64,000 nt of DNA, taken from NCBI GenBank assembly GCA_965235115.1, contig OZ249439.1:5146001-5210000 (forward strand), given 5' to 3'. Within the stretch, counting starts at the first letter, position 1, and each line of letters opens with the position of its first letter. The position numbers were made by a program, and so were the translations under genes. Below are positions 1 through 64,000 of the stretch, piece by piece. The notes below the pieces were generated by a model that was not told the DNA's origin, searched no databases, and worked only from the letters and a program-made list of their open reading frames with translations. The DNA comes from Laetmonice hystrix (lineage: Eukaryota).

Positions 1-175
1 AAATCACTAATCTAAACCGCAAATCACTAATCTAAACCGCAAATCACTAAACTAAACCGCAAATCACTAACCTAATCTAAACCGCAAATCACTAAACTAA
101 ACCGCAAATCACTAATCTAAACCGCAAATCACTAATATAAACCGCAAATCTAACCCTAATCCCTAGTCCCTGCCC
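1..175. repeat. 20-bp tandem repeat (AAATCACTAATCTAAACCGC, about 7 copies) grading into degenerate CCCTAA-like hexamers
   Basis: Period 20 is read directly at 1, 21 and 41. One copy carries an extra CCTAA. The array is followed by TAACCCTAATCCCTAGTCCCTGCCCC. Confidence 0.9.
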
Positions 176-552
176 CTACATAACGTAACGATATACAGCA
201 CGAGTACATATCGTAACGATATACAGCATGAGTACATAACGTAACGATATACAGCATGAGTACATAACGTAACGATATACAGCACGCGTACATATCGTAA
301 CGATATACAGTACGAGTACATAACGTAACGATATACGGCACGAGTACATAACGATATACAGCACGAGTACATAACGTAACGATATACAGTACGAGTACAT
401 AACGTAACGATATACAGCACGAGTACATAACGTAACGATATACAGCACGAGTACATAACGTAACGATATACAGCACGAGTACATATCGTAACGATATACA
501 GCACGAGTACATAACGTAACGATATACAGCACGAGTACATAACGTAACGATA
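176..552. repeat. 28-bp minisatellite (GAGTACATAACGTAACGATATACAGCAC, about 13 copies)
   Basis: Unit recurs at 421 and 449. It explains the minus-strand ORFs at 156-646. Confidence 0.95.
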
Positions 553-555
553 CAG

Positions 556-617
556 GTGGATGCGAGCTGACAGTGGTGGATGACAGCATGGAGGTCAAAC
601 AACCGCCAAGGGTCACA
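556..617 (+). CDS. Weak candidate internal exon (GCELTVVDDSMEVKQPPRVT)
   Basis: Unique sequence between two arrays, bounded by CAG| and |GTGAGG and open in one frame. No homology recognised. Confidence 0.2.
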
Positions 618-624
618 GTGAGGT

Positions 625-1885
625 CACACAGTGACCTAACAACCATACCTCACCACCAGGTTACAAGTTGTCCATACCCAGCAGGATGAGGGAATCATTA
701 ACCTACTCTTACCATTGGTACAAGTCGTACTCTCTCACCATTCAACTGGACTGGACCCACACAGACGCAGTGACCTAACAACCATACCTCACCACCAGGT
801 TACAAGTTGTCCATACCCAGCAGGATGAGGCAATCATTCAACCATTGGTACGAGTCGTACTCTCTCACCATTCAACTGGACTGGACCCACACAGACACAG
901 TGACCTAACAACCATACCTCACCACCAGGTTACAAGTTGTCCATACCCAGCAGGATGAGGCAATCATTCAACCATTGGTACGAGTCGTACACTCTCACCA
1001 TTCAACTGGGACTGGACCCACACAGACACAGTGACCTAACAACCATACCTCACCACCAGGTTACAAGTTGTCCATACCCAGCAGGATGAGGCAATCATTC
1101 AACCATTGGTACGAGTCGTACACTCTCACCATTCAACTGGGACTGGACCCACACAGACACAGTGACCTAACAACCATACCTCACCACCAGGTTACAAGTT
1201 GTCCATACCCAGCAGGATGAGGCAATCATTAACCTTCTTACCATTGGTACGAGTCGTACACTCTCACCATTCAACTGGGACTGGACCCACACAGACACAG
1301 TGACCTAACAACCATACCTCACCACCAGGTTACAAGTTGTCCATACCCAGCAGGATGAGGCAATCATTCAACCATTGGTACGAGTCGTACTCTCTCACCA
1401 TTCAACTGGACTGGACCCACACAGACACAGGGACCTAACAACCATACTTCACCACCAGGTTACAAGTTGTCCATACCCAGCAGGATGAGGGAATCAACCA
1501 GGTTACAAGTTGTCCATACCCAGCAGGGTGAGGGAATCATTCAACCATTGGTACAAGTCGTACTCTCACACCATTCAACTGGACTGGACCCACACAGACA
1601 CAGTGACCTAACAACCTCACCACCAGGTTACAAGTTGTCCATACCCAGCAGGATGAGGGAATCAACCAGGTTACAAGTTGTCCATACCCAGCAGGGTGAG
1701 GGAATCAACCAGGTTACAAGTTGTCCATACCCAGCAGGATGAGGGAATCAACCAGGTTACAAGTTGTCCATACCCAGCAGGGTGAGGGAATCAACCAGGT
1801 TACAAGTTGTCCATACCCAGCAGGATGAGGGAATCAACCAGGTTACAAGTTGTCCATACCCAGCAGGGTGAGGGAATCATTAACC
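625..1885. repeat. Composite satellite: about 7 copies of a 130-139 bp unit, then about 6 copies of a 43-bp subunit of it
   Basis: G(T/G)GACCTAAC anchors at 631, 770, 900, 1031, 1162, 1300 and 1430. The 43-bp unit CAACCAGGTTACAAGTTGTCCATACCCAGCAGGRTGAGGGAAT recurs at 1741 and 1784. Confidence 0.93.
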
Positions 1886-1982
1886 TATACTTAGTACAAG
1901 ACGTACTCAACATTGACACAGAACCCAAACACTAATTAAATCCGTTGCCTGTCGGCAAATAGATATTACAGACAAATATATC

Positions 1983-2345
1983 TTAAAGGGACTCCATCAG
2001 CCCCCCCCCCCCGCCCCCCCCGCCCCCCAAATATAAAACGTACCTTTCATCCTTAGCGACATGATATTTAAATATGGCGATCAAATAATGGCAACAAATG
2101 TAAGAAAATTACAAGTTTTAGTCGCCCGAGCACGGTCCGTGGAGTTTACAAACCACCGCCATGACAAACCGGCTTGGCTGTGTAGAGCGAAGGAAGGCAA
2201 TTACCGATGGCACACGCTGCTCCGTATTACAACTACATGCGCAGTTGTTTTTCTTACTATTTATTACGATATTGCAGGTAAATCTAGGTTGTTTAATATC
2301 AGAGGGGGTAGATTTTGTGGCTTTTAATTGACAGAGCCCCTTTAA
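1983..2345. mobile_element. Non-autonomous TTAA-target DNA transposon (Kolobok-like MITE, 355 bp)
   Basis: TTAA|AGGGACTCCATC at 1983-1998 and GACAGAGCCCCT|TTAA at 2330-2345 give a 9/12 terminal inverted repeat. TTAA target duplication with AG termini is the established Kolobok signature. Confidence 0.6.
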
Positions 2346-2454
2346 CAAGAGAGGTCTGCGTCGGGCCAGTATCAGCCACGCGATGATTGGGACCAGTAGG
2401 AAACGGATATCTTGGAGGAATAAAAACATTCTGTCGTATTAATCTCAACTGAAA

Positions 2455-3425
2455 GTAACATAACACTCAAATCACCAGGTATAACAGTGCACGGATCACT
2501 AACATAACACTCAAATCACGACGTATAACAGTGCTCGGATCACTAACATAACACTCAAATCACCAGGTATAACAGTGCTCGGATCACTAACATAACACTC
2601 AAATCACCAGGTATAACAGTGCTCGGATCACTAACATAACACTCAAATCACCAGGTATAACACTGCTCGGATCACTAACATAACACTCAAATCACCAGGT
2701 ATAACACTGCTCGGATCACTAACATAACACTCAAATCACCAGGTATAACAGTGCTCGGATCACTAACATAACACTCAAATCACGAGGTATAACAGTGCTC
2801 GGATCACTAACATAACACTCAAATCACCAGGTATAACAGTGCTCGGATCACTACCATAACACTCAAATCACGAGGTATAACAGTGCTCGGATCACTAACA
2901 TAACACTCAAATCACCAGGTATAACAGTGCTCGGATCACTAACATAACACTCAAATCACGAGGTATAACAGTGCTCGGATCACTAACATAACACTCAAAT
3001 CATCAGGTATAACAGTGCTCGGATCACTAACATAACACTCAAATCACCAGGTATAACAATGCTCGGATCACTAACATAACACTCAAATCACCAGGTATAA
3101 CAGTGCTCGGATCACTAACATAACACTCAAATCACGAGGTATAACAGTGCTCGGATCACTAACATAACACTCAAATCATCAGGTATAACAGTGCTCGGAT
3201 CACTAACATAACACTCAAATCACCAGGTATAACAATGCTCGGATCACTAACATAACACTCAAATCACCAGGTATAACAGTGCTCGGATCACTAACATAAC
3301 ACTCAAATCACCAGGTATAACAGTGCTCGGATCACTAACATAACACTCAAATCACCAGGTATAACAGTGCTCGGATCACTAACATAACACTCAAATCACC
3401 AGGTATAACAGTGCTCGGATCACTA
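2455..3425. repeat. 44-bp minisatellite (GGATCACTAACATAACACTCAAATCACCAGGTATAACAGTGCTC, about 22 copies)
   Basis: Period 44 (2581 and 2625). Copies are highly homogeneous. Confidence 0.97.
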
Positions 3426-4187
3426 CCAAAAAGTGTCGTTTTTCAGCCACCTGATTTATTAGTCTATCTAGTGTGTGCACTATGTATAGACCGATGTAAA
3501 TCAAGTGATTAGTGCTAGGGGAAATGTTTGTAATAGTCCAGCCACCAGCTGAATGTCCCCGATTTTAAATTTCTCCCGGGATGGATTCGCTTGGCTCAGA
3601 TTGAATGGTGGCAGGATGGCATTATTCACAGAGTCGGAAGATCGGTGGCACTAAGTGGAACTGAAAATGATTGGAAATCATTGCCAAAGTGTCCGTGTCG
3701 TTTTAATTAGTCGGACCTGCTGATTGAAGAGAATTCTACACTACTTCTGAAAGGATACTCACGACAATTAAATCTTACCCTACAAACATAACCAGACGTG
3801 CTCAGCCTCAAGCATGAATAGTTTTTGAGCAACCACGTGCCGCAAATATTCTCTTAGGAAATTAATTTTATTGTACAAGATGTTATAACTGGTAATTTAA
3901 AACGGAATAGCTTCCTGTTAAAGCAGCAGTTGCTCTCTCAATGGATCTCAACATATAATCGATCTAGGATGGAAGGAAGAATCTTCCACACAAATACTTT
4001 AAGCTGGGATGTATTTTATTTGGTGAAGATACTCTGGTGAACAGAACTGTCTAATCCAAACTGGAGTGTTTCAATCCGTCTAAGAGATTAGTTACAAGAT
4101 CTTCATATCAACGCGATTAGCTTTTAATAAATTAAATTCTAATCTACCCTCCTCATGAAACACTGGTATAACATCTGCCTGGGTGAA

Positions 4188-4299
4188 TCTAGACTCAAGA
4201 AATACTGTCACCTTCCCCCTCTCACCACTGAAGTCTGCATTAGTCTAGACTCAAGAAATACTGTCATCTTCCCCCTCTCACCACTGAAGTCTGCATTAG
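4188..4299. repeat. 56-bp tandem duplication
   Basis: TCTAGACTCAAGAAATACTGTCA...GTCTGCATTAG at 4188 and 4244, one mismatch. Confidence 0.9.
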
Positions 4300-5099
4300 T
4301 CAAGGCTGGGCCTATTTACTTCCATATTCAGCCATGGACGGTAAATCTACCGGTAGGAACAGCTGCTAGCCACTATGATACATTGCTTTCCTTGGCCACG
4401 GCAGACATAATGACTTGTTACAGCCAACTTTAGCCAGTTACTCTCCGAATCTCTGAACGCACACAGCCAGTGGACATTTGGAGATCGTTGGATGCTGCCC
4501 ACTCTGACTCAAGTCTACGGACAGAACGAGGTTTTCGGGAGGATCTCTCCGACATCTCAAGATCAATAGTATTCAATTCATGCCCTGTGGTGATTTTTTT
4601 TCCAGATTCAAAGCTTATCTTTTTACTGTCCGATACTGCTGACTCAGCATTCTGTTAGAGGCTGCCACTGACCTTGCCAGGCCGGGTCAACACGAAGGCT
4701 CAGCCTCCAGGCCAGAGCACTTTTATATTTTCACCTTAACATTCCTGTCTTTTCCTTAAGATGACTAAGATGACCTCTATTTTCCAGTGCCATGTAATAG
4801 CCATATTTCCCCCACTGTAAAATGCAACACCTAAAAATTCTTCAAGAATACAGCAAAATTCTTTAATATCTAAGTACATAGGATTACCGCTGCTCGACTT
4901 TTGCAAACCCCAACTGTCAGGAATTGCTGAACGGGTTGATTCACAGGTTTATTTGTGAAACTCGAGCCGGTATATTGACTGTGACAGTATATATAGGATG
5001 TGACAGGTTGTGGGAGAGCGACACATTGACGGGTCACGTGACAGCTGAGCGCGCTGCTTGACGCGCCACCTCGTTTACTCGTGACAGTAGTGTGAACAC

Positions 5100-5192
5100 G
5101 CAAGGCACCCGGCGCCCGGCCCCGCACCCTGCGCCCGGCCCCGCACCCTGCCCCGCACCCGGCCCTGCACCCGGCCCGGCCCCGCGCCCCCT
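5100..5192. repeat. GC-rich low-complexity repeat (CCCGGC/CCCCGCA motifs)
   Basis: Read directly. It produces the GAGRGAG-type ORF text. Confidence 0.8.
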
Positions 5193-6003
5193 CTGCCCTG
5201 CGCAACTCCGCCGCCAGGCAACAACTGTGGATACACAATGATTTCAAACTTCACTGAGCCATGACACCTGCTGACCCGTCTGCTAACGGATCGCTGGCCG
5301 GGTGACCACCAGACAATGGAAGCGCCACCTCTGGACAATGGCTGGCCATGACCACTTGACGCGCAGCGCAGTGACTAAAAACATGGTACGGATTGTGGTA
5401 GAGCCATGCTGGCTTCAAGATCCGGCGCTGCAACATATCACTTGCTTTAATGGCCACTTGGCCTAATAGATATGCCCCACCAATATTTTCAATATAATTT
5501 TCATCGATTTTCTAAGGCACCATATATATGCTTGTTTCAGATGCCAATATTTGGCAGTGCTAAAAATTGCTAAAGACACTAGGCAATTTCAAAGTAGTTT
5601 CCACAGAATATGCAATTACAGTAGAGGCACTCCTGAGTGACAACTACGACGTTCAACAAAACATGGAGGGAAACAGTCGAGGCTCCAAGATTTCACATAG
5701 AACGTCGCATCTAATGGTTCGTCATTCTGTTATTTTTAGCGTCGTCTCGAATCACTTCGTCACTAATTATACCTTTGGCATCTTAAAGGTAAACTAGATT
5801 AATACTCATGTTATATTAAAAGTATATACTTTTACTCCCCGATTTATTTTCGTAACATCAGGGAATTCATTTCTTCCTTCAACTTAAAAAAAACCCGTAG
5901 ATTATTTCTTTACTCGGGAGATGCAGTACATTCCCTAAGTATTATTCCGGCTTTACAACAGCAGCATTTGAAAAAAAAAACAAGTTTGGCTTTTAGGTAG
6001 TCT

Positions 6004-6656
6004 CAGAAACATCTCGGACCGTATTTAACAGAAACATCTCGGACCGTATTTAACAGAAACATCTCGGACCGTATTTAACGGAAACATCTCGGACCGTATT
6101 TAACAGAAACATCTCGGACCGTATTTAACAGAAACATCTCGGACCGTATTTAACGGAAACATCTCGGACCGTATTTAACAGAAACATCTCGGACCGTATT
6201 TAACGGAAACATTTCGGACCGTATTTAACAGAAACATCTCGGACCGTATTTAACGGAAACATTTCGGACCGTATTTAACAGAAACATCTCGGACCGTATT
6301 TAACGGAAACATCTCGGACCGTATTTAACAGAAACATCTCGGACCGTATTTAACAGAAACATCTCGGACCGTATTTAACGGAAACATCTCGGACCGTATT
6401 TAACAGAAACATCTCGGACCGTATTTAACGGAAACATTTCGGACCGTATTTAACAGAAACATCTCGGACCGTATTTAACGGAAACATTTCGGACCGTATT
6501 TAACAGAAACATCTCGGACCGTATTTAACGGAAACATCTCGGACCGTATTTAACGGAAACATCTCGGACCGTATTTAACGGAAACATCTCGGACCGTATT
6601 TAACAGAAACATCTCGGACCGTATTTAACAGAAACATCCCGGACCGTATTTAACGG
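6004..6656. repeat. 25-bp minisatellite (CRGAAACATCTCGGACCGTATTTAA, about 26 copies)
   Basis: Period 25 (6004 and 6029), with A/G variants often alternating. Confidence 0.97.
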
Positions 6657-7383
6657 ATGATTCCGCACTTTACATTCAGATGGAAACAACTTTTCAATCC
6701 CCTGTATTGGTGACTAACTGTTCAATCCCCTGTATTGGTGACTAGTCCCCTGTATTGGCGACTAACTGGTCAAGGTTGATCTCACTGATCGCCCCTTCAG
6801 TTGCTGAATTAGACGTTACAGTTTTACAATATAACACCACAAATGTTTGCACTGAGGGCCGACCTGACGTTCTGACCTCAACTATAGAATACATGGCCAG
6901 AGAGATTGGGCATCTTCCAAGTTTCAGCGGTCCCTAGAGGTAAGCGACTACAAGACATGCCACTTGATATTCCCGTGGGCAAGAAACAATTCAATCAACC
7001 TCCATGTTAACTGCACACGTGGGTGTTATACAAAATCTAATACAAATACCATCCAATTAATAGCTGTCTTTCCATAAATATAATCATTAAAGCTTTCTAA
7101 TGAATTATTTTGACATATATATTTGCATGTTTAAATTTGGGTCGGTGACGGCTTATTGATGTCCTGGTGAATCATGCAGTCTGCTGTACGGTGTACTTAC
7201 ATATATGTTGTTAGGATGATCAATCAGTTTTGCAAGCTTGGCGATAAGGACCGATTCGCGGCCGGGCCATCCATCATGAAGATGAAGTAGCCCGGAGGAC
7301 TGAATGAGACCAGCTGAATGGGTAGGCTGTGAATGGTCAGTCTGTCGGGCTCTGTGGTCGCTGGAGCCGGCTGGCTGGCGGCA

Positions 7384-7411
7384 GGTCGGTCGGTCGGTCG
7401 GTCGGTCGGTC
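7384..7411. repeat. (GGTC)7 microsatellite within a GC-rich patch
   Basis: Read directly. Confidence 0.9.
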
Positions 7412-7789
7412 AGGCCGGGCCGGCCCGGGCAGACATAGCCCCGGGTAGTGTGGGAGTACATACCGACCGGCTCACGGACGGACGGTAGCTCCAGGTAAAC
7501 CCGTCAGGTGAGGCCCCCACCCCGACCCGGCCTTGTTTATTGGTCTGACCCCTCCTATGTCCGGTCCTTGTCTGTCAACACTCTCCCAGATACAGAACTT
7601 GATAAACTTTAAGGTATGCTAATGACCTGCTATACAAGGGGCACCTTATCTAGCAGTTTCAGGTCGGGAGGAGATGGGGTAACACCCCCTCCCCTCCACC
7701 TCGGTGGTGTATGACCAGGGTTAAGTCGATTTCTACCTGTGAGAGGATTACTACATGGTCAGTGACAAACACGGTTCTACGACCACCCA

Positions 7790-9728
7790 CCTGGTCTCTA
7801 CCCGAATCCCTGCCTCAGGGCCCACCAACCTTTACCCCTGTCCTCCCACACCCACAACATATTATGTCCCACCCATGTACACCAGAATCCCTGCCCCAGG
7901 TCCCATCAAACTCTCACCCCTGTCCTCCCACACCTACAACTTGTCCCACCCATGTACACCCGAATCCCTGCCTCAGGTCCCATCAAACTCTCACCCCTGT
8001 CCTCCCACACCTACAACTTGTCCCACCCATGTACACCCGAATCCCTGCCTCAGGTCCCATCAAACTCTCACCTCCCACACCTACAACTTGTCCCACCCAT
8101 GTACACCCGAATCCCTGCCTCAGACCCCATCAAACTCTCCCCTCCCACACCTACAACTTGTCCCACCCATGTACACCCGAATCCCTGCCTCAGGTCCCAT
8201 CAAACTCTCACCCCTGTCCTCCCACACCTACAACTTGTCCCACCCATGTACACCCGAATCCCTGCCTCAGACCCCATCAAACTCTCACCTCCCACACCTA
8301 CAACTTGTCCCACCCATGTACACCCGAATCCCTGCCTCAGGTCCCATCAAACTCTCACCTCCAACACCTACAACTTGTCCCACCCATGTACACCCGAATC
8401 CCTGCCCCAGGTCCCATCAAACTCTCACCTCCCACACCTACAACTTGTCCCACCCATGTACACCCGAATCCCTGCCTCAGGTCCCATCAAACTCTCACCT
8501 CCCACACCTACAACTTGTCCCACCCATGTACACCCGAATCCCTGCCTCAGGTCCCATCAAACTCTCCCCTCCCACACCTACAACTTGTCCCACCCATGTA
8601 CACCCGAATCCCTGCCTCAGGTCCCATCAAACTCTCACCTCCCACACCTACAACTTGTCCCACCCATGTACACCCGAATCCCTGCCTCAGGTCCCATCAA
8701 ACTCTCACCTCCCACACCTACAACTTGTCCCACCCATGTACACCCGAATCCCTGCCTCAGGTCCCATCAAACTCTCACCTCCCACACCTACAACTTGTCC
8801 CACCCATGTACACCCGAATCCCTGCCTCAGGTCCCATCAAACTCTCACCTCCCACACCTACAACTTGTCCCACCCATGTACACCCGAATCCCTGCCTCAG
8901 GTCCCATCAAACTCTCACCTCCCACACCTACAACTTGTCCCACCCATGTACACCCGAATCCCTGCCTCAGGTCCCATCAAACTCTCACCCATGTCCTCCC
9001 ACACCTACAACTTGTCCCACCCATGTACACCCGAATCCCTGCCTCAGGTCCCATCAAACTCTCACCTCCCACACCTACAACTTGTCCCACCCATGTACAC
9101 CCGAATCCCTGCCTCAGGTCCCATCAAACTCTCCCCTCCCACACCTACAACTTGTCCCACCCATGTACACCCGAATCCCTGCCCCAGGTCCCATCAAACC
9201 CTGTCCTCCCACACCTACAACTTGTCCCACCCATGTACACCCGAATCCCTGCCTCAGGTCCCATCAAACTCTCACCTCCCACACCTACAACTTGTCCCAC
9301 CCATGTACACCCGAATCCCTGCCTCAGGTCCCATCAAACTCTCACCTCCCACACCTACAACTTGTCCCACCCATGTACACCCGAATCCCTGCCTCAGGTC
9401 CCATCAAACTCTCACCTCCCACACCTACAACTTGTCCCACCCATGTACACCCGAATCCCTGCCTCAGGTCCGATCAAACTCTCACCTCCCACACCTACAA
9501 CTTGTCCCACCCATGTACACCCGAATCCCTGCCTCAGGTCCCATCAAACTCTCACCTCCCACACCTACAACTTGTCCCACCCATGTACCACCGAATCCCT
9601 GCCTCAGGTCCCATCAAACTCTCACCTCCCACACCTACAACTTGTCCCACCCATGTACACCCGAATCCCTGCCTCAGGTCCCATCAAACTCTCACCTCCC
9701 ACACCTACAACTTGTCCCACCCATGTAC
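7790..9728. repeat. 70-bp minisatellite (about 27 copies, with 77-bp insertion variants near the left end)
   Basis: CAACTTGTCC at 8581 and 8651. The unit is stop-free on the plus strand and produces the three 600-700 aa ORFs. Confidence 0.97.
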
Positions 9729-10316
9729 AGATACCTATCGCCGTGTCGACCCTGTGATAGCAACACGTGTTGGACAGTCGCCCAGTTAGCTCACCTATAT
9801 CTCCTGAGTACACGCACAGTCACAGTCGCAAGCCGTTGATTAGAAGCGCAGACTTTTCCTCATTAGTCGGTCTTGCCGTCTGAGACTGCGTGACTTACTG
9901 TCATTATGCCATCAGTTGGTCCCCACCCCACCCCCCAACATTAATGGTTGACATCGTCCCTACAGATATAGCTGCTCACCTATCAACCACATGTTGACAC
10001 GTTCTGCTAACAACTTGGATTTGGTCAGTGTCGCCCATGTCCAAATGACCAGGGTCAAACAGTTCTCTTCTGGTTCAACATCTGGAGCTCTGGCACAGCT
10101 GGCTTAGAGCAAGAATATTGCAAGTGCAAAACTGATGTTTTGAGAATTGGCATTGCTCAAAACAAATTCTGTTTTGTACATGTAGATACAATATAGCTGC
10201 ACAGATGCGTATTCATGAGATCTATTAAAATGTTCTCTTAAACCAATTTGCAGATACAATATTCTTGCTCTCAGCCAGCGATATACAGTGATGCCCGTAA
10301 TAAACACAATAGTGGG

Positions 10317-11835
10317 TCTGTAATATTGTAACATACTGCAGTCCACATCTGTAATATTGTGTAGCATAATGCAGTCCACATCTGTAATATTGTGTAACAT
10401 ACTGCAGTCCACATCTGTAATATTGTGTAACATACTGCAGTCCACATCTGTAATATTGTGTAACATACTGCAGTCCACATCTGTAATATTGTGTAACATA
10501 CTTCAGGCCACATCTGTAATATTGTGTAACACACTTCAGGCCACATCTGTAATGTTGTGTAACATACTTCAGTCTACATCTGTAATATTGTGTAACATAC
10601 TTCAGTCTACATCTGTAATATTGTGTAACATACTGCAGTCCACATCTGTAATATTGTGTAACATACTGCAGTCCACATCTGTAATATTGTGTAACATACT
10701 TCAGTCTACATCTGTAATATTGTGTAACATACTGCAGTCCACATCTGTAATATTGTGTAACATACTGCAGTCCACATCTGTAATATTGTGTAACATACTT
10801 CAGTCCACATCTGTAATATTGTGTAACATACTTCAGTCCACATCTGTAATATTGCGTAACATACTTCAGTCCACATCTGTAATATTGTGTAACATACTTC
10901 AGTCCACATCTGTAATATTGCGTAACATACTTCAGTCCACATCTGTAATATTGTGTAACATACTGCAGTCCACATCTGTAATATTGTGTAACATACTGCA
11001 GTCCACATCTGTAATATTGTGTAACATACTTCAGTCCACATCTGTAATATTGTGTAACATACTGCAGTCCACATCTGTAATATTGTGTAACATACTTCAG
11101 TCCACATCTGTAATATTGTGTAACATACTGCAGTCCACATCTGTAATATTGTGTAACATACTTCAGTCTACATCTGTAATATTGTGTAACATACTTTAGT
11201 CCACATCTGTAATATTGTGTAACATACTTCAGTCCACATCTGTAATATTGTGTAACATACTTCAGTCCTCATCTGTAATATTGTGTAACATACTTCAGTC
11301 CTCATCTGTAATATTGTGTAACATACTTCAGTCCTCATCTGTAATATTGTGTAACATACTGCAGTCCATATCTGTAATATTGTGTAACATACTGCAGTCC
11401 ACATTTGTAATATTGTGTAACATACTTCAGTCCACATCTGTAATATTGTGTAACATACTGCAGTCCACATCTGTAATATTGTGTAACATACTGCAGTCCA
11501 TATCTGTAATATTGTGTAACATACTGCAGTCCACATTTGTAATATTGTGTAACATACTTCAGTCCACATCTGTAATATTGTGTAACATACTGCAGTCCAC
11601 ATCTGTAATATTGTGTAACATACTTCAGTCCACATCTGTAATATTGTGTAACATACTTCAGTCCACATCTGTAATATTGTGTAACATACTTCAGTCCACA
11701 TCTGTAATATTGTGTAACATACTGCAGTCCACATCAGTAATATTGTGTAACATACTTCAGTCCACATCTGTAATATTGTGTAACATACTTCAGTCCACAT
11801 CTGTAATATTGTGTAACATACTGCAGTCCACATCT
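10317..11835. repeat. 33-bp minisatellite (CATCTGTAATATTGTGTAACATACTKCAGTCCA, about 46 copies)
   Basis: The 11-codon periodic ORFs (STSVILCNILQ) match the 33-bp unit. Confidence 0.97.
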
Positions 11836-13577
11836 GGTGTCAATCAGCAACTCTTCAAACCTGTGGGCTTGGATTCCCAAACAATCAATAATTCAAATGT
11901 CACTGTTGAACTTTCTCTCATGCTGAACAGTATCCTTGTGACGGCAATTCATCTGTGTGATAGACTACGCTGGGTAGTCGTGAAAATTTGCATCCGAATC
12001 CAGTGCAGAATCCACAAACAATTAGTGAACTCATGTGTTTCCGTCACATCTGCTTGAAGAGAATGCCAGCCAGGAGCGGTACACGTGAAAATGTTCATGC
12101 TCCACTGCAGCACAGTATTGTACAGTACTTTATGATTATTACTTAGTGCTGCTCACTCAGCGAGTTCTAATTTACATTTTTCAGATTATTGGCTGGATAT
12201 TGTCCATACATTACAGTCCGATTTCTCACGTTAATTGTGGGGTAACCTGAAAATAGCGGGAATCACCTGGCTGGGTAGAATAATTCGAGGGGTGGGGGTG
12301 GGGGTAAAACTATTCCCATAGGTTCAACACGGTCACTTCAATCAGTAGCTAAGTTTCCAATTATTATGAAGTATTTTACTCCATGTAATTATCTTTTTTA
12401 AGAAACTACTTTTACACACAGGTAAACGGGTCCACTTGATATTCATCCGCGAGTCTCTCGCCTCCGAGGGTCACATCAGTTCTGACCTAGTTCTCTGACC
12501 TCGCTGACCCCAGGGTGTTGACCCGGATGGGGATATATTAGAAAACTCATCATTTACCCTGTGACGGGTGTCACGTAGCCAGGGGGTATGTTAACGGGGT
12601 AAATACCAGCCTCGAGGAAACTGATGATTGTGGTTGCCAGGTGAGAAAGGGTGTAACGAGGTAAGGTAGACTAGACCTCTACTACCACGCTATCGGCGAG
12701 TTTATCTACCCTGTCAGAGGTTGGTGGCAGTGGTAGATTTCAAACTGTTAAACAATTATAAACTCTACCACGAACCAGGGTAAGTACCACCTCTCAAATC
12801 ATGCCCATTCACTGCCTTGACAGCAGGCCGTTTGACAAGCTCTGGTAGTGATAGCTAGTACACCTTCACTAGAGAGATGACAAGTTGATATCACTGATAT
12901 TGACATAACCATCAATTTTCATATACTAGTCAAGCGTTAACACCCAGCAGGAGTTTTTGAACAACATTTATTTTTCAAACAACTTGTTCTTGAGTCAACA
13001 ATGGTCTGTATTGTCGTTCTACATCCCTTTCTTCAAATTTATCTGTATTCAATGAAACGAGATGCGTAAATCTATATCACTCTCATCAAACTTTCCAGAA
13101 ACTTTGTCGTTCACAATCTACGTTATGACGTAATAAATATTGACAGGCGCCTTTTCTTCCACGACCGTCAGAAATTTACCATCTAAGTGAGACTGTGAGC
13201 AGTGAGTTAACCAGGTTTTATACCAGCTCATCATGAGATCCATTATCTGAAAATCAAGTCCATAAACTTCACAGGAGTCCTCTCAGAGCGTGCGTCAATC
13301 AATGATATAAAATAGTCCCGTGCAATTAATGAAACACATAGAAAAGACCATCACCCCATGTTTTCTCCGGCTACCATTAAAATAACGTCACCATGTTTTA
13401 ACATCATCACTGCTTATGCTAAGTGGGCAAAATAACTATAATTCATTGGGGGGGGGGAGGGGTTTTCTAACTCCCGTCCACGATGTCTTAAAATCATCGG
13501 GGAAAATATTCTCACGTGGTTTTTCTTCCAACTATTTAGACATGGTGTGAAGCGGCATGAGACCTCTTCCATCTGTT

Positions 13578-13632
13578 AGGGGTGTGGGTGTGGGTGTGGG
13601 TGTGGGTGGGGTAAGGTGGGGGGGGGGGGGGT
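13578..13632. repeat. (GGGTGT)n microsatellite plus poly-G run
   Basis: Read directly. Confidence 0.85.
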
Positions 13633-14603
13633 GAGGAGTGTTTGCGTTCAGCATGTTGCATGGAGGCGCCAACGACCAGTGCGCAAACCCCCTCCTTCCC
13701 ACCCAGCACTGGAATGTTCCAATGATATTAAACCATGGGGATGCGGACACCTGCCTCAGCCAAAGCTGGGCCTTCCATCATCAGGGAGGAAGGCACTGGG
13801 GACTGAGAGGATAAACCGGGATGATCCAGCTAAGTGGCAATAAATGAAAGACTGATGTTGTGCATGCTGGTTGGGCTATTATTCTACAACAAACTGTCTA
13901 ACAGCAACCAAAACTAGCGGGAGACAGACTCCTAAAGTCGACCATTAGAAAACACTCGCATGGCGCAGTCACCATGACGTACGTCTGTGACGTTATGACG
14001 TCCATGACGTTATGACAACTATGACGTCTATGGCCTTTATGACATCATTCAAACGTCAGTCCGATTACTGAAATCTCAGACTGAAATCGTTTTGTAAGAA
14101 ATCGATATGAATATTTCAACTTTGACATTGACGGCTGAAGTCAGTAGGTATTGCGGAAATGGTACGTACAGTTGAGGTTCTCTTTAAGCAGATTTCCTAC
14201 TAACATCAGGTGTATTCTGTGGATACCTGTGCAGATAACACAATGACATCGATGGTCACCATTCAATGTGTCACCTAAGTCAGGGTTCCCATTATTGGCT
14301 GTACAATAGTGTCACTCAATATGAGACGGTAACACTGTCTGAGCACTGCCAATCCAGAACATGTAGGCTTTACTGGATGAATCCTTTCACCTTAGATTAG
14401 CCCCTCACTGGCAGCCCGTTACAGAGACCTAATCTTTCAAGCCTCTTATAATACGGTCCCCTCCCCCGTTTCAACCTAAGGCTCTTTGCTCCTCCTTATT
14501 TGCCCAGGGATAAGGTGGTCAAAGCTGTTGATTTAGTTGCAGTGCAACTGCTCCACTATTGCGGTTTGCACACAGGTAATAACTGTCAGAAGATCAGCCC
14601 AGA

Positions 14604-14900
14604 CGACTGTCAGTGTTTGTCATTGACGACTGTCAGTGTTTGTCATTGACGACTGTCAGTGTTTGTCATTGTCTGTCAGTGTCTGTCATTGGCGACTGTC
14701 AGTGTTTGTCATTGACGACTGTCAGTGTTTGTCATTGACGACTGTCAGTGTTTGTCATTGACGACTGTCAGTGTTTGTCATTGACGACTGTCAGTGTTTG
14801 TCATTGACGACTGTCAGTGTTTGTCATTGACGACTGTCAGTGTTTGTCATTGACGACTGTCAGTGTTTGTCATTGACGACTGTCAGTGTTTGTCACTGAC
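14604..14900. repeat. 23-bp minisatellite (GACTGTCAGTGTTTGTCATTGAC, about 13 copies)
   Basis: Period 23 (14701 and 14724). Confidence 0.95.
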
Positions 14901-14951
14901 GTTCTGAGCGCTGTCTGCTCGCTGATCCAAGTGTCATTACGAGTCTGTTTC

Positions 14952-15038
14952 CAGGCGCAGATCGGGGGGGGGGGGCTTACCCGGCTTGAGGCCTCCCCCT
15001 AAAACGTCAGGGACAACCGACAATCAAGATCCGCCCTG
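14952..15038. mobile_element. Small MITE-like element with CAGG(G)CG(C/G)(A)GATC termini and an internal poly-G
   Basis: CAGGCGCAGATC at the left and GATCCGCCCTG at the right form an imperfect inverted repeat. A related GCGGATC plus G-run fragment lies at about 35711-35740. Confidence 0.5.
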
Positions 15039-16331
15039 TTAAATATTAGACCCTATATCTCATGTGGTGATTCCCTCTAGGGTTTGAGCCCCCCATTTTT
15101 GCTGGATACGCCGCTGGTTTCTGCAGGTGTATGGTGGCTAGGGTCACGGAGACGATAATCTCGTGATGGCGTCTACTCCAGGAGTTCTCGTATTCACCTG
15201 TGATTACCTCTTTGGGGTCCACCTCTGTGGCGTCAAGTGTGCACAATTGACCTTTTCAGGTGCTGTCGAACAAGAGTAAACTGGCCATGGAGAGGTGTAA
15301 GCCATACGGGACATCATTTGTCCACTCTTATGGGACCCTCCTGATAGCCCGGACACAGCAGTTAAACAGATGTAAAGGATGACTACAAGCAATTCGAGAC
15401 TGGCCAGGAGGTCTATGAATGGAGACAGTTACAACTCTGTCAATGCCCACCGACTCCATCCCACCTGGGATCGCCAACAGCGCCACCTGTGGTGAAACGA
15501 GTCCAGTCGTGTCCAGTTTGACTATCCCCCTCTTGTGTCCAATTGACGCGACCATTTCTGTACGAAACGACCGAGTGACAGTCATCTTTAGAAGTAAACG
15601 ACGGCCCAGGACATAATCATGTGGGAGCCAATGTTCACGACGGCCCAGGACATAATCATGTGGGAGCCAATGTTCGCGCTGTAACCAGGTGATTGACAGG
15701 TTGACAATTGAGCACGACCTCAAATAGGGTAAAGAGAGCGGGGCATATAAACGATCGGCATACTCCCCAAACAGGTACGGTCCACTGGGAAAACTTAATT
15801 ACAGGGTACCAAGAGAGTTGTAATTAGTGATTAAATGCAATCATGCTCATTTACTTTCTCTGACAGGCTCTGTGGGCAGAATTCAAGTTGACAAAGAATG
15901 CCGAGCCGTGATGGCCTCGTGACATTGTCATTCTCGGTGTGTGTTAGCGCCACTATTGGAGCGACGAGGACTTACTGCGTGAACGCTACCTGACGCCTGT
16001 ACTGAATGGATATTCTGGGGCTGAGCCGTATATGAATGCCAATTGGTTCAGTACACCGAACAGTCCGATAAACAACCACAATACGATACGTCACAATTGT
16101 TCTGTTGACGTACCATGCTGTTTTAGAAGCTCATTTATTTATCTTTCATATGTCTTTAATACATGTCGGCGTTCCATCGTATTCGTCTCAGCAGATGGAG
16201 TCAGAATTACCACCGGCAATATTCATGTAATATGGGCCTTGCCCGTCATGTTGTGTAAGTGTTCATCAATTTATATTCAACTGATTAGTCGCCGACATGT
16301 GAACGAGTCACACAGCTAACTTCTGTCTGTA

Positions 16332-16447
16332 GATAGTGCTGGGACATGGTTGAACCTTACACAGAGCTCATAGTGCTGGGACATGATTGAACCTTACACA
16401 GAGCTCATAGTGCTGGGACATGGTTGAACCTTACACAGAGCTCATAA
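16332..16447. repeat. 37-bp tandem repeat x3
   Basis: TAGTGCTGGGACATGRTTGAACCTTACACAGAGCTCA occurs three times. Confidence 0.9.
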
Positions 16448-16799
16448 TTCAATGATGCAATCTATAATCTACATAACAGGCCAAACATGGCCGTGTCAGT
16501 AATGAGCTGTTTTGCCAACCTCGGCCAGACAACCTAGACAAAAGGCGATAGTTTATGGCGCCCTATCTCTGATCACCCCAACAGGATGCCGACTAGATTC
16601 GACACACGACGTGCACGTATCGGCGCTAACACGTCGCCGTCAGCAGTGGCCGCTTCCAGTGCCCCCTTGCCTCCGGTAAAAGTAACATGTCACTACCTGA
16701 TACCATCTGTAGGTCGGTGGGCAGGGAGGGGGCATGAGGAGTGGCAGCAGGCGCAACTACCTAAACCAAGGGATTGTAGACGAAACGAACCTACCCGAC

Positions 16800-17380
16800 C
16801 ACAACCCAACACCCACACCCATACCCGCCCCAACACACACCCATACCCGCCCCAACACACACCCATACCCGCCTCAACACACACCCATACCCGCCCACAC
16901 ATACCTGCCCCAACACAAACCCATACCCGCCCCAACACACACCCATACCCGCCCCAACACACACCCATACCCGCCCCAACACACACCCATACCCGCCCCA
17001 ACACACACCCATACCGGCCCACCCATACCTTCTCCAACACACCCACACACCCTAACACCCCCACCTGCCCCAACACACACCCATACCCGCCCCAACACAC
17101 ACCCATACCCGCCCACCCATACCCGCCCCAACACACACTCATACCCGCCCACCCATACCCGCCCCAACACACACCCATACCCGCCCACCCATACCCGCCC
17201 CAACACACACCCATACCCGCCCACCCATACCTGCTCCAACACACACCCCAACACCCACACCCGCCCCAATACCCACACTCACACACGCCCCAACACCCCC
17301 CCCCCATACCCGTCCTAACACACACTCATACTCGCCCCAAAGCACACACATTCCCGCCCCAACACCCACATACACACACG
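16800..17380. repeat. Degenerate 22-bp C/A-rich minisatellite (CCCATACCCGCCCCAACACACA)
   Basis: Read directly. It explains the P/H/T-rich and G/V/W-rich ORFs. Confidence 0.9.
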
Positions 17381-17443
17381 TCCAAAATCATAACACGCCC
17401 AGTGGTTGTGTGTGCTGATAAGCCAGGCTGCGACTTTTTTTTA

Positions 17444-17694
17444 CATTTAGCGGCGATAGAGTACCTCCATATGACAATCATTTAGCGGAGATAGAGTACA
17501 TTTAGCGGATATAGAGTACATTTAGCGGAGATAGAGTACATTTAGCGGCGATAGAGTACCTCCATATGACAATCATTTAGCGGAGATAGAGTACATTTAG
17601 CGGAGATAGAGTACATTTAGCGGAGATAGAGTACATTTAGCGGAGATAAAGTACATTTAGCGGAGATAGAGTACCTCCACATGACAATCATTTG
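17444..17694. repeat. 20-bp minisatellite (CATTTAGCGGAGATAGAGTA) with interspersed 35-bp variants
   Basis: Variant units carry the insert CCTCCA(T/C)ATGACAAT. Confidence 0.92.
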
Positions 17695-20068
17695 TAAAAC
17701 CTTGCGCTGATGTTACTGATAAATACTACGGGCAAAGCTGTCATTTTGTATTACATGAAATACAACAAGAAATCTTTTCCACTAATGAAAGGAGGATGAA
17801 ATTGACAAAGATCGCTACAATCCATAGAATTCTGCCGCCAATATGACTGCAACCCGTTGTAAGACATGATGAGAGCTCGTACAATCTTCTCCTCTTTCCT
17901 ATATGATCAATCAAACTTACTACAGATCTCCTCTTTCCTATATGATCAATCAAACTAACTACAGAGTCTCTTCACTTAAAGTGACCGTATAAAGGATTCT
18001 CGTCCTTTTTCTTCACGTACCTGGAAATGTAACCGATTGAGGAGAGAGAAACCCGACTAATGCTCCGAACAATAGAGTTACAATGGAGGAAGATTACAAG
18101 CCCATATGACCTATTGTTTCTTTGTAAAACTATTCCAGCAGTGTCCCGTCTCCTTGAGATGTATACTACTTCTTTTAAAACATAAAGGGTAACTGCTCAA
18201 CAACGTCTCAGGAAATACAATGAGGTCGACTGTCAGCCAAAGAGGTAATAACTTCGTGTAATATGACGGCCTGAAGATATCCAGTCAAGAAATGGGCCAC
18301 ATTGTTTTTACTCTCACATCCAATATGGAGCGATCGTTTATCTAGAGCTCAACTAGAGCCATGTACCCTTATAAAGGTACTGGCATAATCATGTTACAAT
18401 GTTCAATACCCTACCCTCAACCAGCATGGTTTATTTCCCTACATAAAAAGCAGGATCATAAGCTTTACAATATCACACCTCTTAAAGAAGGGTGATTTTC
18501 TTTGATCGTTAAGGAACTCGCTATTCATTCAATAGATACACTTGAAAACTCCATTGTACACATCCAAGATGCTACCTCCTTTGGTACATTACCACAAAGC
18601 AATCTATTATGAAAGACAAAGACTGTGCTATCTTTAATCTCTGAAAGAAACTGTACTAAGAATATTATCTTGCTTCAAATGCAACCTCCTAAAGAAAGTA
18701 CGTATGGCGATTCAATTAAAGACTTACCGTCGTCATGAAGTCGACGTTACGAGTGGAGGCGATCTTGTGGCAGCCTTTTTATCATCTGAAAGATACAGGG
18801 AGACATGTCGTATTGGTCATGTGATACATCCTAGACATGTTATAAATCACACACACAAACTCCTCACCACTGAGTTTTATACACTTACAAAGAGTAGAGT
18901 ATTACACCCGGGCTAACTTTATAGGTGTCCTAGTGTTGGCGGTAGTGCAGTGTTTAACACACCTGAAGAATGGCACACGGCACTAGTCTATCTCTTGATG
19001 CTCAGGTTGACTTTAATTCCCGTTCACCCGTTACACGTGAATGTTGTTGCCTTTGTTCGCGGCCTGCCCTCCGACCCCATGTAGCGGGTTGCGGGGTCAG
19101 GCCGCCCGGCATGCTCTCACAGGGTCCCGGATCGCTACCCCGCCAGGGGCGACAACACTGAGTCAGAATGAACGGGGAGCTGACCATTTGTAGCTGGGGT
19201 GGTGACCCTCACACGGAGGGGTACTTCACGCCCTTCAGAGGGTAATCTGACCTGATTTGTCAGGGTGGGGCTCACTGCATAGGTCCCTTATTAGTTGTCT
19301 TACGCACACTCGTTTGGCTACATTATTATCTATTATTAGAGAAGCACAAAAGACTTTGATTTAAACACTCCTCGCAAGTTCTCAGACCTCCATTAGGTAG
19401 AAAGGAAAACACTCCACTGCGACTCTGATGGACTGTCAGCTCTCCTAAGGACACAATTTAACAAAAAGATTGATTGGAGCTGTGAAGCTTTGTTCTAAAC
19501 AAGCAAAACCCCTCTGCAATGGAAGCCACCGAAAAATCACACCAATGAGGCCAGGGTACGCACAGCAATGGAAGATTAATTATTACCACCTGATAGCAAA
19601 AAATTGTTTTTGTTCACAACTGTCAGCTGAGCATTAATGGCGTTATGGAAGGCGAATTCGGAACCATCAAGAAAACGCCTTCTATCCTTTTGGGGTTCCA
19701 ATTCTTCCCTGGAAAATTTACCTGGGAGTTTCGTGTTCTGTAAACCCAGGTAATATATTAAGTGCCCTCATACCAATATCGCCTTAATGTCTCCGTGCCA
19801 CAGACTGCCTCTTCTGAGTTTATTTTCCTCAAATATATTGACCAAGATAGACTTAGTACCTGGTTTTGTGACAAATGCGCTTCTGCGAGTGAGGAAGTTT
19901 TTTTCCTGCCCTTTTGTTCCGCTCCTATTCAGTCAGTTTTTGGAGACTGCAATATGTGCAGTTTCCACCCTGAGTCCGGTTTTTTGTTCACCGCTTACCG
20001 TAAGCTGAGCTGAGATGCGCTGAGCACATTTTTCACATATCCGAAATCCCTTGCTCATCCTCACCTCA

Positions 20069-20228
20069 CCAGGGCCCAGTTTGTCAAAAATTCTCAACTT
20101 GAGCAAACTTACTTAAGTAAACTAACAGGATTCTGATTGGCTGCTATTTTCTAAGCCAGGCAATCAGAAGCCTGTACGTTTACTTAAGTAAGGTTACTCA
20201 AGTTGGCAATTTTAGAAAAAACTGGCCT
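20069..20228. mobile_element. Foldback (near-palindromic) MITE, about 160 bp
   Basis: Left arm GGCCCAGTTTGTCAAAAATTCTCAACTTGAGCAAACTTACTTAAGTAAACTAACAGGATTCTGATTGG pairs over about 70 bp with right arm CAATCAGAAGCCTGTACGTTTACTTAAGTAAGGTTACTCAAGTTGGCAATTTTAGAAAAAACTGGCC. Confidence 0.8.
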
Positions 20229-21625
20229 TTTGTCTCAGCTCAGATCATCCTTGCTCAGACTGGAAAAGCAAATTTTAAAAAGCCGGGCCTAGAACTGCTC
20301 GATCTTCTCTATCACTGTGACAAAACATCTTCTACACACTGTCCCTCACCTCGGCATAGAGACATGCATCACATGTTTTTTTCTGTCTCCCGTTTATCTC
20401 ACCATGAGTATGTTAACTCGACTAGAGTGACTACCATTTCACCGACCCGCCTCCAGCAGAACACCACAAACCGTCATTAGTTTTCCCACCATTTCTCAGT
20501 CCTTATTTGTTCGTATATATCTCACAGTAACAGCTAATACCCGATCGGTGGGATGGTGTTGTTAATTATTTAACTGACTCTACTTTCTATCGTTTTATCC
20601 ATTAACAAAGTCTAAAGACATCGTAATGAATTAATATCTTACAAATTTAGTTCGGACACTGGCAAAAGCCGGAAGATGGAACTAATTACCAAGTGTGCTG
20701 GTGATACCTTTTTGAAGTTCAACTTAACTTTTTCTCGACCATTTATTATCTAAGCTTTATCGTTCATACTTCTCTTTGATATAACATGCGTTATCTTTCT
20801 GATACCGGCCACACCGAGAAATTATTCATCAGTTTAACTGTATGATAACTGATTCATACAATAAGTTTTGCCAACTATCACGTTTTTTTAATGAAATATT
20901 AGCTTTAAGTGGTGTTAGCATGTCAATGCGACTCCGGTACGGCATGCTTAGGCTCCGACATTGTGGACGACATGGTGTGAGACTGGCCGCCACTCCTTCA
21001 AGTCATATTCTGCCTCCTTTCTACACAACCAATTGTCGCGAGTTACTGGCTGTTATAACCAAGGCAAAGGCCTTTAATGGGAGTTGTGAAGCCACCTTTG
21101 CCCTTATTGCCCACAGTAAGTGCTGGGAGAGTGGGAAGCCATCAACAGATGTGCCTGGTACATGAGGGCAGCAGGTCTTGTCTCCAAGGTTAACAATTCT
21201 TTAGAGCAAGGCCAAAGCAATCTGAACATGGCTTCAGCGAACAAAACATCCACTAATACAACACTTTCGGCTCTCTTTTTTTTTAAAGAAAAGAAAAGAA
21301 GCCTCAGCGCCAATAAGATATTCCCTTTTTACATGGACATTTCTCCGGAGGATCTGCAGATTTTTTTTCCGTTATAACATTTCAAAAATGATGTACATAA
21401 AATTAGTTTTTTAATGCGTTTAAACAGGAGAGCCGGTCAATGGTACGGTCAGTAGCTGCAGATAGACAAGCAGCTCCCTCACCAGTCAATAGTTGAGTTA
21501 CTCTTCCGATGGACACTGTCGATGTTTACGTAATGTGGTTCAGAATTGTTCCCACATTGAATGAGGCAATGTACGGAAGGTAATCGTTACCAAGACAACT
21601 GCCTATGACGTGTACAACCGGTCAG

Positions 21626-21755
21626 GTGACCAAAACAGCAAGTTCTCCAAGTCGGACCTACATGAGACTAGTTTATCTGACTTTGTACCTGGCCATGCGC
21701 GTATCTCAGACATCTACCAAATGCCCACACATGTTTACAAACTGGCCCTTAACAC
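21626..21755 (+). CDS. Weak candidate internal exon (GDQNSKFSKSDLHETSLSDFVPGHARISDIYQMPTHVYKLALN)
   Basis: Bounded by CAG| and |GTGAGT with one open frame. No homology recognised. Confidence 0.2.
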
Positions 21756-24062
21756 GTGAGTTTTCCTGCTTGGCCAGCCGAGGCAATAGGTGGTTGTAGA
21801 CTGGGGAGGTGGTCGCCTGGCGAGGTAATGGGTCCTACATGGGTGATAAGACTTGACACGACCTCCTTAAATCACTCGGTGAGGAAGGCACGTGGCCGAC
21901 GTCCCCACATTCTCGGAGACTGCTCGCTGGCAGCCATTCAATACGCCACAATAGGGACAGGCAAAAAGCCCCGGCAAATTCCAAGTACACCAATGAGCAA
22001 CCGCTTCCCAGCGAAGTAATAAAAGGCCTGATCTGAGCCATCAAAGGCACGCACAGGAAGGGCTTGCACCCTCAGCCAATTCAACTATTGTTTGCAATTT
22101 CCATTGATAACCACATTTCCAAGGTTCGTGTGATCATCTGCAAATCCACAAGGCTGTCATACAAACCAGCCGTCAGTCTTATCAACGGGCTGCTCTCTGA
22201 TGAACAGTTATATAGCTGATGGAAAACTACCAAAAAAACTTCAAAACTTCCACAGAGGGTCAGGAGGGCTTCATGCAAAAATCCTTCCTGCCCTTTTTAA
22301 GAAGATCAGATCCAATTTGTTTTGAGATGATAAATTCATTGAAATCTGTCCACTTGTCTCTGATGTTTTTGTCATGTAAATGAGGCGCACTGCTCGAACC
22401 GTCACCTGTGGTCAACGAATTATGGGAGGTGACAACAAAATCCGAGACAAGAGTTTCTTTATGATCTAACCTACCTCTTTTAGCATCTCTGGAGAGGTCG
22501 CAGCTGTGAGGAATAATTTCTGCCCTGAGATGAAACATTGATCTATGAGAACAGGCTCTCGACCGGTGCTGACAAATGTTGTCCGAACACAACGTCAGAT
22601 TTGTAATCAGTGACGGTTCAGTAATGTTATGTCATTATTTAAATGTTTACGCTGTATTATTAGATCAATTGTCACCATAATCACATTGCTTCAAGCGTCA
22701 GGTTAGGGTCTTCACCACTTCAAACCCAGCTGTTATAACCGGTCATGTCGTCCACGCTGACGTGTGTCCACGTTGACGTGTGTCCGACTGAAAACAACCG
22801 TCGCTGGGCAGCACTGAACACAACACATCCTACACTTCTTTACTAACTCTGGTAAAACACCATATTTACCAAAACCTCGCAAGTTATAACTTAGATTTAT
22901 TCCTTCGAAATATGTTTAAATAAATTGTTTCTTAAGCAAAAACTATATATGCAGACCTAAGGCATTCGAATACTCATACCAACCTTCACATCAATAAACC
23001 GCCTCACAACGCTAAACTATTGATTAATCATTTCGTGACAGTAAAGATTGCGTTATGAATATCTCCTTCACATGACCTAGCCATAATTATGTCTAACGAT
23101 GGCAATAAACATGCCGATTACATGCCAGTCTACCTTACGGTATTTCTCCCGCTGTTATTGACATTACCACAGTCAATCATATGGCTATCTTTAACAGTTC
23201 CATTATGATGTCATAGTCCTGTCTTGAAATGACAGAACACTTCCAAGTTCATTACAATGTTAGCCATATTTCCAGTGCACCACCTGAAAGTAGCTGTCAG
23301 CCCGGACTTCCTACTATTATCGTATCACTGTCAGTACCACATTCTAGCAGTGTGATCAGCCTGTCTAGCTCAGTGTGCTTTCAAACATTTAGAAGACATT
23401 ATTACCGTAGTCCAGCCATGACACACCCACAGACTGTCATCGAGTGGAAAAACGACGAATAACGAATGAACGATTTAGCGACACCAAGTGTCACTCCCAA
23501 CTTACATGTTGAGGGTTACCCTGGAGGCCTTAGCAGGGACTTACTCCCACCAAAGTTTTCTGGCCTATTTTTTAGACTGCCCATCGGCTACCCCATCAAA
23601 GTCCTTCAACCCCCCCCCCCCCCCACACACACACACACTTAAAAAGTGAAATCCTCATGGGAACCCTAATCTTCCGCCAAAATCAGCTGTGGTCATGGAG
23701 TTTAACCTTTGATAAAGTGTTTCAAGACCACGTTTCGAATTAGGCTCATGTCGTAACAGCCTCAATGATAAATCTCTCCAGTAAACAGTTGTCAAGAGAC
23801 ATAGATCATGGAACAAAACTCTTTAGATGATTTCCTGGCATGGTCACTACTCCTACCAATCACTCCTGCCAAAAACATGTCAGTGAAACTGGCAAGCTTC
23901 CCACATTACGCCAAGACTGAACACAAAGCCAAACCTTGAAATCCAGCCATTCAGGAGATAACTTCACAACTTTTTCTACCCATTCTGACAACATTACATT
24001 TTTATAGTGATCTCAATAAATCTGCATACATGATTGCGACACTTCTGTCAGTTTGGTCATCT

Positions 24063-24797
24063 TTAACAAGTTTCTTTATAATCGTTCTCTCCTGGCGTGT
24101 TATCATGAAACAGTTCCGAGGTTAACTGTCTGACTGGCTGCACGCCACACTTGTCAACAACCACGCAACGTTCGGAAACAAGATGAAGATAGGTGAGACC
24201 GTAAGAATACCCGCTGTCGGTCACGGAGAAGGAAATCCAAGACACTCTCCGTACTTCTATAAGAAGGGATTCCTCCTTCTCTTTTAACGAGTAACCACTA
24301 TCGACAAATGGTCGCCAAATGAAACTGGTGAAGGAGCAACTAATCCTAGTAAAGCATGGATTTAACATAATGAGATAGATGTAATAAACACTCCACAAAA
24401 CCTACGGTAGGTCCATGGCCACTTGAAACAATAATGCTAAATCTACCTTCTTAACAACCTTGGGCCTGAATACGTCCTCAAGATAGCACCACCAACAAAA
24501 ACACCTTCTTTGAACAAATTCGTTAACGTTTTGAATTTTCGAGCGGATGAGTTCAATACACCTTCTCGATCTTTTCACTCTTGTTTCGATAACTTCACTC
24601 TCTCTGTATTCACAGTTATTATCTCCGTCACTTTGGCAGCGTTGTACCAGACTACATTTCAAACTCTACATTTGGTACTCTTACCCATCCATAGGTCAGT
24701 GATCTCAACATCTCTGGTGCCGTGCGTGTTCCTCATCGCGGTCTCCATCCAGATTTACTAGTGTACATTATGTCGCCGACAGCCTCACAATAACTAC
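24063..24797 (-). pseudogene. Decayed Gypsy-like gag-protease relic (portion downstream of the insertion)
   Basis: Minus strand reads RPFVDSGYS... Removing a 4-nt duplication (GAC CGAC) gives DFLLRDSGYSYGLTYLHLVSE, which resembles the retropepsin LRD[TS]G motif. A degenerate Gag knuckle lies at the insertion junction. Stops and frameshifts are present. Confidence 0.45.
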
Positions 24798-25073
24798 ATT
24801 TATGCAGTCAAACTCGGAGAACGGGAATGCTTGCTGTAGGTTACATTTTATTCATATACATGTAGTAACCCGTCGATCACCCCATGCAATGGGTGACTCA
24901 ACATCATTATAATATGGTAAATGATAAATCCATATACGTGTAACTGATATATGTAACATAACATAACAATACCATAGTCATAATACCATAACTGATAATA
25001 CATTATATAGAAATACATAGTCCAAAATACACGGATATAGGTATAGTATGCCTTATTAGGTGGAGACAATGCC
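24798..25073 (-). repeat. Repeat B2 of the split-direct-repeat element
   Basis: Identical by eye to 25566-25841. It is separated from A2 by a unique spacer of about 183 bp. Confidence 0.95.
24847..24852 (-). terminator. Candidate polyadenylation signal in repeat B2 (also in B1 at 25615-25620)
   Basis: Minus-strand AATAAA about 50 bp before the element's 3' end. Function is inferred. Confidence 0.35.
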
Positions 25074-25256
25074 CATCCAGGAACCCAAATACACACCCAT
25101 CCAACCAAACTGAGAAAAGAACTCGAGCAGCCATGCTGACCCCGAGCCAAACCCAGCAGGCCTACATAAAAACATAAGTGAACCTAGACAAAGGCGTTGA
25201 GACAGAATATTCCCCCAAGTCGACATGAAACATGGAGGAGTCGGGGCGGAGGTGGG

Positions 25257-25570
25257 CCGTCTGATTGCCACGATGCTTCCAAAGGTAGAGAACTCGACTC
25301 TGTCTGCTCGGTTGTATTTATACCCTCCGAATCGTCTCCCAAGTCGCCTTCGTCACTTCCGACCCAGAGCGCGCGAGAGGTGAGAACCAAGATGGTGGTT
25401 AACGGGAGTACAGCTATTGTTTACATTTCCTTGACAATACATACTGAGCACACGACATGGGTCCTAGATACATATTATGTGAGAGTACCTATACTAATCT
25501 CATACCTACGCAAACTCCTCGTTTCTCCTCCATAAATGATCCCGGCTCTTTGGCGCCGAGCTCGGATTTA
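25257..25570 (-). repeat. Repeat A2 of the split-direct-repeat element
   Basis: Identical by eye to 30069-30382. It directly abuts B1 through the ATTTA core. Confidence 0.95.
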
Positions 25571-25841
25571 TGCAGTCAAACTCGGAGAACGGGAATGCTT
25601 GCTGTAGGTTACATTTTATTCATATACATGTAGTAACCCGTCGATCACCCCATGCAATGGGTGACTCAACATCATTATAATATGGTAAATGATAAATCCA
25701 TATACGTGTAACTGATATATGTAACATAACATAACAATACCATAGTCATAATACCATAACTGATAATACATTATATAGAAATACATAGTCCAAAATACAC
25801 GGATATAGGTATAGTATGCCTTATTAGGTGGAGACAATGCC
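25566..25841 (-). repeat. Repeat B1 of the split-direct-repeat element
   Basis: Identical by eye to 24798-25073 (offset 768). Confidence 0.95.
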
Positions 25842-27356
25842 ACTAAGCGGAATCGAAGATGAAGCTGGAGCCACCAAAGAAGGCAGGAGAAAAAGACTCC
25901 TAACGCGATCCACTGACACCGCACCAGGAGCCAAATCTGAGCATTACCGTCAGACACAACTTGAAAGATGAGGCCCCGATCATCTCCTGGTCCATAACGG
26001 AACAAACTATTTCCACGGAGCCAATCATCATCCCGTCCGATTAGGGACATCTGGTGTACCTGCAACAAGCATATCAAGGCTTTGAATCCTATCGCATAAC
26101 GTCAGGTTAACAAGTTATAACGCCCAGCTACTTGAACCAAACAGGAAGCATACCCCTTAAATGACAGACACCATACTTTACTTATCCTGGGAAAATTTTA
26201 ATAGACCGAGAAAGAACTGGTGAAAAATGTGACGGTATCCCATTCTACCACCTGGGACCATACTATAAATATTTAATAATAAACAATAACCAAACCGGGC
26301 AACAATCCAAACTTCCTCGTCACTGAATCGGGCGACAAATCCAAGCTTCCTCGTCACTGCCCCGGACAACACATCCAAACTTCCTGGGTAACATCTAACA
26401 TCTAAGGGTGGAGGTCAGAACGGAACCTATTCCAATTAAAGCTTACTTCATCCACCTCCTTCAAAGCCTCGTCTATCTATAGCCGCTCCCGAGCGCTTGC
26501 CACCACCTTGTACGGTACCAAACCAGTACCCACCAGTCGGCACAGAGCCCGACACTTAATGAAACACGGACCGTAACGTAAGCATAAGGTAACGTAAAAA
26601 GGGGGAGACTACTGGAATAACAAATACTGGAGGTGAAGGACGCGCAAACGTAGCAGGAACCATGAAAGTCGTGGTCAAAAACCGTGGAATCGCTTCACGC
26701 TTGGGAGTCCAACATAGCCTACATCCAACATCGGATCTCTTGGGGCCGAGAGGTTTCCCAAAACTTTAAAAAGATAACTGATCTCCGTATAGATATACAC
26801 AAAATAACCACAGGATCAAACGAACGAGTTAAAGGCTTTGATATCCGAGACCCAACCCAACCACGTTAAGCCCACGCGGCAAGTATAACCTACAAGAAAC
26901 AGGCATGACATATATGTATAGAAATGGTAGCTAAAGGAACCTCTAAACCAGAACAACCTCTGAACCATACCGAACCTTGAATAATATAAATCAATACTCA
27001 GCCCTTCGAATAACATCACAGGTTCAAAACACGGGGAATTGACCTTACCCACATCAGTAAATCTCCAACGTCCACCAAAAACACATACTCAGCCTTCCAT
27101 CTGCTCATATCAGTACATGTATGTGTAAATATAGCATATACGTCCCACGTCCTATGCACCAAAGCCATATGCTCAGCCTGTCGTTCACCTAAAAATGGAA
27201 AACAAAAGACCGAGGAAACATCTGGCCGAGTGAGTAACAGTTACTGCCCTATGACAAATACAATCAACGCAATGTCATAAATTGCATAAATTCCGCTCAT
27301 ACATTATGACAAATCAATTAATCACTCAATAATACAATATTACATATTACCTTATA

Positions 27357-27960
27357 GTTAACATTTAATTATATAGTTAGACGAAATTACGATAAATATA
27401 TAATATAACCTACATTATAGCCCTCACAGTAAAAACTACAATAGGCAACAATTAGCTAAAGTGACTACCCTAACTGACATTTAACAATTTTATCGAAGAT
27501 ACCTAATATTACCAAATTAGCAAAATGGTACATTGAAAATTGACGTTCAGATAATTTACAAAGTTAACATTTAAATTATATAGTTAGACGAAATTACGAT
27601 AAATATATAATATATCCTACATTATAGCCCTCAACACAGTAAAAACTACAATAGGCAACAATTAGCTAATAAGGTGACAACCCTGACTGACGTTTTTATC
27701 GAAGATACCTAATATTACCAAATTAGCAAAATGGTACATTGAAAATTGACGTTCAGATAATTTACAAAGTTAACATTTAAATTATATAGTTAGACAAAAT
27801 TACTATAAATATATAATATATCCTACATTATAGCCCTTAACACACAGTAAAAACAACAATAGGCAACAGTTAGCTAAGGTGACAACCCTGACTGATGTTA
27901 AAATTTTATCTAGATACCTAATATTACCAAATTAACATGATGGTACATTGAAAATTGACG
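27357..27960. repeat. AT-rich 206-bp tandem repeat x3 inside the element
   Basis: GTTAACATTTAA anchors at 27357, 27563 and 27769. Copies are diverged, with small indels. Confidence 0.9.
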
Positions 27961-28095
27961 GCGAGGTAGATATAAAACGCGTACACAGTAAAATACAGGA
28001 GAAGTGACCTGATTGACTAAAACCCCCTACTGACCTAAAATGACTTCTTAACAACTTTAAAACAAGAAATTAAAGGTTAAGCTCCAATCCCCAAC

Positions 28096-28700
28096 AAAGG
28101 CAGAGCGGAGGAGACACTCCCTCACATCCACATACACGGGTACCCATCGATCACCATAATGGGGACTAGAAGTACAATGCATCAAAGGATGTGGCAGCCT
28201 GCGGAAACCAGGCACATCTGCCGTAAACAACTTTTAATACAACGGAGATGGCGGAACCGAAGGGAACACACCGTCAACCCCAAGGAATCGTATCAAGGGA
28301 GGACGGAACCCCTGGAACAAGAAAATAGAGGATCATCCCTAAACCCTAGCAAAGGCAGAGCGGAGGTAACACCCTCTCCCATCCATATACACGGGTACCC
28401 ATCGATCACCCATAAAGGGGACTAGAAGTACAATGCGCCAAAGGATGGGGCAGCCTGCGGAAACCAGGCACATCTGCCGTAACAACTTGTAATATAACGG
28501 GGATGACGGAACCGAAGGGACCACACACCGTCAACCCCAAGGTAACCCTATCAAAGGAGGACGGAACCCAACGGAACACGGCCCCACCCCCAACCAGGTA
28601 ACAACAACAAGGGAAGGCGGAACCGAAGGGACCACACAGCGTCAACCCCAAAGTAATCATATCAAGGGAGGACGGACCCCACGGAACACGACCCCGACCA
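28096..28700. repeat. 255-bp tandem repeat (2 copies plus a partial of about 110 bp) inside the element
   Basis: AAAGGCAGAGCGGAGG at 28096 and 28351. GCGGAACCGAAGGGACCACACA repeats again near 28615. Confidence 0.85.
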
Positions 28701-30068
28701 GGTAACACAACCACGCCGCTTACCATGCAACTGTAGCTAAAGTAACAACACTGAATAGTGAGAGACACCTGCCTAAATCTAGATATAACAGGAATAAGCT
28801 ACTCGTTGGCTAGAAACAAAAAGAAAATTATCAACGATACTAATATAGGCCTAGTGTCCCTCAACTCGTTACGTTTATCGACCATCTCCAAAGACAAAGT
28901 GTATCAGGTTAAAGGTGATGCCAATACCTCTGGGACATATTAATCTGCCCACCGTAACTAAATACCTCTGCCAAATAACAGCTCACCACCTACCGCTCGA
29001 ATACACGCGCAGCATATCCACATCCCACCAACATTCCAAACGGCAAAAACATTTCCGCCAAGCGATAAACACCGTTTATTTAACAAAATCTATAGGGAAG
29101 CATACCATACACCTGTCGCATGGCAAACTTGGTCTCAACTGTTAGAATTAGAGGCAGCAGTAAACACCCATATAAGACAGGAATAGATAAATTGATGAAC
29201 ACCCGGCGTATCAAGTTACAGCAGTTCACTGGTCAAGTCCACTAATCGTTCCTCTACAACCACCGGAGGACACAAAAATATTTCTACACAACCCCACACA
29301 GTGAGGGCTAGCGAAAAACATCAACTCCATGTACCTCACATTTCCCCGAGCCTACCCCCCACCATGATACACCACGTGGGAGGACAAACCAAAATTCGGA
29401 TGCGCATACGGGTATGCCGCAACCAGCCGCAGCTATCACCCACCAATACCACAAAAAGTGACCCCAACATAATTCAAAGGGGGAGCAGTAGTCACACCTA
29501 GGTCAGGAAACGCACATGAAAAGGAACGACCCGCAAGTATACGCTTCCAAACTACCGTTGTATAAGCCCATTCCTGGAACCACGCTATTATTACCCGACT
29601 CAACACGGAGTACCCACGGTAAATACAAAACTGAAATTATCGTAACCCACTACCATTCTTGGACAAATACGTACACAAAATTACACAACCTAGGACCGCT
29701 GACGTTGTCAGTCGCCTGCAATGCGTGGCAAAGTGAAATAACTTCAACGTCGTAACACAAACTGTTTACCAGGAGCCTCAAGTAGTCTGTCCAAGCCCGA
29801 ACAACAAAGGCCAGGTCGGCCCCGTGGACAGTGACCGCGTGCTCCGCAACACTCAGTCAGAGTATTTCAGACACGCATAAATACTGGGTACCGGACTAAA
29901 ATACAGCCTCGAAAGACGAATAACTGAATCCGTTTTAGACATAACACCTGCACAGGTGTCATAAACACAAGGCAAATATACGAAACAGTCGACAAACCAC
30001 GTTCCACTGTACACTTGAAACGAAGTCCCAACCATAGAACGAACTCACCCGATGTGTGGGGAACAAAA

Positions 30069-30382
30069 CCGTCTGATTGCCACGATGCTTCCAAAGGTAG
30101 AGAACTCGACTCTGTCTGCTCGGTTGTATTTATACCCTCCGAATCGTCTCCCAAGTCGCCTTCGTCACTTCCGACCCAGAGCGCGCGAGAGGTGAGAACC
30201 AAGATGGTGGTTAACGGGAGTACAGCTATTGTTTACATTTCCTTGACAATACATACTGAGCACACGACATGGGTCCTAGATACATATTATGTGAGAGTAC
30301 CTATACTAATCTCATACCTACGCAAACTCCTCGTTTCTCCTCCATAAATGATCCCGGCTCTTTGGCGCCGAGCTCGGATTTA
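30069..30382 (-). repeat. Repeat A1 of the split-direct-repeat element
   Basis: Identical by eye to 25257-25570 (offset 4812). Confidence 0.95.
30127..30134 (-). promoter_or_regulatory. Candidate TATA box in repeat A1
   Basis: Minus-strand TATAAATA about 60 bp before the 3' end of A1, pointing into the internal region. Function is inferred. Confidence 0.4.
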
Positions 30383-30640
30383 GCACCACTAGACCCGGCC
30401 CACACCCCTCGCGCTCCCTCTGTAAAACTCCCTTTTTAAAGGTGCTACAGAAAGTCTTGAAGATCTTATCAACTGTGGTACGCGTGATAGAGTCTACACA
30501 TTTCGGTAATTGGTCCCGTGGGGTTTCGAGATGCGAGACCGATTGTTGGCTGACCAAAGCCTGGGCCCTGGCTAGAGTAGCCGTAGCCTCGCTGACCAAA
30601 GCCTACCGGCTGGGAGAGTCGTAGCCTTTTCTGGCACAAC
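30383..30640 (-). pseudogene. Upstream part of the decayed gag-like relic interrupted by the element
   Basis: Rejoining the flanks across ATTTA gives minus-strand GSSGAK-CSYCEAVGDIMYTS. The upstream boundary is uncertain. Confidence 0.35.
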
Positions 30641-30881
30641 GAATACACCGGTGGGGTTACTGGAGGCTTGCCTTACAACAGCCTGGATGACGTGCTGTGC
30701 AAGGTGGGGAAAGTGATCTAAAAAAATTCTCTCTTATTCAGACTCTGAAAAAGGTCTTCTCTAATTCAGAGCTCTGCAAAAAGTCTTCTCTTATTCACAG
30801 TGCGGTTCTCTGCAGTTCAACACTACCTACATCTCACCCAATTTATAGACACTTGTCAGCAAGGCCAAACTCTGCACCCTA

Positions 30882-30955
30882 TAGGTTAGAGTTAAGGTTA
30901 GGTTTAGGGTTAGTTATATTTTCCCATTGGTCCGACAGACCATTGGTCCGACAGC
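30882..30955. repeat. Interstitial degenerate TTAGGG-like tract followed by a CCATTGGTCCGACAG duplication
   Basis: TAGGTTAGAGTTAAGGTTAGGGTTTAGGGTTAG, then CCATTGGTCCGACAG twice. Confidence 0.7.
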
Positions 30956-31004
30956 CAAAGTGGGCTGTCGGACTATTGCTGTTTAACTGGAAGTGAACCA
31001 CAAA

Positions 31005-31140
31005 AGTCGAAGTCAAAGTCGAACTCGAAGTAAAAGTTTAACTCGAAGTCGAAGTTTAACTCGAAGTCGAAGTCGAAGTTAAACTCGAAGTCGAAGTCGA
31101 ACTCGAAGTTTAACTCGAAGTCGACGTCGAACTCGAAGTT
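31005..31140. repeat. Degenerate hexamer microsatellite (GAAGTC/GAACTC/GAAGTT)
   Basis: Read directly. Confidence 0.85.
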
Positions 31141-31749
31141 TTGCACGGTGTCTCAGTAAATATATGGACGTCAAACTCGAAGACGAAGAATTTCCCTTCA
31201 GGTATTCCATACCCGAAGGTGAAAGGTTCTGTGACCACGAATTGGAGTTTGAGACCACCGAGTCACAGCAGCCCCTATAATAGTCCGTTCACGTCATAAT
31301 AACACTGTTTCTACTCTTCCACTTTAATGGGAATACCACACAATAATGTCCCAATACATTATGTATAACTATGAGGGGAGAAAAAGGGAAAAATAGAAAG
31401 AAAAAGGTAACTTCCGTCAGAGATGTTGCGTAGTAAATGACATAGGATGTATTTTACATACTAAACGCCTATCATCCCTCATCCATATTCCAGCAGGCAG
31501 AAACTACCAAATGGCCATTTACACATGCATTATTGAAAATAAAGATTTAAAAAGACCAATAAAAAGCATGGAAAAGACATTGCGCTCTGCCGATCAAAGT
31601 CGCCGAGAGCTGGAGTCGACAATGGTCATTTGCTGATCGTGACCATCTATTTAATAGCAGGTGTTCAGAAGCCTTGTTAACGGACCTAATCTATCAAACG
31701 AAGACACTCAAAGGCAGCAAGTTGTTTTTCACTTTTGTCTCTCCGGTCA

Positions 31750-34700
31750 TGATAAGGAGATGATACAGAGGACACCAGCACCCCGGGACTACGCTCTACT
31801 CTGTCTGGTCATGGGGAGATGATACAGAGGACACCAGCACCCCGGGACTATGCCCTACTCTGTCTGGTCATGAGGAGATGATACAGAGGACACCAGCACC
31901 CCGGGACTATGCCCTACTCTATCTGGTCATGAGGAGATGATACAGAGGACACCAGCACCCCGGGACTATGCCCTACTCTGTCTGGTCATGATGAGGTGAT
32001 GATACAGCGGACACCAGCACCCCGGGACTATGCCCTACTCTGTCTGGTCATGATGAGGTGATGATACAGCGGACACCAGCACCCCGGGACTATGCCCTAC
32101 TCTGTCTGGTCATGAGGAGATGATACAGAGGACACCAGCACCCCGGGACTATGCCCTACTCTGTCCGGTCATGGGGAGATGATAGAGGACACCAGCACCC
32201 CGGGACTATGCCCTACTCTGTCTGGTCATGAGGAGATGATACAGAGGACACCAGCACCCCGGGACTATGCCCTACTCTATCTGGTCATGAGGAGATGATA
32301 CAGAGGACACCAGCACCCCGGGACTATGCCCTACTCTGTCCGGTCATGACGAGGAGATGATACAGAGGACACCAGCACCCCGGGACTATGCCCTACTCTG
32401 TCCGGTCATGGGGAGATGATACAGAGGACACCAGCACCCCGGGACTATGCCCTACTCTATCTGGTCATGAGGAGATGATACAGAGGACACCAGCACCCCG
32501 GGACTATGCCCTACTCTGTCCGGTCATGACGAGGAGATGATACAGAGGACACCAGCACCCCGGGACTATGCCCTACTCTGTCTGGTCATGAGGAGATGAT
32601 ACAGAGGACACCAGCACCCCGGGACTATGCCCTACTCTGTCCGGTCATGAGGTGATGATACAGAGGACACCAGCACCCCGGGACTATGCTCTACTCTGTC
32701 TAGTCATGATGAGATGATACAGAGGACACCAGCACCCCGGGACTATGCCCTACTCTGTCCGGTCATGGGGAGATGATACAGAGGACACCAGCACCCCGGG
32801 ACTATGCCCTACTCTGTCTGGTCATGATGAGGTGATGATACAGAGGACACCAGCACCCCGGGACTATGCTCTACTCTGTCTGGTCATGATGAGATGATAC
32901 AGAGGACACCAGCACCCCGGGACTATGCCCTACTCTGTCCGGTCATGAGGTAATGATACAGAGGACACCAGCACCCCGGGACTATGCCCTACTTTGTCTG
33001 GTCATGATGAGATGATACAGAGGACACCAGCACCCCGGGACTATGCCCTACTCTGTCCGGTCATGGGGAGATGATACAGAGGACACCAGCACCCCGGGAC
33101 TATGCCCTACTCTGTCCGGTCATGAGGTAATGATACAGAGGACACCAGCACCCCGGGACTATGCCCTACTTTGTCTGATCATGATGAGATGATACAGAGG
33201 ACACCAGCACCCCGGGACTATGCCCTACTTTGTCTGGTCATGATCAGATGATACAGCGGACACCAGCCCCCCGGGACTATGCTCTACTCTGTCTGGTCAT
33301 GATGAGATGATACAGAGGACACCAGCACCCCGGGACTATGCCCTACTCTGTCCGGTCATGGGGAGATGATACAGAGGACACCAGCACCCCGGGACTATGC
33401 CCTACTCTGTCTGGTCATGATGAGGTGATACAGAGGAACCAGCACCCCGGGACTATGCCCTACTCTGTCCGGTCATCAGGAGGAGATGATACAGAGGACA
33501 CCAGCACCCCGGGACTATGCCCTACTCTGTCTGATCATGATGAGATGATACAGAGGACACCAGCACCCCGGGACTATGCCCTACTCTGTCTGGTCATGAT
33601 GAGATGATACAGAGGACACCAGCCCCCCGGGACTATGCCCTACTCTGTCCGGTCATGATGAGATGATACAGAGGACACCAGCACCCCGGGACTATGCCCT
33701 ACTCTGTCCGGTCATGGGGAGATGATACAGAGGACACCAGCACCCCGGGACTATGCCCTACTCTGTCCGGTCATGATGAGGAGATGATACAGGGGACACC
33801 AGCACCCCGGGACTATGCCCTACTCTGTCTGGTCATGATCAGATGATACAGAGGACACCAGCACCCCGGGACTATGCCCTACTCTGTCTGGTCATGAGGT
33901 GATGATACAGAGGACACCAGCACCCCGGGACTATGCCCTACTCTGTCCGGTCATGATGAGGAGATGATACAGAGGACACCAGCACCCCGGGACTATGCCC
34001 TACTCTGTCTGGTCATGACGAGGAGATGATACAGAGGACACCAGCACCCCGGGACTGTGCCCTATTCTGTCCGGTCATGACGAGGAGATGATACAGAGGA
34101 CACCAGCACCCCGGGACTATGCCCTACTCTGTCTGGTCATGAGGAGATGATACAGAGGACACCAGCACCCCGGGACTATGCCCTACTCTGTCCGGTCATG
34201 AGGAGATGACACAAAGGACACCAGCACCCCGGGACTATGCCCTACTCTGTCTGGTCATGATGAGGTGATGATACAGAGGACACCAGCACCCCGGGACTAT
34301 GCCCTACTCTGTCCGGTCATGGGGAGATGATACAGAGGACACCAGCACCCCGGGACTATGCCCTACTCTGTCAGGTCATGGGGAGATGATACAGAGGACA
34401 CCAGCACCCCGGGACTATGCTCTACTCTGTCAGGTCATGGGGAGATGATACAGAGGACACCAGCACCCCGGGACTATGCCCTACTCTGTCTGGTCATGAT
34501 GAGATGATACAGAGGACACCAGCACCCCGGGACTATGCCCTACTCTGTCTGGTCATGAGGAGATGATACAGAGGACACCAGCACCCCGGGACTATGCCCT
34601 ACTCTGTCAGGTCATGGGGAGATGATACAGAGGACACCAGCACCCCGGGACTATGCTCTACTCTGTCAGGTCATGGGGAGATGATACAGAGGACACCAGC

Positions 34701-35260
34701 ACCCCGGGACTATGCCCTACTCTGTCCGGTCATGAGGTGATGATACAGAGGACACCAGCACCCCGGGACTATGCCCTACTCTATCTGGTCATGAGGAGAT
34801 GATACAGAGGACACCAGCACCCCGGGACTATGCCCTACTCTGTCAGGTCATGGGGAGATGATACAGAGGACACCAGCACCCCGGGACTATGCCCTACTCT
34901 GTCTGGTCATGATGAGGAGATGATACAGAGGACACCAGCACCCCGGGACTATGCTCTACTCTGTCTGGTCATGATCAGATGATACAGAGGACACCAGCAC
35001 CCCGGGACTATGCCCTACTCTGTCCGGTCATGATGAGGAGATGATACAGAGGACACCAGCACCCCGGGACTATGCCCTACTCTGTCTGGTCATGGGGAGA
35101 TGATACAGAGGACACCAGCACCCCGGGACTATGCCCTACTCTGTCCGGTCATGATGAGGAGATGATACAGAGGACACCAGCACCCCGGGACCATGCTCTA
35201 CTCTGTCCAGTCATGAGGTGCTGATACAGCGGACACCAGCACCCCGGGACTATGCCCTAC
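31750..35260. repeat. 59-65 bp minisatellite (about 58 copies), the largest array in the window
   Basis: Constant core GATGATACAGAGGACACCAGCACCCCGGGACTATGCCCTACTCTGTCYGGTCAT with a variable GA-rich linker. Period 59 at 32221 and 32280. Confidence 0.97.
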
Positions 35261-36079
35261 CGTTAGCGATAGAAAGTGGCAAGAGTCCTTTTACGTGCCA
35301 CAGTGCAGAGACAAAGAACTACATGCCCGGCTTTGATAACCGGCGAGTACTGTGTGTATGTGTGAGGTGGGGGGGGGGGGGCTTCGCTTTAACCGACTCG
35401 GCCTACCACCTCCCCAGACCCGATCTGTTAATACCACCACCTCCAGTCGACAGAAGAGAGGAGATACAAGTCCCTAATAACCTTCTATACTCATAATGTG
35501 TACGCACGCCGCCATATTTCAACCAATTTTGTTCTCTTGCGACGGAGACGGAGAATCGTGAGGACAAAACGCGTGACCTTGATGACCTTGATAAATCGAC
35601 GCTGTTCGTCTTTGAATCTGTACTCACGTGCCACAAGTAAAACGTTGAGTAGCTCTGTGATGTAATATTGAATGATACGGTTGTTCTTTGATAACTACTC
35701 TGCTCCACTCGCGGATCGGGGGGGGGGGGGCGCCGCCCTTAGATTTTCCTTTATTTTGTGATGAAGATGTTATGACTATATTTGAATAATATGTAGTATT
35801 TGAATAAAATTCAACATTTAGAAGTGTGTTAATAGCACTTGCTGTGTGTGTGATACAGGCACAATCCAATCACGCCGAGCATTGCAAGGTTAACAAAAAT
35901 TGGTGCCCCCCCCCCCCCCTTATCCAAATCCTGGCTCTCCCACTGTACTCTATTGGCTTCTGACTGAATGAGTTAAAAATTCTGAAGATGTACACAGGTA
36001 GAATTTCGAACCGAAAAATATTGGACGTTCCACCTACAATTAATGTAATGCTGAATGGATGTATAATACAATTCTTATC

Positions 36080-36156
36080 CTCAAACCTTCTTGCTCGAAG
36101 GGGATTCGAAGCCAGACCTAAGAGGCTTACTGATGAGTTATGAGCCACCGCGGCCT
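36080..36156 (-). mobile_element. tRNA-derived SINE head (degenerate)
   Basis: Minus strand GGCCGCGGTGGCTCA... is A-box-like and GCTTCGAATCCC is one mismatch from the B box. I could not read a cloverleaf. Confidence 0.45.
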
Positions 36157-37944
36157 TCCATAAAAAGTATTCACACAATGAAAGGTACACGAGACATCTG
36201 CATTGTGCGGTTGTGGATGCGCAGGGGAGAATTCATCAAGGATAAAAACTGTTGCCTAAAATAGTTCTCGGCCTCTGTAAAATCTACTGCAACAGATGTG
36301 TACTTATGGTAATGTAAATTATCTAAATAAACGGGCTAACTGACAACACAGAAGTACCCAGCCACCAGTGCGTCTTTAATGAAAGTGAATCTTTTTCTAC
36401 GTTTTTTCGTTTTTCTTCTGCTGATGGGGGATTTGTTATAAAATTACAATTTACGTCTATGCAGTTGAAGAGTAACCTCTGACGGAGGGCTTGCTCACGT
36501 CAGTCGCTGTAAACCACGAGCCGCCAGCAAGAGGACACGGTGATGGCAAACAGCGCAAGTTTCTCATTTCAAGCAATCCCTGAACCCCTGATTTGTCTGT
36601 CACACAAGGTGTACCACGCTGTCACAGAGTGTGCACTAGAGTCATTAGATGTAAGAGATTTGACTGATATGATCAAGTACACTGGCTGCCTATTTATCCC
36701 AGGATAAGCAGGTACTGGATGACGACATGTCCACTGTCTGATCCATACAGTTATCAGGGACGGAGCTCTCAGACATGCTCAATACCCACATTAAACCACT
36801 CGACCACTCTTGGCATGGCTCACGTGAACATATATATCGCATGGTCGTCAGCTCTGGAGGGTAGTAGGCATACAGATCTCAGCACCACGGTTTCAGGACC
36901 TTTAACTGTATATAAAGGACCTTTAGCTGTATATATAAAGGACTTTTAGCCCACCCAACACTCCCCACACTGACAGGCTAGACATGTTGGGAAAAATGTG
37001 GTTAGCGTTAACGTTGGCAATTTTTGAAAATAATATATCGTTCAAGTACGCAGCCTTTGTAATAAGTAAAATCAATTCTTATTCATGCAAGTCAAGTAGC
37101 CGGTATGGAGGAGAAAATATAATAGAAGCTAGCGAGAGGACTTCCTTTGTAAATAGGCACCATGTTCTATCCAATAGAACCAATGCGGCCACTTTAGTTG
37201 AGGACATTACTTGACAAGTAGAACATCCTGCAACCACTCTGAACCTAGCGAGAACTTTGGAAAGTGATTTTAGAAAATGATTTTGGAAAGTGACTTTGGA
37301 AGGTGAGCGCCGCCATATTTCGGTTTGACATGTCACAGACATGATATTAATGGTTGGTTGAGCTGTGGCAAACAACCGTACAAATGTCGCTCAATGAGAC
37401 AAGTAATATATGAGCGCCAAGTACTGACCGATTGTGGACACTGCAGGACGTGGTCTATCACTCCCTCAATATACTAGCATAGTCTCCCGTCATGTACTGG
37501 TCCTTATCAAAAGTTGTTCGCACGTGTATTAGTTTCATAAATCAGTTTTTGTTATCTGATGGCAGACACAAACCAAGTCCTAACTACAATCTTATATTGT
37601 AAATGAAAACAGATAAGAGATCTTTATGATCCCAGCTCGTGTGCCTTTGTGTTGCTGGAGGTAATCATTTCTCCCTTCAATATCATCTAGCCACTGGGAT
37701 AAAGTTCGCAGTGAAAGCCTTCATCTACCTTTCTCCACATACAATCGGTTTCTTTACCTGAGAGAGCCACTTTCAACTCGGTTTAATAAAGACGGATCTG
37801 GAAAGCTTGAACCACCATGGAGAGAGAGTGTAATCCCCTGTACATTGATATCTTAACTTCTTGTACAGTCGTCATCTTTGTACCTACAGTTAACTTTTCG
37901 TCTTTGTGTCGTGAAATATTCTACCATTTCACCAGTCTGATGGC

Positions 37945-40062
37945 GCTTCGAAAATACTCTATGTCCTCTTTGGTGTACCAGTTGTTATTGTCTAGTCGGA
38001 AATACTCTATGTCCTCCTTGGTGTACCAGTTATTATTGTCTATTCGGAAATACTCTATGTCCTCCTTGGTGTACCAGTTGTTATTGTCTAGTCGGAAATA
38101 CTCTATGTCCTCCTTGGTGTACCAGTTGTTATTGTCTAGTCGGAAATACTCTATGTCCTCCTTGGTGTACCAGTTATTATTGTCTAGTCGGAAATACTCT
38201 ATGTCCTCCTTGGTGTACCAGTTATTATTGTCTATTCGGAAATACTCTATGTCCTCCTTGGTGTACCAGTTGTTATTGTCTATTCGGAAATACTCTATGT
38301 CCTCCTTGGTGTACCAGTTGTTATTGTCTATTCGGAAATACTCTATGTCCTCCTTGGTGTACCAGTTGTTATTGTCTAGTCGGAAATACTCTATGTCCTC
38401 CTTGGTGTACCAGTTGTTATTGTCTAGTCGGAAATACTCTATGTCCTTCTTGGTGTACCAGTTGTTATTGTCTAGTCAGAAATACTCTATGTCCTTCTTG
38501 GTGTACCAGTTGTTATTGTCTAGTCGGAAATACTCCGTCCTCCTTGGTGTACCAGTTGTTATTGTCTAGTCGGAAATACTCTATGTCCTCCTTGGTGTAC
38601 CAGTTGTTATTGTCTAGTCGGAAATACTCTATGTCCTTCTTGGTGTACCAGTTGTTATTGTCTATTCGGAAATACTCTATGTCCTCCTTGGTGTACCAGT
38701 TGTTATTGTCTAGTCGGAAATACTCCATGTCCTCCTTGGTGTACCAGTTGTTATTGTCCAGTCGGAAATACTCTATGTCCTCCTTGGTGTACCAGTTGTT
38801 ATTGTCTATTCGGAAATACTCTATGTCCTCCTTGGTGTACCAGTTGTTATTGTCTATTCGGAAATACTCTATGTCCTTCTTGGTGTACCAGTTGTTATTG
38901 TCTAGTCGGAAATACTCTATGTCCTTCTTGGTGTACCAGTTGTTATTGTCTAGTCGGAAATACTCTATGTCCTCCTTGGTGTACCAGTTGTTATTGTCTA
39001 GTCAGAAATACTCTATGTCCTTCTTGGTGTACCAGTTGTTATTGTCTAGTCGGAAATACTCTATGTCCTTCTTGGTGTACCAGTTGTTATTGTCTACTCG
39101 GAAATACTCTATGTCCTCCTTGGTGTACCAGTTGTTATTGTCTAGTCGGAAATACTCTATGTCCTTCTTGGTGTACCAGTTGTCATTGTCTAGTCGGAAA
39201 TACTCTATGTCCTTCTTGGTGTACCAGTTGTTATTGTCTAGTCGGAAATACTCTATGTCCTCCTTGGTGTACCAGTTGTTATTGTCTAGTCGGAAATACT
39301 CTATGTCCTTCTTGGTGTACCAGTTGTCATTGTCTAGTCGGAAATACTCTATGTCCTTCTTGGTGTACCAGTTGTTATTGTCTAGTCGGAAATACTCTAT
39401 GTCCTTCTTGGTGTACCAGTTGTTATTGTCTAGTCGAAAATACTCTATGTCCTCCTTGGTGTACCAGTTGTTATTGTCTAGTCGGAAATACTCTATGTCC
39501 TTCTTGGTGTACCAGTTGTCATTGTCTAGTCGGAAATACTCTATGTCCTTCTTGGTGTACCAGTTGTTATTGTCTAGTCGGAAATACTCTATGTCCTTCT
39601 TGGTGTACCAGTTGTTATTGTCTAGTCGGAAATACTCTATGTCCTTCTTGGTGTACCAGTTGTTATTGTCTAGTCGGAAATACTCTATGTCCTTCTTGGT
39701 GTACCAGTTGTTATTGTCTAGTCGGAAATACTCTATGTCCTCCTTGGTGTACCAGTTGTTATTGTCTAGTCGGAAATACTCTATGTCCTCCTTGGTGTAC
39801 CAGTTGTTATTGTCTAGTCGGAAATACTCTATGTCCTTCATGGTGTACCAGTTGTTATTGTCTAGTCGGAAATACTCTATGTCCTTCTTGGTGTACCAGT
39901 TGTTATTGTCTAGTCGGAAATACTCTATGTCCTCCTTGGTGTACCAGTTGTTATTGTCTAGTCGGAAATACTCTATGTCCTCATTGGTGTACCAGTTGTT
40001 ATTGTCTAGTCGGAAATACTCTATGTCCTCCTTGGTGTACTAGTTGTTATTGTCTAGTCGGA
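37945..40062. repeat. 48-bp minisatellite (GTCGGAAATACTCTATGTCCTYCTTGGTGTACCAGTTGTTATTGTCTA, about 44 copies)
   Basis: 16-codon periodic ORFs appear on both strands. Copies are very homogeneous. Confidence 0.97.
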
Positions 40063-40512
40063 TATCGGGAATAATGCCACAAAAACATTTAATTTATCAC
40101 AAGAACATCTAACCTCGCATAAAACGGGAAACCAAACGAGTGTTTCATTCATTCAACTTGGAGGACTTCCTCAAAGATTTCAATAAGCCAAAAGATGTTG
40201 ATACATGTGGAACAGCGAACCCCAGATATCTACGTCCTCGCTACATACTCATTTAATACTGCACCTCGCCACGGAGACTGCTGTCTAAAGACAAAGATAT
40301 CTTTGCTCTTTAAAATACACTTCTGCTTTTTCGCACCTTTAAAATTGTAGCAATGTACATGTAAGGGGCAAAACACATAACTCCGCATAGACTGTAGAAA
40401 TGTGGTCTCCCGATGGAGATGCTGTACGCATATAATCTATCTTCTTTAAGGGTTCCTTGATATAGGGAGGTGTTTTCAATGGTGCTGGAGAGACATGAGG
40501 AGCACAACTTAC

Positions 40513-40584
40513 CCAGCTATGGTCTCGCCTAATGAGGTAGCAATCCTGGCTGTCAAGTGGCAACTCCGTGGCAATACATACATC
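40513..40584 (-). CDS. Candidate 72-nt symmetric exon (DVCIATELPLDSQDCYLIRRDHSW or MYVLPRSCHLTARIATSLGETIAG)
   Basis: Minus strand CTCTCAG| acceptor and TGG|GTAAGT consensus donor. Two frames are open. No homology recognised. Confidence 0.3.
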
Positions 40585-43317
40585 CTGAGAGTTGGCCACA
40601 AAAACCACACCCAGCGACATGCCCTTCCTTCACGTCGACCAGCGTTATTAGAACAAGACTCTCTTCCAATGTTCACCCGCCCCTGACAATGCCACTGGGT
40701 CGGGATTAGAGTGCGCGTTGTTGCCGCTATGATCCATCCGCCTAGTTCCTCTCAGCAAGCTTGTGTACAGCCCAACCCTTGTCATTAGCGCCAAGATACA
40801 TGCGGTTAACGTGCTTTGAGAGCGCTGCCTACAGCCGGTGGGGGTGAGTCTGTGTGTGTGACAGTGAAGGCTTGCACGTGTCGGAGCTGAGACTACTATC
40901 ACGGCCACATTACCTGGCCATGAATTATGTATGGAGCGAGCTAACCTTCAGCTACCTTTACTTCTTCTTTCTGCACCGTCCTCACCGCATCTGCACCTGC
41001 ATCGTGACGCTCCGCTGCTACTGTTGTTTCCACTGATGCTGGACCTCTACTGGCAGAATCCAAGTACCGGAGCGTCACACTCCAGTACTGATGCCACCAC
41101 TGCGCACACTAGTGCTCCGACCACACCGGACCGCCCCCCATGGGTGAGACGATAGCTGGAGCTGGGGGCTATCAGCATGACCACCATCATCTCCATCCTC
41201 CTCGGACAACCGTCCGTGCAGACAGCGCCTGCAGCGAGCGGCCAGTGAAACACGCTGCCACGACACCCGGCACACTACTGTTCCCTACCTACTTCACCTA
41301 GCTCTCAGTTAAAACTCCATGAATCTTCTCCCCTCCCTCTCTCTCTTAATTTGCCTCCTCTAAACGGATCGTCCTCAGCGCAGTCCTGTCTCCGCTGAGC
41401 CGCGTAAGAGGGATCAAGCCTGAAGTGCATTGACCTGATTCGGACTACACGGCCTCTGTGTTCACGAGGACCTACTGTAATGGAAAGAGCGGTATTTATC
41501 ACAACACGGGACGATGATCAGATCGATGCTGGTCGCTACTACTTACTCTACTCCACAGGAAAACACGGCAATGGCTCACTACTAATTAATGCCCTGCTTG
41601 AAGGTGGCAGCAGTTCCTACCTACATACAACAGTCTATCCTTCCAAATACATGATAAATCGTGTAAATTAACAAAACAATACGAGTAGATGTTAAACAAT
41701 CTATATTTTCTTACAACACACGAGGGAGTTAATTGCCAACAATATATGGTTACGCTAATAAACTTCCACAAAACTGTCAAAAACCGGGCACTATGAAACT
41801 ATCAATTGAGGCTTCTTCTACTCTTGTTTTCCAGCTCTGGTCATATGATACCTTGCTTTTCAAACTTATTCTTATTCTACATTAAACCTCTCACATTGTG
41901 ATCCGATCAATTTCCGTTGATGTTTTGCCAGCAGCAGAAGCAGGGTGTGTCATTAGCCCCAGGCAGTCTTGAAGGCAGTGTTCTGGGTTAGGTCGATTAA
42001 TGATCGTTCTGCACTTTGCAGCTCCAAGCGTTCATCTTTTGTTCGCGTACATAATAGGAAACTATTACCTGGCTGCCTACTGTGCCTTACCGACCACACT
42101 TTAGTACGCTCAGCCCCTTGGGTGCCCTGTTCTCCGCCGTGAGGGGCACTGAAAGACGCTCTAGCCACATACCGGAGTCCCTAAATTTCCTGGTAATCAC
42201 GACTGGAATGAATAAATCCTCACCTTGACTAAGAACAAAGTTGGCTGGAAAACCTCAAAGAGTTTTCAACTGTGGGCTCTGTGAAGCTGTATTGACCTAC
42301 AACATTTTTAGTCATTCATTATTTGTGACTTTATTTGGTGTATTTATTGATTGACAATGCATGCGGTATTTGGCGGTCTCTCTGTTAAAATCCGACCAGG
42401 CACCATGAATGGTCTGGCTCAAGTCAACTCGATTTTTCTTTCATTGTTGCATTCTTCCTCAGTTAAGATCGTCAAATCTTGCATGCCTGCAAGCCTCGCT
42501 GTGTGAAGTCAATTTGCTCGGTGTGCAAGATAAAGTACTAGAAGCTGGCTATCACATCAGAAGGGATTTTAGGGTAATTCTGGCTAATCACCGAATCTGG
42601 GCTGACTCATGTTGCCTTCTGATGTCGGCTTCAGTGAACATTTAAGGCCAGATTTCACTGACTGAACCACCGGCATCATTTCAAGAAAGCTGCCCCATTA
42701 AATTGAATTAACACATATATTATGAGATTTTCCCAACCTAACAACTCCGAGACAGCGGAATTATCACGATTATTTCCTCTTTCATCGATATTAATCAGCC
42801 CCAGGTGCAAAATGATTGGCTACGAGGCTAATGAATAAATTAAGGTGTCCATGTCAGCCAATTGTTATCCTGACCATCTTCCTATGCAGACCAACATATT
42901 TTAAAGTCCAATAGGAGCTCATCTGGCAGTATTTAGAGAAGGATAAAAAATAATCAAAGCTTTAACAACCATTTAATGGGTCTCTAATGGGTACTAGCTG
43001 GCGGGCACATCTGTAGCCTCCAAGAATTTACCTCGTGGCTACAGTGCCCAGATTTACATGTTATACACGAGGCACAGCTGCTCCCATCCCAAGCATCCAT
43101 CACTTTTTTTCTCTGTCTCTCTCTCTCCATAAGTTAAAAGTTTCCTATTGGTAATTTAAAAGCTTCAATGCAGAAACTTAATTAGTCCTTACAGTACAAT
43201 CTACTCATGCCATGGCATGTCTTAGTTCATCCGCTTACGAAAACTAGATGCTCTTCCCCTCGACCCATTATTCGCTCCTACTGACTGAGAACGACCAAGT
43301 ACAACTTTACATTCCTC

Positions 43318-43450
43318 TACCGGCCCCATTAATTAAACATCAGTCGTGTGCTCTCTGACCTTACCAGGTCTCAATGACAACATACACGATCAACTTATTG
43401 GTCGACTCCAAGAACATGATCTGCTGGATCCCACACAACACCAAGCTTTA
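43318..43450 (+). pseudogene. Degenerate non-LTR (CR1/L2-like) reverse-transcriptase fragment
   Basis: YRPH*LNISRVL, then a frameshift, then IHDQLIGRLQEHDLLDPTQH. This resembles the YRPISLLxxxSKVLE...xQLxxYLxxxxLLxxxQxGFR segment of LINE RT. Confidence 0.5.
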
Positions 43451-45224
43451 AACGTCGATAAATAAAATATAAAAAGTTCGCTTTGATCAGGATAAAAATA
43501 TGCCCTCAATGTGAGAATCCAGCCTGGGGCAATGGACACTACAACTCGGGGCCTCCGCATGTGATTTCAGTACCGCAGGCAATGAACATGTTTTGAATTC
43601 TTCCACTCTGTCCAAGTACAGTCTCCACAGCCGTTGTGCCACCAGTGTACAACAGCCGAATATAGAAACGCCAGTGACACTGTCTCATTGCGACCGCTCC
43701 ACACCAAGAACACCACTGACCCCCACCATGGTGTCAAAACGGCATCTCTCTTGGGACAGCCGCCGTGCCGGCAAATAAGCCGAGGTAGCCAATTCTTTAG
43801 GTGACCGGCATTGAAATGTGCCTTAAGTTTACACAGACGACTACAGTACAGGCAGGATCTATTGAAGGACACAATCCTGCGACCCGTGACTCAACCTGAC
43901 CAGTTTACTTTCAGGGCGCGTAGGAAATAGCGGAGAACACAAGGTATAGATCTAACATCTGTACACGTGGAAAACATCATAGAATATAGCCAGGTGCACA
44001 AATAATGAAATAAACCCATGGATTGACAGCCCTAATCCTCCATACCTGTGGGTATGAGACATTCGCTGGCATTCCGTTCGTACTTAGTGTGTCGTCAATG
44101 GGCCTCACAGCAACAAGTGTGCAACGTAAGGCAATTCATTATGGAACAATGTTGTTTATGTATCTTGCGCCCGTAAGCGAAGCCAAACCTTATGGTTTAC
44201 ACATTTCCCAATGACCTTTCAAAGATTAGCATCCTGTCTATCCTGGATTCTCTTGTCCCAAAACATGATAATATTTGATATCGTGGACATATAACGTGTG
44301 CCCCCCCCCCCATTATGTCGTGCCCTACAGGTCTGGCTCTAGCAACATTAGGATGCCACTTGCCATGTCACAAGGCCAGCAGAGCTCTCATAATGAGTGT
44401 CCCCGACCCTTGGGGAGCTGCCGTTCTGCCAGACATGTCAATTCCCTATGGCGCAATTACCTCGAGATACGCGCCCTGCGCTGTAACGAAGGACTCCCAA
44501 CACAAAAACTTGCATGTAGTCATGCACCCGTCAAATCCAGTCCACTCGTCGAGGCTCTGTTTCCAAGTCACACCAGTCAGATCATGGCGATTCTCGATGG
44601 CTTGGGTCTTTGATCACTATCCCCAAATGATGAAAACTAAAAGAACACATACAGGTTGTCCCCGCAATATAAGCCATACCTTCTATTGTTAATCTCTTGC
44701 GGCCTCTAAAAAATGTAATAACTGTTGTCATGATTTAGAAACAATACTGTAGATCGATCAAAATGTACCTGGCCAAAGGAAAACGGATAATTATTTACCC
44801 GTTACAGTAAAAAATAAAAATAAGTTCTCCACGTTGTAAATAATTATTGCAACAATGGTCATTTGGATTGTTTATTTTTTCAATATTGTCCTATTTCCGA
44901 CACAATCTGAGTACGTATTATGTTAATGATCTGGTAACCACATGCTGAGGTAACCATTGGGAGGATATATTTTTATACCAGGGTGATGTTTTTTCCCTAC
45001 ATTTGTCTAGATGATTACCAACACCGTCAAATGTAGATTACACGATGGGCTTGCCGTGGGTCCCTGTATGTGTATTTATAGAGAAGATATCCCACGGTGG
45101 CTTCCATAGTCATTGTTCTCTTGGTTTTCTAAATCCCGAGATAAGATTCCCTCAATGACGTGAATGAGTAGATCAGCCATTCCCCGCTTTGTCATCCATC
45201 AACCTTCAGTAGGCTACAGCCAGT

Positions 45225-48085
45225 CTGTACCCGAGTACAGACCTATACCCACATCGCCTACCTTACACGGTCAGTCTCTACCCGAGTACAGACCTACACC
45301 CACATCGCCTACCTTACATGGTCAGTCTGTACCCGAGTACAGACCTACACCCACATCACCTACCTTACACGGTCAGTCTGTACCCGAGTACAGACCTACA
45401 CCCACATCACCTACCTTACACGGTCAGTCTGTACCCGAGTACAGACCTACACCCACATCGCCTACCTCCCACGGTCAGTCTGTACCCGAGTACAGACCTC
45501 AACCTTCCACGGTCAGTCTATACCCGAGTACAGACCTCAACCTTACACGGTCAGTCTATACCCGAGTACAGACCTCAACCGTACACGGTCAGTCTATACC
45601 CGAGTACAGACCTCAACCTTCCACGGTCAGTCTATACCCGAGTACAGACCTACACCAACATCGCCTACCTTACACGGTCAGTCTGTACCCGAGTACAGAC
45701 CTACACCCACATCGCCTACCTCCCACGGTCAGTCTGTACCCGAGTACAGACCTACACCCACATCGCCTACCTTACACGGTCAGTCTGTACCCGAGTACAG
45801 ACCTACACCCACATCGCCTACCTTACACGGTCAGTCTGTACCCGAGTACAGACCTACACCCACATCGCCTACCTTACACGGTCAGTCTATACCCGAGTAC
45901 AGACCTACACCAACATCGCCTACCTTACACGGTCAGTCTATACCCGAGTACAGACCTACACCAACATCGCCTACCTTACACGGTCAGTCTATACCCGAGT
46001 ACAGACCTACACCCACATCGCCTACCTTACACGGTCAGTCTGTACCCGAGTACAGACCTACACCAACATCGCCTACCTTCCACGGTCAGTCTGTACCCGA
46101 GTACAGACCTACACCCACATCGCCTACCTTACACGGTCAGTCTGTACCCGAGTACAGACCTACACCCACATCGCCTACCTCCCACGGTCAGTCTATACCC
46201 GAGTACAGACCTACACCCACATCGCCTACCTTACACGGTCAGTCTGTACCCGAGTACAGACCTACACCCACATCGCCTACCTTACACGGTCAGTCTGTAC
46301 CCGAGTACAGACCTACACCCACATCGCCTACCTCCCACGGTCAGTCTATACCCGAGTACTGTAGACCTACACCCACATCGCCTACCTTACACGGTCAGTC
46401 TATACCCGAGTACAGACCTACACCCACATCGCCTACCTTACACGGTCAGTCTGTACCCGAGTACAGACCTACACCCACATCGCCTACCTTACACGGTCAG
46501 TCTCTACCCAAGTACAGACCTCCACCAACATCGCCTACCTTCCACGGTCAGTCTGTACCCGAGTACAGACCTACACCCACATCGCCTACCTCCCACGGCC
46601 AGTCTGTACCCGAGTACAGACCTACACCCACGTCGCCTACCTCCCACGGTCAGTCTGTACCCGAGTACAGACCCCAACCTTCCACGGTCAGTCTATACCC
46701 GAGTACAGACCTCAACCTTCCACGGTCAGTCTATACCCGAGTACAGACCTCAACCTCCCACGGTCAGTCTATACCCGAGTACAGACCTACACCCACATCG
46801 CCTACCTTACACGGTCAGTCTGTACCCGAGTACAGACCTCAACCGTACACGGTCAGTCTATACCCGAGTACAGACCTCAACCTTCCACGGTCAGTCTATA
46901 CCCGAGTACAGACCTCAACCTTCCATGGTCAGTCTATACCCGAGTACAGACCTCAACCGTACACGGTCAGTCTATACCCGAGTACAGACCTCAACCTTCC
47001 ACGGTCAGTCTATACCCGAGTACAAACCTCAACCGTCCACGGTCAGTCTGTACCCGAGTACAGACCTCAACCTTACACGGTCAGTCTATACCCGAGTACA
47101 GACCCAACACCCACATCGCCTACCTTACACGGTCAGTCTGTACCCGAGTACAGACCTCAACCTTCCACGGTCAGTCTATAATACCCGAGTACAGACCTCA
47201 ACCTTCCACGGCCAGTCTATACCCGAGTACAGACCTCAACCTTCCACGGTCAGTCTATACTCGAGTACAGACCTACACCCACATCGCCTACCTTACACGG
47301 TCAGTCTATACCCGAGTACAGACCTACACCCACATCGCCTACCTTCCACGGTCAGTCTATACCCGAGTACAGACCTACACCCACATCGCCTACCTTACAC
47401 GGTCAGTCTATACCCGAGTACAGACCTCAACCTTCCACGGTCAGTCTATACCCGAGACAGACCTCAACCTTCCACGGTCAGTCTATACCCGAGTACAGAC
47501 CTCAACCTTCCACGGTCAGTCTATACCCGAGTACAGACCTCAACCTTCCACGGTCAGTCTATACCCGGGCAAAGACCTCAACCTTCCACGGTCAGTCTAT
47601 ACCCGAGTACAGACCTCAACCTTCCACGGTCAGTCTATACCCGAGTACAGACCTCAACCTCCCACGGTCAGTCTATACCCGAGTACAGACCTCAACCTTC
47701 CACGGTCAGTCTATACCCGAGTACAGACCTCAACCTTGCACGGTCAGTCTATACCCGAGTACAGACCTCAACCTTCCACGGTCAGTCTATACCCGAGTAC
47801 AGACCACAACCTTCCACGGTCAGTCTATACCCGAGTACAGACCTCAACCTTCCACGGTCAGTCTATACCCGAGTACAGACCTCAACCGTACACGGTCAGT
47901 CTATACCCGAGTACAGACCTCAACCGTACACGGTCAGTCTATACCCGAGTACAGACCTCAACCTTCCACGGTCAGTCTATACCCGAGTACAGACCTCAAC
48001 CTTCCACGGTCAGTCTATACCCGAGTACAGACCACAACCTTCCACGGTCAGTCTATACCCGAGTACAGACCTCAACCTTCAGTCT
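45225..48085. repeat. Two-unit composite minisatellite: 51-bp and 38-bp units sharing a 30-bp core CACGGTCAGTCTRTACCCGAGTACAGACCT
   Basis: The 51-bp unit ends ACACCCACATCGCCTACCTTA and the 38-bp unit ends CAACCTTC. The array produces the 996-aa ORF. Confidence 0.96.
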
Positions 48086-48678
48086 ATACACTCTCCCAAC
48101 CACCAGAAGGAAAACACCCTCCCAACCATGCACAGGACAACAACAACCGTGTAGACATTTGTGAATCCCGGTCAGTCCTTCCTCAGCTATCGAATAAAGC
48201 GAGCCTAATGTCTTGTCCGTTATCCGAGAGGCGTTCGGTCAGCCTCATGTCCTTGTGTCCACCTATAAGTCTTGCTTGCCGTGGCTGGGCGGCCTCTCCT
48301 GTAGACCGCTATTACCTCTCGGTCGGGGGGTATAAAGATACGGCCCGCCGGACAAATTGATTACGGCCTATATCGGGGAAAGGGCCACAAGCACCAATGG
48401 TCAGAGCTAATCGAAAGTCTTTAATGCCACCTGGGTGAAAAAAAGGTTGCTTGGATTTGGAGAGTCCTGCAGAGAGGGGGTCAATCAGTGGACCAGCGAA
48501 TGGCCCCGACCACTGGCGGACAGAGAATGGCTCTAAGACCGCCGGGCAGTGAATGGACACCGCCCGACCGACCGACCACTGATCGCATATAGGTAAGCGA
48601 CCAGACGAGTGCCTCTTTGCCCCATCTCCAATCACTCCTACAGAGGAACGTGGCATTAGAACCAGAATGGTATCGCAT

Positions 48679-49367
48679 TTACTTCTGTAATAAAGGCCAG
48701 ATCTCCATATAACTGACTGCAGGCCTTGGCTATGTATTCTGCAATCATTACTTCTGTAATAAAGGCAAGATCTCCATATAACTGACTGCAGGCCTTGGCT
48801 ATGTATTCTGCAATCATTACTTCTGTAATAAAGGCAAGATCTCCATATAACTGACTGGAGGCCTTGGCTATGTATTCTGCAATCATTACTTCTGTAATAA
48901 AGGCAAGATCTCCATATAACTGACTGCAGGCCTTGGCTATGTATTCTGCAATCATTACTTCTGTAATAAAGGCAAGATCTCCATATAACTGACTGCAGGG
49001 CTTGGCTATGTATTCTGCAATCATTACTTCTGTAATAAAGGCACGATCTCCATATAACTGACTGCAGGGCTTGGCTATGTATTCTGCAATCATTACTTCT
49101 GTAATAAAGGCAAGATCTCCATATAACTGATTGCAGGGCTTGGCTATGTATTCTGCAATCATTACTTCTGTAATAAAGGCACGATCTCCATATAACTGAC
49201 TGCAGGCCTTGGCTATGTATTCTGCAATCATTACTTCTGTAATAAAGGCACGATCTCCATATAACTGATTGCAGGCCTTGGCTATGTATTCTGCAATCAT
49301 TACTTCTGTAATAAAGGCAAGATCTCCATATAACTGATTGCAGGCCTTGGCTATGTATTCTGCAATC
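48679..49367. repeat. 69-bp minisatellite (about 10 copies)
   Basis: TTACTTCTG at 48679 and 48748. It produces 23-codon periodic ORFs. Confidence 0.96.
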
Positions 49368-50198
49368 AGGTGCAATAACCCTCAACCCAATCTATATAGA
49401 ATGGGTGCAATCACTGATGGACCAACACTCTATACGTTAATTACAACAAAGTCATCAGGGCCAACTTAAGTTTTGAAACTCCGGACTCTGGACAAGAAAA
49501 AGTTGAATTTGCCTGGCCACAACAGAATCGTGGCCTTGTCCTTTTTCTGATGCGGTTCTTTATAGATTTTTTTCGCTAGAAGCCAACAATCTCCGGCGTG
49601 TGGGAATAAAGAAACAACCTACATTTTGCTGCAAGTGCACAATTATCTACTAACCTTGCTATAGGATCAATGCTGATCAAGCATGAGTGCATCTAAAAAA
49701 AACTTACCTAAAGCTTCCAGCACCACCACCCACAAAGCTCATAATCATACTCCGCAAAAATTGATATCCGTGTTTCTGTGAAAAAGAAACCTGTTGCCAA
49801 GCAACTTGGTCGATTTGTATTCACGTGGGATCGGCGCATATGGCGCCTGTGAAGAAGGCGGTGTCTGATTGGCCTGTTCAGTTGTGCTTGGTGAGCTGGC
49901 TGATACCAGCAGCTATTGTTACAGAAACCTTCACGAATCCAGGCAGCTGCAGCACGCCAAACTCTAACCAACTATCACATGTATTCTTAATTCTGGCGGT
50001 CCTGCCTTTGAATCTGGTCTTATTATGTCATGTCAACATGTTTTATCCTTATAGTCTAATGGCTGTCTCATGGCTGTCTATTGAAGGTTCCATAGAAATG
50101 GAAGCTTATGGTTACAATACAGGTGGAAAGATATATCATGATAGAAACTATGAAAATCAATGCCAATAAAGAGCTTATACAATTCAAATATCCACCTT

Positions 50199-50846
50199 GG
50201 AATGTCAGCACTACTGTCCCATCATCAACCACTTTATAAATCCCGCCACTGACACGGAATATCAGCACTACTGTCCCATCATCAACCACTTTATAAATCC
50301 CGCCACTGACACGGAATATCAGCACTACTGTCCCATCATCAACCACTTTATAAATCCCGCCACTGACACGGAATATCAGCACTACTGTCCCACCATCAAC
50401 CACTTTATAAATCCCGCCACTGACACGGAATATCAGCACTACTGTCCCATCATCAACCACTTTATAAATCCCGCCACTGACACGGAATGTCAGCACTACT
50501 GTCCCATCATCAACCATTTTATAAATCCCGCCACTGACACGGAATATCAGCACTACTGTCCCATCATCAACCACTTTATAAATCCCGCCACTGACACGGA
50601 TGTCAGCACTACTGTCCCACCATCAACCACTTTATAAATCCCGCCACTGACACGGAATATCAGCACTACTGTCCCATCATCAACCACTTTATAAATCCCG
50701 CCACTGACACGGAATGTCAGCACTACTGTCCCATCATCAACCATTTTATAAATCCCGCCACTGACACGGAATGTCAGCACTACTGTCCCATCATCAACCA
50801 CTTTATAAATCCCGCCACTGACACGGAATATCAGCACTACTGTCCC
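50199..50846. repeat. 57-bp minisatellite, left part (about 11.4 copies)
   Basis: Unit RTCAGCACTACTGTCCCATCATCAACCACTTTATAAATCCCGCCACTGACACGGAAT. Confidence 0.97.
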
Positions 50847-51691
50847 TAGTCCGAGAGACTCTGCCTCTGCGTTCCCCTGCGTTCCACTTAGAGTCAGAGT
50901 GCAGATATCACAAACTCCCATAGAGAAAATTTCAGCCCGTCTAACAACACACTTAAACTTAGTGTCTGGTTCTCAGACTCCTCACATGCCTTCTACCTGC
51001 CACCCGGCGTTAATTCCAATATGTTTCGATCGAAATTTTACTCTATTCTCACACTTACAAGAGTTAGAAAAAGTGAACCGACAACGGTTCGTAGCGACGT
51101 CCATCATTTTGTTTCGGATGCCGCTGGTGTTTATACTAGTCGATCACTTCCTGTTTGCTGGCATAACCTGTCAGAACCTCTTCTACAGTTATATTTTCTC
51201 GTCTCAGCTTTGATAAGACACGAATACCTGTTGTCCTAACATTTGCAAAGCAAACACAACAAATATCGTCGTCCATGACTTAGATTGTGCGATTTAGCAG
51301 GAAATGACTGGCTACCTAGATCTAGACGGAAGTGATCGGTTGGTAGCCTTTGGCACTGATCAGCACAGATTAGCATACACACACGTGACCTCCGGTTCCA
51401 TTATGGCATCGGAAAGTTGGGTCATCGTGCGAAAGGCTGGCAAATAACTGCTGGATTACTGTTAAATCCAAAGGATTTAAACTCTGCAAAGGCTGTAAAC
51501 TGAAGGTGTAGTGTTTAGGGACGTGTGGGTGAAGTTTTAGCACATGACATTCAATGGTTTGGAAGAAAAGTGTACTCCAAGGCGATGAAGTCTACTCGAC
51601 CATTTTGGTCGAGTAAAATTAACATTGAATTAAATAGGAGTGCACTCTATCCCTCGGAGGGCACCGGAGTGGGATAGAGCCTCTCGATCTA
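50847..51691. mobile_element. 845-bp non-autonomous DNA transposon with TAG...CTA termini and a 9-bp target-site duplication (Academ-like or Mutator-like)
   Basis: TACTGTCCC at 50838-50846 and 51692-51700. Left end TAGTCCGAGAGACTCT versus right-end reverse complement TAGATCGAGAGGCTCT (13/16). Subterminal hairpins are present. Confidence 0.85.
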
Positions 51692-52133
51692 TACTGTCCC
51701 ATCATCAACCACTTTATAAATCCCGCCACTGACACGGAATGTCAGCACTACTGTCCCATCATCAACCACTTTATAAATCCCGCCACTGACACGGAATGTC
51801 AGCACTACTGTCCCATCATCAACCACTTTATAAATCCCGCCACTGACACGGAATATCAGCACTACTGTCCCATCATCAACCACTTTATAAATCCCGCCAC
51901 TGACACGGATGTCAGCACTACTGTCCCATCATCAACCACTTTATAAATCCCGCCACTGACAAGGAATGTCAGCACTACTGTCCCATCATCAACCACTTTA
52001 TAAATCCCGCCACTGACACGGATGTCAGCACTACTGTCCCATCATCAACCACTTTATAAATCCCGCCACTGACACGGAATGTCAGCACTACTGTCCCATC
52101 ATCAACCATTTTATAAAGCCCGCCACTGACACG
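51692..52133. repeat. 57-bp minisatellite, right part (about 7.8 copies)
   Basis: Same unit as 50199-50846, resuming in register after the insertion. Confidence 0.97.
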
Positions 52134-52454
52134 ATTTTTAACCCATCAGAAATACCCTGGATCTCTCGCGGACCATTTGATACGGGGGCGCTATGTTTTT
52201 TCTTCATGAGCAAACTTTTTTTTGCCCCCAGGCCGAAGCTTCTTTTTTTCGCTATGACCATTAATCAAACAGAACTCGATTTTATGCAGTGTTCGGTTGC
52301 TCAATGCTGGGTTGTTCGGTTGCTCAATGCTGGGCACAGTTTCTAGTGTAGATTGATTCCAAATTTTCTGCTCAAACTCACAGGCCGGAAGGTTAAGACG
52401 CTTACGTCTCGTCAGTTTGAGAAGAAAATGTCGACTCCAGCTCCACCACGAAAT

Positions 52455-52708
52455 CCAGGCCCAGATTTTAATAGGAAGATTAAGCAGTATCTCGAGCTTA
52501 CAACACAAACACGCTGAACACAGCCACAAGCTCCCACAACTGACTGTGAAAATGTTTACAAGTTTGATTTGCCACTTAATAAAATCCACTTGATATATTG
52601 GGAACAACAACTGAAGAGACTCTCTGTTGATAAGCATTTGGTTGGTATATTGACCTCAATCTTGTGATGTAGGGCTGCTCAAACTTGCTTTTAAAAACCG
52701 GGCCCTGG
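52455..52708. mobile_element. MITE with imperfect TIRs of about 33 bp (CCAGGGCCC.G termini)
   Basis: Left CCAGGCCCAGATTTTAATAGGAAGATTAAGCAG versus right-end reverse complement CCAGGGCCCGGTTTTTAAAAGCAAGTTTGAGCAG. Confidence 0.65.
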
Positions 52709-55679
52709 CCAAGAACTGGCGAAGTATCTCAGCTAAGCCGATATGAGGGCAGCCGACCGGCGACTTTATACCAGCGATACAAAACGGCACAGAACTCTGT
52801 TAGAAGTGATGAAACATGCCTGAAACTTTTCATACGGGTCTTCACTCTTATTATAAATAGCATGTAGTTACGATTTCTGTAGGAATAATGGAATTAATAT
52901 TGCACATTTTGAGTGCACAAAGCCTGGGCACAAAGGGTATGAATGGTGTATGAAGAAAGGTCGTTTCGCATGTTGTCAATGAATAGGTTATTTTGGAGGT
53001 AACAATTGATGAGCACCATATTGCATGACATGCCCGTCGACCATAAAAAATGTTGATGTTTCGTACATCTGGGATGGTTTATTTTGTTTTCTTTTGTTGG
53101 GAGATGCTTTTATTTCTGTTCCCATTTCAAATATGTCCGCTTGAACCTCCAGGCTTATATATATCTTTGTACACCTCGGTCACATTTGGAATCCGCAAAC
53201 CTAGGGGTTGTCAAATGTAGACACTAATAATAAAAAAAAGGAGTGAGGAATAAACAGCGTGTTGTACCGGATCTGCCTCCAGGATGACGTCATTGGTTCA
53301 TGTTCAATGTCACTAAAAGGTGTGACGGATCGGATACGTACCGGAACAGATAAAGAATCCGAAGATATGAGAGGATGATAATGGTTGGGTACCGTATAAT
53401 ATTATTAGAGGAATGTCAAACAGGAAACGCACCGTCGTTGCGAGCCACAAACTTGGAGGATTATGAAAAAAGTAAATACCGTCAAAACATTCCTTAATTA
53501 ATAATAATCACCCCCAAGATATTAACTCTTGTCAATTAATTAAAATAACATCTTTTTCTTTTCTCAACGAACCGACAAAAATCCTTTACTTTTGAATACA
53601 ACTGTCCCAAAGTTTATTGTTAAAATGCCAGAAAATCTGGCAATGTTGTTAGTGAGTGTGGATTACACAGAAACCGTCGTCGAAAGCCTGACTAATTACA
53701 AATTTACCAGCGGGTAAATCAGTGGATCAGTGCTCAGGCCTAACAACGCTATTGCGTTGATTGTAGTTTGAACAACCTTTCTTAAGTAATATCTACCCCA
53801 CCCAACTCATCAAGTACAGCTACAGTAGTACGTACGATTTCTTTGTGCCTGATCCGAGCACCTAGGAAGGATGCAGGGGTGAATCCTGGGATTTTTATTT
53901 GATGATTTAAGGTGTCAGATTACTATATACCTATTATGTATACACCTAGATATCATAACATGTTACTTCCCACAAAAATATATTTAAATTTAAATGATTA
54001 AATCCCGTTTTATGCTCTTTCAAGGGCCCTGCACAAGTATTACCTGGTTAAAGATCTTTGGCTGTATGCTCCAATAATATAGGCCTAAACCCGTATGACA
54101 GAAGTGGTGAATGGCCCACATTCATGAGGAAAATTAAAAGTTTTCCACTGTGAATCCTTGACAATAAGGAGTGTGTGTATGGGTGTGCGTGTTCATATAA
54201 AATATAAATTGCAATGTAGCAATATGACATGGGGGCAGTGCCTGGTACGTCCAACTGTACACTAATGACCAGGATTGGTACAAATACGGTGGCCTGCATG
54301 GCCATTTCCTATGACTAACGATATTTAACGTAAATACAAATGCAGCTCAACCAGTTTACTAAGTGATGCTCTCCTGTAATTAGACAGGATATTTTACGGC
54401 ATATGAATATAGATACATGGACGTATGGCCAAACCAATAAATGACGCCCAATTTACATGAATAAAGGGACGTCCAGCATCGGACTCCAATGGTCAGTGAA
54501 CAAGGTAGGGCATGAATATATGAATACATGGCTGGATAGATAAATAAACAATGAATAAATTGGGAGCGATTGCAAAATAACGGTTTTTAATATACATAGT
54601 ATAGGGCGGGTTTTGATCATTTATCTTATATAAATTCACCACACATAACGGTTGCCTTATCTAACTACATCATATATTAGTTTCCTAAATACTTTTAGAT
54701 ATTAGATTATGTTTCACTTTCCTGAATACTTCCGGTGGGTTTTAACGACTGACATTAAATAGTAGATCCCAAGTAAAGTCTCCGTACGTGTTTCTGATGA
54801 TATCGTCCAAAATGGCAGACAGGACATACCTACATTGTCTAGGTAAGACTAGGTACGTTAGGGGAGTTTTCTCTGGACAACATTAGAAACAGTATCAGAT
54901 ATTCTACAAATGTCCTTGGTGTGCAGATAAAATACCTGACGAGGGTGAACTCGTTGACCTGAGTACAGTGACCTTGTAGTCCTGGTTAGACCCATTAATT
55001 GCGAACATTAGAGAATGAATTCCTTATGTGGAATGTCTATTAAAAAACAGTGATGACTGGAAGGCATTGGTGGCACCATTTAGCCGAGGTCGTATAACAC
55101 GATTCCCTTGGATGGAAAGGTCACCAATGATGAAACCAAACTTTAAGAAATGATCACTTCTCATGACGGAACATACAGACAGCTATGTCGTTTCCTTTCT
55201 ATACCAGTATGCTAAAATATATTATCTATTAAAAAAATAATATATGATATATGACCGTAGAAAAGTATATCTGACAGTGTAGGCAAAGACATATTAACAA
55301 GAGATAGCAGATCTGCATGTATTATTTATGCACAATCCATTGTAGGAGACAGATCAGCTCCACACCATAAATCAGATTGTATTAGTTCTGTACACATTGC
55401 TACCTACTCCCTCTCACAAGTAACAAGTTACTCTCCTGATCGAGAATATCCATTTGTCTGCGACAGCCCAGCGTCCCTCCCGAGCTCAGTGCCTGTCTTT
55501 GTCCATACATTATATGACATTTATCTCGAGTTCTCAGTAAGATTACGTGTCAGTTGTATCACAGGCGCCGACGCCTCTAGGACTTGTGCCTCATAGAAGA
55601 TGCTTCATAAACATGTGTCGGTAGATGTCCCATCGTAGCCTTATCACAAGAAATCTATCACTAATCTGAAACACAAATA

Positions 55680-56325
55680 TAACCCTAGCCCTCAACCTCG
55701 GTTCTCGTACCTCCTCACAAAACGTATCTCTATCCCTAGCCTTGCCTATCTCCCTAACTCTAGCCCTCAACCTCGGTTCTCGTACCTCCTCACAAAACGT
55801 ATCTCTATCCCTAGCCTTGGCTATCTCCCTAACCCTAGCCCTCAACCTCGGTTCTCGTACCTCCTTACAAAACGTATCTCTATCCCTAGCCTTGCCTATC
55901 TCCCTAGCCCTCAACCTCGGTTCTCGTACCTCCTTACAAAACGTATCTCTATCCCTAGCCTTGCCTATCTCCCTAACTCTAAGCTCGGTTTCCGTACCTC
56001 CTCATAAAACTGATCTCTATCCCTGGCCTTGCCTATCTCCCTAACTCTAACCTCGGTTTCCGTGTCTCCTCATAAAACTGATCTCTATCCTATAGCCTTG
56101 CCTATCTCCCTAACCCTAGCCCTCAACCTCGATTCTCGTACCTCCTCACAAAACGTATCTCTATCCCTAGCCTTGCCTATCTCCCTAACTCTAACCTCGG
56201 TTTCCGTATCTCCTCATAAAACTGATCTCTATCCCTAGCCTTGCCTATCTCCCTAACTCTAACCTCGGTTTCCGTATCTCCTCATAAAACTGATCTCTAT
56301 CCCTAGCCTTGCCTATCTCACTACC
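55680..56325. repeat. 69-75 bp minisatellite (about 9 copies) rich in CCCTAA/CCCTAG/CTCTAA hexamers
   Basis: TAGCCCTC anchors at 55686, 55761, 55836 and 55905. A second subtype carrying CATAAAACTGATCTC appears toward the right. Confidence 0.92.
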
Positions 56326-56901
56326 CTTGTGTCGAAAGCTCTCCTATTGCTGGTACGGGGTACTGGTAATATTGTATGGAAGCTACCGTCTCAGTTTCTA
56401 CAGTATTGCCTGAAGACAGAAATGATGTACAACCTGTTTAGATGAGTCTAACAATGCCCTCTGAGTTCAACACTGAAACTATATAAGCGGCTTTTAAATG
56501 ACAATTAACTCTGAGTATCTCATAGCTGCGGGGCTTTTTACGTCAGCCGGATACTTAATTTAAAGTCATAGTGCTCACGTCATTATGTAAATATAAACAT
56601 CTTACTGAATAACTTGAAAAGTCATGTGTCCGTGTATTTACATCGCAGAAATAATGTGTCCGACAGTAATATTTCTTTAAAAACCTGTGTTGTATTGGCT
56701 GGCCCAATAATATTTGCTTTCAAAAATTGACATGTCTCCCAAATCCCAATCGTGATGTTGCAGGTAACAATTGACCTTTTGACCTTGCCACACTCGATGA
56801 TGTGCCCTCTAACCGGTGCCGTCCGTGACCTCTAGGCCCAGAGTCCGTGACCTCCCGTTTGTCTACTATAAAAGCCCGAGCGAGACAACAACGATGAGGC
56901 A

Positions 56902-57325
56902 GACTACAATGGTTGGGAGTGGCACTCTGAACGGACTGCCTCTGGCGACTTGCGATCAGCCACCATTCACGACTGGCTGAGGAGATCGACTACTATGGCT
57001 GGGAGTGGCACTTTGAATGGACTGCCTCTGGCGACTTCCGATCAGCCACCATCCACGACTGGCTGAGGAGATCGACTACTATGGCTGGGAGTGGCACTCT
57101 GAATGGACTGCCTCTGGCGACTTGCGATCAGCCACCATCCACGACTGGCTGAGGAGATCGACTACTATGGCTGGGAGTGGCACTCTGAATGGACTGACTC
57201 TGGCGACTTGCGATCAGCCACCATCCACGACTGGCTGAGGAGATCGACTACTATGGCTGGGAGTGGCACTCTGAATGGACTGACTCTGGCGACTTGCGAC
57301 CTGCCACCATCCACGACTGGCTGAG
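56902..57325. repeat. 86-bp tandem repeat x5
   Basis: GACTAC anchors at 56902, 56988, 57074, 57160 and 57246. Confidence 0.95.
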
Positions 57326-58176
57326 AAGACCAATTAAGGCACTCCAAACCGAACGACTTGGTGGTCACACGTATCCCAGTCTCCCAACTATTAGTTTTCT
57401 ATCTATGTTAATATCAATGATGCCCAAACCACAGCTGGTCAGTCCCAATACGTCACGCCATACTCTGCTCAGTTCGTCTGGTATTGGACGCTCTACAGGC
57501 CGGCCATATAAGGGGAGGACCATTTAATATGGAGAGGAGATATTGTTTTTCTTTATCTACAAACTTTTTATTATTGCCAAAAACAAATAAGAACGTGATT
57601 CCCTCGCGTGCGTTAATTTATTTTAGATGTGTGGTGAGGACAAACAACGTCTTCACCAGTTTCTTAACAAACTTAAGACAAAATATATCCCCCGGGTATC
57701 CAATAGCCCTCGGCTAAAGTACTTGAGGCCCCGTCCCATTCACTGCCCGCTGGTCTGGCGGTCTGGGCGCTAAGGATGGACGACAGTCTTGTTAAATGTT
57801 GGCTGATACGGCTCGCATATTAAACTGAATAACTACCTACAAATACACTGGAGGAATCCGATCAAGTTATAAGTGGGTTTTTGTATACTATGATTAAAAA
57901 TGTACTTTGAGTTCGTACTGATAGTTATCCTGATTAGTATTCGACCGACACAGCACAACGTCAGGTTGTATTGCAATTTTACACCCATCGTGTACGAACA
58001 TATAAATCAAGGTATACTCTGTATTAATATCCCGGACGGTCGTACGGAATTGGAGGATTAAAAACTCCAGACTGGGACGGATGTAATAAGTAGCGAAAGC
58101 GTATATTCTACTGACAGCTCTAATAGTAGCTGACGTAATGATTCCTCTTACTTTACATATTGTTATGAAAACCCAA

Positions 58177-58336
58177 CATCATAAACTTGACTGGCTACAG
58201 TAACAGTTCATCATAAACTTGACTGGCTACAGTAACAGTTCATCATCAACTTGACTGGCTACAGTAACAGTTCATCATAAACTTGACTGGCTACAGTAAC
58301 AGTTCATCATAAACTTGACTGGCTACAGTAACAGTT
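58177..58336. repeat. 32-bp tandem repeat x5 (CATCATAAACTTGACTGGCTACAGTAACAGTT)
   Basis: Period 32 (58177, 58209, 58241). Confidence 0.95.
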
Positions 58337-60094
58337 CTGCTGACTAACTAATCATATTTTTCATGTATGTATCTCCACGCGTAGCTGATGTAAATACCGG
58401 TAATTGGAACTTGATGACGTTAAATGTTGTTTCCGGGCAAGTGGAGGCAGTGAAATTAATATTTTCCGGTTATGTAAAGCAATAAGATAGCTGGACTGAT
58501 ACAATCTTGTTGAAGGACCATGGTACTCGATACTGTAATCATTACGACTTTCATTAAATGAGTATCATATATTTTTCTTACATATAATTGTCACTTGATG
58601 TCAAATGAAGCAGAGAACTATTACAATTGTATAAAGTTCTAAGTATTAAGTCTACAAGTCTCTCCTGTATTAGGTTCTGTTCCGTGCCGATTAAATCTAA
58701 CCATTTAAATATCAAAATACAGTAACATCGATTGTAACAAATTTACATACAAAGTACTTTCACTTTGTACTCCAATTTAATTACACAAATTATTTAAGGT
58801 AACTATTCGAATCACTTTACTTTCAGCACACTACATATGCCTTTTTTAGATATATAGCCTGCAAGCACTCAATATGTTAAATACATTTTTCTCAGACGAC
58901 GTGTTGTTCATTTATTCATAGATTAGGATTTCAGTTGTCTCCTGCAGGCATCCTTATTTGAAAAATTCCCTCGACATTAAAGGAAAGAATTAGTAACAAA
59001 ATGTTATCCTATATAACAAAGGGACGTTCCCTTTTGTCTCTTCAAGGCTCGATCATTAAGGCCGGGTTTTAGCATCCATCACAGAATTATTTGTAACACA
59101 ATGGGATTCTTCTCGCGTAGCTACAACTGTCGTTCCTGTAGGCATGGATCTTTGACAAATTGTTCTGCTCTCCGACCTGCCTAACCGCCATACGGCAGGC
59201 CCCTGTGTCTGTGGGGGTGGGTGTGTATGTGTGGCAAGGGGTGTTTTGGTAGTGCGGCCCTTGTTAAAAATATTGAGTATTCAGGGGGCTAGGAGGGGCC
59301 CAAAATGTGTAGGCATAATCGGCCTACTACCACAAAGACCTAGCTGCCAACGACATTGTGTAGGGTCTTCAAGCCTAAACCTGTCTCCCATCTCTCTGGG
59401 GCAGAGCCCCCCCCCCCTAGGTCACAAGTTATGACAAAACCTCCACCTGACAACACCTGCCGTGTTAAAACCTGACACATGAAACAGATAATTGTGTATC
59501 ACCAGCACTTCATTCTTAACTACCAATCCTAATGTGGTCCTGACCTTCAACCCCAAGTATTACAAGACGTTCAGGATATCTGTCAACTGAAATACAGAAA
59601 GCCAGATACAGAAGCTCGACCTTGTTGTACTGTAGATGCCACAGGCGACTGGGCAAGCTCCTAAAGGTACAGTACATTTACGTGTTGATTTATACATAGG
59701 TCATGAAAATTTCAAGGGGTTTTACCAGCAAACAGATAATCAGTCTTCCCCCCACAGCAGTGTTTTTTAAACGGTTAATGCATGAGATGACCGTACAGAC
59801 AGGCCGAATGTTTTATTAATTAGTCCCTCTTCACCCTTCATGTCTACTTCCGCTGTCCATATACTCCAACATTACGTACTCCCAATTATGAAGAAATTAA
59901 ACGGAATGTATGCACTAAACAGGCTGTCAACGATGATCGCAATGTATTAGGAGAGCATAAATAAAAGATGTTTTCAACTCTCCCGATGCCAACGTACGTC
60001 ACACTTTGCAGTAGGCTGTTGAGCTCTCAAACTAAAAGTGTTTTCCTGTTGGGTAAATTAACATACAGAAATATCGTTTTAATATTAATATTTA

Positions 60095-60239
60095 ATCCGT
60101 ATACCTCACAATCCGGACACACTTTCTGGTAACCTCTTCTACCATTTTCTGTTTAAAATGATTCAGTAATCCGTATATTTTACAAACTGAACACATATTA
60201 ATGAGCACCAACTGTTCGGATAAACGAGGTCTGACTGTA
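60095..60239. mobile_element. Tc1/mariner-pogo-like MITE relic (right end clear, left end decayed)
   Basis: Right end GTTCGGATAAACGAGGTCTGACTG|TA reads TA|CAGTCAGACCTCGTTTATCCGAAC in reverse complement. A related CCTCACAATCCGGACAC lies at about 60105. Confidence 0.45.
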
Positions 60240-61710
60240 CACAGAAATATAATAACAACTGTACACTTTTCTTCTTCGTAACTTCGGAATCAAATATACA
60301 CGAGCCCTACTTCCATAGATTACTGCAATCAACAGTCACCCGTCTAACTTGAAATAATATATACCGAGTTCCGGGAAGTTTCAGTGTATAGGCCTAGCTA
60401 GCTTGATGAATTATGTATGGTTCGCAATAGAAAATAACATTAGATTTTCTGAGATATTGGCAGAAGGAATCTCGACAACAAACACGTGACTTGAGAAGGG
60501 CCCCAAGGCCTGACAAATGTACTACTACGGGCAACCTTCGTACTTTAGATGTGACAATAATTTGATTGGGAGTTCCAGACACATCCCAGGAACATCATGC
60601 ATTGGTCATAAGCCAAACAGTATAGAAGGTCTGGAGCCAGGTAAGTTGGTTAGACTCTGAGAACGCCAAGACGGCCTGTTCTCCTGCCTTAGCGCATGGC
60701 AGGTATAAATCTATCCTCCCCATACAGATGAAAATTGTCTTGAGAAAAGGCGCACATTGAATACATCAGTATCAATTAACCTACTTTTGTTTCTTACCAC
60801 TTTAGTGCCCTACCAGGGAAGTAAAGACCTAGGTAGCGGGAGTCCATATCATGGTCAATAAACCCTATCGCCTCGACAACTTGAGGCAAAACAACCAAAC
60901 AACCATAAATATTACACTTGGTCATTTATCTTTATATTTAACTGAAATTTACAGAGCTTTTCGCAATTCGTTCCACCAGTGTAATAACATAATGCAGCAA
61001 ACGATTAAGAAGTTAACTTGATTTAAGGAAAGTATTACTCATGGAGAATAGATAATGACCTCTCCACTTTGGTTAGTAAACTATAGCGCATCTATTAACT
61101 TCGAAGAGCTCACAATTTCTGGAAGACTCAGTAAATACTACTGTGTCATTACTGGTCTTTCCTGTCTTTGAATAAATAAATGAGACAAACGTGCCCGAGT
61201 AAAGAATACATTATTTTTATAGTGTTGGGATCCACTTAAATTACAAACACCGTCACATCAAAATATTTTAAAACTATTTACTTCGGGCAAATTGCTTTAA
61301 TCTTTTGATGATGTTAACACTGTTTTCTACTTTTGCAAAACTTTAATAAACTTCCTTTTTACTGCACACGAACCTTCGGGGATTCGTTTATATTTGCAAA
61401 ACACAAAAACAGTCTTTAAACCAGGCCCCATCAGGCATTCCCATACGACAACCAAGTTTTCTACTACGTAAAGATATCTAAATACGTGTACAGGACCCTT
61501 GGTGTAAATCAGTATTTTCAACTGGAAACTTCTCCTGTAAGACTATCAATGATGGACCCTTGCCGGCTGCCAACTATGTCTAGTTAATTAAGGCAGGTGC
61601 TCAATTAGAGGACTTCTCGACTTAACATCAGTTAGTGTCAGTTGTCTTCGGCAAACGCGCGAGTCGGTGGGGTTTTGTGTACTGAAGTACTGAAATGAAT
61701 GGAACCATCT

Positions 61711-61832
61711 GCACTAGCCGCGCGCGACGCGCGCGACATTTTTTGTGACGCGCTCCATTCATTTCCATTACTTCTTTAAAAAAACGCGCGCGTCGCTCGC
61801 GTCGCACGCGTCCAGTGAGGATACAGCTTTAA
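61711..61832. mobile_element. CpG-rich inverted-repeat MITE relic
   Basis: CACTAGCCGCGCGCGACGCGCGCGAC (61712-61737) versus the reverse complement of the right arm, CACTGGACGCGTGCGACGCGAGCGAC. Confidence 0.55.
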
Positions 61833-62595
61833 CGGGAATATTGAATATTGTGTCCCCCCCCCCCCGACAAACAACGTGACTGTCACTAACGTTGATGAAT
61901 CTGTCTTCTCTTTTTTCTTCTTCTTCTCTTTTTTTTGTTTTTTTTTTGTTGGGGGGGGGGGGGGTCGATATATTCCTTTGATCCCTATAATGTCTGTGAT
62001 ATTCCGAATTTTCTAACGGTACAAACCTTTCGCTTACTTCCATCTAACTGTCAGGTTATACCGACTAAAACTTCCACATCCCTGATATCTTCACATGTAC
62101 TATGCTCAGGAAATTTGTCCTAACTGCCAGCGGAACTAGCAAACTGTCATTTTGCCGCCAACAACTATGTGGCGGTAATCCCCTCAGATAACAAGGTAGG
62201 TTGGCAAGAATTCCCTTCGCTATCCAGTTTCTGCTCGTCACATGTCACAAGTGCTCAGTGCATTCTCTCCAAGCTTTTACAGAATTATTTAGTTGATAAC
62301 GGATCTATGGGTTCCAGAAACATTCTCACCCGAAAAGTAAGGCTGATTACATGTAAAGTTAAATCAGTAAGCCTACACACCAAGATTCCCTTCACCCTGT
62401 GAGCTGGTACTGAATCACAGGCCACATCGCGGGTAAAACAGCGCACAGATTGTCATATTTGTAATTCTGGAACAGAAGGATTGTCAAACTAATTATACCT
62501 TCTGAGGTGCAATTCACCTTGCGACACATATGACTAAAATATATCCCTCGGAAAAAACGGGTCGTAGATCCTGGCCTTTAGCGTTTCCTTCTGCA

Positions 62596-64000
62596 GGTAT
62601 TGGCCAGCCATGGGGGAGACCAGTTTCTGGGTATGCAGAGATTGGCCAGCCATTGGGGAGACCAGTTTCCGGGTATGCAGAGATTGGTCAGCCATTGGGG
62701 AGACCAGTTTCTGGGTATGCAGAGATTGGCCAGCCATTGGGGAGACCAGTTTCCGGGTATGCAGAGATTGGTCAGCCATTGGGGAGACCAGTTTCTGGGT
62801 ATGCAGAGATTGGCCAGCCATTGGGGAGACCAGTTTCCGGGTATGCAGAGATTGGCAAGCCATTGGGGAGAGTTTCCGGGTATGCAGAGATTGGCCAGCC
62901 ATTGGGGAGACCAGTTTCTTGGTATATGCAGAGATTGGTCAGCCATTGGGGAGACCAGTTTCTGGGTATGCAGAGATTAGTCAGCCATTGGGGAGACCAG
63001 TTTCTGGGTATGCAGATATTGGCCAGCCATTGGGGAGACCAGTTTCCGGGTATGCAGAGATTGGCAAGCCATTGGGGAGAGTTTCCGGGTATGCAGAGAT
63101 TGGCCAGCCATTGGGGAGACCAGTTTCTGGGTATGCAGAGATTGGTCAGCCATTGGGGAGACCAGTTTCTGGGTATGCAGAGATTGGTCAGCCATTGGGG
63201 AGACCAGTTTCTGGGTATGCAGAGATTGGCCAGCCATTGGGGAGACCAGTTTCTGGGTATGCAGAGATTGGTCAGCCATTGGGGAGACCAGTTTCCGGGT
63301 ATGTAGACATTGGCCAGCCATTGGGGAGACCAGTTTCTGGGTATGCAGAGATTGGTCAGCCATTGGGGAGACCAGTTTCCTGGTATGCAGAGATTGGTCA
63401 GCCATTGGGGAGACCAGTTTCTGGGTATGCAGAGATTGGCCAGCCATTGGGGAGACCAGTTTCCGGGTATGCAGAGATTGGTCAGCCATTGGGGAGACCA
63501 GTTTCCGGGTATGCAGAGATTGGCCAGCCATTGGGGAGACCAGTTTCCGGGTATGCAGAGATTGGTCAGCCATTGGGGAGACCAGTTTCTGGGTATGCAG
63601 AGATTGGCCAGCCATTTGGGGAGACCAGTTTCCGGGTATGCAGAGATTGGCCAGCCATTGGGGAGATCAGTTTCCGGGTATGCAGAGATTGGTCAGCCAT
63701 TGGGGAGACCAGTTTCTGGGTATGCAGAGATTGGCCAGCCATTTGGGGAGACCAGTTTCTGGGTATGCAGAGATTGGTCAGCCATTGGGATGATCAGTTT
63801 CTGGGTATGCAGAGATTGGTCAGCCATTGGGGAGACCAGTTTCTGGGTATGCAGAGATTGGCCAGCCATTGGGGAGACTAGTTTCTGGGTAGAAGCAGAG
63901 ATTTGCCAGCGATTGGGTAGACCAGTTTCCCGGTATGCAGAGATTGGCCAGCCATTGTGGAGACCAGTTTCCCGGTATGCAGAGATTGGTCAGCCATTGG
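62596..64000. repeat. 42-bp minisatellite (GAGATTGGYCAGCCATTGGGGAGACCAGTTTCYGGGTATGCA, at least 33 copies, truncated by the window end)
   Basis: 14-codon periodic ORFs (GRPVSGYAEIGQPL). Units are more degenerate after about 63880. Confidence 0.97.

Follow-up and report, generated by a model that had tools for sequence, protein, structure and literature searches.

A recently inserted, non-coding element with split direct repeats in Laetmonice hystrix has the architecture of tyrosine-recombinase retrotransposons

The element lies on the minus strand of the window, the 64,000-nucleotide stretch of Laetmonice hystrix contig OZ249439.1 analysed here, and contains two different repeats, A and B, each present twice. 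Repeat search and direct reading gave the minus-strand order TAAAT, A1, internal region, B1, A2, spacer and B2, which matches exactly the arrangement proposed in an earlier note on this DNA. The A repeat is 309 nt long, and A1 (30377–30069), the 5' split repeat, is identical to A2 (25565–25257), its complete internal copy. The B repeat is 276 nt long, and B1 (25841–25566), the complete internal copy of the 3' split repeat, is identical to the terminal B2 (25073–24798), so that the identity first judged by eye holds for both pairs. B1 ends in GACTGCATAAAT and is joined straight to A2 with zero bases between them, and a 183-nt spacer (25074–25256) separates A2 from B2. A1 opens with the palindrome CCGAGCTCGG (30368–30377). 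The end coordinate of 30382 given earlier takes in a TAAAT (30382–30378) that adjoins the start of A1 and repeats the last 5 nt of B. This TAAAT is present once in the empty allele described below and is a crossover microhomology with the core AAA.

Both A and B carry putative transcription signals. The TATAAATA box lies at 30127–30134 in A1, with about 58 nt of A remaining downstream, and again at 25315–25322 in A2. Direct reading places AATAAA at 25615–25620 in B1 and at 24847–24852 in B2. The loop of a GGTTAC/GTAACC hairpin (about 24836–24878) contains the B2 copy of AATAAA, and a further 49 nt of B follow it. These signals, previously noted in A and B on the same strand, are thus present in each repeat copy. 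In the alignment the TATAAATA box is kept in all related families, and both TATA and AATAAA, each on the minus strand, are conserved in three families that have unrelated internal regions. Judged from the position of the box, transcription would start about 25–30 nt downstream of TATAAATA, still within A.

The internal region (25842–30068; 4227 nt) is non-coding and is T- and G-rich on the sense strand. It contains a tandem repeat of period 206 (2.9 copies; 27356–27960) and tandem repeats of period 255 (1.9 copies) and period 55 (3.2 copies) at 28095–28676; the window as a whole is very rich in tandem arrays. Two conserved blocks lie near the ends of the region. The first, CGG/GTGAGTTCGTTC (30037–30051), lies 18–32 nt into the region, and its core GGTGAGTTCGTTC is invariant in 4/4 aligned family members. 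The second, TGGTGGCTCCAG/CT (25863–25876), lies 22 nt upstream of B1 with CTGCCTTCTTT just before it. The first block matches the 5' splice-site consensus and the second resembles a 3' splice site, and the two may function as such; the likeness of the second block to a tRNA primer-binding site appears weaker. We considered TGGTGGCTCCAGC as a primer-binding site and rejected this as the main reading on account of its position before B1, an extra G at the critical TGG in family T1, and a complementarity that would stop short of the tRNA T-stem. The genome search yielded no spliced, intron-less copies, which would be the classical proof of an RNA intermediate.

Among the reading frames that overlap the element the longest has 153 aa, in keeping with the earlier estimate of about 150 aa, and the internal region has 61–84 stop codons per frame in all six frames. 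No frame of at least 60 aa on either strand of the element matched Pfam, so by this measure it encodes no RT, RNase H or tyrosine recombinase, as the earlier reading by eye had suggested. A tblastn search of the element with local DIRS1-like RNase H, methyltransferase and recombinase ORFs found nothing, and neither did Rfam and tRNA scans. Since the element encodes no protein, its enzymes must be borrowed from another element.

The same architecture recurs elsewhere in the genome. A genome search found at least 14 full-length copies that are 97–100% identical and whose parts follow one another as in the element. An exact search with the 32-nt B1–A2 junction gave 55 occurrences, and the reversed control gave 0; because of this recurrence at at least 14 other loci and this contrast with the control, the arrangement is far beyond chance. 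Genome-wide the B1–A2 junction is present in 58 copies, and the 5.6-kb unit, with differing flanks, is present on at least 12 contigs. The element thus belongs to an ORF-less, multi-copy family with identical termini, and copies lacking these termini, which the earlier note had named as grounds for refutation, did not turn up. Their lengths range from 3.8 to 5.6 kb, a spread for which changed copy number in the internal tandem arrays largely accounts; in a second subfamily an 83-nt tandem array is expanded. Ten over-long copies measure 5.9–14.8 kb. One of these copies (C30:10420068-10431958) contains a Gypsy-type RNase H, nested within it on the opposite strand, and another (L047) has no ORF inside the element. 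Laying out the matching segments of one further copy revealed insertions of foreign DNA. Active Gypsy-type elements abound in this genome.

The genome also contains shorter units, about 75 of them solo A–spacer–B units (768 nt) and about 10 A–internal–B units. The excess of the former is not what simple rules of length and distance in homologous recombination would predict.

The insertion in the window is polymorphic, as contigs from three runs of the same sample join both flanks and skip exactly 5580 nt. The empty-site joint runs from 24797 to 30378, and a single TAAAT (5 letters) fits both sides. Together with the identical repeats and with other copies that are 99–100% identical, this empty-site allele upholds the claim of recent insertion. 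The element is a genuine copy of a mobile element that is present many times in the genome, and it was inserted very recently.

Two related families, T2 (L048) and T1 (L049), have only short blocks in common with the element. We examined both as possible coding relatives and found them equally non-coding; a 349-aa frame in L049 proved to be low-complexity tandem repeat. The resulting superfamily comprises at least three families. At least 106 of its copies bear the junction, it also includes several hundred solo units, and only about 150 nt of cis-acting blocks are common to its members.

The genome search recovered other full-length copies, for which the earlier note proposed to look, but found no autonomous partner sharing A and B. 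All 24 exact boundaries between an A end and non-spacer sequence lead into the same non-coding internal region, and the 67 boundaries between non-spacer sequence and B, like the 67 internal starts, each show one and the same internal sequence. We compared the superfamily with about 200 recombinase loci (97 PF00589 matches, plus 103 scored of 419 candidates from a search with a 401-aa DIRS1-like recombinase). None of the approximately 200 lies within 10 kb of the 106 superfamily junctions, the nearest being 14.7 kb away on the opposite strand, and the ten over-long copies contain no recombinase match. Loci L031, L035–L040 and L042 are DIRS1-like, with inverted terminal repeats, an internal complementary region and the gene order RNase H–Dam-like–recombinase. 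This family was rejected as the partner, as it has none of the element's conserved blocks. No autonomous relative with the same termini was found in a terminal comparison that covered one DIRS1-like recombinase family.

The flank upstream of the insertion ends in AAAT at 19/20 sites and in GAAT at 1/20, and at 17 sites the host base that follows the terminal CATAAA varies (T, A or G). In these 20 upstream and 17 downstream flanks and in the empty allele, AAA(T) microhomology is present and target-site duplication is absent; AAA(T) is a microhomology core, not a duplication. Formally, the AAA found at either end would also allow a reading as a 3-bp duplication of a preferred target.

The repeats of each pair vary in concert. 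Relative to the window copy, A1 and A2 have 34 shared variants and 7 private ones, and B1 and B2 have 54 shared and 12 private, with 7 of the 12 being the target-derived last base. Such sharing is expected if each cycle regenerates both repeats. A sister family contains the tandem arrangement ...internal–B/A–internal–B/A..., as expected from integration at a resident junction.

We consider it likely that the element is a non-autonomous, non-coding split-direct-repeat tyrosine-recombinase retroelement of Ngaro/PAT/VIPER architecture, a class that is read from the repeat architecture and within which Ngaro and PAT cannot be told apart without proteins. Split direct repeats are the defining feature of PAT, Ngaro and VIPER (PMC4157794). 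Weighing against this reading are the absence of any RT, RNase H or recombinase remnant from the element, the failure to find an autonomous relative or spliced copies, the excess of solo A–spacer–B units and the formal alternative of a 3-bp duplication. The architecture, the insertion-site microhomology and the concerted variants point to an RNA intermediate and to dependence on a recombinase, and movement through RNA is supported indirectly by the concerted A1/A2 and B1/B2 variants and the conserved promoter and poly(A) signals.

A cycle of the following kind would fit. RNA polymerase II would initiate close to the 3' end of A1, downstream of its TATA box. The transcript would continue through the internal region, B1, A2 and the spacer as far as the AATAAA site, and would end about 30 nt short of the end of B2. 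Such an RNA would be missing the greater part of A1 and the tip of B2, yet would carry complete copies of B1 and A2, joined as they would be at the junction of a circle. A reverse transcriptase supplied in trans could then copy the RNA, using the internal B1–A2 junction as a template from which the ends are restored and joined. A tyrosine recombinase, also supplied in trans, would recombine the ...GCATAAA/TCCGAG... junction with a genomic AAA(T), and integration there would leave no target-site duplication. Recombination between repeats, in the genome or in the intermediate, may give rise to the solo A–spacer–B and the A–internal–B units.

Two other kinds of mobile element were weighed against this retroelement reading. 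It is unlikely that the element is an aberrant LTR derivative (LARD/TRIM-like, with A–spacer–B as the LTR), a Helitron-like element with tandem ends or a member of an undescribed class. The approximately 75 solo A–spacer–B units do resemble solo LTRs, and active Gypsy-type elements are abundant in the genome; however, TG..CA ends, a variable duplication of 4–6 bp and a polypurine tract are all absent. The ends are instead (T)CCGAG...CATAAA(T) and the flanks are N-AAA-N, which are not duplicates; the only string resembling a primer-binding site, before B1, is disrupted in family T1, and the 5' 'LTR' would be split by 4.2 kb in 58/58 copies. Helitrons insert between A and T, begin with TC, finish in CTRR and have a hairpin some 10 nt inside the 3' end. 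The element likewise has TC at its start, after a host A, and a hairpin near its 3' end. However, about 45 nt separate that hairpin from the end, the end itself is CATAAA rather than CTRR, and the following host base is T, A or G.

We regard as rather improbable a Crypton-type non-autonomous DNA element, in which a tyrosine recombinase would excise a DNA circle via the terminal AAA(T) cores and reinsert it without passing through RNA; the empty allele would then be the excision product. The precise empty site fits clean excision and a pre-insertion allele equally, AAA microhomology without duplication is compatible with such a route, and single A–internal–B and A–spacer–B units are also found inserted. 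Yet a DNA circle does not need split repeats, nor would it account for a TATA box and a polyadenylation signal kept across families with fixed polarity and spacing; concerted A1/A2 and B1/B2 variation is not given by DNA copying of the whole unit, and at least 58 near-identical copies need replicative spread. Local or segmental duplication or an assembly artefact, to which the very frequent tandem arrays of the window might lend some colour and which the earlier note named as an outcome that would undo its reading, is refuted by the presence of the 5.6-kb unit, in different surroundings, on at least 12 contigs, by the 58 junctions and by the exact empty-site allele.

A further and tentative possibility is that the superfamily has no surviving coding member in this genome and persists as a hyper-parasite of unrelated DIRS-type retrotransposons. 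It would then be the tyrosine-recombinase counterpart of SINEs and LARDs, and its satellite-filled 'cargo' of 3–5 kb, bounded by conserved splice-site-like signals, could be an intron.

Tyrosine-recombinase retrotransposons are the least understood order of retroelements, and the model of their replication (split repeats, a circular intermediate and integration by the recombinase) rests almost wholly on sequence inference. The present family is young, abundant and polymorphic and consists of cis-acting parts only, which makes it useful for testing that model. Its sister families narrow down the conserved blocks and so offer a natural minimal substrate for recognition by the reverse transcriptase and recombinase, and the integration site, with its AAA core and integration beside resident ends, can be read directly from the family. 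It suggests that tyrosine-recombinase elements can spawn LARD- or SINE-like parasites in animals, which repeat annotation pipelines based on protein homology would wholly miss.

Among known systems, Ngaro (order DIRS; zebrafish, sea urchin, fungi and Cafeteria) is, like the element, not known to leave target-site duplications on integration; it encodes Gag, RT/RNase H and a tyrosine recombinase, whereas the present element encodes nothing. The Ngaro order A1–[ORFs]–B1A2B2, with the internal repeats at the 3' side, parallels the A1–internal–B1A2B2 order here, and both leave solo AB units scattered across the genome (PMC8547959). PAT-like elements (Pat1, Kangaroo and Toc, in the DIRS group) likewise have A1–B1–A2–B2 split direct repeats and occur in molluscs, cnidarians, echinoderms and nematodes (PMC4157794). 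In contrast to the element, PAT encodes RT/RNase H, a methyltransferase-like domain and a recombinase, and in some cases its internal repeats lie between genes. LARDs and TRIMs resemble the element in long or short non-coding cargo between repeats, mobilisation in trans and the solo repeats left behind, but they depend on a DDE integrase and have TG..CA ends, 4–6 bp duplications, a PBS and a PPT, none of which the element has. TOC1 is about 5.7 kb long and has a split arrangement of terminal repeats. Like the element, it is multi-kilobase and non-autonomous, and transposition of this DIRS-order retrotransposon has been observed in Chlamydomonas reinhardtii (PMC9940879). TOC1 has a coding relative, TOC3, and a green alga as host, whereas for the present element, in an animal, no coding relative was found. 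The earlier remark that such families are rarely described is fair, although TOC1 (PMC9940879) and SIRE/VIPER (PMC6681497) are precedents. SIRE/VIPER is also the precedent for the 183-nt private spacer between A2 and B2, which sets the element apart from Ngaro and is its sole departure from the class order. SIRE of Trypanosoma cruzi consists of the A2..B2 part of VIPER plus a short private middle segment and is far commoner than full VIPER (PMC6681497). Although VIPER is coding and lives in a kinetoplastid, whereas here even the long form is non-coding and the host is an animal, the 768-nt A–spacer–B units relate to the full element exactly as SIRE relates to VIPER.

On the minus strand, the element consists of the five letters TAAAT (30382–30378), repeat A1 (30377–30069, 309 nt), an internal region (30068–25842, 4227 nt), B1 (25841–25566, 276 nt), A2 (25565–25257), which abuts B1 directly, a 183-nt spacer (25256–25074) and B2 (25073–24798). 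The two A copies are identical at every position, as are the two B copies, and the repeat arrangement is exactly that described in the earlier note. B ends in GACTGCATAAAT, and the TAAAT before A1 therefore repeats the end of B. The motif TATAAATA lies in A about 58 nt upstream of its end, and the last base of the AATAAA in B is 49 nt from the end of B in the window copy.

The earlier note had also read the element as ORF-less, with no clear reverse-transcriptase or recombinase motif, and our searches bear this out. The longest frame overlapping it has 153 aa, the internal region carries 61–84 stop codons in each of the six frames, and none of 18 frames of at least 60 aa matched Pfam at E values up to 1. 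A tblastn search with ORFs from local DIRS1-like elements (RNase H, methyltransferase-like, recombinase) found no match in it, and Rfam and tRNA scans of the element were empty. Having no genes, the element therefore requires mobilisation in trans. Long minisatellite arrays fill the window, with periods of 20–270 nt and up to 59 copies (for example 711–1496, 2456–3425, 6004–6654, 8001–9729, 10317–11836, 31755–35260, 37948–40062, 45221–48080 and 62592–64000). All long open frames of the window (such as 7711–9839, 45164–48154 and 38544–40043) fall inside these arrays without a convincing Pfam match and probably represent translated repeats. An AAGTCG/AACTCG minisatellite with 6/12/18-nt periodicity (30986–31151) lies 600 nt from the insertion.

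A DNA search of the 627-Mb animal genome (35 contigs), in which the window is placed at C4:5146001–5210000, found at least 14 further full-length copies on many contigs at 97–100% identity, all with the same order of parts and with different flanks. The 32-nt B1/A2 junction occurs 58 times in the genome, 55 times exactly, and its reversed control not once. Scoring the repeat variants of 14 other copies against the window copy as reference, we found 34 A variants that a copy carried in A1 and A2 alike and 7 that it carried in one only; in B, 54 were common to B1 and B2 and 12 were private, 7 of these being the target-derived last base. DNA copying of the entire unit would not carry a change between repeats, whereas rebuilding A1 from A2 and B2 from B1, the known rationale of split direct repeats, would do so. 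The shared variants, read from sequence, support a retroelement-type cycle that would rebuild the repeats at each copy. Gene conversion between the repeats could also be a source of such variants.

Contigs from three runs of the assembly's own sample join 24797 to 30378, omitting exactly 5580 nt, and five letters (TAAAT) fit both sides of the join. Each of these contigs is a single 1.7-kb piece spanning both flanks, and therefore an element-free allele with one TAAAT coexists with the filled allele; it may represent the ancestral site or have arisen by precise excision. The empty allele, the identical repeats and a copy elsewhere in the genome with 99.7–100% identity together show that the window element moved very recently, as had been proposed from the repeats. 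Local duplication or misassembly is excluded by the recurrent 5.6-kb order, the different flanks, the 58 junctions and the empty allele, and the element belongs to a mobile family.

The genome has about 130 instances of the A end joined to the spacer, against the 58 B1/A2 junctions, so that about 75 solo A-spacer-B units of 768 nt each must be present; about 10 further copies have the form A-internal-B and lack A2-spacer-B2. Pairing 67 internal starts with 67 internal ends gave 60 copies, in which the internal region is mostly 3.8–5.6 kb long (median 4.8 kb). Much of this spread appears to be owed to copy-number shifts in internal tandem repeats, and ten longer copies probably hold nested insertions. 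An 11.9-kb family copy (C30:10420068–10431958) has, on its other strand, a match to Gypsy-type RNase H (C30:10424295–10424594), which is a nested LTR-element insertion; candidate places for RT_RNaseH_2 number more than 1100 in the genome, many in intact frames of 1100–1700 aa. A second subfamily, equally without reading frames, shares about 87% identity with the window subfamily over the internal region, 94% over A and about 91% over B. At one locus (L047:7930–9999; G000:C1:100829–102898), a copy of this second subfamily adjoins an ORF of LINE type that has endonuclease and reverse-transcriptase domains.

The family has non-coding relatives. The B-end motif GATCGACGGGTTAC...AATAAAATGTAACCTAC has 265 further occurrences in variants unlike the window subfamily, and a degenerate junction pattern found 106 junctions, 58 from the window family, about 24 from a sister family, T1, and about 22 from another, T2. 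Blocks of this superfamily are ...GACTNCATAAAT/MCGRRCTCG..., TATAAATAC, GGTGAGTTCGTTC, GGTGGCTCCAGCT, GTCTCCACCTAATAAGGCA and GATCGACGGGTTAC..AATAAAATGTAACCTAC. We read one member per sister family, a 5.2-kb unit of T1 (L049) and an A-internal-B form of T2 of about 3.6 kb (L048), and their internal regions are unrelated, repeat-filled and without Pfam match. A 349-aa frame in the T1 member was rejected as a gene, being a translated tandem repeat. Conservation in alignments of the families is confined to short blocks: about 60 nt at the beginning of A, TATAAATAC, GGTGAGTTCGTTC a short way into the internal region, CTGCCTTCTTTGGTGGCTCCAG/CT..GCTTAGTG immediately upstream of B, GTCTCCACCTAATAAGGCA where B begins, a GGTTAC/GTAACC hairpin with AATAAA in its loop, and the terminal GAGTTTGACTNCATAAAT. 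These blocks are likely cis-acting sites. The hairpin, at 24836–24878 and 25604–25646 on the minus strand, has AATAAA in its loop in each of the four family members aligned, and this signal ends 49–50 nt before the end of B; the arrangement could modulate use of the poly(A) site, as needed for read-through of B1. The predicted minus-strand transcript would begin some 25–30 nt past 30127 and end some 15–25 nt past 24847. Two blocks match the consensus of a 5' and a 3' splice site, and the internal region may therefore be spliced out as an intron, with predicted joining of 30049/30048 to 25865/25864; intron-less copies do not exist in the genome.

In the window family and related ones, the sequence bordering A on its outer side ends in AAAT at 19 of 20 insertion sites and in GAAT at the other, and the base after the terminal CATAAA is T, A or G at the 17 sites with the downstream flank read. 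The left pentamer takes its first base from the target and the right pentamer its last, and these two bases differ; the pentamers are therefore not duplications, and target and B/A junction have an AAA core in common (T-AAA-T). Site-specific recombination between the junction and a short matching target produces such a core, and a DDE integrase does not. In T1, long units are arranged head to tail (...internal-B/A-internal-B/A-spacer-B) with the same 5.2-kb spacing at two loci (L049, G000:C1:23653180–23658700; G000:C3:4963737–4969723), as expected from integration into a resident junction. One window-family copy (G000:C2:40893553–40900762) starts at the B end of a T1-like family, forming the hybrid junction GACTTCATAAAT/CCGAGCTCGGCG (C2:40893615), and one target resembles the B end over 7 nt. 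The tandem units, the hybrid junction and the B-end-like target fit a recombinase that would favour sequences resembling its own junction.

At least 97 Pfam-detectable tyrosine recombinases are present in the genome, and a search with the local DIRS1-like recombinase found about 100 more places from many families, at 33–60% identity and often intact. Intact examples of recombinase families are at C1:56916903 (1451-aa frame), C1:26006688 (1384 aa), C5:12875604 (336 aa), C18:8040735 (340 aa), C29:4937276 (406 aa), C11:9907002 (433 aa), C2:32633498 (426 aa), C4:39776463 (356 aa) and C1:69840738 (347 aa). The genome is unusually rich in such genes: an initial scan gave 419 candidate places, and at least 15 families at 33–60% identity are present, many intact and some within frames of 1100–1450 aa. 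Seven recombinase-like fragments (129-aa frames) at G000:C5:36673264–36711727 are spaced at 6238 or 6672 nt, a regularity that points to a tandemly repeated unit with a recombinase remnant. Among the matches listed, no recombinase lies inside the ten long copies or at 10 kb or less from one of the 106 junctions, and the search for an autonomous partner for A and B gave no junction-linked recombinase among the roughly 200 places listed. The DIRS1-like family, the only recombinase family with its ends read, has inverted terminal repeats, an internal complementary region and the gene order RNase H-like, Dam-like methyltransferase, 401-aa tyrosine recombinase; it shares none of the superfamily blocks and was rejected as a helper sharing the termini. 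This family, with loci L036 (G000:C30:3044214–3047705), L040, L042, L031 and L038, is young, with at least 10 copies that have an intact recombinase frame at 98–100% identity, and its elements end in ...ATTGTAATAT.

From its sequence, the element is best classified as a non-autonomous member of the DIRS order with split direct repeats, a placement that does not decide between Ngaro and PAT. The order, the copy number and the lack of coding capacity support the non-autonomous reading originally offered, and we consider it probable that the element moves as a split-repeat retroelement mobilised in trans. What is new is the animal host for such an element, the scale, with at least three wholly non-coding families that have only cis blocks in common, and the absence of any linked coding relative; the interest for transposon biology is moderate to high. 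Ngaro elements are built as A1-[internal]-B1A2B2 and also occur as scattered solo AB repeats (PMC8547959), PAT and VIPER are likewise defined by split direct repeats (PMC4157794), and TOC1 of Chlamydomonas is a recognised non-autonomous element of DIRS order (PMC9940879). SIRE of T. cruzi corresponds to the A2..B2 portion of VIPER, with a short middle segment of its own (PMC6681497), and the A-spacer-B units of the window family mirror the relation of SIRE to VIPER. The window element works like all of these elements but falls outside the coding definition of the autonomous families.
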